Shown in pieces: positions 1 to 64,000 of a stretch of DNA of 64,000 nt. Position numbers and translations under genes: made by a program. Numbering within the stretch: the stretch's first letter is position 1; the number at the start of each line of letters is the position of its first letter. Under the pieces are notes generated by a model. That model was given only the letters and a program-made list of their open reading frames with translations. It did no database searches and was not told the DNA's origin. Origin of the DNA: an uncultured Candidatus Saccharibacteria bacterium (GTDB lineage: Bacteria; Patescibacteriota; Saccharimonadia; Saccharimonadales; UBA10212); contig CAYWQH010000002.1 of assembly GCA_964460855.1 (NCBI GenBank), positions 7,506 to 71,505 on the forward strand. Direction: 5' to 3'.

Positions 1-477
1 AAACTCCTTAGTAAGGAACCAGATTACGCTACCGGGCTGATTTTCTACTTTTCTATATTCTTGGTATTCAGGAGGTGTATTAGCTAGCTTTGCTGATAGT
101 AATCCGCGTACATTTTCCAGAATAAAATATTTTGGCTGAATTTCTTTTACATAATCGAGGAATCTAACAATTACATTCCCCCTAAAATCGTCTAAACTTC
201 TACGCTTACCTGCAGTGCTAAAAGCTTGGCAAGGTGGGCCACCTGCGATTAAATCTAAACTTCCTTTAGCTAAATTTAAATCTTTTAATACTTGCCTAGG
301 GTCAACTTCATTTATGTCTGAATCGTACACTTTAATTTTCGGTCTATTAATTTTGATAGTCTCTACGCATTGCCGATTATTTTCGATACAGGCTAAAATG
401 CTAATTCCAGCTGCTTCCAACCCTAGATCTAGACCCATTGCGCCTGAAAATAGTGATAATGCCTTCATCTTGCCCAT
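1..477 (-). CDS. DNA (cytosine-5)-methyltransferase, N-terminal part (gene runs off left edge)
   Basis: Absent from the ORF track. My reverse translation from the ATG at 477-475 stays open to base 1. It reads MGKMKALSLFSGAMGLDLG...GGPPCQAFS...ENVRG, which matches C5-MTase motifs I, IV (PC catalytic Cys) and VI. The start overlaps the stop of the upstream gene (TAATG). Confidence 0.85.
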   Translation of the reverse strand, partial: MGKMKALSLFSGAMGLDLGLEAAGISILACIENNRQCVETIKINRPKIKVYDSDINEVDPRQVLKDLNLAKGSLDLIAGGPPCQAFSTAGKRRSLDDFRGNVIVRFLDYVKEIQPKYFILENVRGLLSAKLANTPPEYQEYRKVENQPGSVIWFLTKEF

Positions 478-1466
478 TAAATGTATTTCTCCAATACGTT
501 ATTAATAGTCCCGCCGTCAGTTTCTTTCATAAGTTGCTGCTCAAGCGCGGAGATTTTATCTTCGATTAACTCAATAAAGCTTGATTCCAAGATACCATTA
601 GACGACGCGTCAAGTAATTCAAATAATTTATTGTGAAAGTTCGCTTCTTCGCTAATAAAATCCCAAAATTCTCTACCAATCTTCATCCTTTTATCTGCAT
701 CAATCAAGTTACCCATTATTTGATTGGAAATGCGAGTACGCGTGCCATAGGTCATTCCAAGCATTCCTATTACATTTGCTTTTTTAGTTTCAATAAATTG
801 TATGGCTTCATTTAAGCTAGTCACCATACCTACATTCATAGTGTTAGGCCCGCTTTTTACCTGTATATAATAATCAGTCCCATCTAAGCTTTTTATAAGA
901 TCAAAATTAGTACCCGTTTTACCTTCGAGCGCAAAGTCATTCTTTTTGCAGCCTACGAAGCGAGCCATTTCTTCTACTGTATCACCCCAAGAGGTCACAA
1001 CTGAACGGGTGACAGTTTGATAAACATTAAATGCTACTACCTTACGCAAACTATCCAGATTTAGAGCTTTTGCAAGTAAGGGGTTAATATCGAAACTATC
1101 TATATTTAATCCTTTTACCATCTTTACTTGGGAAATCAAGAAATTCCTACCAAGATAAAAGACCCAAACCTCACCAATATTTTTATCGTTTGGCAGAGCA
1201 GAAGACAAACTGATCAGCTCGTTTAATTGATCGGCTGATAGTAAACAGACGCCACGTGAGTTCTTAATATTTTTTAATCTTTTTGGAGTCGCATTTAAGA
1301 ATTCATTAAGATTTCCATCAAAGTCAGCAGCAATGGCTCCGGCCTTAGCTTTGCCAATTCCCTGTATTTGCGAAGAAAGTCTAATGATGAGCTCATCTAC
1401 AGTTTCTTTTTGACCCTCTATTATTTCCTCTTCGTCAACAAATAAACCTAGATTTTGTATATCCAT
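477..1466 (-). CDS. putative type II restriction endonuclease partner of the C5-MTase
   Basis: A 329-aa ORF lies directly upstream of the MTase and overlaps it by 1 nt. It has an N-terminal helix-hairpin-helix-like IQGIGKAKAGAIAADF and a possible PD-(D/E)xK-like D...IQVK in FDLIKSLDGTDYYIQVKSG. The role is inferred from context only. Confidence 0.5.
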   Translation of the reverse strand: MDIQNLGLFVDEEEIIEGQKETVDELIIRLSSQIQGIGKAKAGAIAADFDGNLNEFLNATPKRLKNIKNSRGVCLLSADQLNELISLSSALPNDKNIGEVWVFYLGRNFLISQVKMVKGLNIDSFDINPLLAKALNLDSLRKVVAFNVYQTVTRSVVTSWGDTVEEMARFVGCKKNDFALEGKTGTNFDLIKSLDGTDYYIQVKSGPNTMNVGMVTSLNEAIQFIETKKANVIGMLGMTYGTRTRISNQIMGNLIDADKRMKIGREFWDFISEEANFHNKLFELLDASSNGILESSFIELIEDKISALEQQLMKETDGGTINNVLEKYI

Positions 1467-1630
1467 TTTCCAACCTTTTGTATACTTTTATTGTATTCAA
1501 TTTATAGTTTTTAGCCTAAAAATACTTACATAAAATTGAAGTATATTAGCTATGACTTTGAATGTAATAATCAAGAACTCTCTAATTGCGAGCTCTTTTA
1601 TTAATAAAAGTAACCAGGCGTTCGATCGAA

Positions 1631-1674
1631 TTTAACAAAAGGCCCGCAAACTTCTTTTCGGAAGTTTCCGGGCC
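1631..1674 (-). terminator. intrinsic terminator after tRNA-Gly
   Basis: On the minus strand, GGCCCGGAAACTTC/GAAGTTTGCGGGCC form a hairpin (1 mismatch) followed by TTTTGTT. It starts 1 nt after the tRNA 3' end. Confidence 0.6.
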
Positions 1675-1675
1675 T

Positions 1676-1752
1676 TGGTGCGGGTGAGGGGACTCTAACC
1701 CCTGGCCTCTTCCTTGGCAAGGAAGCGCTCTAAACAACTGAGCTACACCCGC
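1676..1752 (-). tRNA. tRNA-Gly (anticodon GCC), CCA encoded
   Basis: The reverse complement folds as a cloverleaf: acceptor GCGGGTG/CACCCGC, anticodon arm CTTCC-TTGCCAA-GGAAG, T arm AGGGG-TTAGAGT-CCCCT, then ACCA. The D loop and T loop carry U19/A56 instead of G19/C56. Confidence 0.9.
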
Positions 1753-1874
1753 ATGGGCATGAGACAATACCTTCTGCCTCTGTAATTAACGAGAGAATTA
1801 TAACAAACAGAGATCAATCAAGGCAATTGATGACTAGGTTTAGGTACAATATATAAGAATAATTGGAGATTACT

Positions 1875-2237
1875 ATGGGTGTGACAGGAATTGGTGGAAT
1901 TATTTTTAAGGCGAAAGATCCTAAGGCACTTAACGACTGGTATACAAAGTATTTGGGCGTTAATAACCTGAACGAAAATTACGATCCGTGGATGCAGAAA
2001 GCAGGCCCAACTGTATTCGCGGTGTTCCCGGAAGACAGCGACATGTTTAGCGAAACACAAAGCTTTATTTTAAATTTTCGAGTTGAAGGGTTGGAGGATT
2101 TCGTGAAACAACTGAAGTCGGATGGTGTGAAGTTTGTTAAAGAACTCGAAAACCAGGAAGGCGTTGGATTGTTCGCATCGATTGAAGATCCGGAAGGAAA
2201 CAGAGTGGAGTTATGGGAGCCATCAGAGGAATCTTAA
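1875..2237 (+). CDS. VOC/glyoxalase-family protein
   Basis: GVTGIGGIIFKAKDP...IEDPEGNRVELWEP is typical of the glyoxalase/bleomycin-resistance fold. The ATG at 1875 has GGAG 7 nt upstream, whereas the track start at 1863 is a TTG. Confidence 0.7.
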   Translation: MGVTGIGGIIFKAKDPKALNDWYTKYLGVNNLNENYDPWMQKAGPTVFAVFPEDSDMFSETQSFILNFRVEGLEDFVKQLKSDGVKFVKELENQEGVGLFASIEDPEGNRVELWEPSEES

Positions 2238-2325
2238 GAAAAAACTTTTAAGCAATTTATTTCACTGAGATCCGGGCAGCTAAGCCCTAAAGTAAGCAGT
2301 TGTATTAATAATTAAGGAGCTCGCA

Positions 2326-2634
2326 ATGCTTACAAGGATTTTATTATTTATAGTTGGATTTATAGAAGTGTTAATTGGGCTGCGCATCGCGCTGTTGTTC
2401 TTAGGAGCTAACCCCAATAGCCAGTTCGTGCATTGGATATATAGTTGGAGCAATCCGTTTGTAGCGCCGTTTGCCGGAGTATTTGGCCAGCACCCAGCCG
2501 TTACCGCTTTGGGGCAGGGCGCGGCAGTGCAGAGCATATTTGATTGGACAGCAGTTATTGCGTTTGTCTTTTACGCGATTATCGGTGCAGTATTAAGCCG
2601 CTTTACCGGCCGCAGACTTGCCCCCGCCGTATAA
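2326..2634 (+). CDS. YggT-like small membrane protein
   Basis: Three hydrophobic segments are present, the RBS is AAGGAG, and the N-terminal IVGFIEVLIGLRIALLFLG resembles the YggT family. Confidence 0.5.
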   Translation: MLTRILLFIVGFIEVLIGLRIALLFLGANPNSQFVHWIYSWSNPFVAPFAGVFGQHPAVTALGQGAAVQSIFDWTAVIAFVFYAIIGAVLSRFTGRRLAPAV

Positions 2635-2792
2635 ATTAAATATGTTTTAATATGAGATTAGTTAAATGTCAAGTATAAGAGTATAGTTAGTAGTAACAGG
2701 GCCGCAGCAACACTAAAGATCTCGTTGGGAGCAAGCGTAAAGATTGTAGTTGGCCGTACAGACAATATCAATTCTTAACGAGAGGCATATTT

Positions 2793-2936
2793 ATGCAACT
2801 ATTTGCACCATTCAAAAAACAAGAGCAAACCAGGGTTCCTAACTCGCTATATATTCGAACACCTATTACGAATTCGGAGCCAGAAGCCAAACCAGACGAA
2901 ACTGTAAAACCGCCTATCGAAGCGGAAGCTACATAA
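2793..2936 (+). CDS. hypothetical small protein (47 aa)
   Basis: The ATG is preceded by GAGAGG and the ORF MQLFAPFKKQEQ... ends 5 nt before a strong terminator hairpin. It is too short for the ORF track. Confidence 0.3.
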   Translation: MQLFAPFKKQEQTRVPNSLYIRTPITNSEPEAKPDETVKPPIEAEAT

Positions 2937-2940
2937 AAGC

Positions 2941-2983
2941 CGGGAGCCCCGAATCTAGCCCGGGGCTCCCGTTAATTGATTTT
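2941..2983 (+). terminator. intrinsic terminator
   Basis: A perfect 11-bp stem CGGGAGCCCCG/CGGGGCTCCCG with a 9-nt loop is followed by TTAATTGATTTT. Confidence 0.6.
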
Positions 2984-2992
2984 GAAAGGCAT

Positions 2993-3196
2993 GTGATGAA
3001 AAACATGGAGCCGCTCAAAAAACATAAATTATCATTAGCCCAAAAATACAAACTTTATTTAAGCAAAGGCCCCGGGCCAAAGGTCAAATTATCCAATAGT
3101 TATAACTTATTTGACGACCTTAATTTAAAAGACAAAGCAATGATTAGATCAGTAAAGAAATTTCTTAGCTCACGCAGCAAACAGATTAGGCACTAA
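2993..3196 (+). CDS. hypothetical basic protein (67 aa)
   Basis: ORF only. It is Lys-rich with no recognisable motif and sits in a low-GC stretch. Confidence 0.35.
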   Translation: MMKNMEPLKKHKLSLAQKYKLYLSKGPGPKVKLSNSYNLFDDLNLKDKAMIRSVKKFLSSRSKQIRH

Positions 3197-3272
3197 GCTT
3201 ACATATACTTTAACTAGCAAATAGAATTGCTAATGCTTGCTTTAACAAGGAGCAAAGCAGATTATTAGCATT

Positions 3273-3725
3273 ATGAGTGAAGCCATTAATGCGCCATTTC
3301 AACTGCCCCTAGATGAGGGCCGCATTACCGCGACGTGGTTTGCAGACACCGCAATTTGGGTGTGCGGTTATCGCCATGCAATAGACACAAAAAATGATGT
3401 GGAGCTTTTAGAGAATCAAAAGATCTCCTTAAACAATAACTTCGCGAATGCCAATTTGCTTGAGCCGAACCCTGAAATTTTTGAATTTAACGACTGGGAT
3501 TTAGAAAGTGAAAATCTTAGACAAAGTAGCGAAATCATCGGTAAATGCTTATTAAGAGTATCGGCATCTATTGTGCCCTATGTGGACCTTGATTTATGCG
3601 ATCCTAATGCGGACCTGCAAGTGCGGCCCCCGACTCCCGCAGAATTTGAAAGATATTATATTGAGTTAGATTTGAAAAAGGGCGCTAAAGCTATAAAGCA
3701 AACATTTGGCGCATCAATATTATGA
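3273..3725 (+). CDS. hypothetical protein (150 aa, acidic)
   Basis: A long ORF in a low-GC stretch with no recognisable motif. Confidence 0.55.
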   Translation: MSEAINAPFQLPLDEGRITATWFADTAIWVCGYRHAIDTKNDVELLENQKISLNNNFANANLLEPNPEIFEFNDWDLESENLRQSSEIIGKCLLRVSASIVPYVDLDLCDPNADLQVRPPTPAEFERYYIELDLKKGAKAIKQTFGASIL

Positions 3726-3779
3726 ATCAGATAATATTATAGGAAGATAATCCCGTGAAATTTCAAAGTATTTTGAAGT

Positions 3780-4217
3780 ATGAGTGAACTTAGTAAAATT
3801 ATTGATCAAAAGTTTGAAGTTGGTATGGACTACTACATGTCCGGCAGTGAATCGGTGGTAATGAGCAAAACTCCACTTGGCATTAAATACGAATTACTAG
3901 GCTTGGATAGTTTACAGGCACCCGATAGCAGATGTATTTTGTCCAGGAATTGCTTGGGCAGCCCTTTGCTAAGAGTTAATGGAATAGGCATTATGTCGTG
4001 GGGAGTAGAAATTCCGCGCCTGGAAGGCGATAAAAGATCTTTAGAAGATTTGTCGTTAGAAGCTATATTTGGACATGCGTTCGCCGTAGGCACTTATGAC
4101 GAAAAACTGGAAGTTATAGATATTGGAGGAAGTTTACGCCCTGAGTGGATGAGCATTGACGGTCTGGTATTAGCAATCAGCAATATGAGAGTTGCTAAAA
4201 GAATTCCTTGCCTATAA
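3780..4217 (+). CDS. hypothetical protein (145 aa)
   Basis: A long ORF co-directional with the previous one, with no recognisable motif. Confidence 0.55.
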   Translation: MSELSKIIDQKFEVGMDYYMSGSESVVMSKTPLGIKYELLGLDSLQAPDSRCILSRNCLGSPLLRVNGIGIMSWGVEIPRLEGDKRSLEDLSLEAIFGHAFAVGTYDEKLEVIDIGGSLRPEWMSIDGLVLAISNMRVAKRIPCL

Positions 4218-4332
4218 GAGCGAATCCGGTTTAAGGATAAAGCGTCATAGGCATTTGGTAATTAACCATGCTTATGCTATAATATAAATTAATAGTTACT
4301 TTTTACGGCGCTATTACAGAGCGCCTTTTTAT

Positions 4333-6159
4333 ATGAGCAAAGACCCGTCTAAAATTCGTAACATTGCTATTATCGCGCATGTTGACCATGGTAAAACCAC
4401 TCTAGTTGATGGTTTTTTAAAGCAGAGCCATGCTTTTCGCGACAACCAGGCCGAGATGAGCCAGGATTTAATTATGGACAGCGGCGACCAGGAGCGTGAG
4501 CGGGGCATTACAATAACTGCCAAAGTTACAGCCGTCCAGCGCGACGACCTTCATATTAATATTATAGATACGCCCGGCCACGCCGACTTTAGCGGTGAGG
4601 TAGAGCGCACCATTAATATGGCAGACGGCTGTTTGCTGATAGTGGATGCGCAGGAAGGGCCGATGCCCCAAACCAAGTTCGTATTAGGAATCGCTCTGGC
4701 CAATGAGCTGAAACCAATAGTTATAATTAACAAAATTGATAAAAGCGGCGCCCGGATTGCCGAAGTTGAAGATGAATTAGCCGACTTATTTTTAGAATTA
4801 GCAGTTCATGAAGACCAACTTCATTACCCAATTTACTACGCCGTCGGCCGTACCGGCAAAGCTTGGGAACAAGCTCCTATTGATTTTGAAGCAGATGGTG
4901 ATTTGTCGGTTATTTTCGACGCCATCCGCGATAAGATTCTGGCGCCAAAAGTTGAGATAGACAAGCCTTTCCAGATGCTGGTATCGGCTTTAGCTTACGA
5001 CAACTTTAAAGGCAAACACGCGATTGGCCGTATTAGCCGCGGCAGCGTAAAACCCGGCGATCAAGTGACGATTTGTAAAATTGACGGTACGCAAACCAAA
5101 GCCAAAGTGGATTCGGTGATTGTAAGCCACGGTACCGGCAAGGCCGAAGCTGCCGAAGGAATTGCTGGCGACATTGTGCAGCTTACCGGTATTGCCGATG
5201 TAAAAATAGGCGAAACTATCGCAGATTATAACCAGCCCGACGCCCTGCCGGTAATGGACGTAGAAGCACCGAAGCTTAAAATTTATCTGGGCCCCAATAC
5301 CAGCCCGTTTAAGGGTACTGAGGGAGAATTTTATACCAGCCGCCAAATTGGCGACCGGCTAGAAAAGGAGTTAGAGACCAACGTAGGATTGCGAGTTGAA
5401 GAGAACGGCATTGGCTTTACCGTGGCTGGCCGCGGCGAACTGCACTTGTCAGTTTTAATTGAAGAATTACGCCGCGAAGGTTATGAGTTTGAAGTAGGCC
5501 GGCCCCAGGCAGTTACCATCGAAGAAAATGGCCAAACGGTCGAGCCGGTCGAAGAGCTGATTATAGAAGTTCCAGCTGAGCATGTCGGCGCGGTTCAACA
5601 GGAGTTGGGTATGCGCCGAGCAGTACTGCGCGAGCAATTTAGCAACTCCAAGGGAGTGTCGAAACTTATTTACGAAATACCTACCCGGGCACTGCTTGGC
5701 CTGCGTAATAACTTGATTACTGCAACCCGGGGCACGGTAATTATGAATAGCCTGATGATTGGTTACGAGCCAGTAGGGCCTTCGCTGCAAAAGCTGCGTA
5801 ACGGTGTATTAATTGCCTGGGAAACCGGTACCACTATGGCCTATAGCCTGGAAACCGCCGAAACGCGCGGAACTATTTTTGTAGGACCGGGAAGCAAAGT
5901 TTATGCCGGCCAGATTATCGGCTTGAACCGCCGAAATGATGACATGGAAATTAACGTTTGCAAAACCAAGCATTTAACTAACATGCGAAGCAGCAGCAGC
6001 GACGGAACCGTCCAACTTACTCCGCCGAGAATTTTTAGCCTCGAAGAATGCCTGGACTTTTTAGAAAACGACGAGCTATTAGAGGTTACGCCAAAAGCCC
6101 TTCGGCTGCGCAAGCGCCATCTGGACCCTGCAAGCCGCAAGCGCGCCAAATCTGTTTGA
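4333..6159 (+). CDS. typA: translational GTPase TypA/BipA
   Basis: IRNIAIIAHVDHGKTTLVD (G1), DTPGHADF (G3) and NKID (G4) are present. The 608-aa length and C-terminal region are typical of BipA. Confidence 0.95.
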   Translation: MSKDPSKIRNIAIIAHVDHGKTTLVDGFLKQSHAFRDNQAEMSQDLIMDSGDQERERGITITAKVTAVQRDDLHINIIDTPGHADFSGEVERTINMADGCLLIVDAQEGPMPQTKFVLGIALANELKPIVIINKIDKSGARIAEVEDELADLFLELAVHEDQLHYPIYYAVGRTGKAWEQAPIDFEADGDLSVIFDAIRDKILAPKVEIDKPFQMLVSALAYDNFKGKHAIGRISRGSVKPGDQVTICKIDGTQTKAKVDSVIVSHGTGKAEAAEGIAGDIVQLTGIADVKIGETIADYNQPDALPVMDVEAPKLKIYLGPNTSPFKGTEGEFYTSRQIGDRLEKELETNVGLRVEENGIGFTVAGRGELHLSVLIEELRREGYEFEVGRPQAVTIEENGQTVEPVEELIIEVPAEHVGAVQQELGMRRAVLREQFSNSKGVSKLIYEIPTRALLGLRNNLITATRGTVIMNSLMIGYEPVGPSLQKLRNGVLIAWETGTTMAYSLETAETRGTIFVGPGSKVYAGQIIGLNRRNDDMEINVCKTKHLTNMRSSSSDGTVQLTPPRIFSLEECLDFLENDELLEVTPKALRLRKRHLDPASRKRAKSV

Positions 6160-6229
6160 GTGATATTATCGATAGCTAAATTAAAGCCGTAAGCGCATAC
6201 TTATAGCTTAACTATATGTGAGGATTACC

Positions 6230-6301
6230 ATGTCTAAAGATAGAGGCCGTAAAGAAAAAAAGACGCCAAAGGCGCCAAAGATAACCACTCAAAAATTTTA
6301 A
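6230..6301 (+). CDS. possible 23-aa basic micro-protein
   Basis: GAGGA lies 5 nt upstream of the ATG and the ORF reads MSKDRGRKEKKTPKAPKITTQKF. There is no other support. Confidence 0.25.
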   Translation: MSKDRGRKEKKTPKAPKITTQKF

Positions 6302-6387
6302 TTATCATTCAAACTGGAACAATCACAACATTAATTGAACCTGCTGTTTATTGTATGGTTGGCAAGATGTTGAGATACTAAAAGTCT

Positions 6388-7929
6388 ATGCAACAAAAAG
6401 AGGCGTTGGATATTTTAAAGATGGGGCACAACGTGTACCTGACCGGGGCTGCAGGCAGTGGCAAAACTTATATTTTAAATAAATATATTGAATATTTGCG
6501 GGCTAATAAAATTGTAGTTGGCATCACGGCCAGTACCGGAATAGCCGCCACGCATATGAACGGTATGACCCTGCATTCGTGGGCAGGATTGGGTCTGGGC
6601 GAAGCGGTGGATATTGAACGGACTTTGGCAAAAAAGACAATTGGAAAAAGGGTAGCCGATACCCGGGTTTTAATCATTGACGAAGTGTCGATGCTCGACG
6701 GTCGGATACTCGACGCGGTTGACGCCATTACCCGGGCGTTTAAAGATAGCTCGAAACCATTTGGTGGCTTGCAAGTTGTGCTAAGTGGAGATTTGTTTCA
6801 GCTGCCGCCGGTAACAAAAACCGGTGAGCCGTTTTTTGTGTTTGAATCAGAAGCCTGGAAATCCATGAATTTAAAAATCTGCTATATAAATGAGCAGCAC
6901 CGCCAGGACGACAGCAATTTATTGTATATATTAAATGCCATACGCTCCAACTCAATAGACGAATCGCATTTTGAAGAACTGAGCCAGCGGATTAAGCCGG
7001 CGCCCAGCAACGAGGAAGTAATAAAACTGTATACCCATAATGTGCACGTTGATGGCATTAACGAAGCGGAACTTAAGAAATTAAAGGCCGATTCTAAAAC
7101 TTATAAAATGACCAGCAGCGGCCGCAAAAGCGCCGTTGAGTCGCTGATTAACCGCTGCCTGGCGCCTGAAAAGTTAGTATTAAAACTCGGCTGCGAAGTA
7201 ATGTTCGTAGCTAACAACCCAGGCAAGCAGTTTTATAACGGCACGCTCGGCAAAGTTATCAAATTTACCGAAGACGGCCGGCCGGTAGTGCAAACCAAAG
7301 ACCGGCAGATCACGGTTGAAGAACACACTTGGAAGACATTGGACGGTGATAAAACGATTGCCGAAGTAAACCAACTGCCGCTGCGCCTAGCCTGGGCGAT
7401 CACCATTCATAAAAGCCAGGGTATGAGTTTGGACGCTGCCGAAATAGATTTAAGCCGTTCGTTTGAACCGGGTATGGGTTATGTTGCATTGTCGCGTGTG
7501 CGCAGCATCGACGGGCTATATATAAAAGGAATAAATAATATGGCGATGGTAGTTAACCCGAAAATTATCGAACTCGATAGTACTTTAAAAACATCGAGTC
7601 GCCAAGCCGTTGCCGGTTTGAAATTAATGAGCCGGGAGACTATAGAAAAACACCACGAAACAGTTCGCAAGGCACTCCAACCAGAAGAAGCCCAGTTGCT
7701 GGAAGATTATGACGAAGCATTATTTGATAAGTTAAGATTGTGGCGTACCAAGCAGGCAACCGTCAGGAGCGTTCCGGCCTACGTAATTTTGCCTGATAAA
7801 ACCTTAAAATTAATTGCCGCGGTGCTGCCCAAAAACGAGTTGGAGCTGTCTCGCATTAGCGGTATCGGCAGCCAAAAATTAGAACAATTTTCGGCCGACC
7901 TACTTAAATTGACCAAAGCCGCTATATAA
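6388..7929 (+). CDS. Pif1/RecD-family (SF1B) DNA helicase with C-terminal HRDC domain
   Basis: Walker A GAAGSGKT, Walker B LIIDEVSM, and the late motifs HKSQGMS and YVALSRVRS are present. The C-terminal LWRTKQA...VPAYVILPDKTLKLIA...ISGIGSQKLEQF is HRDC-like. Confidence 0.85.
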   Translation: MQQKEALDILKMGHNVYLTGAAGSGKTYILNKYIEYLRANKIVVGITASTGIAATHMNGMTLHSWAGLGLGEAVDIERTLAKKTIGKRVADTRVLIIDEVSMLDGRILDAVDAITRAFKDSSKPFGGLQVVLSGDLFQLPPVTKTGEPFFVFESEAWKSMNLKICYINEQHRQDDSNLLYILNAIRSNSIDESHFEELSQRIKPAPSNEEVIKLYTHNVHVDGINEAELKKLKADSKTYKMTSSGRKSAVESLINRCLAPEKLVLKLGCEVMFVANNPGKQFYNGTLGKVIKFTEDGRPVVQTKDRQITVEEHTWKTLDGDKTIAEVNQLPLRLAWAITIHKSQGMSLDAAEIDLSRSFEPGMGYVALSRVRSIDGLYIKGINNMAMVVNPKIIELDSTLKTSSRQAVAGLKLMSRETIEKHHETVRKALQPEEAQLLEDYDEALFDKLRLWRTKQATVRSVPAYVILPDKTLKLIAAVLPKNELELSRISGIGSQKLEQFSADLLKLTKAAI

Positions 7930-7953
7930 ATTTTTTATGTGTACAATTAGGTT

Positions 7954-9048
7954 ATGAAAAAAGCGCAATTGCTTTTGGGGATAATAATTGTTGGCATCGG
8001 CGTTGCGCTTACTTACCACGTGTTTGAAAATATAGTCCATTCGGGAATCGATTTAATTTGGTACGACTGGTTTAATACCGACGAGCACCGATTACTAGTT
8101 ATTCCATTAGCCATAGTATTTTCGTTAGCCTTCTTTGGCATCCAGCATGTGTTAGATAAAAAATCGGAGAGCCACCAGGAACATGGGCTGGGCAATATGC
8201 CCGATCCAACCGCCTGGAATTATTCTAAAGTTTTGTTGATTGGATTTTTCAGCCTTATAGCTGGGGCATCGCTTGGGCCGGAAGCAATATTGGTGCCGGC
8301 CAGTATGATTTTGGGCGCGTTGGTTGGCGTAAAGCTTTCGAAAGACAAACTATTGGCCAAAATACTTACAGCGGCGGCAATCGTCGCGCTGTTTACAGCC
8401 TTTTTCCATTCGATTATCGTCGGTGTTTTGTCGGTAATGTTAGTTACAAAGCAGGCCAAGGTAAAAGTTAACCCTAAAATTATTTTAATCGCGTTAATAT
8501 CGTCTGTTACTTCGTACCTCACTCTACTGCTAGTTGGCGGTAAAAGTTACTTTCATTTTCCGCCGTATAGCTGGGCCATAAATATAAAGACGATCTTGGC
8601 TTGCCTATTATTAGTAGCGGCAGGCTTTGCTGTGAACTACAGCCTCAAATACGTTTTTGATATAGCCAAAAAAATTCATACAGTGGCTGCCGGCAAAAGC
8701 TGGTTAAGAACCGCCTTGCTGGCGGCCATAGTACTGTCGATATTGTACCTTCTTGGCGGGCCGCTGGTAGAGTTTACCGGCAACGAATCAATTGTGCCGA
8801 TGCTTAACCAATCTGCATCGTTAGGATTATCCGGTTTGCTCGTATTGGTAGTAACAAAAGTAGCGGCTATGGCCTGGAGTAAAGGTGCCGGTTATCGTGG
8901 CGGTATGATCTTTCCGACGATATTTTTAGCCTCGGTACTAATTGCTATAGTCCAGCTATATATTAAGGATTTTAATTTTATATACGGACTAATTACAGTT
9001 TTATTCGGGGCTTTTGTAGCCGACCGTAAAACTGAGGTGCTGGTTTAA
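7954..9048 (+). CDS. ClC-like chloride channel family membrane protein (short form)
   Basis: It is polytopic, and GASLGPEAILVPASMILGA and GYRGGMIFPTIFLAS resemble the ClC GxEGP and GxFxP selectivity motifs. Confidence 0.55.
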   Translation: MKKAQLLLGIIIVGIGVALTYHVFENIVHSGIDLIWYDWFNTDEHRLLVIPLAIVFSLAFFGIQHVLDKKSESHQEHGLGNMPDPTAWNYSKVLLIGFFSLIAGASLGPEAILVPASMILGALVGVKLSKDKLLAKILTAAAIVALFTAFFHSIIVGVLSVMLVTKQAKVKVNPKIILIALISSVTSYLTLLLVGGKSYFHFPPYSWAINIKTILACLLLVAAGFAVNYSLKYVFDIAKKIHTVAAGKSWLRTALLAAIVLSILYLLGGPLVEFTGNESIVPMLNQSASLGLSGLLVLVVTKVAAMAWSKGAGYRGGMIFPTIFLASVLIAIVQLYIKDFNFIYGLITVLFGAFVADRKTEVLV

Positions 9049-9410
9049 TTTTTTAGTTCGTTGCGCTTGGCTTGGGCTTGGACCAGGCGGGTTAATATTT
9101 CGGTAGGAACAGCTTGGTCGTATTGGATTTGAAAGTTTTTGCTGCCGGTTTTATAGCCAGCGGTTTCGAGCTCTTCACGGTCCTGAATGGATAGGCCGTC
9201 CCAAACTTCAACGCCTAAATGCTTGCTGTACAAAGTGATGCCGGTCATCCAGCCGTGGTATTTGTAATAAGGTTTGCCGTAGCCCATGGTTTCTTCGGCA
9301 TCGGGCACGGCCGCCAATATTACTTGTCGCAATTGTCCTATTAGTTCGCGGGAGTTTTCTGGCGCTTCGATTACGAATTGGGCAACTGTTGCGGCTTTAC
9401 TAGCTTTCAT
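9045..9410 (-). CDS. DUF1801 (YdhG-like) domain protein
   Basis: MKASKAATVAQFVIEAPENSRELIGQLRQVILAAVPDAEETMGYGKPYYKYHG is typical of DUF1801. I prefer the ATG at 9410, just after the MFS stop, over the track start at 9464. Confidence 0.7.
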   Translation of the reverse strand: MKASKAATVAQFVIEAPENSRELIGQLRQVILAAVPDAEETMGYGKPYYKYHGWMTGITLYSKHLGVEVWDGLSIQDREELETAGYKTGSKNFQIQYDQAVPTEILTRLVQAQAKRNELKN

Positions 9411-9411
9411 A

Positions 9412-11016
9412 TTAAACCTCGGCTTCGGATACGCGTTTGGCAGGCAGACTGCCTGACAGGGCATAACTTAGCGTCGCAACTAAGGCCATAAATACCAAAG
9501 TAATAATGAATGCGTTCTTACGCGATTCGTCATAGATTCGTACTGCTTCGGCCTCGTTGGGACTGCCGGCCGGGATTTTGTCGGATATCACTTTAGTTTC
9601 TACCACTTCTACGCTGGTGCCGAGCTGCTGGCTGATTTGGGCCTTGTTGCTGTCGGTAAAGACCGTGCTTTTATCGACCATCCGGCTGATGCCGCCGGTT
9701 AAGGTTACGATTAAAATAGTACCAACAAGGGCCGTGCCAACCGACGTACCTAAAGTTTCCAATGTAGAAGTAATGCCGGAAGCCTCGGCGGTTTTTTCGG
9801 ACTTAACTGCCGACATCACTAAGTTAACAATTTGCGAGGCGACCAGGCCTAAGCCTAAGCCGTACACAAACAAACCGGGGATCAACCACCACGGATCTTT
9901 AATGACAAACATCGTGCCGGCCATAATCAGCAGGCCGACGATGCAGATTAAAAAGCCCCACTTAACTTTTTGTTTGGGCAAAAATTGCATGCCGCGGCGG
10001 GCGCCGCCTAAAGCAGTTGTTAGCAGGCCAAGCGTTAAGCCTAATAATATGAAGCCGGTGCGGAAGGCGCTGAGGCCGAAAGTTACCTGCAGGTAAAGCG
10101 GCACGGCGAAAGTGGTGCCGGAAATTAAGGCCACGTGCAGGAAGCGGATATTTAAACCGCGGGTAAATTCTTTAATGCGGAACAAGGCGGTTTCGACCAA
10201 AGTGCTTTTGTTTTTGTCGGCCCGTTTGGATTCCCATTTAACGAACCGCCACAAGCAGAAAATGCCGAGAGCGAACAGGAAAGGCACGATGGAAAGGCCA
10301 AGCGGCGCGAATTCGTGGCCGCCAATTGTGAAAGGCTGCTTGGCCAAAATTACCCCGTAATCGGCAATCGCCAAAGTGCCTAAAACCAGTAGCACCATGG
10401 CGGCGGCCTGCCAGGCCACGCCGATAATATCCAACTTAGGCCGCACTTTTGGTAAAACGTCTTTAGGCACAACAGCCTGGAAAATAAGGATCACAGCAAT
10501 AATTACGGCTTCTAACCCAAAGGCTAAACGCCAGGTAAAGAACGTCGTTAGAAAGCCGCCGATAATCGGGCCGACGGCTGTGCCTAAGGCATTTACACCG
10601 GCCATGGCGCCGTATGCCTGGGCCCGTTGTTTACCCTGGATATTGGCCCGTACGATGCTATTTACATTCGGCAACATCAGGGCCGCGCCGATGCCTTGTA
10701 TCAAACACCAGCCTAAAACGAATACGTATATATCGCCGCTGGTGCTGGCAATGATCGTACCGATCAAGTAAATTATGGCGCCGATGTAAAACGTCTTTTT
10801 CATGCCGATAATATCGGCCAGCTTGCCGCCCATCAAAACAAAGGCGGCCATTATTAGCGCGTTAAGGGCGATTGCCGCTTGCACCCCGGAAACGGTTGTG
10901 TGCAAATCCTGCACCAGGGCGGTAATCGAAACGTTCATAATGGTGTTATCAAGTACCACCACGAAAGTGCCCAGCGCCATTATCCCAACAAGTGCTTTGG
11001 AAGCTTTACCTGCCAT
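9412..11016 (-). CDS. MFS transporter, DHA2 (EmrB/QacA-like, 14-TMS) family
   Basis: At 534 aa it has many TM segments and the MFS motifs GGKLADIIGMKK and LGWCLIQGIGAALMLP. Confidence 0.85.
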   Translation of the reverse strand: MAGKASKALVGIMALGTFVVVLDNTIMNVSITALVQDLHTTVSGVQAAIALNALIMAAFVLMGGKLADIIGMKKTFYIGAIIYLIGTIIASTSGDIYVFVLGWCLIQGIGAALMLPNVNSIVRANIQGKQRAQAYGAMAGVNALGTAVGPIIGGFLTTFFTWRLAFGLEAVIIAVILIFQAVVPKDVLPKVRPKLDIIGVAWQAAAMVLLVLGTLAIADYGVILAKQPFTIGGHEFAPLGLSIVPFLFALGIFCLWRFVKWESKRADKNKSTLVETALFRIKEFTRGLNIRFLHVALISGTTFAVPLYLQVTFGLSAFRTGFILLGLTLGLLTTALGGARRGMQFLPKQKVKWGFLICIVGLLIMAGTMFVIKDPWWLIPGLFVYGLGLGLVASQIVNLVMSAVKSEKTAEASGITSTLETLGTSVGTALVGTILIVTLTGGISRMVDKSTVFTDSNKAQISQQLGTSVEVVETKVISDKIPAGSPNEAEAVRIYDESRKNAFIITLVFMALVATLSYALSGSLPAKRVSEAEV

Positions 11017-11206
11017 ATTCAGATTATTCTAACAGCTGGGCAGTTAAACGGGTAATTATTGCCCGCGCCGACAGCTCATGATTAAATATGTTTAACGTGG
11101 CCGTCCCAACGCAACCATGCGCTACTTATTCGGCGAAAAACATGGACGGACGCCAAAGCCACTGATGAATGAGTAAAAACTTTCATCAATTAACAAAGGG
11201 AAACTA

Positions 11207-11392
11207 ATGCAAGACAGCAAAAGTTCCAAAGACCACCAAAAAGACTATGAGTGGAGCCACGAGAACAGTATGAAACACTGGCGGGCGTGGGGCTCATGGT
11301 TTAGCTGGGGCAGCCCGGTTGGTCTGGGCTTGTTCTTTTTAGCCATAGCCGGCTCGCTATGGATTCTGAGCCAAGCCTTCGGCTGGAATTAA
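11207..11392 (+). CDS. hypothetical small membrane protein (61 aa)
   Basis: The ORF has GGGAAA upstream, a Trp-rich segment and one C-terminal TM helix. Confidence 0.4.
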   Translation: MQDSKSSKDHQKDYEWSHENSMKHWRAWGSWFSWGSPVGLGLFFLAIAGSLWILSQAFGWN

Positions 11393-11460
11393 TTTTCCGG
11401 CACTGCGAAAGCACCGTCTTTACTGGCGGTGTTTTTGCTTTGTAGGTTAGAATATACAAA

Positions 11461-12039
11461 ATGGATAAGCTTTATTTGCCGGTTTTAGAGGGTACGTTGC
11501 GGGTGCAGCGCAAAAGTATATATGCCGCCCGACTGGTAGCCGAAATCGGCAATACTTTTGAAGAAGTTGAAACCGAAGTTATCGACCCCCAAAACTTTTA
11601 TTTTCCGCACGACGGCAACGACCCGGAAGGTAAAGACCACCGCTATACCGAAGTAACGGCCCGGGCAGACGGCTTTTTTATAGTATCGCCGGAGTACAAC
11701 CACAGCTTTCCTGGCTCACTTAAACGCATGCTGGATAGCGAGCTGGAAAATTATATTCACAAACCAGTAGCGATTGCCGGCGTTTCTAAAACCCCGTGGG
11801 GCGGCATTAGGATGATCGAAGCACTGCTGAGCCCGCTGCGCGAAATGGGCATGGTAGCAACATTTGACGACATGCAGTTCCCGAAAATCCAGGAATTGTT
11901 TAACGAAAAAGGCCAATTGCAAAACGAAGCATACCGCGAATATATAAAAACCGCTTGGACGGAGCTCATTTGGATGGCTAAAACTCTTAAACACGGCCGC
12001 CAGAATATCCAAAGCAAATACCACCAAAACCCGCACTAG
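11461..12039 (+). CDS. NAD(P)H-dependent FMN reductase family protein
   Basis: FFIVSPEYNHSFPGSLKRMLD is the characteristic FMN_red motif, and the 192-aa size fits. Confidence 0.8.
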   Translation: MDKLYLPVLEGTLRVQRKSIYAARLVAEIGNTFEEVETEVIDPQNFYFPHDGNDPEGKDHRYTEVTARADGFFIVSPEYNHSFPGSLKRMLDSELENYIHKPVAIAGVSKTPWGGIRMIEALLSPLREMGMVATFDDMQFPKIQELFNEKGQLQNEAYREYIKTAWTELIWMAKTLKHGRQNIQSKYHQNPH

Positions 12040-12042
12040 AAC

Positions 12043-12071
12043 TTTACAAAAAATTATAAATATTGTAGGGT
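12043..12071 (+). promoter_or_regulatory. promoter-like box of cassette 1 (TTTACA-17 nt-TAGGGT)
   Basis: TTTACA at 12043-12048 and TAGGGT at 12066-12071 are separated by 17 nt, with TG just upstream of the -10. The same architecture recurs at 13116-13144. Confidence 0.4.
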
Positions 12072-12145
12072 ATTGGTAAGGACAGAGTACTGCCCAGTGC
12101 TCTCACATGGTTGGTCCAGTAAACCATACAACTAGGGAGGGACCG
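12072..12145 (+). promoter_or_regulatory. conserved structured leader of cassette 1
   Basis: It aligns with 13145-13214: AGGACAG, a hairpin (12085-12102), TGCTCTCACATGGTTGGTCC, then the RBS AGGGAGGG. Confidence 0.45.
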
Positions 12146-13027
12146 ATGGCTACGAACTCCGCTGACAAGGCGCGGAGGTTGTTCACTTCCTGCTGCGAGC
12201 TATTCGAGCAGGCTATGTTGCGCGATGTGACGTACTACGCGGGCCGCAGGCCCGATGCCAGCGGCAAGATCATCGAGCAGTGCTTCGGTTCGCTGGTGGA
12301 ACTCGAAGGCCAGTGCTGGAACTTCGACGTCGTCGTCGCCCTGTACCCACCGAAGATCCTGGACTTCGAACTTGTGCTCGTTGAGCGTGACGACCACAGT
12401 GCCCGGATCCTGATCGAAGATGGCAAGCTGACTGACAGGAAGCGCCTGGCTCCCATGCTGGAGCGGGCTCTACCTAGCGGCTTGGTCTTCCCGGAGATGA
12501 AGCGTGTCTTCGGCTACGCGCCGCATGGCACAGTCGTCGAGCTCGGCTGGTTCTTCCGAGACAAAGTCGACGTCAAGTACAACAAGGCCGGCGACACCTA
12601 CCCGCTGAAGTGCGACTACCCGAAGTTCATGTCGGGCAGCATTGGCGGCACGGCCCACATTCCGGGCTATGCGAAAGGCAAGCTGCCGATGGCGGACTTC
12701 TGGCGGCTGGTGGACGCCGGCCTGATGGTCGACTACACGCAGCTGATCGCTGACGCGCCGGAGATGTTCAGCTACCACAAGATGATGAATAGCGAAAACG
12801 CGTTCATCCGCTACGACGGCGACGCCGACCTGGGTCCGTTCCCGCCCGGACTAACCCTCTGGTACAAGGAGCCGTCGGAGATCGACCTGCAAGGCTCATC
12901 GTCGGCTGAAGAGATCGTCGACATCCGCCGGACGCTCGGCAACATCCTCAAGCGTGACCGGCCGTCGCGCCCTAATCAGCGGATCCGGGCTTCCATGAGG
13001 CGCCAGACCAAGGCGCTCGCCGCCTAA
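12146..13027 (+). CDS. orphan high-GC protein, paralog A (293 aa), ends ...TKALAA
   Basis: The ATG at 12146 sits after AGGGAGGG and aligns with the paralog B start. Codons are strongly GC3-rich. Blocks shared with paralog B include ADFWRLVDA and RYDGDADLGPFP. No domain recognised. Confidence 0.75.
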   Translation: MATNSADKARRLFTSCCELFEQAMLRDVTYYAGRRPDASGKIIEQCFGSLVELEGQCWNFDVVVALYPPKILDFELVLVERDDHSARILIEDGKLTDRKRLAPMLERALPSGLVFPEMKRVFGYAPHGTVVELGWFFRDKVDVKYNKAGDTYPLKCDYPKFMSGSIGGTAHIPGYAKGKLPMADFWRLVDAGLMVDYTQLIADAPEMFSYHKMMNSENAFIRYDGDADLGPFPPGLTLWYKEPSEIDLQGSSSAEEIVDIRRTLGNILKRDRPSRPNQRIRASMRRQTKALAA

Positions 13028-13040
13028 CCTGCGGCAACTT

Positions 13041-13098
13041 CGCCCCCGAGCGCGTTTCGCAATGCGAAGCGCCCCTGCTCGGGGGCGCTTCCATGTTT
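13041..13098 (+). terminator. conserved 58-nt GC-rich long hairpin (cassette 1 3' element)
   Basis: CGCCCCCGAGCGCGTTTCGCA-A-TGCGAAGCGC(CCCT)GCTCGGGGGCG forms the hairpin, with no U tract after it. It is nearly identical to 14088-14145. Confidence 0.6.
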
Positions 13099-13115
13099 AT
13101 AAACCATAAGAAAAC

Positions 13116-13144
13116 TTTACAAATTTTTAACTTTATTGTAGTGT
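13116..13144 (+). promoter_or_regulatory. promoter-like box of cassette 2 (TTTACA-17 nt-TAGTGT)
   Basis: The spacing and flanks (AACTTTACAAA...ATTGTAG) match cassette 1. Confidence 0.4.
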
Positions 13145-13214
13145 AATAGTCAGGACAGGGCAGTAATGCTCTCATGGTTGGTCCTAGACACAATCATCTT
13201 TAAAGGAGGCCGGC
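13145..13214 (+). promoter_or_regulatory. conserved structured leader of cassette 2 with 9-codon uORF
   Basis: AGGACAG is followed by the hairpin GGGCA-GTAA-TGCTC and then ATGGTTGGTCC. The uORF at 13174-13203 (MVGPRHNHL*) has a TAA that abuts the AAGGAGG RBS. Confidence 0.45.
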
Positions 13215-14078
13215 ATGGCCACCGACCCTGACATCACTGTTAGGGAGTTGTTCGTCGCTTGCGGCGAGCTGTTCGACCGGGCCGAGGCCCGAGGCGCTGC
13301 GCAACATGGCAGCCCCACCTGGAACTCCGACAAGATCATCCAGCAGTACACGCGCTGGGCGCTCGTCGACCTCGACGGCCGCTGTTGGAAGATCACCCGG
13401 ACAATGGGGCCGGATACGCCCCATGACGTCCAGTTCTACTCGTTGGAGTTCCGCACTCCACACGCCATTCGCGTGTACACCGTGTCGAGCGACCGGTTGG
13501 AGGGAAGCGTGTGCGATGCCACGAGGCTGCTAGCCAAGCTGCCCGTCGGCGAAGTCATCCCGCCGATGACCCGCATGTACGGCTTCGCGCCGGAGGGCAG
13601 GGTCGTCGAGCTCGGCCAGTTCAGCCGGCACACGTACGCGGTGTCAGTCAAGGGGATCGACAAGCCCTGCGAGGTGGCCTATGGCTACCCGTTCCTCTCG
13701 CGCAGCAGCGTCGACGGCACGCCGCACATCCCGGGCTTCATCGAGGGCATGCTGCGGGCGGCGGACTTCTGGCGGCTGGTGGACGCCAGCCAGATGATCG
13801 ACCTGACGGAGCTGATCGCCAAGGCGCCGGCGCCATTCTTGTACCACGAGATGCCCAGTGGTAACGGCTTCAACCGATACGACGGCGACGCCGACCTGGG
13901 TCCGTTCCCGGCCGGCATCAACTACTGGTACCGGCCCCCGAGCAAGGCCGATGCCGAGCACCAGACCGCGGACGTGAAGACGACCGACCGCCGTCCGATT
14001 CTCGCCGACAAGCTCGAGCAGTGGGCGCTGCATCCGGACGACTACCTCAAGCGGTACGCTCCCGGGTTCGCCGCCTAA
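13215..14078 (+). CDS. orphan high-GC protein, paralog B (287 aa), ends ...APGFAA
   Basis: AAAGGAGG lies 6 nt upstream of the ATG. GC3 is very high. It is colinear with paralog A at the protein level. Confidence 0.75.
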   Translation: MATDPDITVRELFVACGELFDRAEARGAAQHGSPTWNSDKIIQQYTRWALVDLDGRCWKITRTMGPDTPHDVQFYSLEFRTPHAIRVYTVSSDRLEGSVCDATRLLAKLPVGEVIPPMTRMYGFAPEGRVVELGQFSRHTYAVSVKGIDKPCEVAYGYPFLSRSSVDGTPHIPGFIEGMLRAADFWRLVDASQMIDLTELIAKAPAPFLYHEMPSGNGFNRYDGDADLGPFPAGINYWYRPPSKADAEHQTADVKTTDRRPILADKLEQWALHPDDYLKRYAPGFAA

Positions 14079-14087
14079 CTGCACCCA

Positions 14088-14145
14088 CGCCCCCGAGCGC
14101 GTTTCGCAATGCGAAGCGCCCCTGCCCGGGGGCGCTTCCATGTAT
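14088..14145 (+). terminator. conserved 58-nt GC-rich long hairpin (cassette 2 3' element)
   Basis: The sequence is the same as 13041-13098 except for T->C in the 3' arm and one base in the tail. Confidence 0.6.
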
Positions 14146-14202
14146 TTACGCTGTTAGGCCTCATGAAAATTCTGTAAAATATATGTATAACAGGGAGCTG
14201 CC

Positions 14203-14805
14203 ATGAGAAAAATAGTCGTACTTAGTTTTATATCTTTAGACGGCGTAATGCAGGCGCCGGGCGGCCCGGAAGAAGACACTTCCGGCGGTTTCAAATACGG
14301 CGGCTGGACCGTGCCTTATTGGAACGAAGAATCTAACGTGCAGATGAGTAAGCAAATGGGCATGCCGTTTGAAATGCTGCTGGGCCGCAAAACTTATGAT
14401 ATTTTTGCAGGCTACTGGCCGCACCAAAAGGGCGAAATTGCCGACCCTTTTAACAAAACAATTAAATATGTATTATCTGAATCACCGCTAAAGCTGGAAT
14501 GGGAAAATTCCAAGCTTATCGATGGTGACGTTGTATCAAAAATTAAAGATTTGAAAAACCAGGACGGCCCGGTGCTTCAAGTTCACGGCAGCGGCGACAT
14601 GATTCAAACTTTGTTGAAAAACGATTTAGTCAATGAGCTGTGGCTCAAGATTTTCCCGGTAACTTTGGGTGCGGGTAAAAAACTATTTGCCGATGGCACC
14701 ATGCCAGCGCGGTTCGAAATGACCGACTCCACAATTACTTCTAACGGAGTTATTTTTGCAAATTACAAGCGCGCAGGTGACGTTGAAACCGGCTCAATGG
14801 CATAA
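14203..14805 (+). CDS. dihydrofolate-reductase-like (RibD C-terminal domain) family protein
   Basis: MRKIVVLSFISLDGVMQAPGGPEED...GGW...LLGRKTYDIF...GSGDMIQTLL is the typical RibD_C/YwjB-like pattern. Confidence 0.8.
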   Translation: MRKIVVLSFISLDGVMQAPGGPEEDTSGGFKYGGWTVPYWNEESNVQMSKQMGMPFEMLLGRKTYDIFAGYWPHQKGEIADPFNKTIKYVLSESPLKLEWENSKLIDGDVVSKIKDLKNQDGPVLQVHGSGDMIQTLLKNDLVNELWLKIFPVTLGAGKKLFADGTMPARFEMTDSTITSNGVIFANYKRAGDVETGSMA

Positions 14806-14870
14806 GAAAACTCTAAGCTCACTCCGCCGATAGATTTTTATGTTAGCATTAACATTAAGTTGCTTATGCT

Positions 14871-15227
14871 ATGAATGACAAACATTTAAAGTGGTTCGGA
14901 CGGGCCGCGCTGGCAATAGGTATCGCTATGCCGGTGCTGCTAGGCAGAATTAACGGATGCGACGTTGGTTTACTTGGCATTATTCGAGGGCATAATGCCT
15001 ATATAATTCCTCATCCTGGTGGTAGCTGGGACTACAATGGCCAATTCAAGACTGATGAAATTATAGTATTTGGAATATCAACTATACTGGTTGCCATATT
15101 CTTCGCTACCAGGAAATATGAAAACAGAAAAAAAATAATCATAGCTATATTGCAAATTATTGGGATTGAAGTAGGCCTGATTATACTTACTTTTGCCGTA
15201 AATTTTGATAAGTGTTTTACGTTTTAG
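14871..15227 (+). CDS. hypothetical membrane protein (118 aa)
   Basis: An ORF with three hydrophobic segments, lower GC, and no motif. Confidence 0.45.
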   Translation: MNDKHLKWFGRAALAIGIAMPVLLGRINGCDVGLLGIIRGHNAYIIPHPGGSWDYNGQFKTDEIIVFGISTILVAIFFATRKYENRKKIIIAILQIIGIEVGLIILTFAVNFDKCFTF

Positions 15228-15582
15228 CAATATTTTGGCGAAATATCTTGTCCATTGATTTGCCTTTAGCGAGCTCGTCGACCAGCTTATCTAGATAGCG
15301 GATGTCCTGCATCAGCGGGTCTTCGATATTTTCGACCCTGACGCCACAGATTATGCCTGTGATTTGCTTGCGGGCCGGGTTAAGCCTGGGCGCTTTAGTG
15401 TAAAAGGTTTCCAGGCTGGCCTGGCTAGCTAGACGAGCTTCCAGCGCCGGCTGGTTATAGCCGGTTAACCAGCGGATTATTTCGTCTAACTCATCTTTGG
15501 TCCGGCCTTTTTTAACGGCCTTGGCGACATAGTATGGGTAAATCCGGGCAAAGGGCGTGGCGTAAAGATTCTCTTTTTTCAT
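15217..15582 (-). CDS. DUF2200-family protein
   Basis: FARIYPYYVAKAVKKGRTKDELDEIIRWLTGY matches what I remember of DUF2200. Confidence 0.7.
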   Translation of the reverse strand: MKKENLYATPFARIYPYYVAKAVKKGRTKDELDEIIRWLTGYNQPALEARLASQASLETFYTKAPRLNPARKQITGIICGVRVENIEDPLMQDIRYLDKLVDELAKGKSMDKIFRQNIAKT

Positions 15583-15657
15583 ATCTTAATTGTACAAGCA
15601 ATTAATTTTATAGCGCTTCGCTTAGCGGCGTGATTTAATTTTAATTAGGAGGTTAAC

Positions 15658-15861
15658 ATGAGTAAAACTAAGCGGGCAAGCAAAACTGTAGTTAAGACGG
15701 GCGGAGGCGGCGGCGCCTGGTTTTTGGGTTTCGTAGGTACTCTGGTATATTTTTTGCACTACCATTCGGGCTCACTTTGGCTGGTGCTGGTGGCTATATT
15801 TAAAGCCATATTTTGGCCGGCCTACCTGGTATATTACCTGTTCCGGTTTATGGGTATTTAG
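15658..15861 (+). CDS. hypothetical small membrane protein (67 aa)
   Basis: AGGAGG RBS is present, with a basic N-terminus and two TM helices. Confidence 0.45.
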   Translation: MSKTKRASKTVVKTGGGGGAWFLGFVGTLVYFLHYHSGSLWLVLVAIFKAIFWPAYLVYYLFRFMGI

Positions 15862-15872
15862 CTTACAAGCCT

Positions 15873-16676
15873 TTAAACATTGAGGCCTAACTTACCGCAC
15901 ATGGTCGCGGCGCGAGTGGGGCTGGATGCGTACCTGTTTATTAGTTCCCGGGCTTCGTTATTTAAGCCGGCGTCAGTCAATTTGCCGGCGTGCGTAAATA
16001 AAATTTTATCGAGCGATGCGAGCATTTTCTGCCGCTCTGTCGTGCACGAACCATACATATATATTAGGTTATGGGCCACTCTTAAATTAGAATTTAAGGC
16101 CATCTGCTTGGCGGCCCGGTGAATATAAAAATCAATGATATTATGGGCGGCAGCCGCCCGTTCGCCGGACAATTGCGTGATCGTAGATTTGGCTTGTTCG
16201 AACATTTCGTTTTTAGCATAATTTTCGGCTTCTGCTACCGATGGGATGCTGCGCAGCTGGTCGAGAAGTGTTTCGTTAATAAATATAAAGTATTCATCCT
16301 TATCCCACGCGTTTACAGGTTCGATATTATCAACTGGCTGGTTTGCCCGGGCTTCATCCGCTTCATGTTTAACTTTTAATTCGGCGATAATTGAATGCAG
16401 CCGGGCTAATTCTTCTTTAGGGAACTTAATACCCCCATAAGATTTTAATATTTGGAACAGCAATGCCTGCCAGGCATCATGCTCGGATGCATCCGAGCTG
16501 CTTTTGCGCAAACTATTTACAGCTTCGACGAGGTCTACTGGCTCCAGCAGCTTTTGCCCATTAACAACCTCCATGGCAAATTCCAGGTCGTCTTGCAAAG
16601 AGGCCTCACCCAGAACTTTAAACATTTCTAGATGCTTAGGCTGCATTGCAGCGGCTGGTTGAGGACTGGTTTCCAT
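15873..16676 (-). CDS. hypothetical protein (267 aa)
   Basis: A long ORF with GGGAG upstream, predicted helical and soluble, with no recognisable motif. Confidence 0.6.
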   Translation of the reverse strand: METSPQPAAAMQPKHLEMFKVLGEASLQDDLEFAMEVVNGQKLLEPVDLVEAVNSLRKSSSDASEHDAWQALLFQILKSYGGIKFPKEELARLHSIIAELKVKHEADEARANQPVDNIEPVNAWDKDEYFIFINETLLDQLRSIPSVAEAENYAKNEMFEQAKSTITQLSGERAAAAHNIIDFYIHRAAKQMALNSNLRVAHNLIYMYGSCTTERQKMLASLDKILFTHAGKLTDAGLNNEARELINRYASSPTRAATMCGKLGLNV

Positions 16677-16741
16677 TATTCAAGCTCCCGTCTGCTAATA
16701 AAAATATATTAACCAATTGCCCGCCTAATTAAAATCGATTT

Positions 16742-17446
16742 TTAAGACCGCCATGCCAAAGACGCCAAAATGATAGCGGCCGCGTTGATGCACCAGTGGG
16801 CGGCAATCGGCGCCAGCAAGCTGCCGCTTTTAAACCTCAGCCAGCAAAATGCCAATCCGGCCAGGAACGTAGCCATAAAAGTTACCGGCGCAATCAAAAT
16901 TAAACTCCGGTTGTTTGGCAATGTGGACATATGCCACAGGCCAAAAATGAGAGAAGAAATTATGGCGGCGGTATAGCGGCTGTTGTAGTGCTTTAGAAGC
17001 AATGCCGGGAATAAGCCGCGGAAGGCCAGCTCTTCGAACAACACAGTTTTTAATGGGAGTAGTACTAGTGCCGCGAAAAGCGCGGCCGACAGATTTTGGT
17101 TGTATCGGGAGTCTTTGAAAATATTTGGATCAACCACGTAGGCTATAAACATAAAAGCCAAGACTGCGCCTACTGCATAGCTGGCATATTTTAGCCCGGG
17201 CTTTACCGATTGTTTTGCCAGCCCGACATCACTAGGTTTTAAGCGGGCATATAAATATATAGCCAACAAACTCGCGTAACCAACTAGCGACCACCACACA
17301 TGCGCCCAGCCGTGGGCTTTAACGAATATTAAATTGAAAGCTAGCAACAACATGAAAAATAGCAACAATGCGCCGGTTTCCTGGCGGCTAAAATTTACGG
17401 CATTCCAATAACTGCCACCCGAATTATTGGATTTGCCTCTGGCCAC
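16742..17446 (-). CDS. CPBP (CAAX) family intramembrane metalloprotease
   Basis: The EELAFRG and FGLWH motifs sit in a polytopic protein. The GTG start overlaps the stop of the upstream gene (TAGTG). Confidence 0.8.
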   Translation of the reverse strand: MARGKSNNSGGSYWNAVNFSRQETGALLLFFMLLLAFNLIFVKAHGWAHVWWSLVGYASLLAIYLYARLKPSDVGLAKQSVKPGLKYASYAVGAVLAFMFIAYVVDPNIFKDSRYNQNLSAALFAALVLLPLKTVLFEELAFRGLFPALLLKHYNSRYTAAIISSLIFGLWHMSTLPNNRSLILIAPVTFMATFLAGLAFCWLRFKSGSLLAPIAAHWCINAAAIILASLAWRS

Positions 17447-19116
17447 TATTTACTAAGCTCGGCTTTTAGGGCATCGGTTTTTTGCTGGCTCCAGCCATCG
17501 GGCGGGGCAACGTAACTCCAAGAATCGGTAGGCATTTTGCCGTATTTGTGGCCATGGCCGTCGGGTACGCCGGTAGAAAAAACCATGTCGCCGGAAACCT
17601 GCCAGAAAGTAATTATCGGCAGCCAGTGGGTTTTAGCGGTTACGTCGGCGCCGCGCGGTTCTTTGAGCCAGTCGGGCTCGTGGAATAACAGTGAAGGCGA
17701 CCACCATACGATTGGATCGGACGGGTTTTCGAGGTAAACGGCTTTTGGATCGCTCCACGGCTTGTTTGGGTTATTTAAATCTTTAGGTACAAAAGCGAAG
17801 CGCAAAATTTGGCCGTTTTGGTAGACAGGTAAAATTTCCGGCGAGCCGGCATCCCGGCTAGTGGTGGCGGTTTTGCGCAGGATATTAAAGTTCGGCGGCC
17901 CGGCCCACACCGCTCCGTTACTGGTAGTTCTAAACGTCGCTTCGTTGGCAAAGGCCGCTTCGCCTCCGTAACTGCCGAGACTCTCGCCAAAAACTACGAC
18001 TTTCGGCCTTTGGTCTGCCGGCAAATTTAGAGTTTCGTTATAGACGGCGTTATATAAATCGTTGCCGGCATCTTTGGCTTTTTGCTGGTCTACTAAAAAC
18101 GACAGCGAGCTGGGCAGGTACGAATATTGCATCGAAACTATGGCGTCGTTGCCGTTATACATATATTCGATTGGTTTAACGCCCTCTTCGTCCACCCAGC
18201 CAGTGCCGGTGGTAGTAACCACGACGATAATTTTGCGCTGGTAACCGCCGGCCCGTTTGAGGTCGTCGACCGCGAGCTTAGCACGGTCTTTGGATGTATC
18301 CGAAGATTTTAAGCCGGAATATATTCTAATTGGTTGGGTTGCCGGTGCTTGGTTAAAGCTAGTGAGTTGCTGGGTAGAAGGCACCCGGCCGATAAAGTTA
18401 CGCCCTTGGCGGCCGATTGTATCCCACTTAATCAAAGATTGGTCGCTGCCGGAAAGCTGCGGAGAAGTCGGCTGGCTGATGCCGGCATCGGTGGTATCGT
18501 TTTTAACGCTGTAAGCCTGGTTAAGAACGTCCATGGCGCCGGAAAAGATAAAGCCTTTTAATACCCCCAGCACTAAAAACAAAGCGATTACCCAAGCCAG
18601 AGTATAGGCTACTGGTTTGGGTACATGCTTATTGATAATTCTTTTAAGCCAAATGTATAAAGTTCGAATCCAGCGCGATATTAATAATATGAACGCGGCA
18701 ATTAAGTAGCCAACAATTGTTGTGCCAATAATTTCTAAATCGTTTACCGGCGGCTGGGTAACCAGTTTGCGGACTTCGTTTTGCCAGTTGTGGCCCAGCA
18801 CCGCCATAACTAAATAAATTAACGCCAGCAATATATATGTATAAGTTTTGATTTGATGCCGGCGGGCCGGGGCTGGCTCATCCGGGCCGAATTTGCGGAT
18901 AAAGTGGCTCAGCACCAATCCAATGCCGTAGCCGGTAATAAATAACACGCCGCTTAGTACGCCCTGCAATATCCAGCCGCGGGGAAGCAGCGAAGGGAAG
19001 AAGCTGCAATACGTAAAAAGCGCCCCTATAATAATGCCCAAAAAATTAAACGAACCTATATAACGATTGAGTCTAGAAGGTTTCGGCTTAGCTTTAGTTT
19101 TGGTAGATTTGGCCAC
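17446..19116 (-). CDS. membrane-anchored alpha/beta-hydrolase family protein
   Basis: N-terminal TM helices are followed by a C-terminal domain with GESLGSYGGE (GxSxG nucleophile elbow). The architecture resembles actinobacterial membrane alpha/beta-hydrolases. Confidence 0.7.
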   Translation of the reverse strand: MAKSTKTKAKPKPSRLNRYIGSFNFLGIIIGALFTYCSFFPSLLPRGWILQGVLSGVLFITGYGIGLVLSHFIRKFGPDEPAPARRHQIKTYTYILLALIYLVMAVLGHNWQNEVRKLVTQPPVNDLEIIGTTIVGYLIAAFILLISRWIRTLYIWLKRIINKHVPKPVAYTLAWVIALFLVLGVLKGFIFSGAMDVLNQAYSVKNDTTDAGISQPTSPQLSGSDQSLIKWDTIGRQGRNFIGRVPSTQQLTSFNQAPATQPIRIYSGLKSSDTSKDRAKLAVDDLKRAGGYQRKIIVVVTTTGTGWVDEEGVKPIEYMYNGNDAIVSMQYSYLPSSLSFLVDQQKAKDAGNDLYNAVYNETLNLPADQRPKVVVFGESLGSYGGEAAFANEATFRTTSNGAVWAGPPNFNILRKTATTSRDAGSPEILPVYQNGQILRFAFVPKDLNNPNKPWSDPKAVYLENPSDPIVWWSPSLLFHEPDWLKEPRGADVTAKTHWLPIITFWQVSGDMVFSTGVPDGHGHKYGKMPTDSWSYVAPPDGWSQQKTDALKAELSK

Positions 19117-19137
19117 GGGTAGTCTCCTTTAATTATA

Positions 19138-20112
19138 TTAAGTACTGTAATTTTTATGAATCTTGTAATCAGAAAGTAGGTTTTTGCGTAGGCCCCAAAA
19201 GAAATAATAGCCAGGCAGTATTGGCAGCCAATATACGATTAACCGGTAAAACAAAGTAATGGCCGAAGCGTTTACGCCGTCGACCCCAACCAGCACTAAA
19301 CCGGCGTAAACACCTGCCTCGGCTGCCCCTATGCCGCCTGGAGTGGGAATCAAATTTGCTGCAATGTTGCCAAAACAGTAGGCAATTAAGCACGCTAGCA
19401 AAGATAAAGATACACCAATAGCCCGGGCCGAAGCGTACATAGCAAATACGCTGGTTAATGAACAGTAGCCGTTACAAAAGATTGCCGCTACTACCGACAT
19501 CGGCCTTTTCTTATAGCTGGTAAAATTAGCTTTTAAGTCGGTCCATATCTTACTTAAACGGCCGCCATGCTTTATTGAACGGTAAATATAATAAGTCGCA
19601 CCGGCTAACAAAATAAGAACAAAGAAGATTAAATTAGCAGAAATATTTATATGGCCGCTAAGACCTTTGAGTTTTACCGAACTGGTCAATAAGCCAATGA
19701 TTATAAAAGTGGTGAAGGCGATGCTGCTGGTTAAGCCATCGACCGTCATAACGGCGGCCGTTTGGCTGGGCGTATTCTTTTGTTTGATTAAGTAGAACGA
19801 GTTTAAACCAATTGAGCCCAAATAGCTCGGCAGCAATTTACTTACAAACAGCACGGCCATCTGCACTTTATACGTTAGCCAAAAGCTTAGCTTTTTATAG
19901 GATAAGGCCATAAATTGCAGGGCAGAAACCGGCATGTACGTGAAATACACTATCGCGCCCAGCGCCAGCCATTTCATATTCGCCGCATCTAGTGATTTTA
20001 ATGTATCAACCAGGTCGCCTAATTGGGGGATTATGACCTTAAGGGTCAGAAGCAAGATTAAAACGAAAAAAATATGATATTTATAACGGGCAACAAACTG
20101 CCTCACGCTCAT
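19138..20112 (-). CDS. lysylphosphatidylglycerol-synthase-TM-like (flippase-like, UPF0104) membrane protein
   Basis: It is polytopic and carries the PTPGGIGAAEAG signature. Confidence 0.75.
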   Translation of the reverse strand: MSVRQFVARYKYHIFFVLILLLTLKVIIPQLGDLVDTLKSLDAANMKWLALGAIVYFTYMPVSALQFMALSYKKLSFWLTYKVQMAVLFVSKLLPSYLGSIGLNSFYLIKQKNTPSQTAAVMTVDGLTSSIAFTTFIIIGLLTSSVKLKGLSGHINISANLIFFVLILLAGATYYIYRSIKHGGRLSKIWTDLKANFTSYKKRPMSVVAAIFCNGYCSLTSVFAMYASARAIGVSLSLLACLIAYCFGNIAANLIPTPGGIGAAEAGVYAGLVLVGVDGVNASAITLFYRLIVYWLPILPGYYFFWGLRKNLLSDYKIHKNYST

Positions 20113-20203
20113 ACTGTTAATATACTTTAATTTCAGTTAAGCAGATAGTTAATTGCTTAGTACTATTAGTTTGCGGCGGCATTTTGGCTATAATATGGCG
20201 AGT

Positions 20204-20277
20204 GGCGCGATGACCGAGGAGTTAGGTAGAGCTCTGCAAAAGCTCGTACACGGGTGCGAATCCCGTTCGCGCCTCCA
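20204..20277 (+). tRNA. tRNA-Cys (anticodon GCA), CCA encoded
   Basis: Acceptor GGCGCGA/TCGCGCC, anticodon arm GAGCT-CTGCAAA-AGCTC, discriminator U73 and CCA are present. TATAAT lies at 20189-20194. The T loop is unusual (TGCGAAT, G at position 55). It is hidden under a spurious track ORF. Confidence 0.75.
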
Positions 20278-20281
20278 AGTT

Positions 20282-20500
20282 TTATTCTTTAGATTGATCA
20301 GAGCCTTTAGTTATATCCGGGCTACCGCCAGATGTCGGGTCGTGGTGGGTATGGTATTCGTCTACCGCCATCTTGCCTAAATCTTGCTGGAGTTGGACTT
20401 GTTCTGTTATCGTTTCATCGACTGCTATGGTTTCCTGAGTATCTATTATCTCGTCCGCAGCGCTCCGCTCTCCCATAATAAATTTTCTAAGTCGATTCAT
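20282..20500 (-). CDS. hypothetical acidic protein (72 aa)
   Basis: ORF only, with no clear RBS. Confidence 0.3.
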   Translation of the reverse strand: MNRLRKFIMGERSAADEIIDTQETIAVDETITEQVQLQQDLGKMAVDEYHTHHDPTSGGSPDITKGSDQSKE

Positions 20501-20557
20501 ATGTTCTATAAATTACGCTATTGTTATACTAAAAGTCGATAAGATAATTCATTGTCC

Positions 20558-20641
20558 GGGCGAGTGGTGGAATGGTTTACACAGCGGACTTAAAATCCGT
20601 GCCCGCAAGGGTTGTGGGTTCGACTCCCACCTCGCCCACCA
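20558..20641 (+). tRNA. tRNA-Leu (anticodon TAA), class II, CCA encoded
   Basis: Acceptor GGGCGAG/CTCGCCC, anticodon loop CTTAAAA, a long variable arm, and T arm GTGGG-TTCGACT-CCCAC are present. Confidence 0.9.
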
Positions 20642-20661
20642 TCAAATTTTGCATAATTTCT

Positions 20662-20817
20662 GCAAAATTTGATGATCCTGAGCGAGAAGCCGGAAGGCTT
20701 CGAGTCGAAGGACCCGTACTGTTGCGTTAGCTGTTTAATCCTTTAAAGCAAAATTTGATGACCCTGAGCGAGAAGCCGGAAGGCTTCGAGTCGAAGGACC
20801 CGTACTGATGCGTTAGC
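20662..20817 (+). repeat. two 70-bp direct repeats (68/70 identical) separated by 16 bp, in the tRNA-Leu trailer
   Basis: The copies lie at 20662-20731 and 20748-20817: GCAAAATTTGATGA(T/C)CCTGAGCGAGAAGCCGGAAGGCTTCGAGTCGAAGGACCCGTACTG(T/A)TGCGTTAGC. A partial third tail, GGGCCCGAACTGAG, lies at about 20840-20853. Confidence 0.8.
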
Positions 20818-20906
20818 GATTTATTATCGGCGCGTCGCAGGGCCCGAACTGAGTAAATTGCTACTAAATTTGCTATACTAAAACCAATATCTTAAGGAGA
20901 AATTAA

Positions 20907-21515
20907 ATGCTTTGGGTGATTATCGGAATTGTCGCATTACTCGCAATTGTCCTGATAGTAATTTATAACGGGCTGGTCCGCGCCAAAGTGCGTGTCGACG
21001 AAGCCTGGAGCGATATTACGGTGCAGATGAAGCGCCGCTTCGATTTAATCCCCAACTTGGTTAACACTGTCCAGGGTTATGCCAAGCACGAAAAAGAGGT
21101 ATTCGAAAAAGTCACCGAAGCCCGGGCAAATATGATGAACGCCCAAAGCCCGGCCGAAGCAGGCAAGGCCGAAAACCAATTCCAGTCGGCGCTTAAAAGC
21201 CTGTTTGCCGTCGCCGAGGCTTACCCACAGCTGAGGGCTAGTGAAAACTTCCAACAGTTGCAAGCCGAGCTGGTAGACACCGAAGATAAAATCCAAGCCT
21301 CGCGCCGCTTTTATAACGGCGCCGCCCGCGACCTTAACACTAAAATCCTAACATTTCCGACTAATATTTTTGCCGGCATGCTGGGCTTTAAGCAGCGCGA
21401 ATTCTTTGATGTTGACGAATCGCAAGTTGCAGCAATATCCGAACCGGTTAAAGTAGATTTTAACGACAAAGACAGTGCCCCGGCCGAAGCTGACAAGACA
21501 ACTCCGGCAAGCTAA
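20907..21515 (+). CDS. lemA: LemA family protein
   Basis: An N-terminal TM helix is followed by YNGLVRAKVRVDEAWSDITVQMKRRFDLIPNLV...YPQLRASENF...RRFYN, which is the LemA signature. Confidence 0.9.
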   Translation: MLWVIIGIVALLAIVLIVIYNGLVRAKVRVDEAWSDITVQMKRRFDLIPNLVNTVQGYAKHEKEVFEKVTEARANMMNAQSPAEAGKAENQFQSALKSLFAVAEAYPQLRASENFQQLQAELVDTEDKIQASRRFYNGAARDLNTKILTFPTNIFAGMLGFKQREFFDVDESQVAAISEPVKVDFNDKDSAPAEADKTTPAS

Positions 21516-21549
21516 TTAGCCGCTTTGTTTCAGATATAATATACATACA

Positions 21550-22422
21550 ATGTACAACGCAATAGCCAGCAATAAACGGCGGACAATCGTTTTGATGTTC
21601 GCTTTTGTCCTGATTCTTTTGGGTTTGGGTTGGGTGATTGGCAAAGCCACTGGCCATCCGCAATACTTTTTGGTGATTGGGATAGGTTCGATTTTATATT
21701 CGATATTCACTTACTTTGCCGGCGCTAAAATGGCCCTGGCAGTAAACGGCGCCAAAGAAATCCAAAAAGCCGACAACCCCCGCTTGTGGCGGACGGTAGA
21801 AAACCTGGCCATTACCGACGGTCTGCCTATGCCAAAGGTATATATTATGAACGACCCGGCGCCAAACGCTTTTGCTACCGGGCGCGATCCCAACCATTCG
21901 GCGGTCTGCGCTACCTCAGGCTTACTAGAAATTATGGATGATACCCAGCTACAAGGCGTTATTGCCCACGAGCTAGGGCATGTGCAGAATTATGATATGA
22001 GGGTAAATACTATCGCTTTCGCGCTGGTAGGCATAATTTCGCTGGTATGCGACTTTTTCTTGCGGCTGTCTTTTTGGGGCGGCGACAATGAGAATAATAA
22101 CAACAGCGGCCTATTCCAGCTTTTGGCAATTGGCGCAGTTATACTGGCGCCAATTGCGGCCAGCTTACTGCAGCTGGCCGTTAGCCGCCGCCGCGAATAC
22201 CTGGCCGATGCCAGCGGTGCCTTAGCCACGCGCTACCCCGAGGGCTTAGCCAGCGCTTTGGAAAAACTAAAACAAACCGGCAGCGCTACCCAAAAACAAA
22301 ATGCCAGTACGGCCCATATGTTTTTTGCCAACCCGCTAAAAGGGCACAGTTTGCTTAATTTATTCAGCACCCACCCCCCACTGGACCAGCGAATTGCAAG
22401 ACTGCGGGAAATGAAGCTTTAA
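21550..22422 (+). CDS. htpX: M48 zinc metalloprotease HtpX
   Basis: The HELGH motif, REYLADA, TM helices and the position downstream of lemA all fit. Confidence 0.9.
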   Translation: MYNAIASNKRRTIVLMFAFVLILLGLGWVIGKATGHPQYFLVIGIGSILYSIFTYFAGAKMALAVNGAKEIQKADNPRLWRTVENLAITDGLPMPKVYIMNDPAPNAFATGRDPNHSAVCATSGLLEIMDDTQLQGVIAHELGHVQNYDMRVNTIAFALVGIISLVCDFFLRLSFWGGDNENNNNSGLFQLLAIGAVILAPIAASLLQLAVSRRREYLADASGALATRYPEGLASALEKLKQTGSATQKQNASTAHMFFANPLKGHSLLNLFSTHPPLDQRIARLREMKL

Positions 22423-22440
22423 TTTAGCTATAATATAACT

Positions 22441-25333
<2,893 letters not shown>

Positions 25334-25480
25334 CAAGACTTTAACATTAGCGCTTAATGGAATGTATCTTCGCGCAACTGGGGCCCGCAACTTCCAGCTG
25401 CGGAAATGATCATACAAAAACCGAAACATAAACAGCTACACACCCGGGCCCGGGTGGGCTGCGCGAAGTATCAGCTAAAG

Positions 25481-25517
25481 ATGCCGCACTTATTTGGATG
25501 TGCGGCGTCTTTTTTTG
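25481..25517 (+). terminator. intrinsic terminator 150 nt downstream of ligA
   Basis: GCCGCAC/GTGCGGC forms the stem with a 10-nt loop, followed by GTCTTTTTTT. Confidence 0.65.
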
Positions 25518-25714
25518 CGCTTGCAGCACCGTCCGTCCACAACCCGGCAAAGCCGTGTTTGCGGCCGGACTTTTGGCGCGCTACGGCGTCAGAACCTCCG
25601 ATGCTCACTCTACGTATGTTAAATACGTTTCGTTCCGCTTCTCGATTCTTCCTTGTATCGCATCCAAATGCTGCAAGCTTAACAGCTTAATCTATGGTAG
25701 AATATTGCCCGTTA

Positions 25715-25791
25715 GGGGCATTAGCGCAGTTGGCTAGCGCGCTTCCATGGCATGGAAGAGGTCATCGGTTCGAATCCGATATGCTCCACCA
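25715..25791 (+). tRNA. tRNA-Ala (anticodon GGC), CCA encoded
   Basis: Acceptor GGGGCAT/ATGCTCC carries G3:U70. The anticodon arm is CTTCC-ATGGCAT-GGAAG and the T arm is ATCGG-TTCGAAT-CCGAT. Confidence 0.9.
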
Positions 25792-25899
25792 TTCGACTCG
25801 CTTCGCTCGCTCATGGTAAACCAGCCGTGAGTGTCCGTTGCGATCCGTATTGAAGCGAGTCGAATGGTGCCCTGAGCGAAGTCGAAGGGCACGAACTGA
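25787..25899 (+). repeat. tRNA-Ala trailer element: 18-bp inverted repeat overlapping the CACCA end, plus a CCTGAGCGA-AGTCGAAGG hairpin
   Basis: CACCATTCGACTCGCTTC (25787-25804) is the perfect complement of GAAGCGAGTCGAATGGTG (25853-25870). It is followed by the hairpin GTGCCCT-GAGCGAAGTCGA-AGGGCAC and then GAACTGA. The element is related to the tRNA-Leu trailer repeats. Confidence 0.55.
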
Positions 25900-25978
25900 A
25901 TTTTATATAGGCTATATAACAACAGAATTTCAGCTAAAAAGCATCGGCTTTAAGTTGTAAACTGTTACAATTAAGTCC

Positions 25979-27040
25979 ATGGCACAAGCACGTAAACCGT
26001 CCCGCAAAACAACCGCGAAAAAGAAAAATCCGGCAAAAAAACCTACTACCAGGGCTTCGGCCAAAGCTAAGGCTTCGGCCAGCTCCAAAGCTTCCGCTAA
26101 GACCAATAAGACGAAAGCCGCCAGCAGCAAGCAAATCGCCAACCGCAAAATTTATATTTGGGGCAGCGTAGTAACCGCGGTATTGCTAATTATCGTTTTT
26201 TCCGGCGTATGGTACGCCAAAATTTATAACAGCCCAACTAACATGTTTTGGGGCATGGTTAACGACAGCCTGGCTACGCCCGGTATTACCCGCCAAGTAG
26301 TGCAAAATACCGGCTCCAATAACAGCGACGAGCTTACCCAATTTAGCTTTGGCGAGCCGACCACCGCCAATATTAATAAGACTGTGTTTGATTCCGGAAG
26401 CGGCGGCAAAACCCAAACCGAAGGAATAGGCAACGGATCTAGCGACTTCCAGCGCTATTTATCTATCACCCAAGCCAATACGGCCACCAAACAAGTTGAC
26501 TTCAGTTCGATTTACGGCGTCTGGATAAAGCTTAACGATAACGGCGATGTCGGCAAACCGGCAGTAGCCAGCCCGACCATTCTGCTACAAAGCTTACTGG
26601 GCCCGGTAATGCTCGGCAATTTGCAGCCTACCGACCGGCATGCGGTAATAAGCTCGCTTAAATCGGGCAGGGCCTACACTATAGACTTGGCTAACGTTTC
26701 GAAAAAAACAATCGACGGCCGCCAGGTATATGTTTTTCCAGTTAAAATAGGCTTGCACGACTACGCAGCCGCGTTGAATATATACGGCAAAGCCACCGGC
26801 TTGCCGGGAGCTTCCGGAATCAACCCCGAAAATTACCAGTCATCAGATGAGCTTGACGTCGATATTGCCGTGGATAAAAGCTCACATCAACTTGTCCAGG
26901 TAAAATATAAAACCGCCGATGTTAGCGAAACATATACGTCGCATGGCATTTACGCCCCTGTTTCCGAACCGCAAAACTGGGTACCGGTTAAACCCTTCCA
27001 GCAAAAAATCCAGCAGCTTACCGGCCAGTCGGCATCTTAG
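25979..27040 (+). CDS. hypothetical membrane-anchored protein with Lys/Ala-rich N-terminus
   Basis: The 353-aa protein has a basic low-complexity N-terminus, one TM helix (IYIWGSVVTAVLLIIVFSGVWY) and a large extracytoplasmic part. Confidence 0.65.
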   Translation: MAQARKPSRKTTAKKKNPAKKPTTRASAKAKASASSKASAKTNKTKAASSKQIANRKIYIWGSVVTAVLLIIVFSGVWYAKIYNSPTNMFWGMVNDSLATPGITRQVVQNTGSNNSDELTQFSFGEPTTANINKTVFDSGSGGKTQTEGIGNGSSDFQRYLSITQANTATKQVDFSSIYGVWIKLNDNGDVGKPAVASPTILLQSLLGPVMLGNLQPTDRHAVISSLKSGRAYTIDLANVSKKTIDGRQVYVFPVKIGLHDYAAALNIYGKATGLPGASGINPENYQSSDELDVDIAVDKSSHQLVQVKYKTADVSETYTSHGIYAPVSEPQNWVPVKPFQQKIQQLTGQSAS

Positions 27041-27079
27041 TCAGCAATTGCCTCAAAAAGCTATATAATACTTAGCAAT

Positions 27080-27811
27080 ATGCAAGTGGTTGTTAACGGT
27101 TTGTTAACTAATTATGAGCGGCTGGGTAAAGGCTCTAAAATTGTTTGCCTGCACGGGTGGGGCGATAATGGTAAGACTTTTAGTTGGCTGGCCCGAAACT
27201 TTAGCAATAGTTACGAAATTTTAATGGTCGATTTGCCGGGCTTTGGCGGCTCCGAAGCTCCAGATGCCCCCTGGGGAATTGCCGACTACGCTATTTTTAT
27301 TAGGTCCTGGCTGGAAAAAATAGGCGTCAAAGATATTTTCGCCATTATGGGCCATAGCAATGGCGGAACTATCGCTATCCGCGGTTTAAGCAACCATACG
27401 TTAAACGCCCAAAAGTTAATATTGATTGGAGCGGCCGGTATTCACCACCGCCACGCCGCCAAGCTGGCTGCCTTGCCAGCCACTAATTCCGCTAAGACTG
27501 GCCATGGCCGGCACAAAAAGGCCGAAGATAAAGACACTATCGGCTCCGGCCTAAGTATGCTGCCGGAGCTGGAAGAAACGTTTAATAAAGTAGTTGAAAC
27601 TGACGTGCAGGCCGAGGCCAAATTATTATCGCTGCCGACCTTGCTGTTATATGGCGTAGACGATAAAGAAACGCCCATCGAATACGGTAAACTGCTTAAC
27701 CAAGCCATTAGCGGCAGCAAATTAGTAACAATTTTAGATGCCGGCCATTTTGTGCACCACGACCGCCCCGACGAAGTTATTGGCTTTATAAGTGAGTTTT
27801 TAAATGAGTAG
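27080..27811 (+). CDS. alpha/beta hydrolase fold protein
   Basis: HGWG, the nucleophile elbow GHSNGG and a C-terminal DAGHFVHHDRP are present. Confidence 0.8.
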   Translation: MQVVVNGLLTNYERLGKGSKIVCLHGWGDNGKTFSWLARNFSNSYEILMVDLPGFGGSEAPDAPWGIADYAIFIRSWLEKIGVKDIFAIMGHSNGGTIAIRGLSNHTLNAQKLILIGAAGIHHRHAAKLAALPATNSAKTGHGRHKKAEDKDTIGSGLSMLPELEETFNKVVETDVQAEAKLLSLPTLLLYGVDDKETPIEYGKLLNQAISGSKLVTILDAGHFVHHDRPDEVIGFISEFLNE

Positions 27812-29087
27812 CTTTAAAAAATTAGCGAAAATTATATTGTGCCGGCTTTTTGAACGCCAGGTTAAGCAGCTTAAAGCCAAACATAATTTCATGACGATTG
27901 CCGTTGCCGGCAGCGTCGGTAAAACCTCGACTAAATTAGCCATAGCCGAATTGCTTAAGCCACACCGCCGTGTGCGATACCAATCCGGCAATTATAACGA
28001 CCGGCTGACAGTACCGTTTGTGTATTTCGGCCAAACCCAACCCTCGTTATTTAACGTTGCCGCATACTGGCGGATTTATATGGATAACCGGCGGCAAATT
28101 AGAGGCAAATTCCCATACGACATAGTGGTGCTTGAGCTCGGCACCGACGGGCCGGGGCAGCTAATTCACCAGGCATATGTAAAGCCTGATATTGCCGTGG
28201 TAACGGCGATAACCGACGAACACATGGAGTATTTTAAAAATTTAGACGCCGTAGCCAACGAAGAAATGACCGTTGCCGTCTACAGTAAACAGCTGCTGCT
28301 TAACATTGATGATATACCGGCCAGGTACCTGCCAAGTAATGAGTTCAAAACGTACGGCACTTCGCCCAAAGCCGACTTTAAATTAACAGCTTCTAAAATG
28401 GTCGGCCTGGAAGGCCAGATTTTGCACATATCAACCCCGGCCCACCAGTACCAGGACCGCATTAACCTTATTGGTGCCCAGGGGGCAAAGATAGCCCTAG
28501 GAGCGGCAGCTGCCGCCGAGATGGCGGGGCTAAATAAAGTAGAAATAACCGACGGGCTGCATGCCTTAAAAGCTTACGCCGGCCGGATGCAATTGCTAAA
28601 TGGCGTTAAAGACTCGATTATTATTGACGATACTTATAACGCCAGCCCGCACGCTACTATTGCCGCTCTGGATGTTTTACAAAACGCCAAAGCCCCCCAA
28701 CGAATAGCACTGCTTGGCAATATGAATGAGCTGGGCGACCACAGTCCGCTGTCGCACAAGCAAATTGGCGATTATTGCGACCCTGGCAAACTCGATTTAG
28801 TTGTAACGCTCGGCCCGGATGCCAATAAATACCTGTCCAAAGCCGCCGCCGAAAAAGGCTGCCAGGTAGAAACCACGCAGTCGCCATACGAAGCCGCGGA
28901 GATTATTAAACACCGGCTGCAGCCAGGCGGCGTTATTCTCGCCAAAGGATCGCAAAACCGGGTATTCGCCGAAGAAGCGGTTAAGCACTTGTTAGCCAAT
29001 CCGGCCGACGAAAGCAAATTAGTCCGCCAAAGCGAATATTGGCTAAAGCTCAAAAGCCGCCAGTTCCAGCCAAAATCAGAATCCTAA
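27804..29087 (+). CDS. murF: Mur ligase family protein, MurF-like
   Basis: The P-loop AVAGSVGKTSTK and the DDTYNASP motif (compare MurF DxYNANP) are present. The N-terminal domain is short. Confidence 0.7.
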   Translation: MSSFKKLAKIILCRLFERQVKQLKAKHNFMTIAVAGSVGKTSTKLAIAELLKPHRRVRYQSGNYNDRLTVPFVYFGQTQPSLFNVAAYWRIYMDNRRQIRGKFPYDIVVLELGTDGPGQLIHQAYVKPDIAVVTAITDEHMEYFKNLDAVANEEMTVAVYSKQLLLNIDDIPARYLPSNEFKTYGTSPKADFKLTASKMVGLEGQILHISTPAHQYQDRINLIGAQGAKIALGAAAAAEMAGLNKVEITDGLHALKAYAGRMQLLNGVKDSIIIDDTYNASPHATIAALDVLQNAKAPQRIALLGNMNELGDHSPLSHKQIGDYCDPGKLDLVVTLGPDANKYLSKAAAEKGCQVETTQSPYEAAEIIKHRLQPGGVILAKGSQNRVFAEEAVKHLLANPADESKLVRQSEYWLKLKSRQFQPKSES

Positions 29088-29121
29088 AAAGCCCCTCCCA
29101 TCTGTTACAATAAGGATAATT

Positions 29122-31572
29122 ATGAGCAGGTATGATCCAATTGCCGTTGAGACCAAGTGGCAAAAAATCTGGGACCAAACCAAGCTTTACGAAGTTGGCG
29201 AAGACCCGGACAAACAGAAAATTTACGCCACCCCGATGCTGCCATACCCCAGCGGTGTCGGCCTGCATGTCGGCCACGTCCGTAATTACTCGATCTCTGA
29301 CGTCGTAGCCCGTTATCACCGCCAGCAGGGCTTTAACGTAATGAGCAATATCGGCTTCGACAGTTTCGGTTTGCCGGCCGAAAATTTCGCCATAAAAACT
29401 GGTACGCCGCCCTGGATTTCGACCCAGGCTAACATAAAGAATTTCCGCAACCAGCTTAAACGTTTGGGCATTAGCTTTGACTGGAGCCGCGAGATTGATA
29501 CGTCGGACCCGGAATATTATAAGTGGACCCAATGGGTATTTTTAAAGCTGTTCGAAAAAGGCCTGGCCTACCAAGCTGAAAGCCTGCAGTGGTGGTGCCC
29601 GCACGATAAAACAGTATTGGCCAACGAGCAGGTAGAGAACGGCAGGTGCTGGCGCTGCGGCCATGAGGTTGAGCGCAAGCGGATGAAACAATGGTTCTTT
29701 AAGATTACCGACTATGCCGACAGGCTATTGGACGCCACCGATGCGTTAGACTGGCCGGAAAGCATTAAGACCATGCAAAAGAACTGGATCGGCCGCAGCG
29801 TAGGAGCAGAGGTAGATTTTAAAGTAGATGGTTCAAATGAAATTATCAAGGTATTTACCACCCGGCCAGACACGATTTTTGGCGCTACGTTTATGGTGTT
29901 GGCGCCAGAACATCCGTTTCTGGAAAGCATAGTCACCAAAGACCACCAGGAGGAAATTAACAGCTACATAAGCTTAACGACCCGCCAAACCGAAGTTAGC
30001 CGAATGGATACCAACCGCGAAAAAACCGGCGTGTTTACAGGGGCGTTCGCCGTTAACCCGGCCAACGGCGAGAAAATACCAGTATGGGTCGCGGACTATG
30101 TGTTAATGGGATACGGTACCGGCGCCATAATGGCCGTACCGGCCCACGACGAGCGCGACTGGGAATTTGCCCAAAAATTCGGCCTGCCGGTTATTTACGT
30201 TTTTGACCGCGAGGACGGCGGCAAAAACAGTTACTACGACGGCGAAGGCAAGGTTATAAACTCCGGCAAATACGACGGTTTAAAATCAGCGGCTGCCAAG
30301 GATAAAATCGTTAAAGATTTGGCCAATGAAAAATTAGCAGCCGAAAAAGTGAATTATAAAATCCACGACTGGCTGATCAGCCGCCAGCGTTACTGGGGCG
30401 CTCCGATACCAATTATCCATTGCCCGAAAGACGGTGCTGTGGCCGTGCATTCCAAAGATTTACCGGTTAAATTGCCCGAAGTAAAAAATTTTGAACCTAC
30501 CGGCGGGGCCACTTCCGTACTGGCAACCGTTGAGGACTGGGTAAATGTGCCATGCCCCAAATGCGGCGGGCCGGCCAAGCGCGAGACCGACACAATGGAC
30601 GGCTATGCCTGCAGCAGCTGGTATATGCTGCGCTACACCGACGCCCATAATACCGACAAAGCCTGGGATCCGGCCAAAGCTAATTACTGGCTGCCGGTTG
30701 ATTTCTATTTTGGCGGCGACCACGCCGTTTCTCACTTACTTTATTTTAGGTTTTGGAACTACTTCTTTGCTGACCAGGGTTGGGTGAACGTTCACGAACC
30801 GGTTAAAAAGCTGGTATTTAACGGATATATTAATGCCGAAGACGGAACCAAGATGAGCAAAAGCAAGGGCAATGTCGTTGACCCGCTGGAAGTTATAGAC
30901 AGCGGCTACGGCGCCGATGCCCTGCGGATCTTCGAACTGTTTATCGGCCCTTACGACCAGGACGTTAACTGGAACACTAACGGCGTAGCAGGTTGTTACC
31001 GGTTCTTAAACCGGGTCTGGACACTTACCCAAGAATATTTGGCCAATAACGAGCCGGATATGAGCAACGGCGAGGCCGGCCTGCAAATAAAAAGGATAAG
31101 CCACAAAGCAATTAAAAAAGTCAGCAACGACTTGCCGGCTTTTAATTTTAATACGGCCATCGCCGCCATGATGGAAGCTGTCAACCAACTATACAAAGCT
31201 AAAGCCGAGCACGATTACCACTTCAATAAGCAGGCCTGGCACGAAGCTCTTAGCCAGTTACTTCAACTGTTGGCGCCGTTCGCGCCGCATATCGCCGAAG
31301 AATTATGGCACCAGCTTGGTTACGAGGAATCTATACACGTTAGCGGCTGGCCTAAATTTGACGCCGGGTTAATCCAGGAAGGCTTGGTAACTTTGGCAGT
31401 CCAAATTAATGGCAAAGTGCGCGGAGAAGTTCTAATAGCCGCCGACGCCAGCGAGCACGACGCCTTGGCGGCTGCCAAAGAAGAGCCTAAAGTCGCCGAA
31501 TATCTTAAAGGCCATAAGATTAACAAAGTTATTTACGTGCCCCAGCGCCTGCTAAGTTTAGTTATAAGTTAG
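29122..31572 (+). CDS. leuS: leucyl-tRNA synthetase
   Basis: HVGHVRNY (HIGH), KMSKS, a zinc-binding CWRCG and the CP1 editing region are present. The protein is 816 aa. Confidence 0.95.
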   Translation: MSRYDPIAVETKWQKIWDQTKLYEVGEDPDKQKIYATPMLPYPSGVGLHVGHVRNYSISDVVARYHRQQGFNVMSNIGFDSFGLPAENFAIKTGTPPWISTQANIKNFRNQLKRLGISFDWSREIDTSDPEYYKWTQWVFLKLFEKGLAYQAESLQWWCPHDKTVLANEQVENGRCWRCGHEVERKRMKQWFFKITDYADRLLDATDALDWPESIKTMQKNWIGRSVGAEVDFKVDGSNEIIKVFTTRPDTIFGATFMVLAPEHPFLESIVTKDHQEEINSYISLTTRQTEVSRMDTNREKTGVFTGAFAVNPANGEKIPVWVADYVLMGYGTGAIMAVPAHDERDWEFAQKFGLPVIYVFDREDGGKNSYYDGEGKVINSGKYDGLKSAAAKDKIVKDLANEKLAAEKVNYKIHDWLISRQRYWGAPIPIIHCPKDGAVAVHSKDLPVKLPEVKNFEPTGGATSVLATVEDWVNVPCPKCGGPAKRETDTMDGYACSSWYMLRYTDAHNTDKAWDPAKANYWLPVDFYFGGDHAVSHLLYFRFWNYFFADQGWVNVHEPVKKLVFNGYINAEDGTKMSKSKGNVVDPLEVIDSGYGADALRIFELFIGPYDQDVNWNTNGVAGCYRFLNRVWTLTQEYLANNEPDMSNGEAGLQIKRISHKAIKKVSNDLPAFNFNTAIAAMMEAVNQLYKAKAEHDYHFNKQAWHEALSQLLQLLAPFAPHIAEELWHQLGYEESIHVSGWPKFDAGLIQEGLVTLAVQINGKVRGEVLIAADASEHDALAAAKEEPKVAEYLKGHKINKVIYVPQRLLSLVIS

Positions 31573-32126
31573 TCTTTAGGTTCTGCCTGCAACGGTACAT
31601 CGTAATAATCGCTTGGCAAGTTGGCGCCTTGCCGGGGAGTCAGGCCGTTTAAGTTTAAAATTTGCTTTTCGGTATCGCCTAAACAAGGCGAGTCGGGCTT
31701 GTCCAGGTCTACGCCGCCTACCTTGGTAGCTAAAAGCTCCGCGCTGCCGCCCTGCGCCAAATAAACCGTACGCCTGCCAATTAGCTGGCAGCGGTTATTA
31801 ACCGGGGCGTAGCCATATTCCGCCCAAGTGGCTTGCTCATCGCCGGTGTTAACCAGTAGGCCGCTTTTTTCGGCGGCACTCAGGCCCACTAAGGCCGAAA
31901 AGCCAATACCAAGTACGGCAAACATCTGCTTTAGGTTCCGGCGTTTAACTTCTGTAGAATGCCTTAATTGCCAGCGCCGCTCACGGCTTAATTTAGCGTT
32001 TAACTCGGTCCTGTCCAGCCGCCGGGCTAATTTTAAGTCATAGTCAGTACTGGCGATATCGGGGTTGGCCGCCTTGATTTCGTCGAACCGCCGCTCGACG
32101 TAGTCTTTATCTAATCGTTCACTCAT
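31569..32126 (-). CDS. hypothetical protein with one TM helix (185 aa)
   Basis: ORF only. Its stop overlaps the leuS stop convergently, and there is no motif. Confidence 0.5.
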   Translation of the reverse strand: MSERLDKDYVERRFDEIKAANPDIASTDYDLKLARRLDRTELNAKLSRERRWQLRHSTEVKRRNLKQMFAVLGIGFSALVGLSAAEKSGLLVNTGDEQATWAEYGYAPVNNRCQLIGRRTVYLAQGGSAELLATKVGGVDLDKPDSPCLGDTEKQILNLNGLTPRQGANLPSDYYDVPLQAEPKD

Positions 32127-32252
32127 AAATCAGGTAGATAATTATAAAATAAGCTAATGGTAAAGTCAATAACTCCTTGAGGTACATAACAACTTTAGTT
32201 ATAATAACTATCCGAGCAGTACAATATTAATTAATCAGGAGTTGTATTTACC

Positions 32253-32399
32253 ATGGGGAAACCCAAAAAACGGACCAGCCCAAGGCGCACCGGCACGCGG
32301 CGCAGCCATTTGGTCAGCAAACTGGCCAAAAGCGTTAATGCCAAAAGCCCTGTTAAGGTCCACACTACAGCCCGCCAGGCAGCCAAACAGGCCAAGTAA
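32253..32399 (+). CDS. rpmF: 50S ribosomal protein L32
   Basis: MGKPKKRTSPRRTGTRRSHL matches the bL32 N-terminal PKRRTSxxRxxxRRSH signature. At 48 aa it is missed by the ORF track, which shows a wrong-frame ORF here. Confidence 0.75.
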   Translation: MGKPKKRTSPRRTGTRRSHLVSKLAKSVNAKSPVKVHTTARQAAKQAK

Positions 32400-32478
32400 C
32401 CGGCAGCTTGTACTTTTAGAACCAAAAGGCATGTAATATACTGGTGGCAATACCAGTAAGAGGGAAACTTTTAACAAT

Positions 32479-32970
32479 ATGGCTTCCAACCGTCATTTAG
32501 GACGCATAGTGGCTCTCCAGACTCTATACGAGCAGGATTTCCGGCTTGAGTGCAACGACCCGGGCTTCGTTTTGGACGAAGTTTTAGAGCGCAATATTGG
32601 CCGCTACAGCGAAACAATTGAAGATAAGGAATTTATCGCGCGGTTGGTCCATGGCGTAGCGACTCATGAAGCGGAGCTGGACGACACCATCAGGCCTGTC
32701 GCGCCGGAATGGCCCATCGAGCAAATCGCCCGTATGGACAGGGTTATCCTGCGCATCGGCGTCTATGAGTTGCTGCACGACGAAAGTGTCCCTCCAAAGG
32801 TGGTTATTAACGAGGCAGTAGAGCTGGCCAAAGCATTTGGCGGCGACAACTCCTCTAAATTCGTAAATGGCGTACTGGGTACGGTATTACGCAATAAAGA
32901 AGAAAAATCCGGCACTAAGCCTAATAAAAAAGCCAAAGCGCCCACCAAGAACAAGCAGAAAGAGGGGTAA
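32479..32970 (+). CDS. nusB: transcription antitermination factor NusB with Lys-rich C-terminal tail
   Basis: [13 protein letters not shown]...ILRIGVYEL...[14 protein letters not shown] is the NusB fold signature. Confidence 0.9.
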
Positions 32971-32976
32971 ACCCCT

Positions 32977-33474
32977 GTGAAACGTCCCAAGCCTATCCAA
33001 GGCTTCAAGAAATTTGTAATTCGGCGCAGGCCGGCAATCAGTGAAGTACTGCGGGAAACTACCGCGGGCGGTTTAGTGTACCGCTATAATCCCCAAAACC
33101 GGGCGCTGGAGTTCTTGCTGGTGCAGGACGCTAAAAATCGCTGGACCATACCGAAAGGGCACGTCGAAGAAGGCGAAACTACCAAGCAAACAGCCGTACG
33201 CGAAATTTTTGAAGAAACCGGCTTAAAGCAAATTAAAATTCTTAATTGGCTGGGCAAAATCCATTTCCGCTACCGCCGGGGAACCAGCCTGGTGTTAATG
33301 GTCACCCATATATTTTTAGTTGAGCAGACAGATCCCCGCGAAAAACCTACCGGTGAGGCCTGGATGAACGGCATTGCATGGATGCCGGCCAACGAAGCTT
33401 TGGAAAAAATCGAATACGAAGATATAGGTAAATTAATATTATTAGCTCTTAAAAGAATAAGGGATTCAAAATAA
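32977..33474 (+). CDS. NUDIX hydrolase
   Basis: The Nudix box GHVEEGETTKQTAVREIFEETGL is present. Confidence 0.85.
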   Translation: MKRPKPIQGFKKFVIRRRPAISEVLRETTAGGLVYRYNPQNRALEFLLVQDAKNRWTIPKGHVEEGETTKQTAVREIFEETGLKQIKILNWLGKIHFRYRRGTSLVLMVTHIFLVEQTDPREKPTGEAWMNGIAWMPANEALEKIEYEDIGKLILLALKRIRDSK

Positions 33475-33477
33475 AAT

Positions 33478-34170
33478 ATGGACACCAATTTATACCAGCA
33501 GTTCGCCGCGGACAAGCTGGGTGGGGCATTTGAAAAAACAGACTTGCTGATTGCGGCCTTCACGCACCGCTCGTATCTTAATGAACATAAAAGAACTGCC
33601 TCCGAGCACAACGAACGCCTGGAATTTTTAGGCGATGCCGTTTTGGAGCTGGTTGTTACCGAGTACCTTTACACCAGGTACCAGGAGCCGGAAGGCGTGC
33701 TTACCAACTGGCGTAGTGCCTTGGTCCGCACCGAAAGCATCAGCGCCGCCGGCAGCCGAATGGGATTTGAACCACTGCTGCGCCTTAGCCGCGGCGAAAA
33801 ACGAGGCAGCGCCCGGGCGCGCGAACAAATATTGGCTAATTGCTACGAAGCAGTAGTGGGCGCGATATATTTGGAGCGCGGCTATAACTCAACCCAGGAA
33901 TTCATCCAGAAAAGCCTGCTCGATACCTTTGAAGAGATTTTGCATAGCGGTTCGTGGATGGACCCCAAATCGAGGCTGCAAGAGCTGGTACAAAGCAAGG
34001 ACGGCTTTACGCCGGTTTATAAAGTCCTGGAAGAAATCGGGCCCGACCACGATAAAGTATTTACCGTGGGCGTTTACGTTAACGACCAGTTGCGGGGGCA
34101 GGGCGATGGACCCAGCAAACAGGCCGCCCAGGTAGCCGCCGCCACTTCAGCGCTGAAACACTATTTGTAA
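33478..34170 (+). CDS. rnc: ribonuclease III
   Basis: The catalytic signature NERLEFLGDAVLE is followed by a C-terminal dsRBD (KSRLQE...GPDHDKVFTV...G.GPSKQAAQ). Confidence 0.95.
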   Translation: MDTNLYQQFAADKLGGAFEKTDLLIAAFTHRSYLNEHKRTASEHNERLEFLGDAVLELVVTEYLYTRYQEPEGVLTNWRSALVRTESISAAGSRMGFEPLLRLSRGEKRGSARAREQILANCYEAVVGAIYLERGYNSTQEFIQKSLLDTFEEILHSGSWMDPKSRLQELVQSKDGFTPVYKVLEEIGPDHDKVFTVGVYVNDQLRGQGDGPSKQAAQVAAATSALKHYL

Positions 34171-34244
34171 GCTTATTGACTAAAACAGATGAAACAGATA
34201 CAATTACCCCTTGAAATTAGTCAACTAAGGGAGATTACCATTTA

Positions 34245-34781
34245 ATGTTAGCTATTCGCCTGCAACGCACCGGCCGCTCCGGCCACGCCCAGTACCGGAT
34301 CGTCGTGCAGGATTCCCGTTTAACTCCTTTAAGCGGCAAAGTAGTGGCCCAGCTCGGCCAGTACAATCCGCATACCAAACAAACTACCCTCGACAGCCAG
34401 CGGGCCGCCGAGTATTTAAACAATGGCGCGCAACCTTCAGAACGAGTGGTCGGCATTTTAAAAGAACAGGGCGTTAAATTACCAAAATGGGTAACCAAGG
34501 CCGATAAAAAGCAAGGTAAAATCCGCCACCCCGAAAAACTGCGCCGCAACCGCCCCGCCACCGACGAAGCTCCGGCGGACAAGCCGGCCGACGCCGCGCC
34601 GGAACCTGTCGCTGAGCCGGCAGAAGCACCGGCCGCTCCGGCCGCCGAAACCGCCGAATCTGACGGCCAACCGGCAGCCAGCGAGCCCGAAGCCGTAGCG
34701 CCGGACGCCGCCCCGGAAGCTACTGAAACAGCCCCGGAAACAGATACGGCAGACGTGTCCGACGAAGCCCCAAAAGCTTAA
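34245..34781 (+). CDS. rpsP: 30S ribosomal protein S16 with Ala/Pro/Glu-rich C-terminal extension
   Basis: MLAIRLQRTGRSGHAQYRIVV is the S16 N-terminus. A low-complexity tail of about 90 aa follows. Confidence 0.9.
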   Translation: MLAIRLQRTGRSGHAQYRIVVQDSRLTPLSGKVVAQLGQYNPHTKQTTLDSQRAAEYLNNGAQPSERVVGILKEQGVKLPKWVTKADKKQGKIRHPEKLRRNRPATDEAPADKPADAAPEPVAEPAEAPAAPAAETAESDGQPAASEPEAVAPDAAPEATETAPETDTADVSDEAPKA

Positions 34782-34875
34782 TATTCGCCGCCGCGCTGTG
34801 TAAAAAATCCGCCGTTACGAAAACGGCATGATGGTATAATGGACAACGTAATTCGTGAGTGTAAGGAGCTTTGAC

Positions 34876-35253
34876 GTGAGCAGCATCGACCAGCAATTTG
34901 TCGAATACATTGTTAAGTCGTTAGTCAGCAAGCCCGATGCCGTGAAGATCAAGCGCAGTATTGATGAGAAAGGTGTCCTGCTAGAGCTAACAGTTGACCC
35001 AGAAGATTTAGGCCGGGTAATCGGCAAGCGCGGGGCTACCGCTCAAAGCCTCAGAACGCTACTTAGGGCCTTAGGAACCAAAAATGACGCCCGCTATAAT
35101 TTAAAAATCGTAGATAACGGCAACCCTATGCCGCCAAGCCCCAACCGGAGCGAAGCCACTGACGAAAATGGCGAAGTGCTACCTGCCGAACGGGAGAGTG
35201 TTGTAACAAAAACTAGAAAAGAACTTGAAGAACTTGATGATCTCGATGTATAG
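34876..35253 (+). CDS. KH-domain RNA-binding protein (YlqC/UPF0109-like)
   Basis: VEYIVKSLVSKPDAV...VDPEDLGRVIGKRGATAQSLRTLL contains the GxxG KH motif. I prefer the GTG at 34876, which has AAGGAG 7 nt upstream, over the track start at 34855. Confidence 0.8.
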   Translation: MSSIDQQFVEYIVKSLVSKPDAVKIKRSIDEKGVLLELTVDPEDLGRVIGKRGATAQSLRTLLRALGTKNDARYNLKIVDNGNPMPPSPNRSEATDENGEVLPAERESVVTKTRKELEELDDLDV

Positions 35254-35350
35254 TTAGAACTAGTCGTGGTTACGACGACTACCAAAAGCTAAAACTTCCG
35301 TCAGTTCGTTGCGAGCTATCTGCTTCGGCAGATAGGAACTGCCGGGAGCA

Positions 35351-35378
35351 AAAGGGACCCCCAAAGGGTCCTTTTTGG
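35351..35378 (+). terminator. intrinsic terminator between the KH gene and trmD
   Basis: AAAGGGACCC-CCAAA-GGGTCCTTTTT forms the terminator. Confidence 0.7.
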
Positions 35379-35428
35379 TTGCTTAACTTCGTAACTTTCA
35401 AATTAGCCCGGAGTATAATGCTTGTTAA

Positions 35429-36082
35429 ATGAAGTTTATTGTTATTACGCTTTTTCCACAGCTATTCGACGGTGTTTTTAGCACCAGCATGTTGTATAAG
35501 GCCCAGCAAAAAGGGTTGGTTAGCATTGAATATTTGAATTTGCGCGACTTTGGCCTGGGGCCGCGCCGTCAAGTCGATGATACCCCGTATGGCGGCGGCG
35601 ATGGCATGCTGCTGATGGCCGAACCTTTGTTTGCGGCTATCGAAAAAGCCAAAAGCCAATTACCCGCTGCCAAAGTTGTGCTTATGACCCCCCGTGGCCA
35701 AAGACTGGTACAAGCCAAGCTGCGCCAAATGGCCGCCGCACAAGATTTGATCATAATTTGCGGCCGCTACGAAGGTTACGACGAACGAATTACCTCTATT
35801 GTTGATGAACAAATATCGGTTGGCGATTTTGTTTTAACCGGCGGCGAAATTGGCGCCATGGCCTTAATAGACGGCATTGCCCGTCTGCTGCCCGGGGTGT
35901 TAGGCGGCGAAAGCTCGGCGGCAATCGAGAGTTTTAGTAACGGCGACGAGCTGGAATACCCCCAGTACACCCGCCCCGAAGAAATCCGAGGCTTAAAAGT
36001 ACCTGAGGTTTTATTAAGCGGCCACCATGCCGAAGTGGCTAAATGGCGGCAAAATCAACAGCGCCGACCCGATAAGACATAA
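35429..36082 (+). CDS. trmD: tRNA (guanine37-N1)-methyltransferase
   Basis: The TrmD core DDTPYGGGDGMLL, CGRYEGYDER and VLTGGE is present. Confidence 0.95.
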   Translation: MKFIVITLFPQLFDGVFSTSMLYKAQQKGLVSIEYLNLRDFGLGPRRQVDDTPYGGGDGMLLMAEPLFAAIEKAKSQLPAAKVVLMTPRGQRLVQAKLRQMAAAQDLIIICGRYEGYDERITSIVDEQISVGDFVLTGGEIGAMALIDGIARLLPGVLGGESSAAIESFSNGDELEYPQYTRPEEIRGLKVPEVLLSGHHAEVAKWRQNQQRRPDKT

Positions 36083-36108
36083 GCGCTTTATCGCTGTATA
36101 ATGCTGCT

Positions 36109-36606
36109 ATGCGCCATAAAGTAGTAGCCGTAGACCCGCCAAAGCTGAGCACTGAACAATGGCAGCTGGCCGGCGTAGTCGGCGTATTACTTGTAAGTTT
36201 CGCACTGTGCCAGGTTTTTTCTTTCCAGCATTTTACCGACAGTTTACAAATTATGGGCCTGAGCGGCACTTCCGGGCTGGGAGTAATGATTATATTAATG
36301 GAGTTATGGGGCGCAGCTTGCTGCTTCCGCTTAAAACTTAGTTCGCTTTTCAGGCTGGTTAGCGCCACGTTTATGGTATTGGTTACCGGACTATGGCTCG
36401 AGATATCGCTGCAAGCCCTGGTTAAAAATAACCCGGTTGAATCATTGGGCTTATGGGGCAGCCTGGTTGGTATTCCGCTGAACTGGCTTACCGTAGCTAT
36501 GCTGGCCGCATTATTCTTAACCAGCGTGCACGTCGGAATATTAGTACATGGAGATATGCGCAAGTTAAAATTAAAGAATAAAGCGGCTAATAAAAGGAGG
36601 AAGTAA
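36109..36606 (+). CDS. hypothetical membrane protein (165 aa, 4 TM)
   Basis: Hydrophobic profile only. I chose it over the antisense ORF at 36039-36563 because of its TM periodicity and its stop abutting sodA. Confidence 0.55.
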   Translation: MRHKVVAVDPPKLSTEQWQLAGVVGVLLVSFALCQVFSFQHFTDSLQIMGLSGTSGLGVMIILMELWGAACCFRLKLSSLFRLVSATFMVLVTGLWLEISLQALVKNNPVESLGLWGSLVGIPLNWLTVAMLAALFLTSVHVGILVHGDMRKLKLKNKAANKRRK

Positions 36607-37202
36607 TGTTTACGTTACCCGAACTTGGTTATGAATATAATGCCCTCGAACCGCATATCGATGCCCAAACCATGGAAATCCATTATTCTAAACATCACGC
36701 TACTTACGTAACTAAGCTAAACGAAGCTTTAGCTAACGCGCCGGATTGGAACAACCAGCCTATTGAGCAATTGTTAACTAATTTAAGCGATGTTCCGGCC
36801 GAACTGCAAAACGCCATTCGAAACAACGGCGGCGGCCACCATAACCACACTTTGTTCTGGGAATCGATTAAACCCGGCGGCAACCAAATGACACCAAAAA
36901 TTACAGCCGCCCTGGAAATTGCTTTTGGTACGGTGGAAGATTTTAAAACGATTTTTACTAATGCCGGTTTAAACCGATTTGGATCCGGCTGGGCCTGGCT
37001 GGTCAAGCATAATGACAATCTGGAGGTTATATCTACCGCCAACCAGGACAGCCCCTTAAGCCAATCGATGACGCCAATATTAGGCTGCGACGTTTGGGAA
37101 CACGCTTATTATCTTAAATACCAAAACCGGCGGCCCGATTATATCGCGGCTTTTTGGAATGTCGTTAACTGGAATATTGTAGAACAAAGGCTTTCCGCGT
37201 AA
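36606..37202 (+). CDS. sodA: Fe/Mn superoxide dismutase
   Basis: LPELGYEYNALEPHID...HHSKHH...GGGHHNH...DVWEHAYY is the canonical Fe/Mn-SOD pattern. Confidence 0.95.
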   Translation: MFTLPELGYEYNALEPHIDAQTMEIHYSKHHATYVTKLNEALANAPDWNNQPIEQLLTNLSDVPAELQNAIRNNGGGHHNHTLFWESIKPGGNQMTPKITAALEIAFGTVEDFKTIFTNAGLNRFGSGWAWLVKHNDNLEVISTANQDSPLSQSMTPILGCDVWEHAYYLKYQNRRPDYIAAFWNVVNWNIVEQRLSA

Positions 37203-37357
37203 TCAAGCCCAACTTGATCCACGTTATATAATAATATTGCGCCAAGGAATACTGTCTAGCACGGAACGTCACCATCTAGACGGCGGTTGAGGCCCCGGTA
37301 TAGTCGCATCCAAATATTGGGGAATCCCGGGTATCGCCCTGTTCCGAATAGCGTGGT

Positions 37358-37439
37358 TTAACTGAGCTTTTGGTAAAGCATTTCACTGAGACGGGGGGCG
37401 TCACTGTGAAAAGAGTAGGTTCGATTCCTGCCAGTTGAC
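37358..37439 (+). ncRNA. tRNA-like element lacking an anticodon loop and lacking CCA
   Basis: The acceptor pairs TTAACTG/CAGTTGA over 7 bp (one G-U). The D arm is GCTTT-TGGT-AAAGC and the T arm is GTAGG-TTCGATT-CCTGC. The anticodon and variable region is replaced by a 12-bp hairpin (2 mismatches) capped by GGGGG. Confidence 0.5.
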
Positions 37440-37535
37440 TTAGCGGGCACGCCACGTTGGGATCTGCCTTGAGGGGTAGGTTGAAGCCCAATGCCCGCTA
37501 TAGTAGGGCTGCCGCCAAAACGGCACCCTACACCC

Positions 37536-37575
37536 GGCCTGGATTCCTTCGGGGGTCCAGGCCATTTACTTTTTA
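37536..37575 (+). terminator. intrinsic terminator ending ORF-free transcript 1
   Basis: GGCCTGGA/TCCAGGCC form an 8-bp stem with an inner CC-TTCG-GG, followed by ATTTACTTTTT. Confidence 0.65.
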
Positions 37576-37598
37576 GCCTAATAATTATATAATTAGTA

Positions 37599-37836
37599 TA
37601 TACGAGCCGGGTTTGGGATTCGTATCCGCTGCGCGGATACTTCAGCCAGGCTGGCGGCCACCGAGCGGGGAGCCCGTGGCCGTAGAGTCCCCTGGGGCGC
37701 CCGGAACGTATAGAAACGGTAGTATGGCGCAAGCGCCGTGCAAGTATCGCGGGTAGCCCGCCATACCCGTTTCAAAGCGGAGGTAACACTCTGCTGGACC
37801 CGTGCATCTTCGGATGCACGGGTCCTAATTCTTTTA
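37599..37836 (+). ncRNA. unclassified structured RNA candidate (about 235 nt) with its own terminator
   Basis: It follows an AT-rich TATAAT/TATATA spacer. Long-range helices pair 37599-37611 with 37700-37712 and 37714-37727 with 37761-37772. Nested GC hairpins are present. A 13-bp stem with a UUCG loop (37796-37825) plus TAATTCTTTT ends it. Confidence 0.4.
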
Positions 37837-38484
37837 TGAGCCTAAAATATTTACGGCGCGGGCGGCGACCAGGCCGATTGTTAGTAAAGATACGATTGCC
37901 TGGGTACCCATTAGCATCTTAGTTATATGGGTCAGCGGCAGGGTATCGGTGGGGCTGAAAGCGGTGGCATTTGTCATGGAAACGTATTGATAGTCAAAAA
38001 AGGTCGGTTTCCATTTGTTATCTTCGGGCCGGCCGGATACGAATTGCGGAAACTGGAAATGTTTTAAAGCCAGCTTGTTATGAAAGCCGGTGAGTCCGGG
38101 GCTGTCAATTTCCCAATACCATAATCCAAACACAATAATATTTGTAAGAAAAATCGCCAGTGCCGCGCCGATTAATTGGCGGCCCGGTACGGTTGAGCCG
38201 TGGACTAAGGCCCAAATTACTTTATTAAGCGAAGCTATATTAGCCAGCGAAATTAAAAATATTAGAGCCAGGGCAATGCCGCGGTTGATGCTGCCGGTAT
38301 TTAAATGCCGCCGGGGCGCGGTTATTATAACTGCCAGCAATAAGACCAATTCAATTCCGGCAAATAAATATTGCGGCCCGGCAGCCAGGCCGGGGTTTAA
38401 CGTAGCCTGCAAACTAATGGCGATCGCTAAGGCGATCTCGGCGTGCAGCAGTTCTTTTTTGGTTATTTCGGTTCCCAGGCTCAT
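37834..38484 (-). CDS. DUF1345-family membrane protein
   Basis: The polytopic protein has a WYWEIDSPG...FFDYQYVSMTNATAFSPTD region typical of DUF1345. Confidence 0.75.
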   Translation of the reverse strand: MSLGTEITKKELLHAEIALAIAISLQATLNPGLAAGPQYLFAGIELVLLLAVIITAPRRHLNTGSINRGIALALIFLISLANIASLNKVIWALVHGSTVPGRQLIGAALAIFLTNIIVFGLWYWEIDSPGLTGFHNKLALKHFQFPQFVSGRPEDNKWKPTFFDYQYVSMTNATAFSPTDTLPLTHITKMLMGTQAIVSLLTIGLVAARAVNILGS

Positions 38485-38497
38485 TTGTCTGGCTTTC

Positions 38498-39142
38498 TTA
38501 TTTAACTCTCGTACAAAGATCGGCAGTTACCATTGCGACATTTGTGGTGCCTTTATAGGTGCCAGAGGCACGGCCTACACCAACAAATCTGAAATCTTTA
38601 GAAAGTATTATACTTCTGTGAGTCGCAGACGACATCCATGAGTGTACGACTGCTGCCGGAGCAGTGTAGCTTTGGGTGCCCCATTGTAAAACTTCGCCCA
38701 TATAGCCTGCTCCGCAGACCAATGACATGCGTTGCGCAGCTGTTGTACCGCCCGGCGTGGTATGTGAAAAATAATCACGATTTATCATATCTGCTGAGTG
38801 GCGGCGGGCAACAGTAGTTAAACCCCCGTCGGCGCTAAGTGCCGGAACTCCAACTTTAGCGCGCTCTATATTAATATCTTTTAAAATGCTTAGCTCAATG
38901 GTACTGGGGGTAGTATTACCTACGTAGGTAAGGCTGGTAGCTGAGGTATTTACAGTGCCTGTGCTGTTAACACTATAAGCATCGATTATCGTTGAGCTTG
39001 CCGCTTCAATTGGTTTTGTTTTATTGTCTAAATATTGCCCAACTCCAATAAACACGCCCACCATTATTAAAAGTCCGACTATTGATATAGGTATATAATT
39101 TTTCTTAATAAATTTTTTTGATTTCGTTTGTTTTTTAGCCAT
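38498..39142 (-). CDS. CAP/SCP (PR-1-like) domain protein with N-terminal membrane anchor
   Basis: ARRHSADMINRDYFSHTTPGG...HSWMSSATHRSIILSKDFRFVGVG are CAP domain motifs. Confidence 0.85.
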   Translation of the reverse strand: MAKKQTKSKKFIKKNYIPISIVGLLIMVGVFIGVGQYLDNKTKPIEAASSTIIDAYSVNSTGTVNTSATSLTYVGNTTPSTIELSILKDINIERAKVGVPALSADGGLTTVARRHSADMINRDYFSHTTPGGTTAAQRMSLVCGAGYMGEVLQWGTQSYTAPAAVVHSWMSSATHRSIILSKDFRFVGVGRASGTYKGTTNVAMVTADLCTRVK

Positions 39143-39254
39143 ATTATTCTCTTTTAATCGAGAGTATATTATGCCTATGCTTAAGTCAAGAAGGCGGCTT
39201 CCCTCAAAAAATTTGGATGAAGCCTGACAAAAAGGTAAAATTTATCTGTTTTAA

Positions 39255-39329
39255 TGGGATGTGGCCAAGTGGTAAGGCGCCTGACTCTGGATCAGGAGAT
39301 CGTAGGTTCAAATCCTACCATCCCAGCCA
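39255..39329 (+). tRNA. tRNA-Gln (anticodon CTG), CCA encoded
   Basis: Acceptor TGGGATG/CATCCCA, anticodon arm CCTGA-CTCTGGA-TCAGG and T arm GTAGG-TTCAAAT-CCTAC are present. Confidence 0.9.
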
Positions 39330-39421
39330 TAACTACATTTGTGTTAATAAATGTTTACCGTATACTAAAATTGTCATCTTTGCCAGTGCACCTTGAGTGA
39401 TGTCCCCCCGAGAAAGGACAA

Positions 39422-39991
39422 ATGGTGCGACATATTGGAGTATGGGCCAGCGCCCTGCTGCTGCTTCTTGGAGTGGCGGCGCCGGCTTCGGCCCAAGCGG
39501 TGCGCGCCAGCGCGCCGCGCAATGCCCCGGCCGTCCGGGTCACGAACCCGGTGTGCGCCAAGCGGGCCAAGTTCGAACAGCAGCCATGCCAGATGTTCGT
39601 CAACGACATGGCGATCCTGACCAACTACTACAAGTGGGGCCACAGCTCGAGCAAGGCCAAGCGGCGGAAGTACACCCGCCTGCTGAAGCGAAACTTCAAG
39701 GGCCATGCGCTCAAGAAGGTGCTAAAGCGCACGGCGAAGTGGAAAGGCACCATGTTGGTTCGCTACAAACTGGTGTCGATGCTGAGCATCGTGGTTCAGG
39801 ACGACGGCTACCCGAACAACATCATGGTCCACCAGACCTGGTCTGTTCGTACGGCTCCCACCAGCCAGAAGCCGGCGGGCCGCCGATTGTACCACGAGGT
39901 GGTCGCGCCGATCCGCTTCATCCAGATGAGCAACTTCATCAAGCGTGGGGTTCGTCCACCCAACCGGACGTGGGTGATCACGATCCCTTAA
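39422..39991 (+). CDS. high-GC secreted basic protein (189 aa), orphan
   Basis: GAAAGGA RBS is present. A signal peptide MVRHIGVWASALLLLLGVAAPASA-QA leads a Lys/Arg-rich mature part. Codons are GC3-rich, unlike neighbours. The other long ORFs here are alternate-frame artefacts of the high GC. Confidence 0.7.
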   Translation: MVRHIGVWASALLLLLGVAAPASAQAVRASAPRNAPAVRVTNPVCAKRAKFEQQPCQMFVNDMAILTNYYKWGHSSSKAKRRKYTRLLKRNFKGHALKKVLKRTAKWKGTMLVRYKLVSMLSIVVQDDGYPNNIMVHQTWSVRTAPTSQKPAGRRLYHEVVAPIRFIQMSNFIKRGVRPPNRTWVITIP

Positions 39992-40001
39992 CTTGCAAGA
40001 T

Positions 40002-40046
40002 GACAACGGGCCGGCCCTAAACAAGCCGGCCCCTGTCATTTTTTAT
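40002..40046 (+). terminator. intrinsic terminator between convergent genes
   Basis: GGGCCGGC/GCCGGCCC (8 bp) plus an outer GACA/TGTC are followed by ATTTTTTATTT. Confidence 0.65.
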
Positions 40047-41858
40047 TTACTTATCCTGTGATAAAACTAATACGCTATAAGGGCCCAAAGCTAGGCCGCC
40101 AACGCTGCCGTTAACTTGCACGTCGGCCGCCGGAGTATCTTTAAAATCGGGGTTGTAGCCCTTCCAATCGCTATTAAAACGCACCCGCCACAAGCCGTCT
40201 GACGGGAAATTTATTTCGTATTTTGGCCAGGCCTTATTTTTAAAATTAATAATCACCATAACATCGTCGCCATGGCCGCCGAATTCCCAGCGGTGGTAAG
40301 CTAAAACTTTGTTATTGTCGTCGAAGTGCTTTATCGCAATCGATTGGCCGGTCAAACCGTTGGTGTTGCCGTGTTGGTTTTTACGCAGGTCGATTAAATG
40401 CTTGATAGCCAGCACCATACCCGAAAACTGTTTGGCTTTTTCCCAATCCAGCGCTTGCCAGTCGTTAAAGCTGCCGCCTTCCATAAACTCCTGGCCCTGG
40501 AAAAGCATCGGTATACCGGGCGATGTTAACACAAGCGCGGCTGCCATGAGCGACCGGCGGCGGGCATAAATATTGGTGGGGTTGCCCGGGGCGATTTCTT
40601 CGCTTAAACGGGCGCCGCCGTTAGCTGCACTGTCGTGGCTGTCGCTATAAATAATCCGCTGGAACACATCGCCGTTATAGTGCCGGGTTAACTCATTAAT
40701 GACATTTTGAACATTACGGTTGCTGTCGTCTACCGCGTCCAGCGCGCCGCGCAATACCATCGGAAAGGTAACTTCCCATTGGGCGTTAAAACCGGCACCG
40801 CCGTCTTTTACTGGCCTAGTTATAAAGTTATTGCCCGATATGTCTTCGGCTATCGTGATAGCCGCCGGGTTTATTTTACGGGCCAAATTGGTAATTTGCT
40901 GCATTAAGCTCCAGCCATCGGCCAAATCGTTGCCAGGATCGTCGTTATGGCCTTTTACATTGCGCAGGTAAATAGTGGAGTCCAGCCGGAGCCCGTCTAA
41001 ATGGAAATCTTTAAGCCACATCCGGGCATTATCAAAAATATAATCGCGCACTTCGGGCCGGCCGTAATCGGGACGGGTTTCGCCCCAAGGAGTGCTTGAG
41101 CGCCAGTCATTATAAAAATAAATGCCGCCTTTGCCGTCTTGCCCCCAGCCGTCAAACTGCCATAAATCAAGGTTATTATCCGGCCCGAAATGGTTGTAAA
41201 CGACGTCCAAGATAACCCCCATACCTCTTTGGTGGGCGGCTTTTATAAACTCCAAAAAAGCCCGCCGGCCGCCGTACAGGCTTTCGACGGCGTAAATATA
41301 GTCGCTGGCATAGCCCCAGCCGCGGTCCATAGCCATGCTGTTAACAGGCATTACTTCTATCATGTTAATACCCATTTCGGCCAGGTAGTCCAATTTAAGC
41401 TGGGCGTTTTCGAACGTACCGACAGTTGACGGGTCGCTGCGGTTAAATGTGCCGATATGCATTTCGTAAATTACCTGGCGGTTAATGCTGGGCGGCACGA
41501 ATTGGCCGTTACCCCACTCATAAGATGGGTCAACAATCACCGAATTGCCGGCGCTGGTTATAAGCTGAAGCGAGCGTGGGTCGTTTTTTACCAGTTCTTT
41601 TTCACCATTGGTAATGACGAATTTATATTCCTGGCCGGCAATTGCTTTTTTAACGAACACCGCCCAATAGCCGCCGCCTTCATTTTCCATCGCGATGCGC
41701 GACCAATTGTTAAATGAGCCGGTAACTTCGACTTTAGCGGCGAATGGCGCCCATACCCGGAATTCAACCCCGTCTTTGCGCAGCGCGGCACCAATAACTT
41801 TTTTAGTAGTGTTGGGCATACTTTTAAACTTGCTTTTATTATGCTTATGCCTAACCAA
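40047..41858 (-). CDS. GH13 alpha-amylase-family enzyme with N-terminal CBM48 (TreZ/GlgB-like)
   Basis: GVEFRVWAP...VTGSFNNW is CBM48-like. The GH13 regions are GVILDVVYNH, DGLRLD, IAEDISG and IYSDSHD. The true start may be an internal Met. Confidence 0.85.
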   Translation of the reverse strand: MVRHKHNKSKFKSMPNTTKKVIGAALRKDGVEFRVWAPFAAKVEVTGSFNNWSRIAMENEGGGYWAVFVKKAIAGQEYKFVITNGEKELVKNDPRSLQLITSAGNSVIVDPSYEWGNGQFVPPSINRQVIYEMHIGTFNRSDPSTVGTFENAQLKLDYLAEMGINMIEVMPVNSMAMDRGWGYASDYIYAVESLYGGRRAFLEFIKAAHQRGMGVILDVVYNHFGPDNNLDLWQFDGWGQDGKGGIYFYNDWRSSTPWGETRPDYGRPEVRDYIFDNARMWLKDFHLDGLRLDSTIYLRNVKGHNDDPGNDLADGWSLMQQITNLARKINPAAITIAEDISGNNFITRPVKDGGAGFNAQWEVTFPMVLRGALDAVDDSNRNVQNVINELTRHYNGDVFQRIIYSDSHDSAANGGARLSEEIAPGNPTNIYARRRSLMAAALVLTSPGIPMLFQGQEFMEGGSFNDWQALDWEKAKQFSGMVLAIKHLIDLRKNQHGNTNGLTGQSIAIKHFDDNNKVLAYHRWEFGGHGDDVMVIINFKNKAWPKYEINFPSDGLWRVRFNSDWKGYNPDFKDTPAADVQVNGSVGGLALGPYSVLVLSQDK

Positions 41859-41869
41859 TAACGCAAATA

Positions 41870-42607
41870 TTAGCTATAAGGTTGGAGCGGTTCAAATCGC
41901 AAGTATTCAAAAGTCTGCGGCCGGCCCTTATAGGAAATTACTAGAAAATTTTGAGGCACCCACAATGATACGCCGCTATCCACCGGGAATATGGCTGCAT
42001 TTCCAAACACCTTATTATAAGTATCGAATTGGCGCCGCAGCGGCTTGGACCGCAGCCCCCGGTATGGCGCGATGATGTTTAAAGCCACCACACCGCCAGG
42101 CGATAAAATCCGTTTGTAATGTTTAACAGCTTCGCTGTCCGAAAGCGATTTAGGCACTTCCAGCCGCATAAAAGCGTCAATTAATATCAGGTCATACCGG
42201 CTTTTGGTTGCTTCTAATACCTGCCGGCCGTCGGCATGGATAATATTAGCTCTGCTGCTGGGCTGCCAGCCAAAATAGCGCCGGGCTATATCATCCAGGG
42301 CACTGTCCATTTCGATCACATCCAGTTGGGCGGCGGGCAAGGCGGTCAGCAAAACGGAGGGCAGGGTATAAACGCCGCCGCCTATAACCAAAATACGCTT
42401 GGGCTGCAAGCCCTGGGCCAGTTCCAACATCCGCTGGTTGTAGTCGAACAACAAGTCGGCGTCGGCGTCTTTAGGCACCCCGGACAGGGCGGCGTTTTGC
42501 TGCCCGCTGAATAAAACCCGGGCCGGCCGGCCTTCATATACCATGTCGAAAACCTGGTAATGCTCATATTCGGAATCAGTTTCGTACAGCATTTTACTCA
42601 CGGTCAC
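41870..42607 (-). CDS. spermidine-synthase-like class I SAM-dependent methyltransferase
   Basis: RILVIGGGVYTLP (SAM GxGxG) and YDLILIDAF are present. Confidence 0.75.
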   Translation of the reverse strand: MTVSKMLYETDSEYEHYQVFDMVYEGRPARVLFSGQQNAALSGVPKDADADLLFDYNQRMLELAQGLQPKRILVIGGGVYTLPSVLLTALPAAQLDVIEMDSALDDIARRYFGWQPSSRANIIHADGRQVLEATKSRYDLILIDAFMRLEVPKSLSDSEAVKHYKRILSPGGVVALNIIAPYRGLRSKPLRRQFDTYNKVFGNAAIFPVDSGVSLWVPQNFLVISYKGRPQTFEYLRFEPLQPYS

Positions 42608-42657
42608 GCTTTATTATAGTGTGGCGCGGCCGATTTTATTACTGGTATGATAAAACA

Positions 42658-44151
42658 ATGAAAAAAATGGAGCAGCTGGTTTCAGAATTACAACTCATTG
42701 CCCGTTATGGCTCGGCAATGGCACTGTTGGGTTGGGACGAAGAAGTAAACTTAGCTTCCAAGGGCCACCAGTTCAGGGGCGAAGTTAACGCATTATTGTC
42801 CGGAGTTGTTCACCGCCGGGTTACCGACAAATCGTTTCTTAAGTTGGTGGCCGAGCTATGCGAACCGACAGTGTACGACAAGCTGGATGATAGCAGCCAA
42901 ATTATTGTCAGTAATATAAAGCGCGACACCGACCGGGCCAGCAAAATACCAGCCGGCTTCGTGGAAGAACTAAGCCAGTCAACAACCGAAGCATTCCGGG
43001 CCTGGGTTGAGGCCCGCCAAAAATCGGACTTTACTATTTTTGCGCCGGTCCTGGAAAAGCTGGTAAATATGAAACGGCGCCAAGCTGAAATGCTGGGATA
43101 TGCCGAGTCGCCCTATGATGCCCTGTTAGATGAGTTCGAGCCGGAAATGACCAGCCAGACAATCAGTAAATTATTTACGCCACTAGCTGAAAATATTCGA
43201 GATTGTATAAAAATTGCCGCCAAAAACAAGTACTTCGCCTTGCCGCCCAAGGATTACCCGGTAGCTAAACAGGATGCCATGGTTAAGGAGGTCGCCGCGG
43301 CTATTGGCTATGATTTTGACGCTGGCAACATAAGTATCAGCCCGCACCCTTTTACCATTACGCTGCATTCAACTGATGTCCGTATAACAACCAAATTTAA
43401 CCCAAAAGATTTTTGGGTGTCCCTGGGTTCTACCATTCATGAAGTCGGCCACGCCCTTTATGAGCAAGGCTTGCCGGCAAAATATTTCGGCACGCCATTG
43501 GCTGAATCCGTTTCGCTTGGCATTCACGAATCGCAATCGCGCATCTGGGAAAATTTTATCGGCCGCGGGCCGGCCTTCAGCCGGTATTTATACCCATTGC
43601 TGCAAAAGTATTTCGGCGAAACCAACATTACTTACAGCCAGGCTGAACTGCATAAAGCTTTAAACCAGGTAAAACCTAATTTAATCCGCATCGAGTCCGA
43701 CGAAGTAACCTATAACATGCATATAATTTTGCGGTTTGAGCTGGAGAAAGACTTAATCGAAAATAAATTAAAAGTTAAGGATTTGCCGTTCGCCTGGAAC
43801 GAAAAAGTTGAGCACTACCTTGGTATTAAAGTACCTAATGATGCGGACGGGGTTTTGCAAGACGTGCATTGGTCGCACGGTTCGTTTGGCTATTTCCCTA
43901 CTTACACTCTTGGCAATATCTACGCCGCCCAACTCTACGAAACCGCCCAAAAAGCCATTCCTGAGCTTGAAAATAACTTTGCAAAAGGTAATTTTCAGCC
44001 GTTTCTAAGCTGGCTAAGAGAGAATATCCATAGCCAAGGCCGGCGATACTCGGCCCAAGATTTAATTTCGCGGGTAACCGGCCAGCAACTGGATGCCGGT
44101 CCTTTGGTCGAACGGCTGCGCGTAATAGCCGGCCAATCTTTTAAAAAATAA
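42658..44151 (+). CDS. M32 carboxypeptidase (Taq-type)
   Basis: HEVGHALYE (HExxH), GIHESQSRIWEN and IRIESDEVTY are present. I prefer the ATG at 42658 (MKKMEQL) over the upstream GTG. Confidence 0.9.
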   Translation: MKKMEQLVSELQLIARYGSAMALLGWDEEVNLASKGHQFRGEVNALLSGVVHRRVTDKSFLKLVAELCEPTVYDKLDDSSQIIVSNIKRDTDRASKIPAGFVEELSQSTTEAFRAWVEARQKSDFTIFAPVLEKLVNMKRRQAEMLGYAESPYDALLDEFEPEMTSQTISKLFTPLAENIRDCIKIAAKNKYFALPPKDYPVAKQDAMVKEVAAAIGYDFDAGNISISPHPFTITLHSTDVRITTKFNPKDFWVSLGSTIHEVGHALYEQGLPAKYFGTPLAESVSLGIHESQSRIWENFIGRGPAFSRYLYPLLQKYFGETNITYSQAELHKALNQVKPNLIRIESDEVTYNMHIILRFELEKDLIENKLKVKDLPFAWNEKVEHYLGIKVPNDADGVLQDVHWSHGSFGYFPTYTLGNIYAAQLYETAQKAIPELENNFAKGNFQPFLSWLRENIHSQGRRYSAQDLISRVTGQQLDAGPLVERLRVIAGQSFKK

Positions 44152-44235
44152 TCGGCGCCGATAGCCTGTTTTTTTACAGTGTAAACTGGCCTTAAATGCT
44201 ATATATAAGTGGTTAAGATTTATAGGAGAATCGCC

Positions 44236-44352
44236 TTGAGTTCTGATAATTACAATTCAGAATATGACGCCTTAAGGCGTTGGATCGAAGAGAGGGGCTA
44301 TAAACACTTAAGCCGCGACGAAAGTAATGAGTTCGAAGAAGACCTTTACTAA
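44236..44352 (+). CDS. possible 38-aa acidic micro-protein (TTG start)
   Basis: AGGAGA lies 6 nt upstream of the TTG. The ORF reads SSDNYNSEYDALRRWIEERGYKHLSRDESNEFEEDLY. Confidence 0.3.
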   Translation: MSSDNYNSEYDALRRWIEERGYKHLSRDESNEFEEDLY

Positions 44353-44450
44353 ATCGTTGTATAAGTAAAAAACGGCGCCTTTTAGTATAATAAGCAAGCG
44401 TTTGCAAGCAATTTGCCAACGCTTGTTTGATTGTATAGAACGGAAATAAT

Positions 44451-45605
44451 TTGAAATCTAAACCACGGCAGTACTATTTTTCGTACCAGCCAAACGCTAA
44501 AGCTGAAGCCCAAATGCTTAAGCCGCCTCCCAAAGCGCTTAAAAAGCCGCGGAATAAGTTTAAATTGTTTGGAATTTTAATGGCGGCTGTCATAGTTGTA
44601 ATTATTGGCGCCACCGGCTGGCAGGCTTACCACGCGTTCGGTAATATTTTTCATGGCAACGCTTTTGCGATTTTCGGCAGCGGCTCCAAATTAAAAACCG
44701 ACAGTTACGGCCGGACAAACATATTGTTGTTTGGTACGTCGGAAGATGACCCCAACCACCCCGGCGGCGATCTAACCGATTCGATTATGATAGTCAGTGT
44801 CGACCAAAGCCAGCATAACGCCGTTCTGGCCAGCGTTCCGCGCGACCTCTGGGTACGTTATGGCCGCACTTGCCCCGCCGGATCGGCTGGTAAAATCAAT
44901 GCCTTATACAGCTGCGTTAAAGACCGCAGCGGCGAAGACGCCGGCCAGGCGGCTTTGCGGGACACGGTCGGCAATGATTTTGGCATTAATATTCCGTACA
45001 GCGTTCACGTCAATTTTGAAGTGCTGCGAAATTCGGTAAATGCCGTTGGGGGCATTGATACAACGATTAGCAGCCCGGATCCGCGCGGCATAATGGACCG
45101 CAATTTTGACTGGCGCTGTAATTACCGGTGCTTCTTAGTTAAATACCCTAACGGCCCGGTGCATTTAAACGGCGACCAGGCCCTGTATTTGGCCCAGGCC
45201 AGGGGCGAAGGCTTTGGCTACGGTTTGCCCAGGGGTAACTTTGACCGCGAAGCCAACCAGCGCAAAATCCTGATAGCCACCAAGCAAAAAGCAACCAGCG
45301 TGGGCTTTTTAGCTAACCCGGTGGCCGTCAATAAACTGCTGGATTCGCTAGGCAATAATGTGCGGACCAATATATCCGCCAGCGAAGCCAAAACTTTTAT
45401 TAAGGTAATTAAAGATACAGATTCGGCTAAAATCCAGTCGCTTAGTTTAATAGACCAGAAACCGGTGCTATTAACTACCGGCCCCGGTCCGGACGGCAGC
45501 AGCATTGTTCGCCCTGTTGCAGGACTGTACGATTACTCAGACTTGTCGGTATTTATGCAGGCCAAATTCAAAGCCTTAGTACCGCCTCCCGCGACTAAAA
45601 AGTAA
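44451..45605 (+). CDS. LCP (LytR-CpsA-Psr) family protein
   Basis: An N-terminal TM helix is followed by RTNILLFGT...GDLTDSIMIVSVD and a conserved R...D pattern. Confidence 0.85.
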   Translation: MKSKPRQYYFSYQPNAKAEAQMLKPPPKALKKPRNKFKLFGILMAAVIVVIIGATGWQAYHAFGNIFHGNAFAIFGSGSKLKTDSYGRTNILLFGTSEDDPNHPGGDLTDSIMIVSVDQSQHNAVLASVPRDLWVRYGRTCPAGSAGKINALYSCVKDRSGEDAGQAALRDTVGNDFGINIPYSVHVNFEVLRNSVNAVGGIDTTISSPDPRGIMDRNFDWRCNYRCFLVKYPNGPVHLNGDQALYLAQARGEGFGYGLPRGNFDREANQRKILIATKQKATSVGFLANPVAVNKLLDSLGNNVRTNISASEAKTFIKVIKDTDSAKIQSLSLIDQKPVLLTTGPGPDGSSIVRPVAGLYDYSDLSVFMQAKFKALVPPPATKK

Positions 45606-45611
45606 CGGTTT

Positions 45612-46775
45612 TTAGCCGGCGCAGGCGCCGGTGGATACCGGTTGCCGGCCCTGGGCCAGGCCTAGTTCTTTGGCTACTTGGTCGGCGGTTATTACATAGC
45701 CAATATCGGAATATTCAGTGGAAGTGGCAAAAACTACTCCCAATACATCGCCTTCTTTATCGATTAACGGTCCGCCGGAATTACCGGGGCGGACAATCGA
45801 CTTGATACTATAAACGTCGCGGTTAGTTAAACCGCCGCCGTAAATATTGCGCCCTACTGCGCTGAACTCATCGGCAATGGTAGCTAACTGGGCATCAAAA
45901 TTGCCGCCTCCCGGATAGCCGAGCGCAGCCGCCGGGGTGCCGGTTGGCTGTTTGGATGATACGAATGATAAAGGCCGGGCCTTTAAGCCGCTGACCTGAA
46001 GGAACGCTATATCCAGGTTTGGGTCAAACCATACTGCCACAGCCCTGTGCGAGCCGCTTTGGTCTTCAACAACCGGGCGGCGCACGCCGGCTACAACATG
46101 GGCATTTGTAACTACCAGGTCGTTATCAACAATAAATCCCGACCCTTCGGCAATCCCGCCGCATTCCAAGCCCTCGATTTTTACCACCGATGCCTGGTCT
46201 TTGTCGACGGCCGGTTTCATTACTGATGAATCGGGCAGGGATACTTGCGAAGGGCTGGGCTCGCCGCCGGTAAAAACATCCGGGAAACCATTGGGGGCGA
46301 TTAACCGGCTTAATTTGGCGATAAGCGGCGGCGCCGGCGGCAATGTACGGTCCAGGGCGCTGATAAATTTAGACTGCCGGATGCCGTCTTGCAATGTCGG
46401 AAACGGCAGCTTGACGGCTACGCTGGCGATTAGCCAGATAGTTATAAATAGCGTGGCAATGCTGATTAAAACGCCAAAGCTTTTATCAGCCCGGTCCAAC
46501 CGGTGGTGGGTAAGCTTATTTTTATAATGCAGTGCCACGTATTCGCCATAAGCCGAAAAAGCGAAGGCCAGGCCCAGAGTTACCAAAATTGTCAGCAGCG
46601 ACCGCGACAACGGTGACGCCACCAGCCGGATTAAGTATTGCTGCAGCCAGATGCCAATGAACAACCCGATAAAAAAGCCGCCGGCCGAACCAATTTGGCG
46701 CAGCGCGCCCATGTTCCGGCCCCTCATAACGGACGAAAACAAAAATAATATTATGACGATATCAACTATATTCAT
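45612..46775 (-). CDS. CvpA-domain / trypsin-like serine protease fusion (MarP-like)
   Basis: The N-terminus has 4 TM helices and is CvpA-like. The C-terminus carries TNAHVV (His), a spaced Asp and GNSGGPL (Ser). Confidence 0.85.
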   Translation of the reverse strand: MNIVDIVIILFLFSSVMRGRNMGALRQIGSAGGFFIGLFIGIWLQQYLIRLVASPLSRSLLTILVTLGLAFAFSAYGEYVALHYKNKLTHHRLDRADKSFGVLISIATLFITIWLIASVAVKLPFPTLQDGIRQSKFISALDRTLPPAPPLIAKLSRLIAPNGFPDVFTGGEPSPSQVSLPDSSVMKPAVDKDQASVVKIEGLECGGIAEGSGFIVDNDLVVTNAHVVAGVRRPVVEDQSGSHRAVAVWFDPNLDIAFLQVSGLKARPLSFVSSKQPTGTPAAALGYPGGGNFDAQLATIADEFSAVGRNIYGGGLTNRDVYSIKSIVRPGNSGGPLIDKEGDVLGVVFATSTEYSDIGYVITADQVAKELGLAQGRQPVSTGACAG

Positions 46776-46926
46776 ATCAACCGGCCGCCATATGGTTATA
46801 GTAGCTTACTTCGGGCGTCTGAGTAAGTGCTGAACCGCCCGCCAAAATTTTTTATGCATGCTGTAGCATTTTTTATAGCAGTTGGGCCGTTGAACCAAGA
46901 TAATTGGTTTGGTAAAGGAGGCAAGC

Positions 46927-47073
46927 ATGGGTAACCAAGCTGATAAAGATAAGCGCCAAAATGAAGAAACCAAACCGGCGATGAACGACGTGCTGTACCA
47001 GCAGGGCATAGAGTCTTCGCAGGTAGAGTCGTTAGATAAACAACAGATACAGGAAGAAATGGAAAGCGAATAA
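46927..47073 (+). CDS. hypothetical acidic micro-protein (48 aa)
   Basis: AAGGAGG lies 7 nt upstream of the ATG. The ORF reads MGNQADKDKRQNEETKP...EEMESE. Confidence 0.4.
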   Translation: MGNQADKDKRQNEETKPAMNDVLYQQGIESSQVESLDKQQIQEEMESE

Positions 47074-47113
47074 ATTTATTAAGCCGCTTTTCAGCAGCAT
47101 GGCTTAAAATGGT

Positions 47114-48271
47114 ATGGTGAGCAGCAGCGATAAGCGTATTTTACCTATCGACCTGGTTCGCGGTTTTTTGCTTTTTGTAATTATTGTTGACCACGTTGAA
47201 TTTTTCCCCAGCCTTTACGACCTGGTAACCGGCCGCGGCAGAATGTATGTTTCGGCGGCCGAAGGATTTTTCCTGACGTCCGGCTTTATAGTCGGCTACA
47301 TTTACCGCAAGCGTTTAAGTAACGGCCTGGCATATGTGTGCAAAAAAATCTGGTCGCGGGCCGCCAAGTTTTATTTGTTATCGGTAGGCCTGACCCTAAT
47401 GTTTACCTACTGGGCTTTAAAATCGCACCATCCAGGCATTAAATATGGCTTGCCGCCCAACCCGGACTGGCACCACATCATCAGCCAAACACTGACCTTG
47501 CAATATTCGTTTGGCTGGGCTGATTTTTTGCCGCGTTACGCGGTGTTTATGGCGATCGCGCCGCTGGCGGTATTTTTACTTTATAAAAGGTTATGGTGGG
47601 CGGTGCTGGCCCTAAGCGTGAGCGCTTGGTTATTACGCGACCAGAATTTCTTTTTATCCTGGCAGATTGTTTTTTTCCCGGGGATAGTCATAGGCTGGCA
47701 TTGGGACGCCATTATCAACTACTTAAGGCAGCTGAGCCATAGCGTAAAACGCCGCCTGACAATAACTCTGTTAACTACGGCATTTGTCACATTGGCGCTT
47801 AGTTACGCCAGTGTTTATTTCCTGACATTGCTTAACCAGAACCAGCCAAAACTTCCCGTCTGGCTGATGCACTTTACGCTGCACTGGAACGCTTTTAATG
47901 ACAAATTGTGGGTATACAGCCAAAAATGGACACTTGGCCCCCTACGGCTGGCATTCTTCGCCTCATGGTTTGCCGCTACAATGTTGCTTGTCAACCGCCT
48001 GCAAAAGCAAATAAATTACTATACTAAAGGCTTCTTGGCCCTGCTGGGCCGCAATAGCTTGTTTGTTTATGTCCTGCACGCCATTGTGATATTCGCGATA
48101 AAAATGGTGGCACCCACTACTACCGGTTTAATGCTGGGCTTCGCCATTACCAGCGCCGCGCTTTTGTCCGTACTGACCATTACAGCAACATACGTCCAAT
48201 GGAAAAAACGGCCGGTGGATACCACCATTGGTACGTGGGTGCGCGATTTATTCAGCCGCGAAACGAGCTAA
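47114..48271 (+). CDS. OpgC/acyltransferase-3-like polytopic membrane protein
   Basis: RILPIDLVRGFLLFVIIVDH is typical of OpgC and acyltransferase_3 N-termini, and the protein has about 10 TM helices. Confidence 0.55.
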   Translation: MVSSSDKRILPIDLVRGFLLFVIIVDHVEFFPSLYDLVTGRGRMYVSAAEGFFLTSGFIVGYIYRKRLSNGLAYVCKKIWSRAAKFYLLSVGLTLMFTYWALKSHHPGIKYGLPPNPDWHHIISQTLTLQYSFGWADFLPRYAVFMAIAPLAVFLLYKRLWWAVLALSVSAWLLRDQNFFLSWQIVFFPGIVIGWHWDAIINYLRQLSHSVKRRLTITLLTTAFVTLALSYASVYFLTLLNQNQPKLPVWLMHFTLHWNAFNDKLWVYSQKWTLGPLRLAFFASWFAATMLLVNRLQKQINYYTKGFLALLGRNSLFVYVLHAIVIFAIKMVAPTTTGLMLGFAITSAALLSVLTITATYVQWKKRPVDTTIGTWVRDLFSRETS

Positions 48272-48422
48272 ATATCGACTAAGCTTAAGCCAATTTTAAG
48301 CAATAATTACTTAAATAATATTGGCCAAAAGTTACTGTAATATTTTTCATAGTAAAAGCATTACGCTTTTGGGTTAATACAGGTACAAACGTAAGCAATA
48401 AGTCACTTTATTAGGAGGGGAC

Positions 48423-48557
48423 ATGTCAACGCAATATAAACAATTTGATTGGAAGCCGATTTTTGAGCGCCGGTTTACGATTTCGGAAATTCCCAAACCA
48501 AAGAACTTACAGGGACTGAGCCTGGATACCGAACATAGCGACGACAACGACGTATAA
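48423..48557 (+). CDS. hypothetical micro-protein (44 aa)
   Basis: AGGAGGGG lies 5 nt upstream of the ATG, and a strong terminator follows. Confidence 0.4.
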   Translation: MSTQYKQFDWKPIFERRFTISEIPKPKNLQGLSLDTEHSDDNDV

Positions 48558-48577
48558 TATTATTACTTCTGACATTT

Positions 48578-48610
48578 AAAACGCTCCCGTGCCAGGGGGC
48601 GTTTTTAGTT
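48578..48610 (+). terminator. intrinsic terminator
   Basis: ACGCTCCC/GGGGGCGT form the stem, followed by TTTTT. Confidence 0.7.
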
Positions 48611-48690
48611 TAAGCATTTTGTAAGAATTCTTATAGTTGAAAAGGCATATTGGTACTTATACTTTAGGGGCAAACTTAGAGGGGAGTCTA

Positions 48691-48807
48691 ATGAGCACCA
48701 GTTATAACGATATAGGCGCCAGCGCCGTTAACTGCAGCGACATTTTGGTACCGAGGGCCCGGGGCGACGAAGTAACCCATAGTGGCCATACTGTTTTTGA
48801 CCGTTAA
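48691..48807 (+). CDS. hypothetical micro-protein (38 aa)
   Basis: GAGGGGAG lies upstream of the ATG. The ORF reads MSTSYNDIGASAVNCSD... Confidence 0.3.
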   Translation: MSTSYNDIGASAVNCSDILVPRARGDEVTHSGHTVFDR

Positions 48808-48862
48808 TTTTTAAATCGATATAAACAACTAAGCAGTTGGGTTTTTGTAGTTGGAGTTATAT

Positions 48863-49054
48863 ATGAATAAGTATGGACCGAAAGCCAGGCGGGAAATTAG
48901 CCGCACCATGCAGCAATTTGCTAAAGGCGAGTTGCGCAGCGGCCCGGACCGCCGCAAAGTTAAAAACTATAAGCAAGCCGTAGCAATTGGTATTTCTCGG
49001 GCCCGCAATAAGCGTTATAAAGTTCCGGGCGGGCCAGCTGAAACCGAATCATAA
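48863..49054 (+). CDS. small basic protein, DUF6496-like (63 aa)
   Basis: GPKARREISRTMQQFAKGELRSG...KQAVAIGISRARNK resembles the family I recall as DUF6496. I prefer the ATG at 48863. Confidence 0.55.
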   Translation: MNKYGPKARREISRTMQQFAKGELRSGPDRRKVKNYKQAVAIGISRARNKRYKVPGGPAETES

Positions 49055-49056
49055 AT

Positions 49057-49091
49057 AAAAATGGCCGCCATATTTAAATGGCGGCCATTTA
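49057..49091. terminator. bidirectional terminator between convergent small genes
   Basis: AAAATGGCCGCCA/TGGCGGCCATTTT is a perfect stem flanked by an A tract and a T tract. Confidence 0.7.
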
Positions 49092-49118
49092 TGACTAAAA
49101 GCCATAAATATTTTGGTT

Positions 49119-49271
49119 TTACATATCCAGATCGAGCTCTTTGCCCCTATTGGTCCGGCGTAGCTTTTCCACTTTCATGGCGTATTTGCTGGCCAGCCGG
49201 TCGTAGAGGTCTTCTAACTCCTGTTGGCTGATATCCCTAAAACTATAGTTCATATTAATTTTTTTGCCCAT
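49119..49271 (-). CDS. hypothetical micro-protein (50 aa)
   Basis: GGGAG lies upstream of the ATG. The ORF reads MGKKINMNYSFRDISQQELEDLYDRLASKYAMKVEKLRRTNRGKELDLDM. Confidence 0.4.
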   Translation of the reverse strand: MGKKINMNYSFRDISQQELEDLYDRLASKYAMKVEKLRRTNRGKELDLDM

Positions 49272-49398
49272 TACCTGCTCCCTAACTTAGCAATTCCTAC
49301 TGTAGCTTAAGCGTGATATCAACAACTGTAAGAAAAATTACATTAAACAAAGAAGGCGCTTAAAATAAAGCGCCTTCAGCATTAAAGATAAGCAAAAG

Positions 49399-49506
49399 TT
49401 ATTTATTGTGCTTCTTGCCGGTACCCTTTTTCTTCTCGCCGCCTAAGCGGCCAGCGCGGGCGTGGCCATCGCTATCGCCATGCCAACCTCGTCCTTGTCC
49501 TGCCAT
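49399..49506 (-). CDS. KGG-repeat general stress protein-like micro-protein (35 aa)
   Basis: AAGGAGGAG RBS is present. MAGQGRGWHGDSDGHARAGRLGGEKKKGTGKKHNK resembles the stress-induced KGG motif (compare YciG). Confidence 0.55.
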   Translation of the reverse strand: MAGQGRGWHGDSDGHARAGRLGGEKKKGTGKKHNK

Positions 49507-49676
49507 GCTACTCCTCCTTAAAATTAATTGGCACGTATTACTTTAAAAGCAAAATTAATAGCTTACTATTAATTATCTTACTTAGCATTACAGTTTTCCA
49601 CGGCGAACCGTAAGAATTTTAATAGTGGCTTCCAAGCAATAAGCTTATGCTATTCGTGTAATAAGGGAGATGGGCA

Positions 49677-49766
49677 ATGGATTATGAGCTTACCGAATCC
49701 AAGCAGTGGGAGCAGCACCTGGAGTTTAAGATCCTCCAAGACGGCATTAGCGACAGAGACCTTTAA
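49677..49766 (+). CDS. possible 29-aa micro-protein
   Basis: AAGGGAGA lies upstream of the ATG. There is no other support. Confidence 0.25.
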   Translation: MDYELTESKQWEQHLEFKILQDGISDRDL

Positions 49767-49841
49767 ATTGTAACTTTTCTTACTGCTTAGGTAAGGCAAT
49801 TCAAAGTACTATAGCAAAGTAAAAATAAGGAGTAAGACCAT

Positions 49842-50111
49842 ATGTTAAATATCATCGGTTGGATAATTTTAGGAGCCCTAGCTGGTTGGATAGCTTCGAT
49901 AATTATGGGAACCAATGAAGAGCAGGGCGGAATTGCTAATATAATTGTCGGTATTGTCGGCGCTCTGCTCGGCGGTATCATCAGCAACGCCTTGGGCGGG
50001 CCTGGTATATCCGGATTTAACCTTTCAAGCTTAATAGTAGCGATCTTGGGATCGGTATTACTGTTGTTCGTAGTGAATCTGTTTCGCCGCCGCCCGGCAA
50101 TTAACGGCTAG
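49842..50111 (+). CDS. GlsB/YeaQ/YmgE (transglycosylase-associated) stress membrane protein
   Basis: MLNIIGWIILGALAGWIASIIMG...GIIANIIVGIVGALLGG is the family signature. Confidence 0.85.
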   Translation: MLNIIGWIILGALAGWIASIIMGTNEEQGGIANIIVGIVGALLGGIISNALGGPGISGFNLSSLIVAILGSVLLLFVVNLFRRRPAING

Positions 50112-50133
50112 TTAACACTAGCCGCAATGCTTT

Positions 50134-50160
50134 AAGCGCCCGCATTACGCGGGCGTTTTT
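50134..50160 (+). terminator. intrinsic terminator
   Basis: CGCCCGC/GCGGGCG form the stem, followed by TTTTT. Confidence 0.7.
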
Positions 50161-50202
50161 ATTAGGCTTGATATTTAGGAAAACTAAATATAAAATTGAT
50201 TT

Positions 50203-50529
50203 ATGAAGCTCGCGGATAATTTTAGGGGCCATGTGGAATTGTTGGTAATGGCCGCACTAGCCAGAGGTCCGTTGCATGGCTACGCGATAATGGCCCATAT
50301 ATACGACAAATCTGACGGCCGGCTGGATTTTCCGGAAGGTTCGCTGTACCCGGCCCTCTATAAACTGGAAAAAGGCGGACTGGTAACCAGCCAATGGCAT
50401 ACGGCGGGCGGGCGCCGCCGGAGAGTATATAAACTTAGCAGCCAGGGCCTGGCAGCCCTGGAACAGGCTACCGGCCAGTGGCAGAAATTTGCCGGATCGG
50501 TATCCAAGCTATTGGAGAAATTCGTATGA
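50203..50529 (+). CDS. PadR family transcriptional regulator
   Basis: LLVMAALARGPLHGYAI...GSLYPALYKLEKGGLV...RRVYKLS is the PadR winged-helix pattern. Confidence 0.9.
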   Translation: MKLADNFRGHVELLVMAALARGPLHGYAIMAHIYDKSDGRLDFPEGSLYPALYKLEKGGLVTSQWHTAGGRRRRVYKLSSQGLAALEQATGQWQKFAGSVSKLLEKFV

Positions 50530-51317
50530 AGCAAAGTGCCAAATCCCAAGCTAAAATCGAACAATACCTGGATAACCTACAAGGCCGTTTGTACGGCCCT
50601 GGTCCAAAAGTGCGGCGGGTTATGCAAGAAGTGCAAACGCACCTGGAAGAAGCCACAGCTGAAAATCGTAGCAAGGGAATGCAGCCGGATGCCGCCGCCG
50701 ATGACGCTATTAAAAGATTTGGGGCACCGGATTACGTAGCCAAGAAATTTCTGGATGCCGGTTACCCGGGTTATTACTGGCAACTCGCCCAGGAATTATT
50801 CCGCTCCGCCTGGTTAGTAGGGACTGTAGCTTTTATAACGCTGGCAATATCCGGCCTATTGGCCACCGGCTTAAGATCGGTAAAAAGCGACCAATTCGTG
50901 GCCGGTGACCTGCCGGGAGTAACCTATACCGCCCAGCGCTGCGCTGATTACTACCGTTTGGCGCCCGGTAAAACTACTTGCTCACTGGCAGCCGCCACAC
51001 ACCACGCCGATGAAGTTACACAATATAGGATTACGCTTGGCCTGCTCGGCCTATTGTCACTGGGAGCATTTTGGTTGAATTGGCGGTTATATAAAGAAAA
51101 GGTCAGGTTCCGGCTACTTCCCGGTGGTTTCACTATGCTGCTTGGGGCCGGTTTGGCCGGCGCCGTCGCACTTATTACGTTGCTGCTATCGCTGGACTAT
51201 TTAGCAGGCGGCGGCAATGGAGCTGGCATTTACTTAACCGATGCGGCAGCTGCCGCTTTAGCTTGCCTGGGCTTTGGCTACCTTTATCTTAAAAATATTC
51301 AAAAATATAGCATTTAA
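50526..51317 (+). CDS. PadR-associated membrane protein (DUF1700/HAAS-like N-terminus)
   Basis: The ATGA overlaps the padR stop. IEQYLDNLQGRL...MQEVQTHLEEA...AIKRFGAP is followed by TM helices. Confidence 0.65.
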   Translation: MKQSAKSQAKIEQYLDNLQGRLYGPGPKVRRVMQEVQTHLEEATAENRSKGMQPDAAADDAIKRFGAPDYVAKKFLDAGYPGYYWQLAQELFRSAWLVGTVAFITLAISGLLATGLRSVKSDQFVAGDLPGVTYTAQRCADYYRLAPGKTTCSLAAATHHADEVTQYRITLGLLGLLSLGAFWLNWRLYKEKVRFRLLPGGFTMLLGAGLAGAVALITLLLSLDYLAGGGNGAGIYLTDAAAAALACLGFGYLYLKNIQKYSI

Positions 51318-51409
51318 GAAACAATTGCCGGTATTTTAATAGTCTTGCGCTGTATGGGGGCTGACTGTATTATTGTTAATAAGTTAAGTATTTGGAGATA
51401 GAAACTGCT

Positions 51410-52867
51410 ATGGCCAAAGCTAAAAGAGAATTATCAAAGCACTCCGAAAATAAATGGGTCATCTTAGCACTGTTGGCTTTAGCCCAGTTTATGGTGATTT
51501 TGGATGTCGCTATTGTAAACGTTGCGCTGCCATCAATTAACCGCGAACTACATTTTGCAGCCGGTGGCCTGCAGTGGGTTGTCACCGCTTATACTCTGAC
51601 TTTTGGCGGCTTTTTGCTGCTGGGCGGCCGGGCATCGGATTTATACGGCCGGCGCCGGATTTTTATCGGCTCAGTTATCGCGTTTTCACTGGCTTCGCTG
51701 GCCTGCGGCCTGGCCCAGTCAGATACGGGATTAGTAATTTCCCGGGCAATCCAGGGCTTGGCGGCGGCCGTTATGTCGCCGGCAGCTTTAAGTATTGTTT
51801 TGGCCGAATTCGAAGAGGGCAAAGAGCGTAATACGGCCATGGGCGTGTGGGCCGGCGTAGCCGCCGGTGGCGCCGCGGCCGGTGTATTGCTGGGCGGAAT
51901 ATTGACGCAATATTTGAACTGGCGGTGGAACTTCTTCGTAAACGTACCGGTCGGAATCTTCGTGGCCATAGGCGCCGTGAGGTTATTGCCGCACCATATT
52001 GGCGAAGAAAACCATAAAATTAAGCTGGATTTAATTGGTGCTTTCCTAGCTACCAGCGGATTAATATCGTTAGTATTCGGATTGTCCAAGGCACCAACTA
52101 AAGGCTGGGATTCCACGTTTGTGTGGGGCTTTATAGCGGCCGGTATATTACTGTTAATTGCCTTTATATTTAATGAAAGCCGCACCGAACAACCGATGAT
52201 GCCGCTGAGTATTTTCCGTATCCGCAACGTATTGGGCGGTAACCTCGCATTCCTGGCCGTCGCCTGTACCTTGTTCTCAATGTTCTTTTTCCTTACCCTG
52301 TACGTCCAAACCGTATTGGGCTATTCGCCGGTTAAGGCCGGGCTTTGTTTCTTGCCGGTTACGTTAATTGTCGGCGCTACGTCAGGCGTTGTTTCCAACC
52401 TTGTTAATAAGATAGGTTACAAGCCGCCAATGGTTCTAGGGCCGCTGTTTTTGGCGCTTGGATTGTTTACGCTAAGCCGCATCATGAAAGTTGGCGGCGA
52501 CTACTGGCACAACGTTTTCCCTGGCTTGGCGCTATGCGCCTTGGGTATGGGCTTGACCTTCGTATCTGGCACCTTGGCAGCGACATCGGGCGTGCCAAAA
52601 CACTTCTCCGGATTGGCTTCCGGCCTGCTCAATACTTCGCAGCAAGTTGGCGGAGCCATTGGCCTGGCTATACTTTCTGCCGTGGCATTCTCATCGATCA
52701 AGTCAGACGCCATGAGCGGCGTCCAACCTTTGCAGGCCCAGGTTAATGGCTACACAAGCGCCCTCCAAGTTGGCGTCGGGCTGGCCTTAGCCGGATTCCT
52801 CGTAGTAATACTGTTAGTGCAAAACCATAAAGTCGATGCCCGCGAGGCGATGACGGCAGCTGCTTAA
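51410..52867 (+). CDS. MFS transporter, DHA2 (EmrB/QacA-like) family
   Basis: LAQFMVILDVAIVNVALPSI, GGRASDLYGRRR and 14 predicted TM helices are present. The start is uncertain (TTG at 51392 or ATG at 51410). Confidence 0.85.
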   Translation: MAKAKRELSKHSENKWVILALLALAQFMVILDVAIVNVALPSINRELHFAAGGLQWVVTAYTLTFGGFLLLGGRASDLYGRRRIFIGSVIAFSLASLACGLAQSDTGLVISRAIQGLAAAVMSPAALSIVLAEFEEGKERNTAMGVWAGVAAGGAAAGVLLGGILTQYLNWRWNFFVNVPVGIFVAIGAVRLLPHHIGEENHKIKLDLIGAFLATSGLISLVFGLSKAPTKGWDSTFVWGFIAAGILLLIAFIFNESRTEQPMMPLSIFRIRNVLGGNLAFLAVACTLFSMFFFLTLYVQTVLGYSPVKAGLCFLPVTLIVGATSGVVSNLVNKIGYKPPMVLGPLFLALGLFTLSRIMKVGGDYWHNVFPGLALCALGMGLTFVSGTLAATSGVPKHFSGLASGLLNTSQQVGGAIGLAILSAVAFSSIKSDAMSGVQPLQAQVNGYTSALQVGVGLALAGFLVVILLVQNHKVDAREAMTAAA

Positions 52868-52897
52868 GATAGCTCAAAGTTTAAATAAAAATAACTG

Positions 52898-53173
52898 CTA
52901 AGGGCTGGTTGAGTTTGTGCTATTTTGCAAACTGTGGACAACATGGTCGACAAAGGGAATTGTGTCGAAATAGCCTAAAATCCATAGCAAAATTGCGATT
53001 ACTACTGTGCCGCCGATAAAAGCGCCGGCGCCGGCGGCAATGCCTTTTAAAAATGAAAACCAGATAGCACGGTTACGGTTGGTGTAGCCCATTTGCTGCA
53101 AATCTACCAGCATTTTGCCGACTTTAACCAGTTCTTCATTTGATGTTTGAGGTTTTTTTGTAGCCATTGCCAA
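52898..53173 (-). CDS. hypothetical small membrane protein (91 aa)
   Basis: The ORF has FLKGIAAGAGAFIGGTVVIAILLWILGYF. It is possibly DUF5665-like. Confidence 0.5.
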   Translation of the reverse strand: MAMATKKPQTSNEELVKVGKMLVDLQQMGYTNRNRAIWFSFLKGIAAGAGAFIGGTVVIAILLWILGYFDTIPFVDHVVHSLQNSTNSTSP

Positions 53174-53186
53174 TCAGGATAACATA

Positions 53187-53606
53187 TTATTTTGCGGCCA
53201 GGCAGTTTAAGCATAAGCCCTGGATTTCCAACTGGTGTTGGTGGGCCCTGGCACCGATTGAATTACTTAATTGAGAAATCTTTTTTTCGAGTGGCTGGTC
53301 GCTGGGTAATACCTGCGTAATACCGCAATTTACACAGTGGAAATGGTGGCGGTGCGATGTAAACAAGTCGGTTAGCTCGACTTTATATTTCCAACCCACA
53401 TTTATACGGTGTACTATGCCAAGCTGTTCGAATAAACTGACGGCCCGGTAAACGCTGGCCCGGTCGACGCTGCCTTTGGCCCGGCTGACCAATACCTGCA
53501 TGGTTTGCGGTTCCTGGCCTTTTAGCAGGTTAAACACCTGGCTGCGGGCCGTTGTGCGGCTGTAACCATTTTTCTTGAGTATTTCTTCGAGCGTTGCGTG
53601 GGCCAT
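53187..53606 (-). CDS. Fur-family metalloregulator (Zur-like by context)
   Basis: A winged helix is followed by HHHFHCVNCG...C..C metal sites. It is divergent from a ZIP transporter gene. Confidence 0.85.
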   Translation of the reverse strand: MAHATLEEILKKNGYSRTTARSQVFNLLKGQEPQTMQVLVSRAKGSVDRASVYRAVSLFEQLGIVHRINVGWKYKVELTDLFTSHRHHFHCVNCGITQVLPSDQPLEKKISQLSNSIGARAHQHQLEIQGLCLNCLAAK

Positions 53607-53623
53607 ACAGCCATACTATTTTA

Positions 53624-53651
53624 ATTGCGACAATTTTGCAAAATATTGCGA
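53624..53651. promoter_or_regulatory. candidate Fur/Zur operator in the divergent promoter region
   Basis: ATTGCGA-CA-ATTTTGCAAAAT-ATTGCGA: a perfect 12-bp AT-rich palindrome (53633-53644) is flanked by direct ATTGCGA repeats. Confidence 0.35.
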
Positions 53652-53673
53652 ATCGGCGTAAGCTTTTTAACAA

Positions 53674-54393
53674 ATGCTACCCTTTATATTCGCTGTTCTG
53701 ACCTTTATCTCTACTATGCTCGGCGGGCTGATTGCCTTGCGCAGCCAAAAATATGTCCGCCGCATTATGGGCTTTACGGCAGGAGTATTACTTGGTGTGG
53801 TAGCGTTTGATATTTTACCGGAAATAGCTAATATAACGGGTGACCGCGAATTTAAGCGGGCGATGATCGCTTTAGTAGTAGGCTTTTTATTTTTCCATAT
53901 ATTGGAAAAATCCATACTTTTGCACCACACCCACGAGGGGGAATATACTTCCCATAGCCACCCCCACGTTGGCCGGGCAAGCGCCTTGGCGCTTTCCGGA
54001 CATAGTTTTTTGGACGGTGTCGGTATCGGGTTGGGTTTTCAGGTTAATAATACGATAGGCATAGCAGTGGCTATCGCTGTTATTGCCCATGACTTTACCG
54101 ATGGCATGAATACCGTAATCTTAATGCTGGTTAACAATAATAACCGCCGGCAGGCCCTAAAAATGCTTCTACTTGACGCGCTAGCACCCGTAGTGGGCGT
54201 AATCTCGACATTGTTTTTTTCGATTCCAGACAACGCCTTAATTATTTACCTCGGCTTTTTTGCCGGTTTTTTGCTATACATTGGTGCCAGCGATATCCTG
54301 CCGCAGGCCCATGCCAAAGGCAGCTCTCGGTTTACCATCGGCCTGACTATTTTAGGCGCGCTGTTTATATACGTAGTCACCCAGTTTGCCTAG
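53674..54393 (+). CDS. ZIP family metal (zinc) transporter
   Basis: A His-rich loop (HHTHEGEYTSHSHPH) is followed by HSFLDGVGIG and AIAVIAHDFTDG, which are ZIP signatures. Confidence 0.85.
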   Translation: MLPFIFAVLTFISTMLGGLIALRSQKYVRRIMGFTAGVLLGVVAFDILPEIANITGDREFKRAMIALVVGFLFFHILEKSILLHHTHEGEYTSHSHPHVGRASALALSGHSFLDGVGIGLGFQVNNTIGIAVAIAVIAHDFTDGMNTVILMLVNNNNRRQALKMLLLDALAPVVGVISTLFFSIPDNALIIYLGFFAGFLLYIGASDILPQAHAKGSSRFTIGLTILGALFIYVVTQFA

Positions 54394-54408
54394 CTGTACA
54401 ATAGTTGT

Positions 54409-55464
54409 ATGGTTATAGCCGTAATTATTTTGGGAATTATTTGCCTGTTACTAGCCGGCCTGCTGGTTTGGAAGCAGCGAGCCCCCTCCACTACGGATTC
54501 GGCCTTAATGTTAAAAGCTGACCTGACCGAATTGAATAAATCTATGGACTCGTTAAAAGACGGGCTGCAAAAACAAATGCAGGACCAAATGGGCCAGAAC
54601 AATAAACAGATGACTGCCCAGCTGCAGCATAGCGCTAAAATTATCGCCGATGTCACCCAAAAATTAACCGAGCTGGAACGCACCAATAAAAATGTTGGTG
54701 ACGTAGCTGCCGAGCTTAAAATGCTGCAGAATGTGCTGCAAAACCCCAAGCAGCGCGGCGTTTTGGGCGAGTATTACCTGGAGCAAATATTAAAAGATAT
54801 GCTGCCGCCCGGTACTTTCGAACTGCAGCACAAACTTGGTGAAGGTTTGGTAGTAGACGCCATAATAAAACTGGACGAGCAGCTGCTGCCGATAGACAGC
54901 AAATTCTCGCTGGAGAACTACACGCGGCTACTGGAAGCCAGCAACGACGAAAAACCGGCCCTGGAAAAAGCGTTTAAGGAAGACCTCAAAAAGCGTATAG
55001 ACGAGACTGCGCGCTATATTAACCCGGCCAAAGGCACTCTGGACCAGGCTTTTATGTTTATTCCCAGTGAGGCTATTTATTACGATTTACTGGCCAATCG
55101 GGTCGGGTTGGGCGGCGTTAACGGCCGCAATTTAATGCAGTACGCTGCTGCCGATAAGAAAGTTATCATTGTAGGGCCCAGCACCTTGGCAGCCATGCTG
55201 CAAGTGGTGGTGCAGGGCATGCGCTCATCGCAAATCCATAACGACACCGAAAAAATCCGCAAGAACATCGAGCAGCTTAGCCGGCACCTGGTTGCCCATA
55301 ACAAATATATGCAAAGGTTGGGCGGCAGTTTAGGCACGACGGTAAATTATTTCAACCTTACTTATAAAGAACTCGGCAAAATCGACAAAGACGTAATAAA
55401 AATCGCCGAAACCGAACAGGCCATCGAGCCGGCCCTGATTGATAAGCCATCTCTCGACGAATAG
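54409..55464 (+). CDS. rmuC: DNA recombination protein RmuC
   Basis: An N-terminal TM helix and coiled coil are followed by QRGVLGEYYLEQIL...PIDSKF...FMFIPSEAIY. Confidence 0.9.
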   Translation: MVIAVIILGIICLLLAGLLVWKQRAPSTTDSALMLKADLTELNKSMDSLKDGLQKQMQDQMGQNNKQMTAQLQHSAKIIADVTQKLTELERTNKNVGDVAAELKMLQNVLQNPKQRGVLGEYYLEQILKDMLPPGTFELQHKLGEGLVVDAIIKLDEQLLPIDSKFSLENYTRLLEASNDEKPALEKAFKEDLKKRIDETARYINPAKGTLDQAFMFIPSEAIYYDLLANRVGLGGVNGRNLMQYAAADKKVIIVGPSTLAAMLQVVVQGMRSSQIHNDTEKIRKNIEQLSRHLVAHNKYMQRLGGSLGTTVNYFNLTYKELGKIDKDVIKIAETEQAIEPALIDKPSLDE

Positions 55465-56790
55465 CTACTTGCTGTAGAGCATGTCCAGGGCCAGGGCGGC
55501 CGTCCAACTAAAGCCGGGCGCGCCGGCCGGCTTGCCGGTCAGCGGGTTGAAGTACTCGTAAAAGCCGTGCTTGGCCACCAGAGCCAGGCTACTGTCGCGG
55601 ATATGCTCGGCTTCTTCGGTAAAACCATAGCGTTTTAAGCCGTCAATAATCAGCCAATTGGTATTGAGCCATACCGGCCCTTGCCAGTACTTAAACGGGT
55701 CAAAATAGTGCGAATTATGCGGCACGGTCGGCACCGGGTACTTTAGCCAAAAAGCTTTAGGCGAAACCAACATATCGCGGATTTGTTGGGCGCGTTCCTT
55801 TGATACGCTACCGGCATAAAGCGGCATAATGGCCGCGATACTAAACTCACTTATTAATTTATGCGAATTATAATTGCGCGAAAAGTATTGCTTATCAAAG
55901 CTGTCCCACAGCTGGTCCAGGGCGCTGTCGGCTTTGGTCATGCTGTGGTGCAGCGGTTCGGGTATTTCATGCTTGATGGTTTTGGCTATATAGCGCAAAT
56001 GGTGGTTGGCCCGGATTAAAATGCAGTTAAAAGTTAAATCTTCTATCGAAAACAAGGCATGGTTGAGTATTGAGTTGGTATCCCAATTTTTGCGGCGCAG
56101 ACGGCGCAAGGCAGTAAAGTAAGCCATGGCTTCGGTAGAGCTCATCCGCTGGCCGGGCGGCACATGGCGGGTATCGCGGCGGATCTTATTTACCAGCGGC
56201 ACAAGCTGCAATCGATCAATTAATGTTATCCAAACCGGCATGTGGTGCTGTTTGAGCTCGCTTATCCAGGGCGGCGTGTTATCGAGGCCGGTTTCATAAG
56301 GGTGGATACAAAGCACCAAACCTTCGCCGTGAGGGTCACGTTCCCTATAAAGCCACTGGTGGTAGCGCAGTAAGCCCGGAAATATCGCTTGATACCAGCT
56401 GCGACGTTCGGTTACGGACATTTTACGGCCAAGTTGTACGATTGCTTCGGCTAAAACCGGCGGTTGCGTCAACCCGCTAGTCGAGACATGGTCCGGGGCG
56501 TGCGGGCTGAGCCGGCTTTGCCAAATTTCGCGGTCGCGGTGGTAGTTTCGTCCACCGGCAAATATCATATGCGGTACCATGCCGTTATGCCATTGGCCGC
56601 TGAATATCCGCAGTATTTCATTTTTGGCGCGCTCTAAATCATAATGCCGCAACCCGATGCTAATAAAACAGCTGTCCCACAGCCATTGGTGGGGATAAAG
56701 CCCGGTTGCCGGGATGGTATATTCGCCGCGGTTATTTTCGGCCAAAAGAGTTTTGGCGGCCGCGGTCAGCCGGTCTTTATATTCCTCCAT
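55465..56790 (-). CDS. (alpha/alpha)6-barrel glycoside hydrolase, GH63/MGH1-like
   Basis: YPHQWLWDSCFISIG...GPVWLNTNWLII...EYFNPLTG are typical of GH63-type, trehalase-like hydrolases. The family call is from memory. Confidence 0.6.
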   Translation of the reverse strand: MEEYKDRLTAAAKTLLAENNRGEYTIPATGLYPHQWLWDSCFISIGLRHYDLERAKNEILRIFSGQWHNGMVPHMIFAGGRNYHRDREIWQSRLSPHAPDHVSTSGLTQPPVLAEAIVQLGRKMSVTERRSWYQAIFPGLLRYHQWLYRERDPHGEGLVLCIHPYETGLDNTPPWISELKQHHMPVWITLIDRLQLVPLVNKIRRDTRHVPPGQRMSSTEAMAYFTALRRLRRKNWDTNSILNHALFSIEDLTFNCILIRANHHLRYIAKTIKHEIPEPLHHSMTKADSALDQLWDSFDKQYFSRNYNSHKLISEFSIAAIMPLYAGSVSKERAQQIRDMLVSPKAFWLKYPVPTVPHNSHYFDPFKYWQGPVWLNTNWLIIDGLKRYGFTEEAEHIRDSSLALVAKHGFYEYFNPLTGKPAGAPGFSWTAALALDMLYSK

Positions 56791-56846
56791 ACTGCTAATG
56801 AGTATAGCAAAATCAAGCTATTTACCTGATATACTATTAGGTAATT

Positions 56847-57893
56847 ATGGCTTATCAAAACGCCGATATCGCTCGCGCTAGTGAGGAGTTGCGGAAGAAA
56901 TTTGACCAACTGCCGGAAAAAGGCGCAATAAGGCGGGCGCCTGAACTACAGGCGCTGTTTGGGCAAATAAAAAATTTGCCGGCCAACGAACGGGCAGCTT
57001 TTGGCAAAGAAATTAACGACCTTAAAAACGAAATCGAAAGCTGGATTAAAAACAGCCAGCAACAAGCAGAGCAGCTGGCGCCCATTGATGTTACGGCGCC
57101 ACTTGACGTTAATACGCCGCCGGATAAACGGCCGCGTTTTTTACCTGCCTTGCAAGGCAGCGTCCACCCGCTCACCAAAGAACTGGAAGCAGTGCTGGAT
57201 ATTTTTAACCGCATGGGCTTTACGGCCGTCGAATCTCGCCAGTTAGACGACGATTACCACATGTTCGAGTCGCTGAACTTTCCGGCCGGCCACCCGGCCC
57301 GCGACCATTACGACACATTTGTAACAGACGAAGACTTAATAGCCCCGGCGCATACCAGCACAATGCAAAACCGCATGCTGCGGCTGTACGCCTCCAATTT
57401 AGAGAAAGGCCAGCCGATTGCCGTGGTAATTCCCGGCCGGGTTTTCCGCAATGAGGACGTCGATGCCCGCCACGACCATACTTTTTACCAGTTCGAAGGC
57501 ATTTATGTTGATAAGGGCATTAACACCGGCAATTTAATAGCGACGCTAAAAACTTTTTTGGAAACTTACTACGAGCAACAGCTGGAAGTACGTATCCAGC
57601 CGTTTTATTTTCCGTTTACCGAACCGAGTTTGGAATTCGCCATGAGCTGCCCGTTTTGCCAAAAGGCCGGCTGCCAGATTTGCAGCCATACCGGCTGGAT
57701 AGAGTTGTTGGGCTGCGGCCTGGTCCATCCTAACGTATTGAGGATGGCCGACATCGACCCGGCCGAATATACCGGCTTTGCCTGGGGCTGTGGTTTGGAG
57801 CGGCTGGTAATGATGAAAAATAACATCGAAGATATCCGCCATTTCGAAAGCGGCAACCTAAAATTCTTAACCCAATTTAGAGGCATTTCATAA
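56847..57893 (+). CDS. pheS: phenylalanyl-tRNA synthetase alpha subunit
   Basis: HPARD, FRNE and the class II motif 3 GFAWGCGLERL are present. Confidence 0.95.
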   Translation: MAYQNADIARASEELRKKFDQLPEKGAIRRAPELQALFGQIKNLPANERAAFGKEINDLKNEIESWIKNSQQQAEQLAPIDVTAPLDVNTPPDKRPRFLPALQGSVHPLTKELEAVLDIFNRMGFTAVESRQLDDDYHMFESLNFPAGHPARDHYDTFVTDEDLIAPAHTSTMQNRMLRLYASNLEKGQPIAVVIPGRVFRNEDVDARHDHTFYQFEGIYVDKGINTGNLIATLKTFLETYYEQQLEVRIQPFYFPFTEPSLEFAMSCPFCQKAGCQICSHTGWIELLGCGLVHPNVLRMADIDPAEYTGFAWGCGLERLVMMKNNIEDIRHFESGNLKFLTQFRGIS

Positions 57894-60415
57894 TGAAATT
57901 ATCGCTTAACTGGGTTAAAGAATTTACCGAAATTAACCTCGAAAAAGACGAGTTGCTGGAGCGCATCGGTACGCAAATTGGCGGCATCGAAGAAGTAATC
58001 GATTTGGGCGAGCAATATAAAGGCATAGTAGTCGCTAAAGTTATAGCCTGCGAAAAACACCCGGATGCCGACCGCCTGAGCGTTTGCCGCATCGATGACG
58101 GCCGGTCGGTAGATAACATGCCGCGCGACGGCGAAGGCTACACCCAAGTAGTGTGCGGCGCGCCAAATGTAAAAGCCGGCCAAACCGTGGCCTGGTTACC
58201 GCCTGGGGTTACCGTGCCCAGCACATATGGCAAGCAGCCAATGGTTTTGGACAGCCGCGATATCCGCGGCCAACAAAGCAACGGCATGATCGCCAGCGCC
58301 AGCGAACTGGGATTTTCCGACGACCACGATGGCATCTTAGTAATTGATGTCGAAGCCAGCCCCGGCGAAGATTTCGCCAAGCTATATAAGCTTAACGACA
58401 CCGTAATTGATATCGAAAATAAAATGTTTACCCACCGGCCGGACCTATTCGGCATTTTAGGCATTGCCCGCGAACTGGCAGGCATCCAGAAAATCAAATT
58501 CCACAGCCCCGATTGGTACCGCCAGGCTTTGCGTACAGCAGTTGACCAATCGTCTTTCGAAGAACTGGAGCTTCATGTAGAAAATAATGCCCCTGACTTT
58601 TCGCCGCGTTTTTGCGCTTTGGCTATGAGCGGCGTAAGCGTCGCGCCCTCGCCAATCCTAATGCAAACTTACTTAAGCCGGGTAGGGTTAAGGCCCATCA
58701 ATAATATCGTCGATATCACTAACTTTATAATGCATTTAACGGCCCAGCCCCTGCACGCCTTTGATTACGACAAGGTAAAAGCTCTTGATGGCTCCAACTC
58801 GGCTACTATTCAAGTAAAAGCCGCCAAGCCGGGAGATAAATTGGAGCTACTAAACGGCAAAACCATTACGCTGCGCGACGACGACTTTGTTATTGCCAGC
58901 GCCGGTCACGCCTTGGGTCTGGCCGGCGTGATGGGCGGCGGCCAAACAGAAGTTACGGCCGCCACAAAAAATATAATTTTAGAGTGCGCCAACTTTAATA
59001 TGTACGAAGTCCGCCGTATGGGGATGGGCCACGGTATTTTCAGCGACGCCTGGACGCGTTTTACCAAAAACCAAAGCCCGTTGCAAAACGACAAAGTCCT
59101 GGCTTATGCCGCCCATAAAGTCGGCGAAATAAGCGGCGGCTTGGCGGCTAGCAAAATGTTTGACGAATTCCGGGATTTGCCCGAACCGGCAACGGTCGAA
59201 GTAAGTACGGACTTTATAAATACCCGCTTAGGCACCAAATTGTCAGCCGAAGATATTGCCGAATTGCTGCAGAATGTCGAATTTGAGGTAGAAGCCGTTG
59301 ATAATATAAAAATTAAGGCGCCTTTTTGGCGGCGCGACATTTCACAGCCCGAAGACATAGTAGAGGAAACCGGCCGGCTGTTTGGATACGACAAGCTGCC
59401 GATGAAGCTGCCGCTGCGCGATTTAAGCGCCGCCCGCCGCAATGAGCTGCTGCTGTTTAACAGCCGTTTGCGGCATTTTTTGGCCGGCGCCGGCTTAAAC
59501 GAAGTACTAAATTACAGTTTCGTTAACTCCAAATTGCTGGAAAATGCCAACCAGGATAAAAACCTGGCCTTCCACGTTAAAAATGCGCTCAGCCCCAACC
59601 TCAATTACTACCGCTTAAGCCTAACGCCAAGTTTGCTGGAAAAAATCCACCCAAATATAAAAGCCGGCTATGAGCACTTCGGACTATTCGAGCTTAACAA
59701 AGTTCACCAAAAGAACATTCTAGACGGCGAACAGTTGCCGCAAGAACAAGCCCGTTTAGCTGTAGTTTTAACGGCTACTAAAAAGGCCGAAACGGTTAAT
59801 TATGCGGGCAGCGCCTTCTACTTAGCGCGCTATTATTTGGATAATTTACTTGACCAATTACGGGTTAAAGCCGAAGTTCGTCCGCTAGCGCAAGCCGATA
59901 ATGTTATTACTGACAATTGGCGGCAAGCCGCCAAGCCTTACGATGCCAGCCGGGCCGTCGCGGTTATTATCGATGGCATTATGGCAGGAGTGGCCGGTGA
60001 ATTCGCGCCCAATACCCGGGCCGGCTTTAAGCTGCCTAATTTTAACTCCGGGCTGGAACTGGATGTTGCCAAATTAATGCAAGCTTCAAGCCACAAAGCC
60101 AGCTACCAACCTATAAATAAATACCCGCCAGTGCAGCAGGATATTTGCCTTAAAGTCAGCTCGGCCACCGATTTTGCCGCGGTTTCTAACTTTTTATCGG
60201 GGGAGATAAATAGCGTCCAAAACGATAGCGGCTACCAAGTGCAACTGGTCCCCGCGGATATTTACCAGAACCCCCAGGACCAGGCCCATAAACAACTTAC
60301 TTTTAGCTTGAGTTTCCAGCACCCTGATAAAACCCTAACCGACCAAGAAGTAAATTCGGTAATGGATAAGATCGCCGAAAAAGCCAAATCGGTTTTGCAA
60401 GCGGAACGGGTATAA
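57893..60415 (+). CDS. pheT: phenylalanyl-tRNA synthetase beta subunit
   Basis: MKLSLNWVKEF, the tRNA-binding domain (HPDADRLSVC), B3/4, B5 and a C-terminal FDX-ACB are present. The start overlaps the pheS stop (TAATG). Confidence 0.95.
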   Translation: MKLSLNWVKEFTEINLEKDELLERIGTQIGGIEEVIDLGEQYKGIVVAKVIACEKHPDADRLSVCRIDDGRSVDNMPRDGEGYTQVVCGAPNVKAGQTVAWLPPGVTVPSTYGKQPMVLDSRDIRGQQSNGMIASASELGFSDDHDGILVIDVEASPGEDFAKLYKLNDTVIDIENKMFTHRPDLFGILGIARELAGIQKIKFHSPDWYRQALRTAVDQSSFEELELHVENNAPDFSPRFCALAMSGVSVAPSPILMQTYLSRVGLRPINNIVDITNFIMHLTAQPLHAFDYDKVKALDGSNSATIQVKAAKPGDKLELLNGKTITLRDDDFVIASAGHALGLAGVMGGGQTEVTAATKNIILECANFNMYEVRRMGMGHGIFSDAWTRFTKNQSPLQNDKVLAYAAHKVGEISGGLAASKMFDEFRDLPEPATVEVSTDFINTRLGTKLSAEDIAELLQNVEFEVEAVDNIKIKAPFWRRDISQPEDIVEETGRLFGYDKLPMKLPLRDLSAARRNELLLFNSRLRHFLAGAGLNEVLNYSFVNSKLLENANQDKNLAFHVKNALSPNLNYYRLSLTPSLLEKIHPNIKAGYEHFGLFELNKVHQKNILDGEQLPQEQARLAVVLTATKKAETVNYAGSAFYLARYYLDNLLDQLRVKAEVRPLAQADNVITDNWRQAAKPYDASRAVAVIIDGIMAGVAGEFAPNTRAGFKLPNFNSGLELDVAKLMQASSHKASYQPINKYPPVQQDICLKVSSATDFAAVSNFLSGEINSVQNDSGYQVQLVPADIYQNPQDQAHKQLTFSLSFQHPDKTLTDQEVNSVMDKIAEKAKSVLQAERV

Positions 60416-60437
60416 TAAAATAAACGAGACAAGCAAT

Positions 60438-63287
60438 TTGAATATTAGACGCTCCAAAAAGAAGTCATCAAACTACAGCGCCTTCCAAAAAATCAGCCTG
60501 TTTTTTTATGACCGTCCGCGCATAACAGCCGTAATATTTTTAGCATTAATTGCTTTTGGCATTGCCAGCTATACGACGCTGCTGCGGCGTGAAGGTTTTC
60601 CGAGTATCAACGTGCCGTTTAGCTTGGTAAGTGGCGCGTATATTGTTAATGACCCGGCTAAAGTAGACCGCAACGTCAACCAACCACTGAGCGAATTTTT
60701 AGTAAAACAAGACGGCGTTAAATCGGTCGATGCCCAGGCGGGCGCCAATTTTTACACCATTGCCATCGAGTATAAAGAAGGCGTAGATTCCAAAGCCGCC
60801 AGCAGCGCCATCGAACAAAAGGCCAAAGCCGCCCATGTTATTCCCGCCAATACCGTAGCTAAATTCCAACCGCTGAGCATAGGTGTAGACGAGCAGGGCC
60901 ACGATATGCTGGTAGCGTTTTATGCCAAAGACGGCAACCGCGATATGCACCAGCTATACCAGGCCGCCCAGCAGGCAGCGGATTATCTAAAGCAGAATGG
61001 CAACATTAAATCGGCCCAATCAATTGAAGCCGTCGACCCGTTTGTTCATGGAGTCGACCCGGTAACCGGCAAAGCCAGTGACAGCCAGAAAATTTTTGAC
61101 CGGTACACTTCTAACGTAGCTGGTAACGTTCAATCCAACGACTCGGTAGTAATTGGCATTAAAGGCGTGCCGGGCTTTGACGTGCTCGATCTGGACAAAC
61201 AGGTCCGCGCCGCCTTGGCTTCCTTCAACTCTTCGGACCAAGTGGACGGCCATCAAGCAGTAGTAAGCTATAGCGCGGCTCCAGACATCCAGGACCAGAT
61301 ATCCGGCTTGCAGCATTCACTGCTCGACGGACTAGTCGCCGTATTAGTAATGAGCGCTATCTTAATTGCCCTGCGGGCCTCATTAATTACCGTCAGCGCC
61401 ATGTCGCTGGTACTGCTGATCACTCTCGGCGTATTGGACCTTATTGGCTATAGCCTTAATACGATTACGCTTTTCTCACTTATCTTATGCCTGAGCTTAA
61501 TTGTCGACGACACCATTATTATGGTTGAGGCAATCGATGCCCAGCGGCGAAAGAGTTCCGAGGCCCGGGATGTAATTAAAAAAGCCACGCGCAAAATTAG
61601 CCGGGCGATGCTGGCCGCCACGTTAACCGCTACTATCGGCTTTGCGCCGCTGATTTTCGTTACCGGTATCCTGGGTTCGTTCATTAAAGCCATCCCGATA
61701 ACTGTCATTACCAGTTTAATCGTGAGCCTAATCGTCGCCTTAACCTTCATTCCTTTCGCGTCGCGCTACATACTGCTTAGGCCCAAGCACTTGGGTAAGG
61801 ACGAAAAAGAATCGCCGTCGCACCACCTCGAAACATTTATCGCTAAAACTGTCGCCCGGCCGTTGATGTGGACCAACCATAACCGCAAGCGGCAAGTGGG
61901 CCTGGGTATCGTCGCTTTAATTGTCGGTTTCGGGTTTATTATGGCCGGCGGCGCGCTGTTCCAAGAAGTTACGTTTAATATATTTCCGCCGGATAAGGAC
62001 GGCAATAATATAGCTGTAACCCTGACTTACGAGCCGAATACCAGCATTGAGCAAGCCCAGAAAATAGCGGCAAGCGCCGATGATTTGGCGGCTAAAACGC
62101 TGGGCAAAAACTTTCGCTACGCCTCGTATTACAACTCGGGTAATGCCCAAACCGCTATGCTGAATATCCAGCTACTGGACTTTAAAAAACGGGTGGTTAC
62201 ATCACCAGAGCTGGCCACCCAGCTCGAACAAGCATTCAAAGGGTTTAAGGGCGCCAGCGTCCAATCGGCTACCCAAGGTGTCGGGCCCAACGACGCGGCT
62301 TTTAGCGTCCAGGTAATTACTACCGACCGCGAAAAAGCTTATAACCTAGCCAAAGATTTAAACGCTTATATGACAACATTAACCTTGACCCGTTTAGACG
62401 GCAGCCAGGCCCATATGAAATCGGTAGTCATTTCTAATCCTGATACGGTGCTTCGCAAAGACGGCAAAGAATATGTAAAAGTGTCGTCCGAATTTGACGC
62501 CACCGACACCAGTACACTGGTAACTTTGGCCCAAAACGCCATTAAAGAAAAATATAACTCCCAGGAACTGGCCAAATTTGGCTTGCCGGCCGATACTATA
62601 AAGTTCGATACCGGCACTGAAGGTGATTTCCAAAACTCATTTAAAACCCTGCTGTTTGCCTTTCCGATATTGCTGGTTGCCATCTACTTCTTGCTGGTAA
62701 CCCAATTCCGCAGCTTGCTTCAGCCAATACTTATCTTTATGGCCATACCGTTTAGTTTGTTTGGAATTACCGCCGGCTTATGGCTGACCCATAATGCCTT
62801 CAGCTTCTTCTCGATGCTCGGCTTCTTCGCCTTGCTGGGGCTCAGTATAAAGAACACGATACTTCTTACCGATTATGCCAACCAGGCCCGGAGATCGGGC
62901 AGCAATGCCGTCGAAGCCGTATCGATATCGCTGCAGGAGCGGTTCCGCCCGTTAATCGCCACCAGCCTAACGGCTATTGTGTCGCTTATCCCGTTATATT
63001 TGAGTAACCCGTTTTGGGAAGGGCTAACCGTGACGCTGATGTTCGGCTTACTGTCGAGCACTTTCCTGGTAATTACCGTATTTCCTTATTATTACCTGGG
63101 CGCGGAATACCTACGGCTGCGTATCCGCCGCCGGACTTTTCTACTTTGGCTGTGTATCGCGGTAATTTTGAGTGCCGGGGCGGTTGCCGCCGGCCAGCCT
63201 AAACTTGTGCCGGTTATTATGCTATTTTCGGCCCTGGGCTTAGGCCTGGCTAAAAGCTTTGCTTTTAAGCCGCGAGCCGCTGCCTAG
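60438..63287 (+). CDS. RND-superfamily efflux transporter permease (AcrB/MMPL-like), no adjacent partner genes
   Basis: The 949-aa protein has 12 TM helices in a 1+5 / 1+5 arrangement with two large loops. SLIVDDTIIMVEAI and LSIKNTILLTDY are typical RND TM4/TM10 regions. The start is a TTG. Confidence 0.85.
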   Translation: MNIRRSKKKSSNYSAFQKISLFFYDRPRITAVIFLALIAFGIASYTTLLRREGFPSINVPFSLVSGAYIVNDPAKVDRNVNQPLSEFLVKQDGVKSVDAQAGANFYTIAIEYKEGVDSKAASSAIEQKAKAAHVIPANTVAKFQPLSIGVDEQGHDMLVAFYAKDGNRDMHQLYQAAQQAADYLKQNGNIKSAQSIEAVDPFVHGVDPVTGKASDSQKIFDRYTSNVAGNVQSNDSVVIGIKGVPGFDVLDLDKQVRAALASFNSSDQVDGHQAVVSYSAAPDIQDQISGLQHSLLDGLVAVLVMSAILIALRASLITVSAMSLVLLITLGVLDLIGYSLNTITLFSLILCLSLIVDDTIIMVEAIDAQRRKSSEARDVIKKATRKISRAMLAATLTATIGFAPLIFVTGILGSFIKAIPITVITSLIVSLIVALTFIPFASRYILLRPKHLGKDEKESPSHHLETFIAKTVARPLMWTNHNRKRQVGLGIVALIVGFGFIMAGGALFQEVTFNIFPPDKDGNNIAVTLTYEPNTSIEQAQKIAASADDLAAKTLGKNFRYASYYNSGNAQTAMLNIQLLDFKKRVVTSPELATQLEQAFKGFKGASVQSATQGVGPNDAAFSVQVITTDREKAYNLAKDLNAYMTTLTLTRLDGSQAHMKSVVISNPDTVLRKDGKEYVKVSSEFDATDTSTLVTLAQNAIKEKYNSQELAKFGLPADTIKFDTGTEGDFQNSFKTLLFAFPILLVAIYFLLVTQFRSLLQPILIFMAIPFSLFGITAGLWLTHNAFSFFSMLGFFALLGLSIKNTILLTDYANQARRSGSNAVEAVSISLQERFRPLIATSLTAIVSLIPLYLSNPFWEGLTVTLMFGLLSSTFLVITVFPYYYLGAEYLRLRIRRRTFLLWLCIAVILSAGAVAAGQPKLVPVIMLFSALGLGLAKSFAFKPRAAA

Positions 63288-63346
63288 TGGCAAATAATTT
63301 GTTAAGCTATACTATAAGCACATCAAGTAAATGAGGGTAAATATTA

Positions 63347-63892
63347 ATGGCAGTAGCTCGCCGTTTTGGCTGGGCCATGTTGGCCCTGTTGTTTTTAGCC
63401 ACATCAATTGGCTTCAGTTTATTGGTGGTATACCAGGTTCACCAGGAAAACCAGCAAAACGCTAAGAATGCCGCAATCCAGTCGGCGCTTAACCAAGCCA
63501 AAAATAATTCGTCAAAGGAGGGTAAATTGGAAGGAACTAAACTGGTAGGCTGGACACCCGTGTCCAAAGTAGACAAGTTGCAAATTATCGATACCAAAGT
63601 GGGCGACGGCGACGAAGTCAAAGCCGACTCCACCATTACCGCACATTATACCGGCGCCTTGGCGTCTACGGGCGTGATTTTCCAAAGTTCGCACGACTCC
63701 GGCCAACCGTTTACCAGCGCGCTCAGCGGCCTGATCAAAGGCTGGCAAGAGGGAATTCCGGGGATGAAAGTCGGCGGCACCAGGCGCCTGGTTATACCGG
63801 CGGCCGAAGCTTACGGCTCCCAATCCCAAAGCGGCATCCCGGCCAATTCAGATTTGGTTTTTGATATTGAATTGGTCAAAATTGGCCAATAA
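63347..63892 (+). CDS. FKBP-type peptidyl-prolyl cis-trans isomerase with N-terminal membrane anchor
   Basis: HYTGAL..G..F.SS...G.PF....G.LIKGW.EGI.GMKVGG.R.L.IP...YG....IP.NS.L.F..EL is the FKBP signature. Confidence 0.85.
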   Translation: MAVARRFGWAMLALLFLATSIGFSLLVVYQVHQENQQNAKNAAIQSALNQAKNNSSKEGKLEGTKLVGWTPVSKVDKLQIIDTKVGDGDEVKADSTITAHYTGALASTGVIFQSSHDSGQPFTSALSGLIKGWQEGIPGMKVGGTRRLVIPAAEAYGSQSQSGIPANSDLVFDIELVKIGQ

Positions 63893-63986
63893 AACACAAT
63901 ATATAGCGTACTTGAATAAATTAACGACACCATATATAATTAGCCAACAACCATAAAAACAATCAAAAATAAGAGGGATTAATTAT

Positions 63987-64000
63987 ATGGCTAAAGAAAT
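63987..64000 (+). CDS. start of an unidentified gene (MAKE...), truncated by window end
   Basis: AAGAGGGA RBS lies 8 nt upstream of the ATG, and only 4 codons are visible. Confidence 0.3.

Follow-up and report, generated by a model that had tools for sequence, protein, structure and literature searches.

Bacterial pseudo-tRNAs are known, such as tRNA-Other of Bacillus cereus, and tRNA-like structures serve as processing signals in the t-elements of plant mitochondria, the mascRNA of MALAT1 and the TMERs of MHV68, in which the tRNA-like part is followed by hairpins. We know of no bacterial chromosomal example of such a processing-handle architecture. The small RNA 3'ETS-leuZ of E. coli derives from the spacer of a tRNA operon, and large ornate RNAs such as GOLLD (RF01998) and ROOL are often linked to tRNAs. 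The genomes of Saccharibacteria measure about 1 Mb and hold hardly any spare DNA, and junk DNA is seldom retained in such streamlined genomes; to our knowledge, almost nothing is known of their noncoding RNAs, and structured RNAs have hardly been catalogued in the phylum. In the window, that is, the whole analysed stretch of 64,000 nucleotides from an uncultured Candidatus Saccharibacteria bacterium, 631 nt (37203-37833) lie between the convergent sodA and DUF1345 genes. The reading that we prefer, and to which we give even chances, is that two lineage-specific plus-strand noncoding units have been inserted between the two stop codons, the first (module 1) holding a non-decoding tRNA mimic and the second (module 2) being an independent RNA.

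Compared with genuine tRNAs (RF00005), the tRNA-like element of the gap has the full acceptor stem, a D arm with GG, a T arm with UUCGAUU and the gene layout typical of this genome, but it lacks an anticodon loop and CCA, carries A8/U14, misses a residue between the acceptor and D stems, and falls just below the cut-off. With t-elements, mascRNA and TMERs it shares a non-decoding cloverleaf in a longer transcript with stem-loops downstream; the expected effect, namely that RNase P or RNase Z cuts the flanking RNAs apart, is a prediction for the gap element, and those systems are eukaryotic, organellar or viral, whereas this one is bacterial and chromosomal. YrlA (RF02553) is likewise a bacterial noncoding RNA whose tRNA mimic has D-like and T-like arms, but there the Ro-binding stem is made by the two ends of the RNA, at the anticodon side, while the acceptor side is closed, so that the gap topology is the reverse. 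A YrlA or Y RNA was rejected, as the window has no YrlA match and the scanned neighbours are housekeeping genes; no rsr gene occurs among the scanned ORFs, which cover part of the window. RNAs of the 3'ETS-leuZ type are functional small RNAs cut from tRNA leaders or trailers by tRNA-processing nucleases, as the gap RNAs may be, although the tRNAs there are genuine and the tRNA part of the gap is non-decoding. GOLLD and ROOL also place hundreds of nucleotides of dense structure beside or around a tRNA or tRNA-like element; the gap differs in having no Rfam match to them at any threshold, in its internal terminator and promoter, which make two units, and in the lack of multi-species conservation. 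Finally, tRNA genes with group I introns occur in Patescibacteria; the disruption lies in the anticodon loop, and standard tools overlook such genes (PMC13011429). Phylum and site of disruption are the same in the gap element, yet its insertion is 14-19 nt long, forms a simple hairpin and has no RF00028 match, and a group I intron in a tRNA gene was rejected on these grounds.

Organisation of the Locus

The features of the gap and its flanks are collected in Table 1. Pfam matches on opposite strands bear out the convergence of the flanking genes, and the DUF1345-like protein has 6538 homologues, of which the named ones belong to Candidatus Saccharimonadales/Saccharibacteria. The gap was said to be free of ORFs, and for credible ORFs this holds: a 124-aa minus-strand ORF has no homologue among 1.84e9 representative proteins, the six-frame concatenate has no match among 5.8e9 predicted proteins, and no gap ORF matches Pfam, which speaks against a protein-coding gene or pseudogene. 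ORFs are not confined to the minus strand, as had been stated, since plus-strand ORFs of 33-47 aa are present too. The gap is also as GC-rich as had been described, at 0.548 (module 2 core, 0.634) the highest of the intergenic gaps in the window (other gaps 0.34-0.50; window 0.484), and in this it is unlike decaying DNA in a streamlined genome of 48% GC.

Table 1. Features of the sodA-DUF1345 junction and the evidence for each.
Feature	Position	Strand	Evidence
sodA, Fe/Mn superoxide dismutase, left flank	36606-37202	+	Pfam Sod_Fe_N/Sod_Fe_C, E 1e-29 to 4e-40
Candidate module 1 promoter CACGTTATATAATAATA, TATAAT -10-like box 37227-37232, no good -35	37220-37236	+	sequence, motif search, blastn-short
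Module 1 5' domain, GC-rich hairpins GUCUAG..CUAGAC, GGCCCCGG..	37239-37357	+	MFE fold
tRNA-like element	37358-37439	+	Rfam tRNA 28.6 bits, E 0.001, 16-nt insertion; MFE
Hairpin H1, perfect 9-bp helix UAGCGGGCA/UGCCCGCUA around an inner hairpin	37441-37500	+	repeat search, MFE
Hairpin H2, UAGGG(C)UGCCG-CCAAAA-CGGCACCCUA	37504-37530	+	MFE
Intrinsic terminator T1, 12-bp stem, UUCG loop, tail AUUUACUUUUU	37536-37575 (hairpin 37536-37563)	+	terminator scan
Module 2 promoter-like site, TTTACT-17 nt-TATAAT, 10/12, sigma70-like	37565-37593	+	promoter scan
Module 2 domain A: P1 UAUACG/CGUAUA, P2 CCGGGU/GCCCGG, P3 GGGAUUC/GAGUCCC, enclosing three hairpins	37599-37712	+	MFE, centroid, pair probabilities
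Module 2 domain B: three-way junction GAAACGG/CCGUUUC, two hairpins	37713-37773	+	MFE
Module 2 hairpin C: AGCGGAG-GUAACA-CUCUGCU	37776-37795	+	MFE
Intrinsic terminator T2, 13-bp perfect stem, UUCG loop	37796-37836 (hairpin 37796-37825)	+	terminator scan
DUF1345-like membrane protein, right flank	37834-38484	-	Pfam weak, 19.9 bits, below Pfam cut-off

The division into two plus-strand modules, each bounded by a terminator, is recovered by the terminator scan: T1 and T2 both have the GC hairpin and following U-tract of intrinsic (Rho-independent) terminators, and neither of the hairpins is followed by a T-run on the minus strand. The T-tract of T2 overlaps the DUF1345 stop codon (ORF end 37834). 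The modules are separated, as proposed, by an AT-rich and palindromic spacer (37564-37598, GC 0.14), which holds the module 2 promoter-like site; this consensus-like promoter lies immediately upstream of the 5' closing helix of module 2. The candidate promoter of module 1 was missed by the simple promoter scan, and the want of a good -35 there counts against our preferred explanation. The promoter scan does give a second weak promoter-like site, TAGACG-16-TATAGT (37277-37304), inside the 5' domain of module 1.

Folding Stability and Strand

After correction for composition, the gap is the most stable fold of the 64 kb, its windows ranking 1, 2 and 4 in a scan of 2126 windows of 240 nt. Module 2 has a folding z of -7.5 (200 dinucleotide shuffles), identical MFE and centroid folds, and a mean probability of 0.96 for its MFE pairs, while module 1 reaches z = -3.5; the description of the gap as highly structured is thereby upheld. 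The plus-strand fold is better than that of the minus strand by 34 kcal/mol, with 21 vs 13 G-U pairs, and the promoter and both terminators also point to the plus strand. About 70% of the bases of module 2 are paired, in a multi-branched fold unlike a 6S-like rod. The two modules are not duplicates of each other, as their local alignment scores no better than shuffles.

The individual helices of the preliminary description were recovered with one exception. The repeat search finds the exact 9-bp helix TAGCGGGCA/TGCCCGCTA, and the MFE folds contain TAGGG(C)TGCCG/CGGCACCCTA, TATACG/CGTATA, CCGGG/CCCGG, GTATCCGC/GCGGATAC and GGCCAC/GTGGCC, as well as the hairpins GGCG-CAAG-CGCC and GCGGG-UAG-CCCGC. 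The exception is the long helix AAACGG..GTATGG/CCATAC-CCGTTT: its outer part stands, as GAAACGG/CCGUUUC is in the MFE, but GTATGG/CCATAC occurs as an alternative only, the MFE pairing GUAUGGCG with CGCCGUGC. Many helices of the gap are perfect and long, which would fit young or DNA-level palindromes as well as RNA.

The tRNA-Like Element

The tRNA-like element noted in module 1 is seen independently by the Rfam tRNA model and by the unconstrained MFE, which gives the same cloverleaf. Its acceptor stem has 7 bp, its D arm is GCUU/AAGC with the loop UUGGUA, its T arm is GUAGG-UUCGAUU-CCUGC and its discriminator is C, whereas the anticodon arm is an irregular closed helix, about 13 bp long, with consecutive Gs at its tip. 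Neither the cmscan alignment nor the MFE shows a 7-nt anticodon loop, and CCA is not encoded, UUAGC coming next, although each of the five genuine tRNA genes in the window includes it. Because there is no anticodon loop and no encoded CCA, the element cannot decode. It also departs from universal tRNA features in having A8/U14 for U8/A14 and no residue 9; it scores below the Rfam tRNA cut-off (28.6 vs 29 bits), is absent from the Rfam gathering run and is not called by default ARAGORN. When introns are allowed, ARAGORN reports a 'tRNA-Leu(gag), 14-nt intron' at this position. Bacterial tRNA-Leu is marked by a long variable arm and by A73, and a group I intron of 14 nt, which is far too short, is not expected. 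This reading was rejected because the element has a 3-4-nt variable region and C73 and shows no bulge-helix-bulge, and because the intron is of insufficient length for group I. In sequence and fold, the two supposed splice sites are within a near-continuous helix, and a spliced tRNA of archaeal/eukaryal type likewise fails for want of a bulge-helix-bulge at them. The layout of a long structured trailer and then a terminator is shared by tRNA genes of the window, namely tRNA-Ala (25715-25900) and tRNA-Leu (20558-20830).

Known RNA Classes and Relatives

Rfam was searched on 851 nt and 206 nt, both at the gathering score and, using lax filters, at E<=10. At the gathering score nothing is found in the gap, and at E<=10 the sole credible match is the sub-threshold tRNA, with no tmRNA, SRP or 6S RNA; an 8.9-bit RNaseP-T fragment (E 7.8) is the sole match of the RNase P/SRP/6S type. 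ARAGORN finds no tmRNA in the gap, so the statement that neither module matches tmRNA, RNase P, SRP, 6S or a riboswitch agrees with Rfam at both thresholds and with ARAGORN. The cloverleaf, which is contiguous and not built from 5' and 3' ends, also speaks against a tmRNA, and RNase P, SRP and 6S RNAs were rejected for the missing covariance-model match and the 0-160 nt found here in syntenic relatives. A hammerhead reading of the CUGAGCGA..GUCGAAGG repeats was dropped, since Rfam finds none. With blastn, the gap gives no second copy in the window and chance matches of 23-40 nt in phages and plasmids; four viral-contig scans were empty, and another found three phage tRNA arrays, which are unrelated. 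A metagenome scan with a purine/pyrimidine-degenerate pattern of the module 2 junction gave 0 matches, and a covariance model of module 2 found module 2 alone in 0.74 Mb of retrieved loci; module 2 has no sequence or structural homologue in any collection searched.

Among the 80 loci from a sodA search of genome contigs, where the best identity is 63%, no similar gap occurs, and the DUF1345 homologues and nine encoding contigs likewise have no conserved gap. The sodA-DUF1345 junction is present in three Saccharimonadales: in L089 the two genes overlap (0 nt), in L001 they are 14 nt apart, and L084 has 160 unrelated nt there, with 10-nt terminal inverted repeats; junction lengths among relatives are 0, 14, 160 and 212 nt, of unrelated content. 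Because the relatives with sodA-DUF1345 have 0, 14 and 160 nt at the junction, the 630 nt are, on this comparison of sequences, a lineage-specific insertion and not a conserved housekeeping locus. The gap, with its two putative RNAs, is thus a real orphan that close relatives do not have. The only other copies of the locus, L081-L083, are identical, so no covariation is possible.

A second metagenome scan, with the tRNA-like pattern, gave 120 loci, mostly intron-bearing or odd tRNAs, of which only L156 (Saccharimonadales) looked related. L156 has, in the same order as module 1, CACGTT-TATAATAATA, a GC-rich structured leader, a tRNA(-like) element without CCA, then GCCCGCUAU..AG.GCUG, a terminator and CUUUUAGCUAAU. 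Its D and T arms are near-identical to those of module 1, although the search pattern itself imposed these arms and Rfam, at 53 bits, takes the L156 element for a genuine tRNA. An arm closed and tipped with G4/G5 occurs in the window and L156 only, among 106 distinct pattern matches. The CACGTTATATAATAATA site agrees with the L156 box at 16/17 positions, and in L156 this box is part of a perfect TTGACA-17-TATAAT promoter. The context differs, L156 lying between helicase and Dus, the YrlA model gives only a 15-bit T-arm overlap in it, and nhmmer does not detect L156 against the window. By these resemblances in sequence, L156 may be taken as a weak, distant relative of module 1. L214 and L215 are two complete members of a very stable RNA family of about 420-480 nt (fold z = -13 and -7); membership of the window in this family was rejected, as the closing helix GACAGGAAU/UAUUCCUGUC is absent. 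The preliminary description had offered divergent housekeeping RNAs or something new. The former is not supported, given the lack of room in L089 and L001, the unrelated 160 nt of L084 and the missing module 2 homologue; the latter is possible, but the test set for it beforehand, conservation in relatives, yielded L156 alone, one weak and distant relative of module 1.

Proposed Explanation and Its Rivals

The analysis shows the anatomy of the two units, their strand, a fold stability in excess of chance, the lack of coding relatives and an insertion with respect to other genomes; we infer transcription, processing and any function. Unit 1 (about 37239-37575; about 335 nt) would consist of promoter-like box, leader, cloverleaf, trailer hairpins and terminator, as in the tRNA genes of this genome, its tRNA having been turned into a non-decoding mimic that is probably a processing handle. 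RNase P, and perhaps 3'-end enzymes as well, would recognise such a mimic, and cleavage would free an 82-nt tRNA-like RNA from the primary transcript, or from a read-through transcript of sodA, leaving a structured piece on its 5' side and a hairpin-rich one on its 3' side. Unit 2 (about 37600-37836) would be transcribed from its own TTTACT-17-TATAAT and end at T2, giving a product of about 235 nt with a very stable fold and its first bases in the closing helix P1; because pairing takes up some 70% of its bases, it seems likelier to bind proteins or to serve as a scaffold than to be a base-pairing regulator.

A serious rival, which we nevertheless consider unlikely, is a decaying, non-functional insertion relic. 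On this view a tRNA gene, either duplicated or imported, lost its activity when 14 nt were inserted into its anticodon loop, and it was left with passenger DNA at a junction tolerant of insertions, where only the terminator hairpins of the convergent genes would matter. The junction is indeed variable in length and content among relatives, L084 carrying a different insert with its own terminal inverted repeats; the element has A8, U14, no residue 9, no CCA and no anticodon loop; and the comparison with relatives found no conservation. Against decay stand a fold stability far above the composition expectation and specific to the plus strand, cloverleaf arms that are intact with inserted bases that form a clean helix instead of random damage, a consensus-like promoter exactly upstream of the module 2 closing helix, a GC content exceeding the genome and intergenic level, and the mostly short length of the other intergenic gaps in the window. 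For a 630-nt insertion that is the most structured part of 64 kb and carries a 'blinded' tRNA, neutrality is unlikely.

The insertion may alternatively act at the level of DNA, as a mobile or recombination element (a cassette resembling a MITE, what is left of an element with a tRNA-like attachment site, or cassettes inserted one after another) whose RNA structure is incidental, which we judge improbable. Besides the absence of the gap from other genomes and the different context of the tRNA-like unit in L156, this reading draws on a direct repeat flanking module 2 (TTTTTAGCCTAA at 37570 and TTATGAGCCTAA at 37834), where excision of module 2 with one repeat copy would give a DUF1345 C-terminus NILG*, as long as the NILH* and NILA* of relatives, and on TTATATAAT at 37224 and 37585, which flanks module 1. 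These repeats are, however, short, AT-rich and found post hoc; no terminal inverted repeats were found at the gap and no further copy within the 64-kb window, the flanking genes are housekeeping genes with no integrase or transposase among them, and the phage, plasmid and viral collections have no matches.

Slightly less probable again is that module 1 is the 3' untranslated region of sodA, with the tRNA-like element as an RNase P cleavage signal that both defines and stabilises the mRNA 3' end, as in t-elements and the mascRNA of MALAT1. The terminator scan finds no terminator from the sodA stop codon to 37536, where T1 begins, the -35 of module 1 is poor, and the MFE pairs CCACGUUAU (37219-27) with AUAGCGUGG (37348-56), closing a domain that starts just past the stop codon. 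But the sodA of relatives manages without module 1, the matching box of L156 sits within a perfect promoter, and module 2 is left unexplained. Highly divergent housekeeping RNAs (tmRNA, RNase P RNA, SRP RNA or 6S RNA) or an intron-interrupted tRNA are very improbable: the sizes of 235 and 335 nt are in a suitable range and ARAGORN with introns offers its tRNA-Leu(gag), but covariance models and ARAGORN found none of these RNAs, the locus is missing from relatives of the same synteny, which is unexpected for essential RNAs, and the intron is discounted by its 14 nt, by splice sites inside a continuous helix and by a variable region and discriminator unlike those of bacterial tRNA-Leu.

Implications for Saccharibacteria

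Our preferred reading of two inserted noncoding units has a bolder form, which we regard as doubtful: the closed-arm tRNA look-alike with its flanks would represent an undescribed class of Saccharimonadales tRNA-mimic RNAs moving between intergenic sites (sodA-DUF1345 here; helicase-Dus in L156), the L156 element lying inside an RNA of the L214/L215 type, and module 2 would be a wholly new structured RNA. If this were true, tRNA-mimic RNAs could be processing-dependent regulators or protein decoys in a reduced, epibiotic cell. If the insertion is a relic, it records the shuffling of tRNA genes and terminator cassettes into the convergent junctions of Saccharibacteria genomes. If the gap RNAs are expressed and processed, they would provide a bacterial counterpart of the tRNA-like handles of organelles, viruses and mammalian lncRNAs, and would add orphan structured RNAs for the phylum.

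Coding Potential, Known RNAs and Folding of the Gap

The 630-nt gap between the convergent sodA and DUF1345-like genes is neither coding nor a known RNA. No Pfam model matches its longest ORF (minus strand, 124 aa), which is also without relatives in a set of 1.84 billion representative proteins, and a six-frame concatenate of the gap gave 0 matches among 5.8 billion proteins, so that a homologous region elsewhere has not been mis-annotated by any gene caller. The preliminary description had been unable to assign either of its two terminator-bounded RNA candidates, one with a tRNA-like element, to tmRNA or to other known RNAs by eye, and this was borne out: Rfam 15 at the gathering score is empty for the gap, and ARAGORN finds no tmRNA there. 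At E ≤ 10, the tRNA-like element reaches 28.6 bits with the tRNA model (cut-off 29), and otherwise only chance-level fragments appear. All elements listed in that description were recovered in place by inspection of the sequence, terminator and promoter scans, folds and a repeat search.

Features of the window and of the comparison loci (L-numbers; loci from other genomes or metagenomes)
Feature	Coordinates	Strand	Detail
sodA	36606-37202	+	
Gap	37203-37833		
Box CACGTTATATAATAATA	37220-37236		good -10, no -35
Module 1	~37239-37575	+	leader, tRNA-like element, hairpins H1 and H2, T1
tRNA-like element	37358-37439	+	
Acceptor stem		+	UUAACUG/CAGUUGA (MFE)
D arm		+	GCUU-UUGGUA-AAGC (MFE)
T arm		+	GUAGG-UUCGAUU-CCUGC (MFE)
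Discriminator		+	C
Terminator T1	37536-37575	+	
Module 2 promoter	37565-37593	+	TTTACT-17-TATAAT
Module 2	~37600-37836	+	closing helix P1, T2
Terminator T2	37796-37836	+	
DUF1345-like gene	37834-38484	-	
CAP/SCP-family gene	38498-39142		secreted protein
GC-rich stretch	12000-14100		
tRNA-Leu and hairpins	20558-20830		
tRNA-Ala and hairpins	25715-25900		
Repeated element	20666-20820, 25865-25900		
M48 peptidase gene	21550-22422		folding peak 22021-22260
Small-RNA-like unit	25331-25515		
L084 insert	1202-1361		160 nt
L113, L133, L144 elements	233-297, 4321-4385, 7047-7111		long closed anticodon arm
L214, L215 stretches	2868-3350, 2637-3100		noncoding
L156 strand	1736-1758		5' strand of L214/L215 closing helix

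The gap folds far more stably than chance would give. Against dinucleotide shuffles, module 2 has z = -7.5, with one and the same structure as MFE and as centroid and a mean MFE-pair probability of 0.96; module 1 has z = -3.5. In a scan in which MFE was regressed on composition (2126 windows of 240 nt over 64 kb), gap windows take ranks 1, 2 and 4, and comparable peaks occur elsewhere in the 64 kb only at real tRNAs and at one site in a peptidase gene (M48), which holds rank 3. The plus strand folds better than the minus strand (-282.6 vs -248.6 kcal/mol, with 21 vs 13 G-U pairs), which agrees with how the tRNA-like element, both terminators and the module 2 promoter are oriented. No other intergenic stretch of the window is as rich in GC as the gap (0.548 overall; module 2 core, 0.634; the others, 0.34-0.50). 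Separately, the stretch at 12 kb, with GC of 0.59-0.63 vs ~0.48 for the window and two ORFs (306 and 287 aa) without a Pfam match, may be a foreign island.

The sodA-DUF1345 Junction in Relatives

The window belongs to Candidatus Saccharimonadales (Saccharibacteria/TM7), the name borne by those homologues of its proteins that have a source label. The Logan assemblies SRR9179563 and SRR9179562 both contain the window sequence unchanged. The gap ends the conserved gene string nusB-NUDIX-rnc-rpsP-KH-trmD-hypothetical-sodA, with the DUF1345-like membrane protein on its opposite side; other surrounding genes are housekeeping ones (LeuRS, Mur ligase, glgB-like, peptidases), and no integrase or transposase was found among the neighbouring ORFs scanned. 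sodA and DUF1345 share 4 nt in L089 (DUF1345 57% identical) and are separated by 14 nt in L001 (UBA6824); the closest relative, L084 (69%), has 160 unrelated nt. Since relatives keeping the junction have no space for the RNAs, the 630 nt is an insertion in the window's lineage, at a junction that tolerates insertions. The L084 insert has terminal inverted repeats of 10 nt (AACCCATCTC/GAGATGGGTT), perfect and directly abutting the two stop codons, and resembles either a MITE or a long bidirectional terminator. tRNA-Gln(ctg) adjoins DUF1345 in L084 and L089 and lies ~0.8 kb away in the window, with the CAP/SCP-family gene between them, a second lineage-specific insertion beside the gap.

With such a history, the gap might be the decaying relic of an insertion, a reading that we consider unlikely, set beside the folding of both modules. 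Short direct repeats border both modules, and removal of module 2 with one repeat would restore a DUF1345 C-terminus of ancestral length; these features, noticed post hoc, are suggestive of cassette insertion. That the gap acts as a mobile cassette at the DNA level is improbable. No module 2 homologue was found by nhmmer, blastn or covariance model in comparison loci, phages, plasmids or viral contigs, and an RY-degenerate junction pattern had 0 matches in the metagenome collection.

Architecture of the Two Modules

Module 1 follows the plan of tRNA genes in this genome, such as those of tRNA-Ala and tRNA-Leu, in which long hairpins and then a terminator lie downstream; here the cloverleaf is followed by H1, H2 and T1. 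Its start is likely the box CACGTTATATAATAATA, although read-through from sodA is equally possible because there is no terminator before T1. Module 1 as a processing element of the sodA 3'-UTR, a reading that overlaps in part with that of two noncoding units, is decidedly improbable. Of the two promoters, that of module 2 is the better, and the RNA predicted from it has its first bases in P1. Comparison rejected the modules as duplicates of each other; they share a -10 context (TTATATAAT), terminators with UUCG loops and the tail TTTT..AGCCTAA.

Near the tRNA genes, an element CTGAGCGA..GTCGAAGG..ACUG has 3 matches vs 0 expected, two tandem copies (~86 nt) after tRNA-Leu and a shorter one after tRNA-Ala; its hairpin has a conserved loop, and no Rfam family covers it. 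Upstream of tRNA-Ala lies an orphan small-RNA-like unit, in which a TTGACA box and the long-range helix CUUCGCGCA/UGCGCGAAG precede a terminator (GCCGCAC..GUGCGGC, then seven U); Rfam gives only chance-level matches for this unit.

A Cloverleaf Without an Anticodon Loop

The unconstrained minimum-energy fold of the tRNA-like element is a clean cloverleaf, in which the 7-nt anticodon loop is replaced by a continued helix (UUUCAC.U.G.A.GACG / CGUC.A.C.U.GUGAAA) tipped by a run of G. Unlike real tRNAs, it has A8/U14 instead of U8/A14 and is one residue short between its acceptor stem and its D stem; CCA, encoded by all five genuine tRNAs of the window, is absent. An intron-bearing tRNA or a divergent housekeeping RNA is hardly credible. 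If introns are allowed, ARAGORN calls the element tRNA-Leu(gag) and assigns it a 14-nt intron, a call that we reject: the element has no long variable arm and carries C73, the supposed splice sites lie within a helix with no bulge-helix-bulge, and a group I intron, whose catalytic core needs far more than 14 nt, is rejected by length and by the lack of a match to RF00028. With the cloverleaf arms intact, the anticodon loop gone and the intron reading rejected, the element is unable to decode, but can present the acceptor/T-arm elbow, the feature recognised by RNase P and other tRNA-handling proteins.

Possible Relatives in Other Genomes

A degenerate pattern for tRNAs with a long anticodon arm picked out 120 loci in metagenomes, most of them tRNAs that have introns or are otherwise unusual. 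One, L156 (Saccharimonadales), has in the window's order CACGTT-TATAATAATA, which in L156 lies within a promoter of exact consensus, TTGACA-17-TATAAT; a structured leader rich in GC (the 536-nt stretch as a whole has z = -6.5); a tRNA or tRNA-like sequence without CCA, whose D and T arms are near-identical to the window's, these arms being imposed by the search pattern; GCCCGCUAU..AG.GCUG; and a terminator with CUUUUAGCUAAU after it. Of 106 distinct hits, the window and L156 alone have an anticodon arm able to close as a helix with a GGGG tip. With Rfam, the L156 element reaches 53 bits as a genuine tRNA-Gln, nhmmer finds no similarity between L156 and the window, and short matches are in modest excess (6 HSPs of at least 16 bits vs a shuffle mean of 1.6 and maximum of 5). 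L156 is thus a lead, not proof of a family. In a high-GC organism, L113, L133 and L144 carry one identical tRNA-like element, whose anticodon arm is long and closed; in L133, the one whose context was looked at, it lies exactly between two convergent genes. Such look-alikes at convergent junctions may extend beyond the window's lineage.

In two Saccharimonadales contigs, L214 and L215, a noncoding stretch of ~420-480 nt follows a UvrD/PD-(D/E)XK helicase gene and precedes Dus. Each stretch is closed by a long-range helix, GACAGGAAU../..UAUUCCUGUC (3' side 14/14 identical), with a terminator directly after it; the two fold at z = -13.2 and -7.0, respectively, and have no Rfam match; L214 has a consensus promoter. 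L156 carries the same 5' helix strand with its tRNA-Gln-like gene inside, and stretches of the L214/L215 type hold small ORFs (48 aa with a ribosome-binding site; Cys-rich). Together these look like an undescribed family of large structured RNAs.

Proposed Function and Significance

For the gap we infer transcription, cleavage and function of two expressed plus-strand noncoding units, a tRNA-derived one and an independent stable RNA, a reading to which we give an even chance. In the first, the blinded cloverleaf would serve as a processing handle or tRNA mimic, and structured flanking RNAs would be released; the second would be a stable RNA of ~235 nt, whose dense pairing suggests that it may bind protein. 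Non-decoding tRNA mimics occur within longer transcripts in plant mitochondria, herpesviruses and mammalian MALAT1, while bacterial YrlA has a tRNA-like domain with a topology opposite to that of the window's element. A bacterial chromosomal unit of this non-decoding-cloverleaf design, together with an orphan structured RNA, would be new, and would lie in a streamlined CPR genome.

Follow-up and report, generated by a model that had tools for sequence, protein, structure and literature searches.

Genes and signals around the element

In the window, by which we mean the whole 64,000-nt stretch of Saccharibacteria chromosome analyzed here, a non-coding insert of ~630 nt lies between the convergent sod and DUF1345-like genes, and its plus strand carries an 82-nt cloverleaf with four arms (positions 37358 to 37439), recognized from the sequence and from minimum free energy (MFE) folding (Table 1). 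The surrounding region consists of housekeeping genes. No mobile-element genes were found near the element among the window ORFs, and no integrase, direct repeat, or prophage was found around it. An origin as a repeat or mobile element is not supported: flanking direct or inverted repeats are lacking, as is any second copy of the element or of its hairpin within the 64,000 nt. The insert contains no credible ORFs or coding-gene remnants (tblastx included), and a 124-aa reverse-strand ORF, used as a proxy for genes miscalled over the RNA in relatives, returned no match. The locus is not an assembly artifact, since 661 bases including it are identical in two independent Logan assemblies (SRR9179562 and SRR9179563); as these two are 100% identical to it, strain variation gave no covariation signal.

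The insert is bounded by promoter-like and terminator signals. A preliminary description of this DNA had placed the element inside a longer ORF-free transcript candidate, and the ORF-free stretch does have plus-strand promoter-like sites and two plus-strand terminators. A transcript containing the element could equally well start from the TATAAT hexamer, which is without a good −35 and absent from the promoter-scan output, or arise by read-through from sod; no terminator was predicted between the sod stop and position 37536. The segment 3' of the element (37440 to 37575; 59% G+C) has a very stable predicted fold (−73 kcal/mol; z = −6.5), which none of 200 shuffles equaled. The second candidate RNA gene of the insert (61% G+C) has a fold z-score of −7.5 and no Rfam match. 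Overall, blocks of 56 to 61% G+C alternate with promoter-like AT-rich spacers of 17 to 31% G+C, and two strong plus-strand terminators and one 10/12 promoter are present. Given these blocks and spacers, the terminators, the promoter, the stable flanks, the lack of ORFs, and the housekeeping surroundings, the context looks like that of RNA genes rather than junk.

Table 1. Features of the insert and the two phage sequences compared with the element
Feature	Position	Strand	Remarks
TATAAT hexamer, possible −10	37227-37232	+	31% G+C stretch just after sod stop; read from sequence
Weaker promoter site, 9/12	37277-37304	+	Promoter scan
Acceptor 5' strand UUAACUG	37358-37364	+	7/7 paired with 37432-37438, one U.G; MFE fold, Rfam tRNA alignment
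Single-nt connector A	37365	+	U8 and N9 site in tRNAs; deletion here in Rfam alignment
D arm GCUUU-UGGU-AAAGC	37366-37379	+	Alternative: 4-bp stem, loop UUGGUA; G18 G19 present, A14 absent
Central hairpin replacing anticodon arm	37381-37411	+	13 positions, 11 pairs, U.U and A.A mismatches, GGGGG loop; MFE fold
Variable region AGA, 3 nt	37412-37414	+	Rfam alignment
T arm GUAGG-UUCGAUU-CCUGC	37415-37431	+	U50.G64 wobble; U54 U55 C56 G57 A58; G53-C61
Acceptor 3' strand CAGUUGA and discriminator C (C37439)	37432-37439	+	Sequence, Rfam alignment, MFE fold
UUA trailer at CCA position	37440-37442	+	CCA in the window's five tRNA genes
Two stable hairpins 3' of element	37441-37500, 37503-37531	+	Same candidate transcript
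Intrinsic terminator	37536-37575	+	12-bp stem, UUCG loop, T-rich tail; ends candidate transcript with element
Promoter of second candidate RNA, TTTACT-17-TATAAT	37565-37593	+	
Second candidate RNA gene	37565-37835	+	Body ~37600-37835; in same insert, not part of tRNA-like element
Terminator of second candidate RNA	37796-37825	+	
Uncultured phage element	IMG/VR contig IMGVR_UViG_3300049796_000012, L141:3944-4008	−	
Lactobacillus casei-group phage element, example	KR905069 36675-36744		

Fold of the element and its relation to tRNA

The MFE structure of the element is exactly the cloverleaf (−26.0 kcal/mol; 9 of 200 shuffles as good), with a modest z-score of −2.1. The acceptor, D arm, T arm, and hairpin of the preliminary description all lie where it had put them, and its 12-bp hairpin with two mismatches (37382 to 37410) was essentially right, needing only the slight extension given in Table 1. 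The stems are fully paired (acceptor 7/7, including U2.G71; D 5/5; T 5/5), the insert in the anticodon loop lengthens its stem rather than disrupting it, and, by the Rfam alignment and the MFE fold, departures from tRNA are confined to unpaired or tertiary positions or to wobble pairs. The D arm is non-canonical: A14 is missing, and the one-nucleotide connector leaves no room for both U8 and position 9. A single C>U change separates U2.G71, and likewise U50.G64, from a Watson-Crick pair, and the UUA trailer equals CCA with two C>U transitions.

The element is tRNA-derived and not a chance resemblance, and the homology is statistically real. The Rfam tRNA model (RF00005) matches it end to end (model positions 1 to 71) with 16 nt inserted in the anticodon loop, scoring 28.6 bits against a gathering score of 29 bits, so that it goes unlisted in a gathering-threshold scan; the E-value against all 4,227 families is 9e-4 in a 751-nt region and 0.079 in the whole window. 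ARAGORN in its default tRNA and tmRNA modes makes no call on the element, whereas in intron mode (-i, default threshold) it reports a 68-nt "tRNA-Leu(GAG)" with a 14-nt "intron," GGGGGGCGTCACTG. This insert (37394 to 37407) comes after loop position 38 and directly before the 3' strand of the stem, and the anticodon arm so obtained consists of the first 5 bp of the central hairpin and the loop CUGAGAC. The preliminary description had left the choice among a tRNA mimic, a decayed tRNA, and a domain of an unrecognized RNA; the Rfam and intron-mode matches uphold the tRNA relation common to the first two, and the third finds no Rfam family besides tRNA. No Rfam family with a different fold takes the element: in 37150 to 37900 no other family attains an E of <0.02 and none of the weaker matches overlaps it, the tmRNA, mascRNA-menRNA, and group I intron models do not match it, and the Y RNA and YrlA models do not match at an E of ≤10.

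The element thus has the acceptor stem, the T arm with a UUCRA loop, and the G18 G19 of the D loop of a tRNA, but the U8/N9/A14 core, a variable region of 4 to 5 nt, an encoded 3' CCA, and a score at the Rfam gathering level are all missing. It also lacks a 5-bp anticodon stem with a 7-nt loop and U33, a 7-nt loop appearing only once 14 nt are removed, and because it has no such loop it cannot decode. As had been noted previously, all five genuine tRNAs of the window encode CCA, which makes the element, followed by UUA after its discriminator C, the only tRNA-like gene of six without it.

Several identities could be rejected. The absence of a G3:U70 pair, likewise pointed out earlier, was confirmed (pair 3:70 is A-U), and together with the missing CCA, the lack of a default ARAGORN call, and the lack of an Rfam tmRNA match it speaks against a tmRNA. 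A Y RNA or YrlA is contradicted by arms in the normal tRNA order, by the absence of an Rfam match, and by a Pfam scan of 16 window ORFs, which identified no Ro/Rsr gene and left four of the ORFs without a match. Membership of the intron-containing tRNA class is countered by an insert of only 14 nt at 38/39, a continuous helix, no 3-nt bulges, and no group I match. Descent from the nearby tRNA-Gln was dismissed on the ground that four acceptor pairs differ on both sides. Nor did another parent emerge, whether from the five window tRNAs, none of which is close, from the ~100 phage tRNAs, none of which is favored, or from the GTDB patterns; a covariance model made from the element gives Gly, Asn, Gln, Ala, and Pro tRNAs similar scores. 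For the pseudogenized copy of a tRNA elsewhere in the genome, which had been proposed as a means of refutation, no parent was thus found in these sets.

Distribution of the insert and similarity to phage sequences

The insert is absent from all 10 related Saccharibacteria loci that we examined through their sod and DUF1345-like gene neighborhoods. In these relatives, sod lies beside the DUF1345 gene or a tRNA-Gln, the sod-DUF1345 spacing is 0 to 235 nt, and the gaps contain only tRNA-Gln(CTG) or small ORFs. Conservation in related genomes, which had been suggested as a check, thus fails by synteny, there being no such insert beside sod. Copies of the element were also absent from JGI metagenomes and GTDB genomes with the exact patterns used. 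The same D arm with a T loop within 20 to 46 nt gave 0 matches in GTDB genomes, a D-arm and T-loop pattern gave 6 in JGI metagenomes, all chance, and the exact D arm does not occur in tRNA or tRNA-like sequences of either collection. A pattern of T loop and acceptor 3' strand gave 85 matches in GTDB genomes, about the chance expectation, most of them in coding sequence and none in Saccharibacteria; the sole resembling one is a tRNA-like sequence in a Chryseobacterium tRNA array. In viral contigs, the D-arm and T-loop pattern returned 0 matches and then eight class II phage tRNAs, a skeleton pattern including the GGGGG loop returned only tRNA-Leu-type genes, and k-mers of the neighboring RNAs had no match. 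A blastn search with the whole insert (638-nt query) against phages and plasmids gave nothing at an E of ≤0.01. Since no relative examined has the insert and no copy turned up with the JGI and GTDB patterns, conservation within the host lineage is not demonstrable.

On sequence similarity, the only relatives detected are unannotated tRNA-like elements in phage genomes, namely, one uncultured phage contig (L141) and the Lactobacillus casei-group phages iLp84, PLE3, J-1, PL-1, and CL1. They were retrieved with the 3' half of the element, so the similarity is partly selected for, and their blastn E-values are only 0.06 to 0.8. The L141 sequence reads UCAACUG-A-GCAU..AUGC-GU-GUAGGUUCGAAUCCUGC-CAGUUGA-A-CUA. 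Its acceptor is that of the window element except at 2:71 (C-G instead of U.G), and it has the same 1-nt connector, the same T stem with the U.G wobble, and no CCA. The base of its D stem matches too, apart from position 12:23, where U-A has become A-U; its center is different. In iLp84, PLE3, J-1, and CL1, the sequence is GCAACUG-A-...-G(U/C)AGGUUCGACUCCUGC-CAGUUGC-A-UUG.

All of these phage elements share with the window element the acceptor core AACUG/CAGUU (A3-U70, A4-U69, C5-G68, U6-A67, G7-C66), an A after the acceptor 5' strand (seen in L141 and in iLp84/J-1), and a T arm of the form G(U/C)AGG-UUCGAnU-CCUGC, and none has an encoded CCA or a 7-nt anticodon loop; at the CCA position stand CUA in L141 and UUG in iLp84. 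Where the sequences differ within the minihelix, at 1:72, 2:71, and 50:64, the bases still pair. The 1:72 pair covaries, being G-C in the L. casei-group phages and U-A in the window element, and 50:64 is a U.G wobble in L141 and iLp84 and C-G in J-1 and CL1. Across five sequences, 60 of 60 cells of the acceptor/T minihelix pair, and in two of its pairs both bases have changed; the central stem shows a compensatory change (C-G to U-A) among the L. casei-group phages. The covariance model built from the window element alone gives the phage elements 27 to 31 bits, compared with ≤23 bits for ~100 ordinary tRNAs. The centers, in contrast, are unrelated: the phage elements have three arms and 65 to 70 nt, while the window element has four arms and 82 nt, with its own D arm and long hairpin. 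The discriminator and flanks, including the −1 base, also differ, and the phage copies lie among phage genes, some beside real phage tRNA genes, whereas the window copy is chromosomal and lies between housekeeping genes.

We refer to these sequences provisionally as the "AACUG-minihelix" group, which is defined in this analysis and is not a published family; the window element has every defining feature of the group, in a partly circular sense, as the members were found via its own 3' half. We found no described equivalent in the literature for Saccharibacteria, the candidate phyla radiation (CPR), or Lactobacillus phages, and the phage grouping is apparently undescribed. The evidence for a family that joins phage and window elements is thin, the comparison set being three or four distinct sequences and the T arm a common tRNA sequence.

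Possible function and competing explanations

The reading that we tentatively favor is that the element is a non-decoding tRNA-shaped module, probably horizontally acquired, that serves as a processing element for RNase P and a 3' endonuclease or as a stability element. It would have arrived in the Saccharibacteria lineage within the ~630-nt insert, and the source of that insert was probably horizontal, given that the sole detectable relatives are tRNA-like elements of phages. The kept features, namely, the canonical T arm with the 7-bp acceptor stacked on it and a D-loop GG that could dock on the T loop, would give the element a tRNA shape and make it a substrate of tRNA-processing enzymes, while the lost ones (anticodon loop, encoded CCA, and U8/A14) are those that decoding or charging would need. 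Plus-strand transcription, either as the 3' region of sod or initiated at the AT-rich −10 at position 37227, would run to the terminator at 37536 to 37563, the RNA would fold into an L shape, RNase P might cut between U37357 and U37358, and RNase Z or another endonuclease might cut after C37439. The tRNA body could then be a processing signal or a stabilizing scaffold that displays the GGGGG-capped hairpin. Bacterial RNase P is known to cut non-tRNA substrates with tRNA-like features (PMC11143913). Counting against this proposal are the lack of host-lineage copies, the selected nature of the phage similarity, the unconserved discriminator and −1 base, the missing −35, and the z-score of −2.1.

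The main rival, to which we give somewhat less weight, is that the element is an inert tRNA pseudogene, native or foreign, that was inactivated when 14 nt entered the anticodon loop at its 3' edge and the core underwent small deletions, and that it is now decaying, with no function for it or its shape. C>U is the commonest mutational direction, and C>U changes would explain UUA, U2.G71, and U50.G64 alike; a tRNA gene in early decay would show such wobbles and such a trailer, which further weighs against a processing or stability module. A pseudogene would also fit the score below the tRNA cutoff, the miss by default ARAGORN, the absence from all relatives examined with no host-lineage homologue found, and the fact that CUGAGAC, with the 14 nt taken out, resembles a genuine anticodon loop in its U33 and its purine at 37. 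Yet at least four indels and several substitutions would have spared all ~42 stem positions, which is unlikely under neutral decay; no parent tRNA was detected; and the unit that contains the element is G+C-rich, highly structured, and bounded by a promoter and a terminator, and it lies between housekeeping genes without mobile-element genes nearby. Moreover, the phage elements have the same acceptor/T minihelix despite wholly different centers, which suggests selection on the minihelix. Between a mimic and a decayed tRNA, the fully paired stems and the phage relatives that keep the acceptor/T-arm part and swap the center make the evidence lean, thin as it is, toward a selected tRNA-like RNA. 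If the element were only a pseudogene, it would have little import beyond the lesson that sub-threshold "intron" tRNA matches in bacterial metagenome-assembled genomes are not to be annotated as tRNA-Leu.

A broader claim, which we consider doubtful, extends the preferred reading of a non-decoding module to a horizontally mobile family of anticodon-less, CCA-less, tRNA-shaped elements, represented in phages of Firmicutes, in an uncultured phage, and on a CPR chromosome, and combining a conserved minihelix (xxAACUG...GYAGGUUCGAnUCCUGCCAGUUxx) with a freely exchangeable center. Were it true, these elements could be natural "tRNA scaffolds" displaying different hairpins or, alternatively, decoys or ligands of an enzyme that recognizes one particular tRNA by its acceptor/T-arm part, such as a tRNA-targeting defense or counter-defense factor. 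The link to phage elements with this minihelix would indicate that tRNA mimics form a phage-associated class, overlooked by present tRNA finders and annotations or taken for pseudo-tRNAs.

The same phage similarity admits an improbable alternative in which the T-arm-to-acceptor 3' half is the core of an attB site, or a leftover of one, for a tyrosine integrase of phages with matching sequence, the rest being incidental. The 3' part of tRNA genes is usually common to attP and attB for tRNA-targeting integrases, the longest block shared with L141 is indeed the 24-nt segment from T arm to 3' end (23/24 identical), and the region is a lineage-specific insertion. The phage copies, however, have the 5' acceptor strand and connector too and are therefore whole tRNA-like genes rather than 3' fragments; the iLp84 and J-1 element adjoins arpU and a phage tRNA-Ile gene, with no integrase annotated within ~1.5 kb; and the window element has no integrase, direct repeat, or prophage around it.

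That the cloverleaf arose by chance, or that it belongs as a domain to some larger known RNA (tmRNA, Y RNA/YrlA, RNase P RNA, or a riboswitch), is highly improbable. The modest MFE z-score and the Rfam score just below the cutoff speak for it, but the tRNA-model E-value is 9e-4 even after multiplication by 4,227 families, no match to another family overlaps the element in the Rfam scan of 37150 to 37900, and ARAGORN, silent on tmRNA by default, yields at a lowered threshold (-ps80) a sole tmRNA call, a "permuted" one on the opposite strand with an unidentified tag.

A working tRNA, from whose RNA the 14 nt are removed to leave a 68-nt tRNA with anticodon GAG and to which CCA is added post-transcriptionally, is scarcely credible: ARAGORN -i calls it at the default threshold and the residual loop has U33 and A37, but bacterial tRNA introns are group I introns of ~200 nt or more, the 14-nt insert has no bulge-helix-bulge and lies at 38/39 rather than 37/38 in a helix continuous save for two 1×1 mismatches, the 3-nt variable region and C73 are not Leu-like (in bacterial tRNA-Leu the variable arm is long and position 73 is A), U8, position 9, and A14 are missing, CCA is not encoded as it is in the other five tRNAs of the window, and related genomes lack the gene.

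If expressed and processed, the non-decoding module would be a bacterial counterpart of the principle known from t-elements and mascRNA, in which the tRNA shape is reused as a processing or stability module, and it would be found in a CPR organism, a group whose non-coding RNAs are almost unexplored. The t-elements of plant mitochondrial transcripts are tRNA-like cis signals for RNase P and RNase Z that set the 5' and 3' ends of mRNAs and can persist as stable small RNAs (PMC1920247). Like the window element, they fold as a non-canonical cloverleaf, their T arm is conserved, and they do not decode; within their longer transcripts they are embedded in a way for which the window transcript is a candidate. 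Mammalian mascRNA (MALAT1) works similarly, and such processing elements make up a class by function rather than a family by homology. They differ from it in belonging to organelles or eukaryotes and in having no sequence relationship to it, and their cleavages have been mapped experimentally, whereas those of the window element are ones we infer.

Among bacterial RNAs, tmRNA needs G3:U70, CCA, and a P2 helix opening into the mRNA-like domain, and the YrlA module is circularly permuted, with its termini in the counterpart of the anticodon stem, and has a linked Rsr/Ro gene. The tRNA-like domain of tmRNA resembles the window element in acceptor/T-arm mimicry without decoding, and the two differ in that the element's long helix is capped. 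YrlA likewise mimics the acceptor/T-arm part of a tRNA without decoding (PMC4201824), unlike the window element in arm order and Ro/Rsr linkage, as described above. The "tRNA-like elements" annotated in Bacillus phage 0305phi8-36 as "intron-containing Arg-tRNA, Cove 22.4" (NC_009760, 182560 to 182673) are similarly low scoring, with an extended anticodon stem holding an inserted structured segment and a T arm of GCAGG-UUCGAAU-CCUGC. Their acceptor, in contrast, is poorly paired and their insert is ~40 nt long; the fold has no stability signal (z = 0.03), and the window-element model gives them only 14 bits. The tRNA-Other of Bacillus cereus, a pseudo-tRNA with a regulatory role, keeps an anticodon stem-loop and flanks a genomic island. 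It is described as a chromosomal gene of tRNA origin that has no part in translation and yet affects phenotype (PMC3399842), and on that description the window element resembles it in being chromosomal, tRNA-derived, and outside translation.

Fold and tRNA similarity of the element

The tRNA-like element reads UUAACUG-A-GCUUUUGGUAAAGC-A-UUUCACUGAGACG-GGGGG-CGUCACUGUGAAA-AGA-GUAGG-UUCGAUU-CCUGC-CAGUUGA-C, followed by UUAG. The cloverleaf drawn in the preliminary description, with a hairpin in place of the anticodon arm, proved to be its minimum free energy fold (−26.0 kcal/mol, z = −2.1, equalled by 9 of 200 shuffles). The alignment to the Rfam tRNA model spanned the entire model, with 16 nt inserted at the anticodon loop, and scored 28.6 bits, 0.4 under the gathering score; with all 4227 families searched, the E value was 9e-4 for a 751-nt region and 0.079 for the whole window. 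ARAGORN made no call on it in the default tRNA and tmRNA mode and, with introns allowed, reported a 68-nt “tRNA-Leu(GAG)” with a 14-nt insert, GGGGGGCGTCACTG, that falls between position 38 of the loop and the stem's 3′ strand. All five genuine tRNAs of the window encode CCA where the element has UUA, as had been noted. Given this fold, the Rfam alignment, the intron-mode call, and the CCA of the window tRNAs, the original observation stands, and chance does not account for the similarity to tRNA.

The element is a tRNA-derived fold. Its stems and its T loop/D loop pair are intact, and the features for decoding and charging have all been lost. Its departures from tRNA outnumber those given in the preliminary description. 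The linker from acceptor to D stem is 1 nt, compared with 2 in tRNA; U8 and A14 are both missing; 3 nt make up the variable region; the discriminator position has C; and the UUA trailer lies two C>U transitions from CCA. The element is not a tRNA gene, and annotation as tRNA-Leu is unwarranted.

Genomic surroundings and the search for a parent tRNA

The preliminary description had placed the element in an ORF-free stretch, and it does sit within a 630-nt gap that holds no credible ORF and in which no decayed-gene remnants were found (see table). For both sod (the Fe/Mn superoxide dismutase gene) and the DUF1345-like protein, the best named homologues were from Saccharimonadales or Saccharibacteria. 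Genes of the wider region include those for LeuRS, RNase III, and a Mur ligase, along with others of this housekeeping kind; no prophage-suggestive genes were seen in it. Because no terminator is predicted from sod to 37536, the element would be expected to be transcribed either together with sod, as its 3′ region, or from the weak −10 at 37227. Its leader gave no stability signal (z = −0.7). The hairpins that follow the element may be freed from its transcript as a small RNA of their own. The second candidate RNA gene, directly after the first terminator, had no Rfam match, and no homologue of it was found.

Features of the element's surroundings (window positions)
Feature	Position	Strand	G+C	Remarks
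trmD				among flanking genes
Conserved 159–165-aa ORF	36109–36606	+		165 aa among flanking genes; immediately 5′ of sod; no Pfam match
sod	36606–37202	+		upstream of element
Gap	37203–37833			
Segment directly 3′ of sod stop			31%	TATAAT at 37227
Leader of element			56%	
tRNA-like element	37358–37439	+	48%	
First G+C-rich block	37440–37575		59%	fold −73 kcal/mol, z = −6.5
Two very stable hairpins	37441–37531	+		between element and terminator
Strong intrinsic terminator	37536–37563	+		ends first G+C-rich block
Second candidate RNA gene	37565–37835	+		body ~235 nt, 61% G+C, MFE z = −7.5
Its sigma-70-like promoter	37565–37593			10/12
Spacer with promoter			17%	TTTACT-17-TATAAT, the 10/12 promoter just listed
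Second G+C-rich block	37600–37835		61%	
Strong intrinsic terminator	37796–37825	+		ends second block; 13 bp; abuts stop codon of convergent DUF1345-like gene
DUF1345-like membrane protein		−		downstream of element
CAP-domain protein		−		downstream of element
tRNA-Gln(CTG)	39255			beyond CAP-domain gene

Conservation in related genomes, a prospect left by the preliminary description, did not emerge by synteny in the Saccharibacteria loci examined. In the closest relatives available, sod was 66 to 72% identical and the DUF1345-like protein 57 to 69%. One relative (L007) has a tRNA-Gln directly 3′ of sod; elsewhere, sod and the DUF1345 gene are convergent and 0 to 235 nt apart (L009, L011, L012, and L139) or are separated by a Na/Ca-exchanger gene (L012). 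No tRNA-like sequence besides tRNA-Gln was found in the relatives' sod/DUF1345 loci examined. Since those loci are without such sequence, the 630-nt noncoding block is an insertion specific to the element's lineage. The locus also occurs in two other assemblies, both identical over 661 nt, which rules out an assembly artefact and leaves no variation to analyze. The 159–165-aa ORF is present in the window and in L001, L002, L009, and L012, is missing from other relatives, and lies between trmD and sod wherever trmD is in view.

Pattern searches with the D arm and T loop returned nothing real from viral contigs, JGI metagenomes, or GTDB genomes, and the T loop with the acceptor 3′ strand gave 85 matches in GTDB genomes, about the chance expectation and none related. 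No parent tRNA emerged from the window tRNAs, none of which is close, or from covariance-model scoring, in which a model built from the element scored Gly, Asn, Gln, Ala, and Pro tRNAs all alike (19 to 23 bits).

Relatives in phages

One phage contig matched the T-loop/acceptor pattern, L141 (IMG/VR contig IMGVR_UViG_3300049796_000012; 57% G+C), whose predicted products include a UDG-like protein and a DNA polymerase of family A. Its element, UCAACUG-A-GCAU[..GGAGC-UGGA-GCUCC..]AUGC-GU-GUAGG-UUCGAAU-CCUGC-CAGUUGA-A-CUA (fold z = −3.0), shares the acceptor of the window element except at 2:71 (C-G, against U.G in the window), the single-A connector followed by GC, the T stem including the U50.G64 wobble, and the absence of CCA. 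The base of the D stem differs by a U-A to A-U flip at 12:23, and L141 has no separate anticodon arm.

Short-query blastn against GenBank phages revealed a second group, in the Lactobacillus casei-group phages iLp84, PLE3, J-1, PL-1, iLp1308, MLC-A, and CL1, with the form GCAACUG-A-(38 nt)-G(U/C)AGG-UUCGACU-CCUGC-CAGUUGC-A-UUG. These elements are unannotated or lie just 3′ of a short “hypothetical protein,” with a few-base overlap, that mostly covers an adjoining first miniature tRNA-like element; in iLp84, a phage tRNA-Ile lies ~160 nt downstream of the element. Compared with the window element, pair 1:72 covaries (G-C in these phages, U-A in the window); within the phages, U-A replaces C-G at one pair of the central stem, and C-G replaces U.G at 50:64. 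The two adjacent unannotated miniature elements (iLp84, KR905069, L144 1337–1392 and 1455–1524; also phage loci L150 and L151) are placed between arpU and the next genes and are 94 to 100% conserved across iLp84, PLE3, J-1, PL-1, and CL1, with a single compensatory change, C-G to U-A. The first of the two is overlain in J-1 by an annotated “hypothetical protein” of 49 aa (J1_56).

Across five sequences, every position of the 12-bp acceptor/T minihelix is paired, and at two of the pairs both bases change; the phage relatives keep the minihelix and vary the centre. The window-element covariance model gave the phage elements, which are without its centre, 27 to 31 bits, against at most 23 for ordinary tRNAs. 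This is suggestive of common descent of the minihelix but not proof, because the search that found the relatives used the 3′ half of the element itself, the T arm sequence is common, the blastn E values were 0.06 to 0.8, and the distinct sequences number only three or four. A mobile family of minihelix-conserved tRNA mimics common to phages and a CPR host is a doubtful proposition. Some “tRNA-like elements” have been annotated in Bacillus phage 0305phi8-36, and the anticodon stem of one of them has a long insert, so such objects are already known in phages. The window element adds to a kind already known, the tRNA-like or pseudo-tRNA elements; it is found in a CPR bacterium, has an unusual capped anticodon helix, and may be linked to tRNA-like RNAs of phages that are unannotated.

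Possible roles and minor observations

We tentatively prefer the explanation that the element is handled as a pre-tRNA or serves mainly as a stable chassis. Its RNA would take an L shape and be cleaved by RNase P at U37357/U37358, U at −1 being suited to the bacterial enzyme, and by a 3′ endonuclease after C37439. The two cleavages would release an ~82-nt RNA and separate the sod/leader RNA, upstream, from the hairpin RNA, which lies downstream and ends at the terminator. Alternatively, the tRNA body may mainly be a stable chassis that carries the GGGGG-capped hairpin. In plant mitochondria, t-elements define mRNA ends in the way that cleavage of the window element would (PMC1920247), and bacterial RNase P accepts non-tRNA substrates with tRNA-like features (PMC11143913).

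The main rival, an inert pseudogene, is somewhat unlikely: none of the indels and substitutions disrupts a stem, the surroundings look like RNA genes, and the minihelix is conserved in phage relatives, even though early C>U decay would fit the wobble pairs and UUA, and the element shows no conservation within the host lineage. An integrase attachment site would account for the shared 3′ half but is improbable, as it leaves unexplained that the phage copies are complete tRNA-like genes, and no integrase is annotated within ~1.5 kb of them. Chance, or membership of another known RNA family, is contradicted by the ARAGORN and Rfam results and is very improbable. A spliced tRNA-Leu(GAG) is barely credible, as intron type and position are wrong and Leu identity features and core nucleotides fail.

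Several tRNA-related sequences were encountered elsewhere. Within a nine-tRNA-gene array of Chryseobacterium paridis (NZ_JAENHK010000005, L041 5823–5894, minus strand) lies a tRNA-like sequence not called by ARAGORN, with the acceptor of the L141 element (UCAACUG/CAGUUGA) and, parsed by hand, an anticodon-like loop without U33. The Planctomycetota MAG CAZPDM01 holds an interspersed repeat family whose conserved 3′ end, GGGTTCAATTCCTCACAGTTGAA, resembles a T loop plus acceptor strand; at least 11 copies lie on different contigs (L040, L047, L058, L059, L062, L064, L076, L084, L089, L095, and L106), and the upstream part is alike in most. Flavobacteriia and Bacteroidales genomes (L035, L055, L079, and L080) share a nearly identical 77-nt gene with a short variable region, called tRNA-Tyr(GTA) by ARAGORN in L035; a long variable arm is the norm for bacterial tRNA-Tyr. 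Subthreshold matches to RF04354 (Plastid-ycf2 5′ UTR), of 38 and 32 bits, at window 39255–39327 and L144 1688–1761 (both minus strand), are reverse complements of ordinary tRNA genes and are false positives, because an antisense tRNA seems to be part of the model. Finally, window positions 48270–50200 form a low-G+C region with no ORF of at least 200 aa, where a sliding MFE scan shows a group of windows with strong structure; several of its short ORFs (66 to 89 aa) seem, by eye, to have Shine-Dalgarno-like sequences and hairpin-plus-T-run ends.
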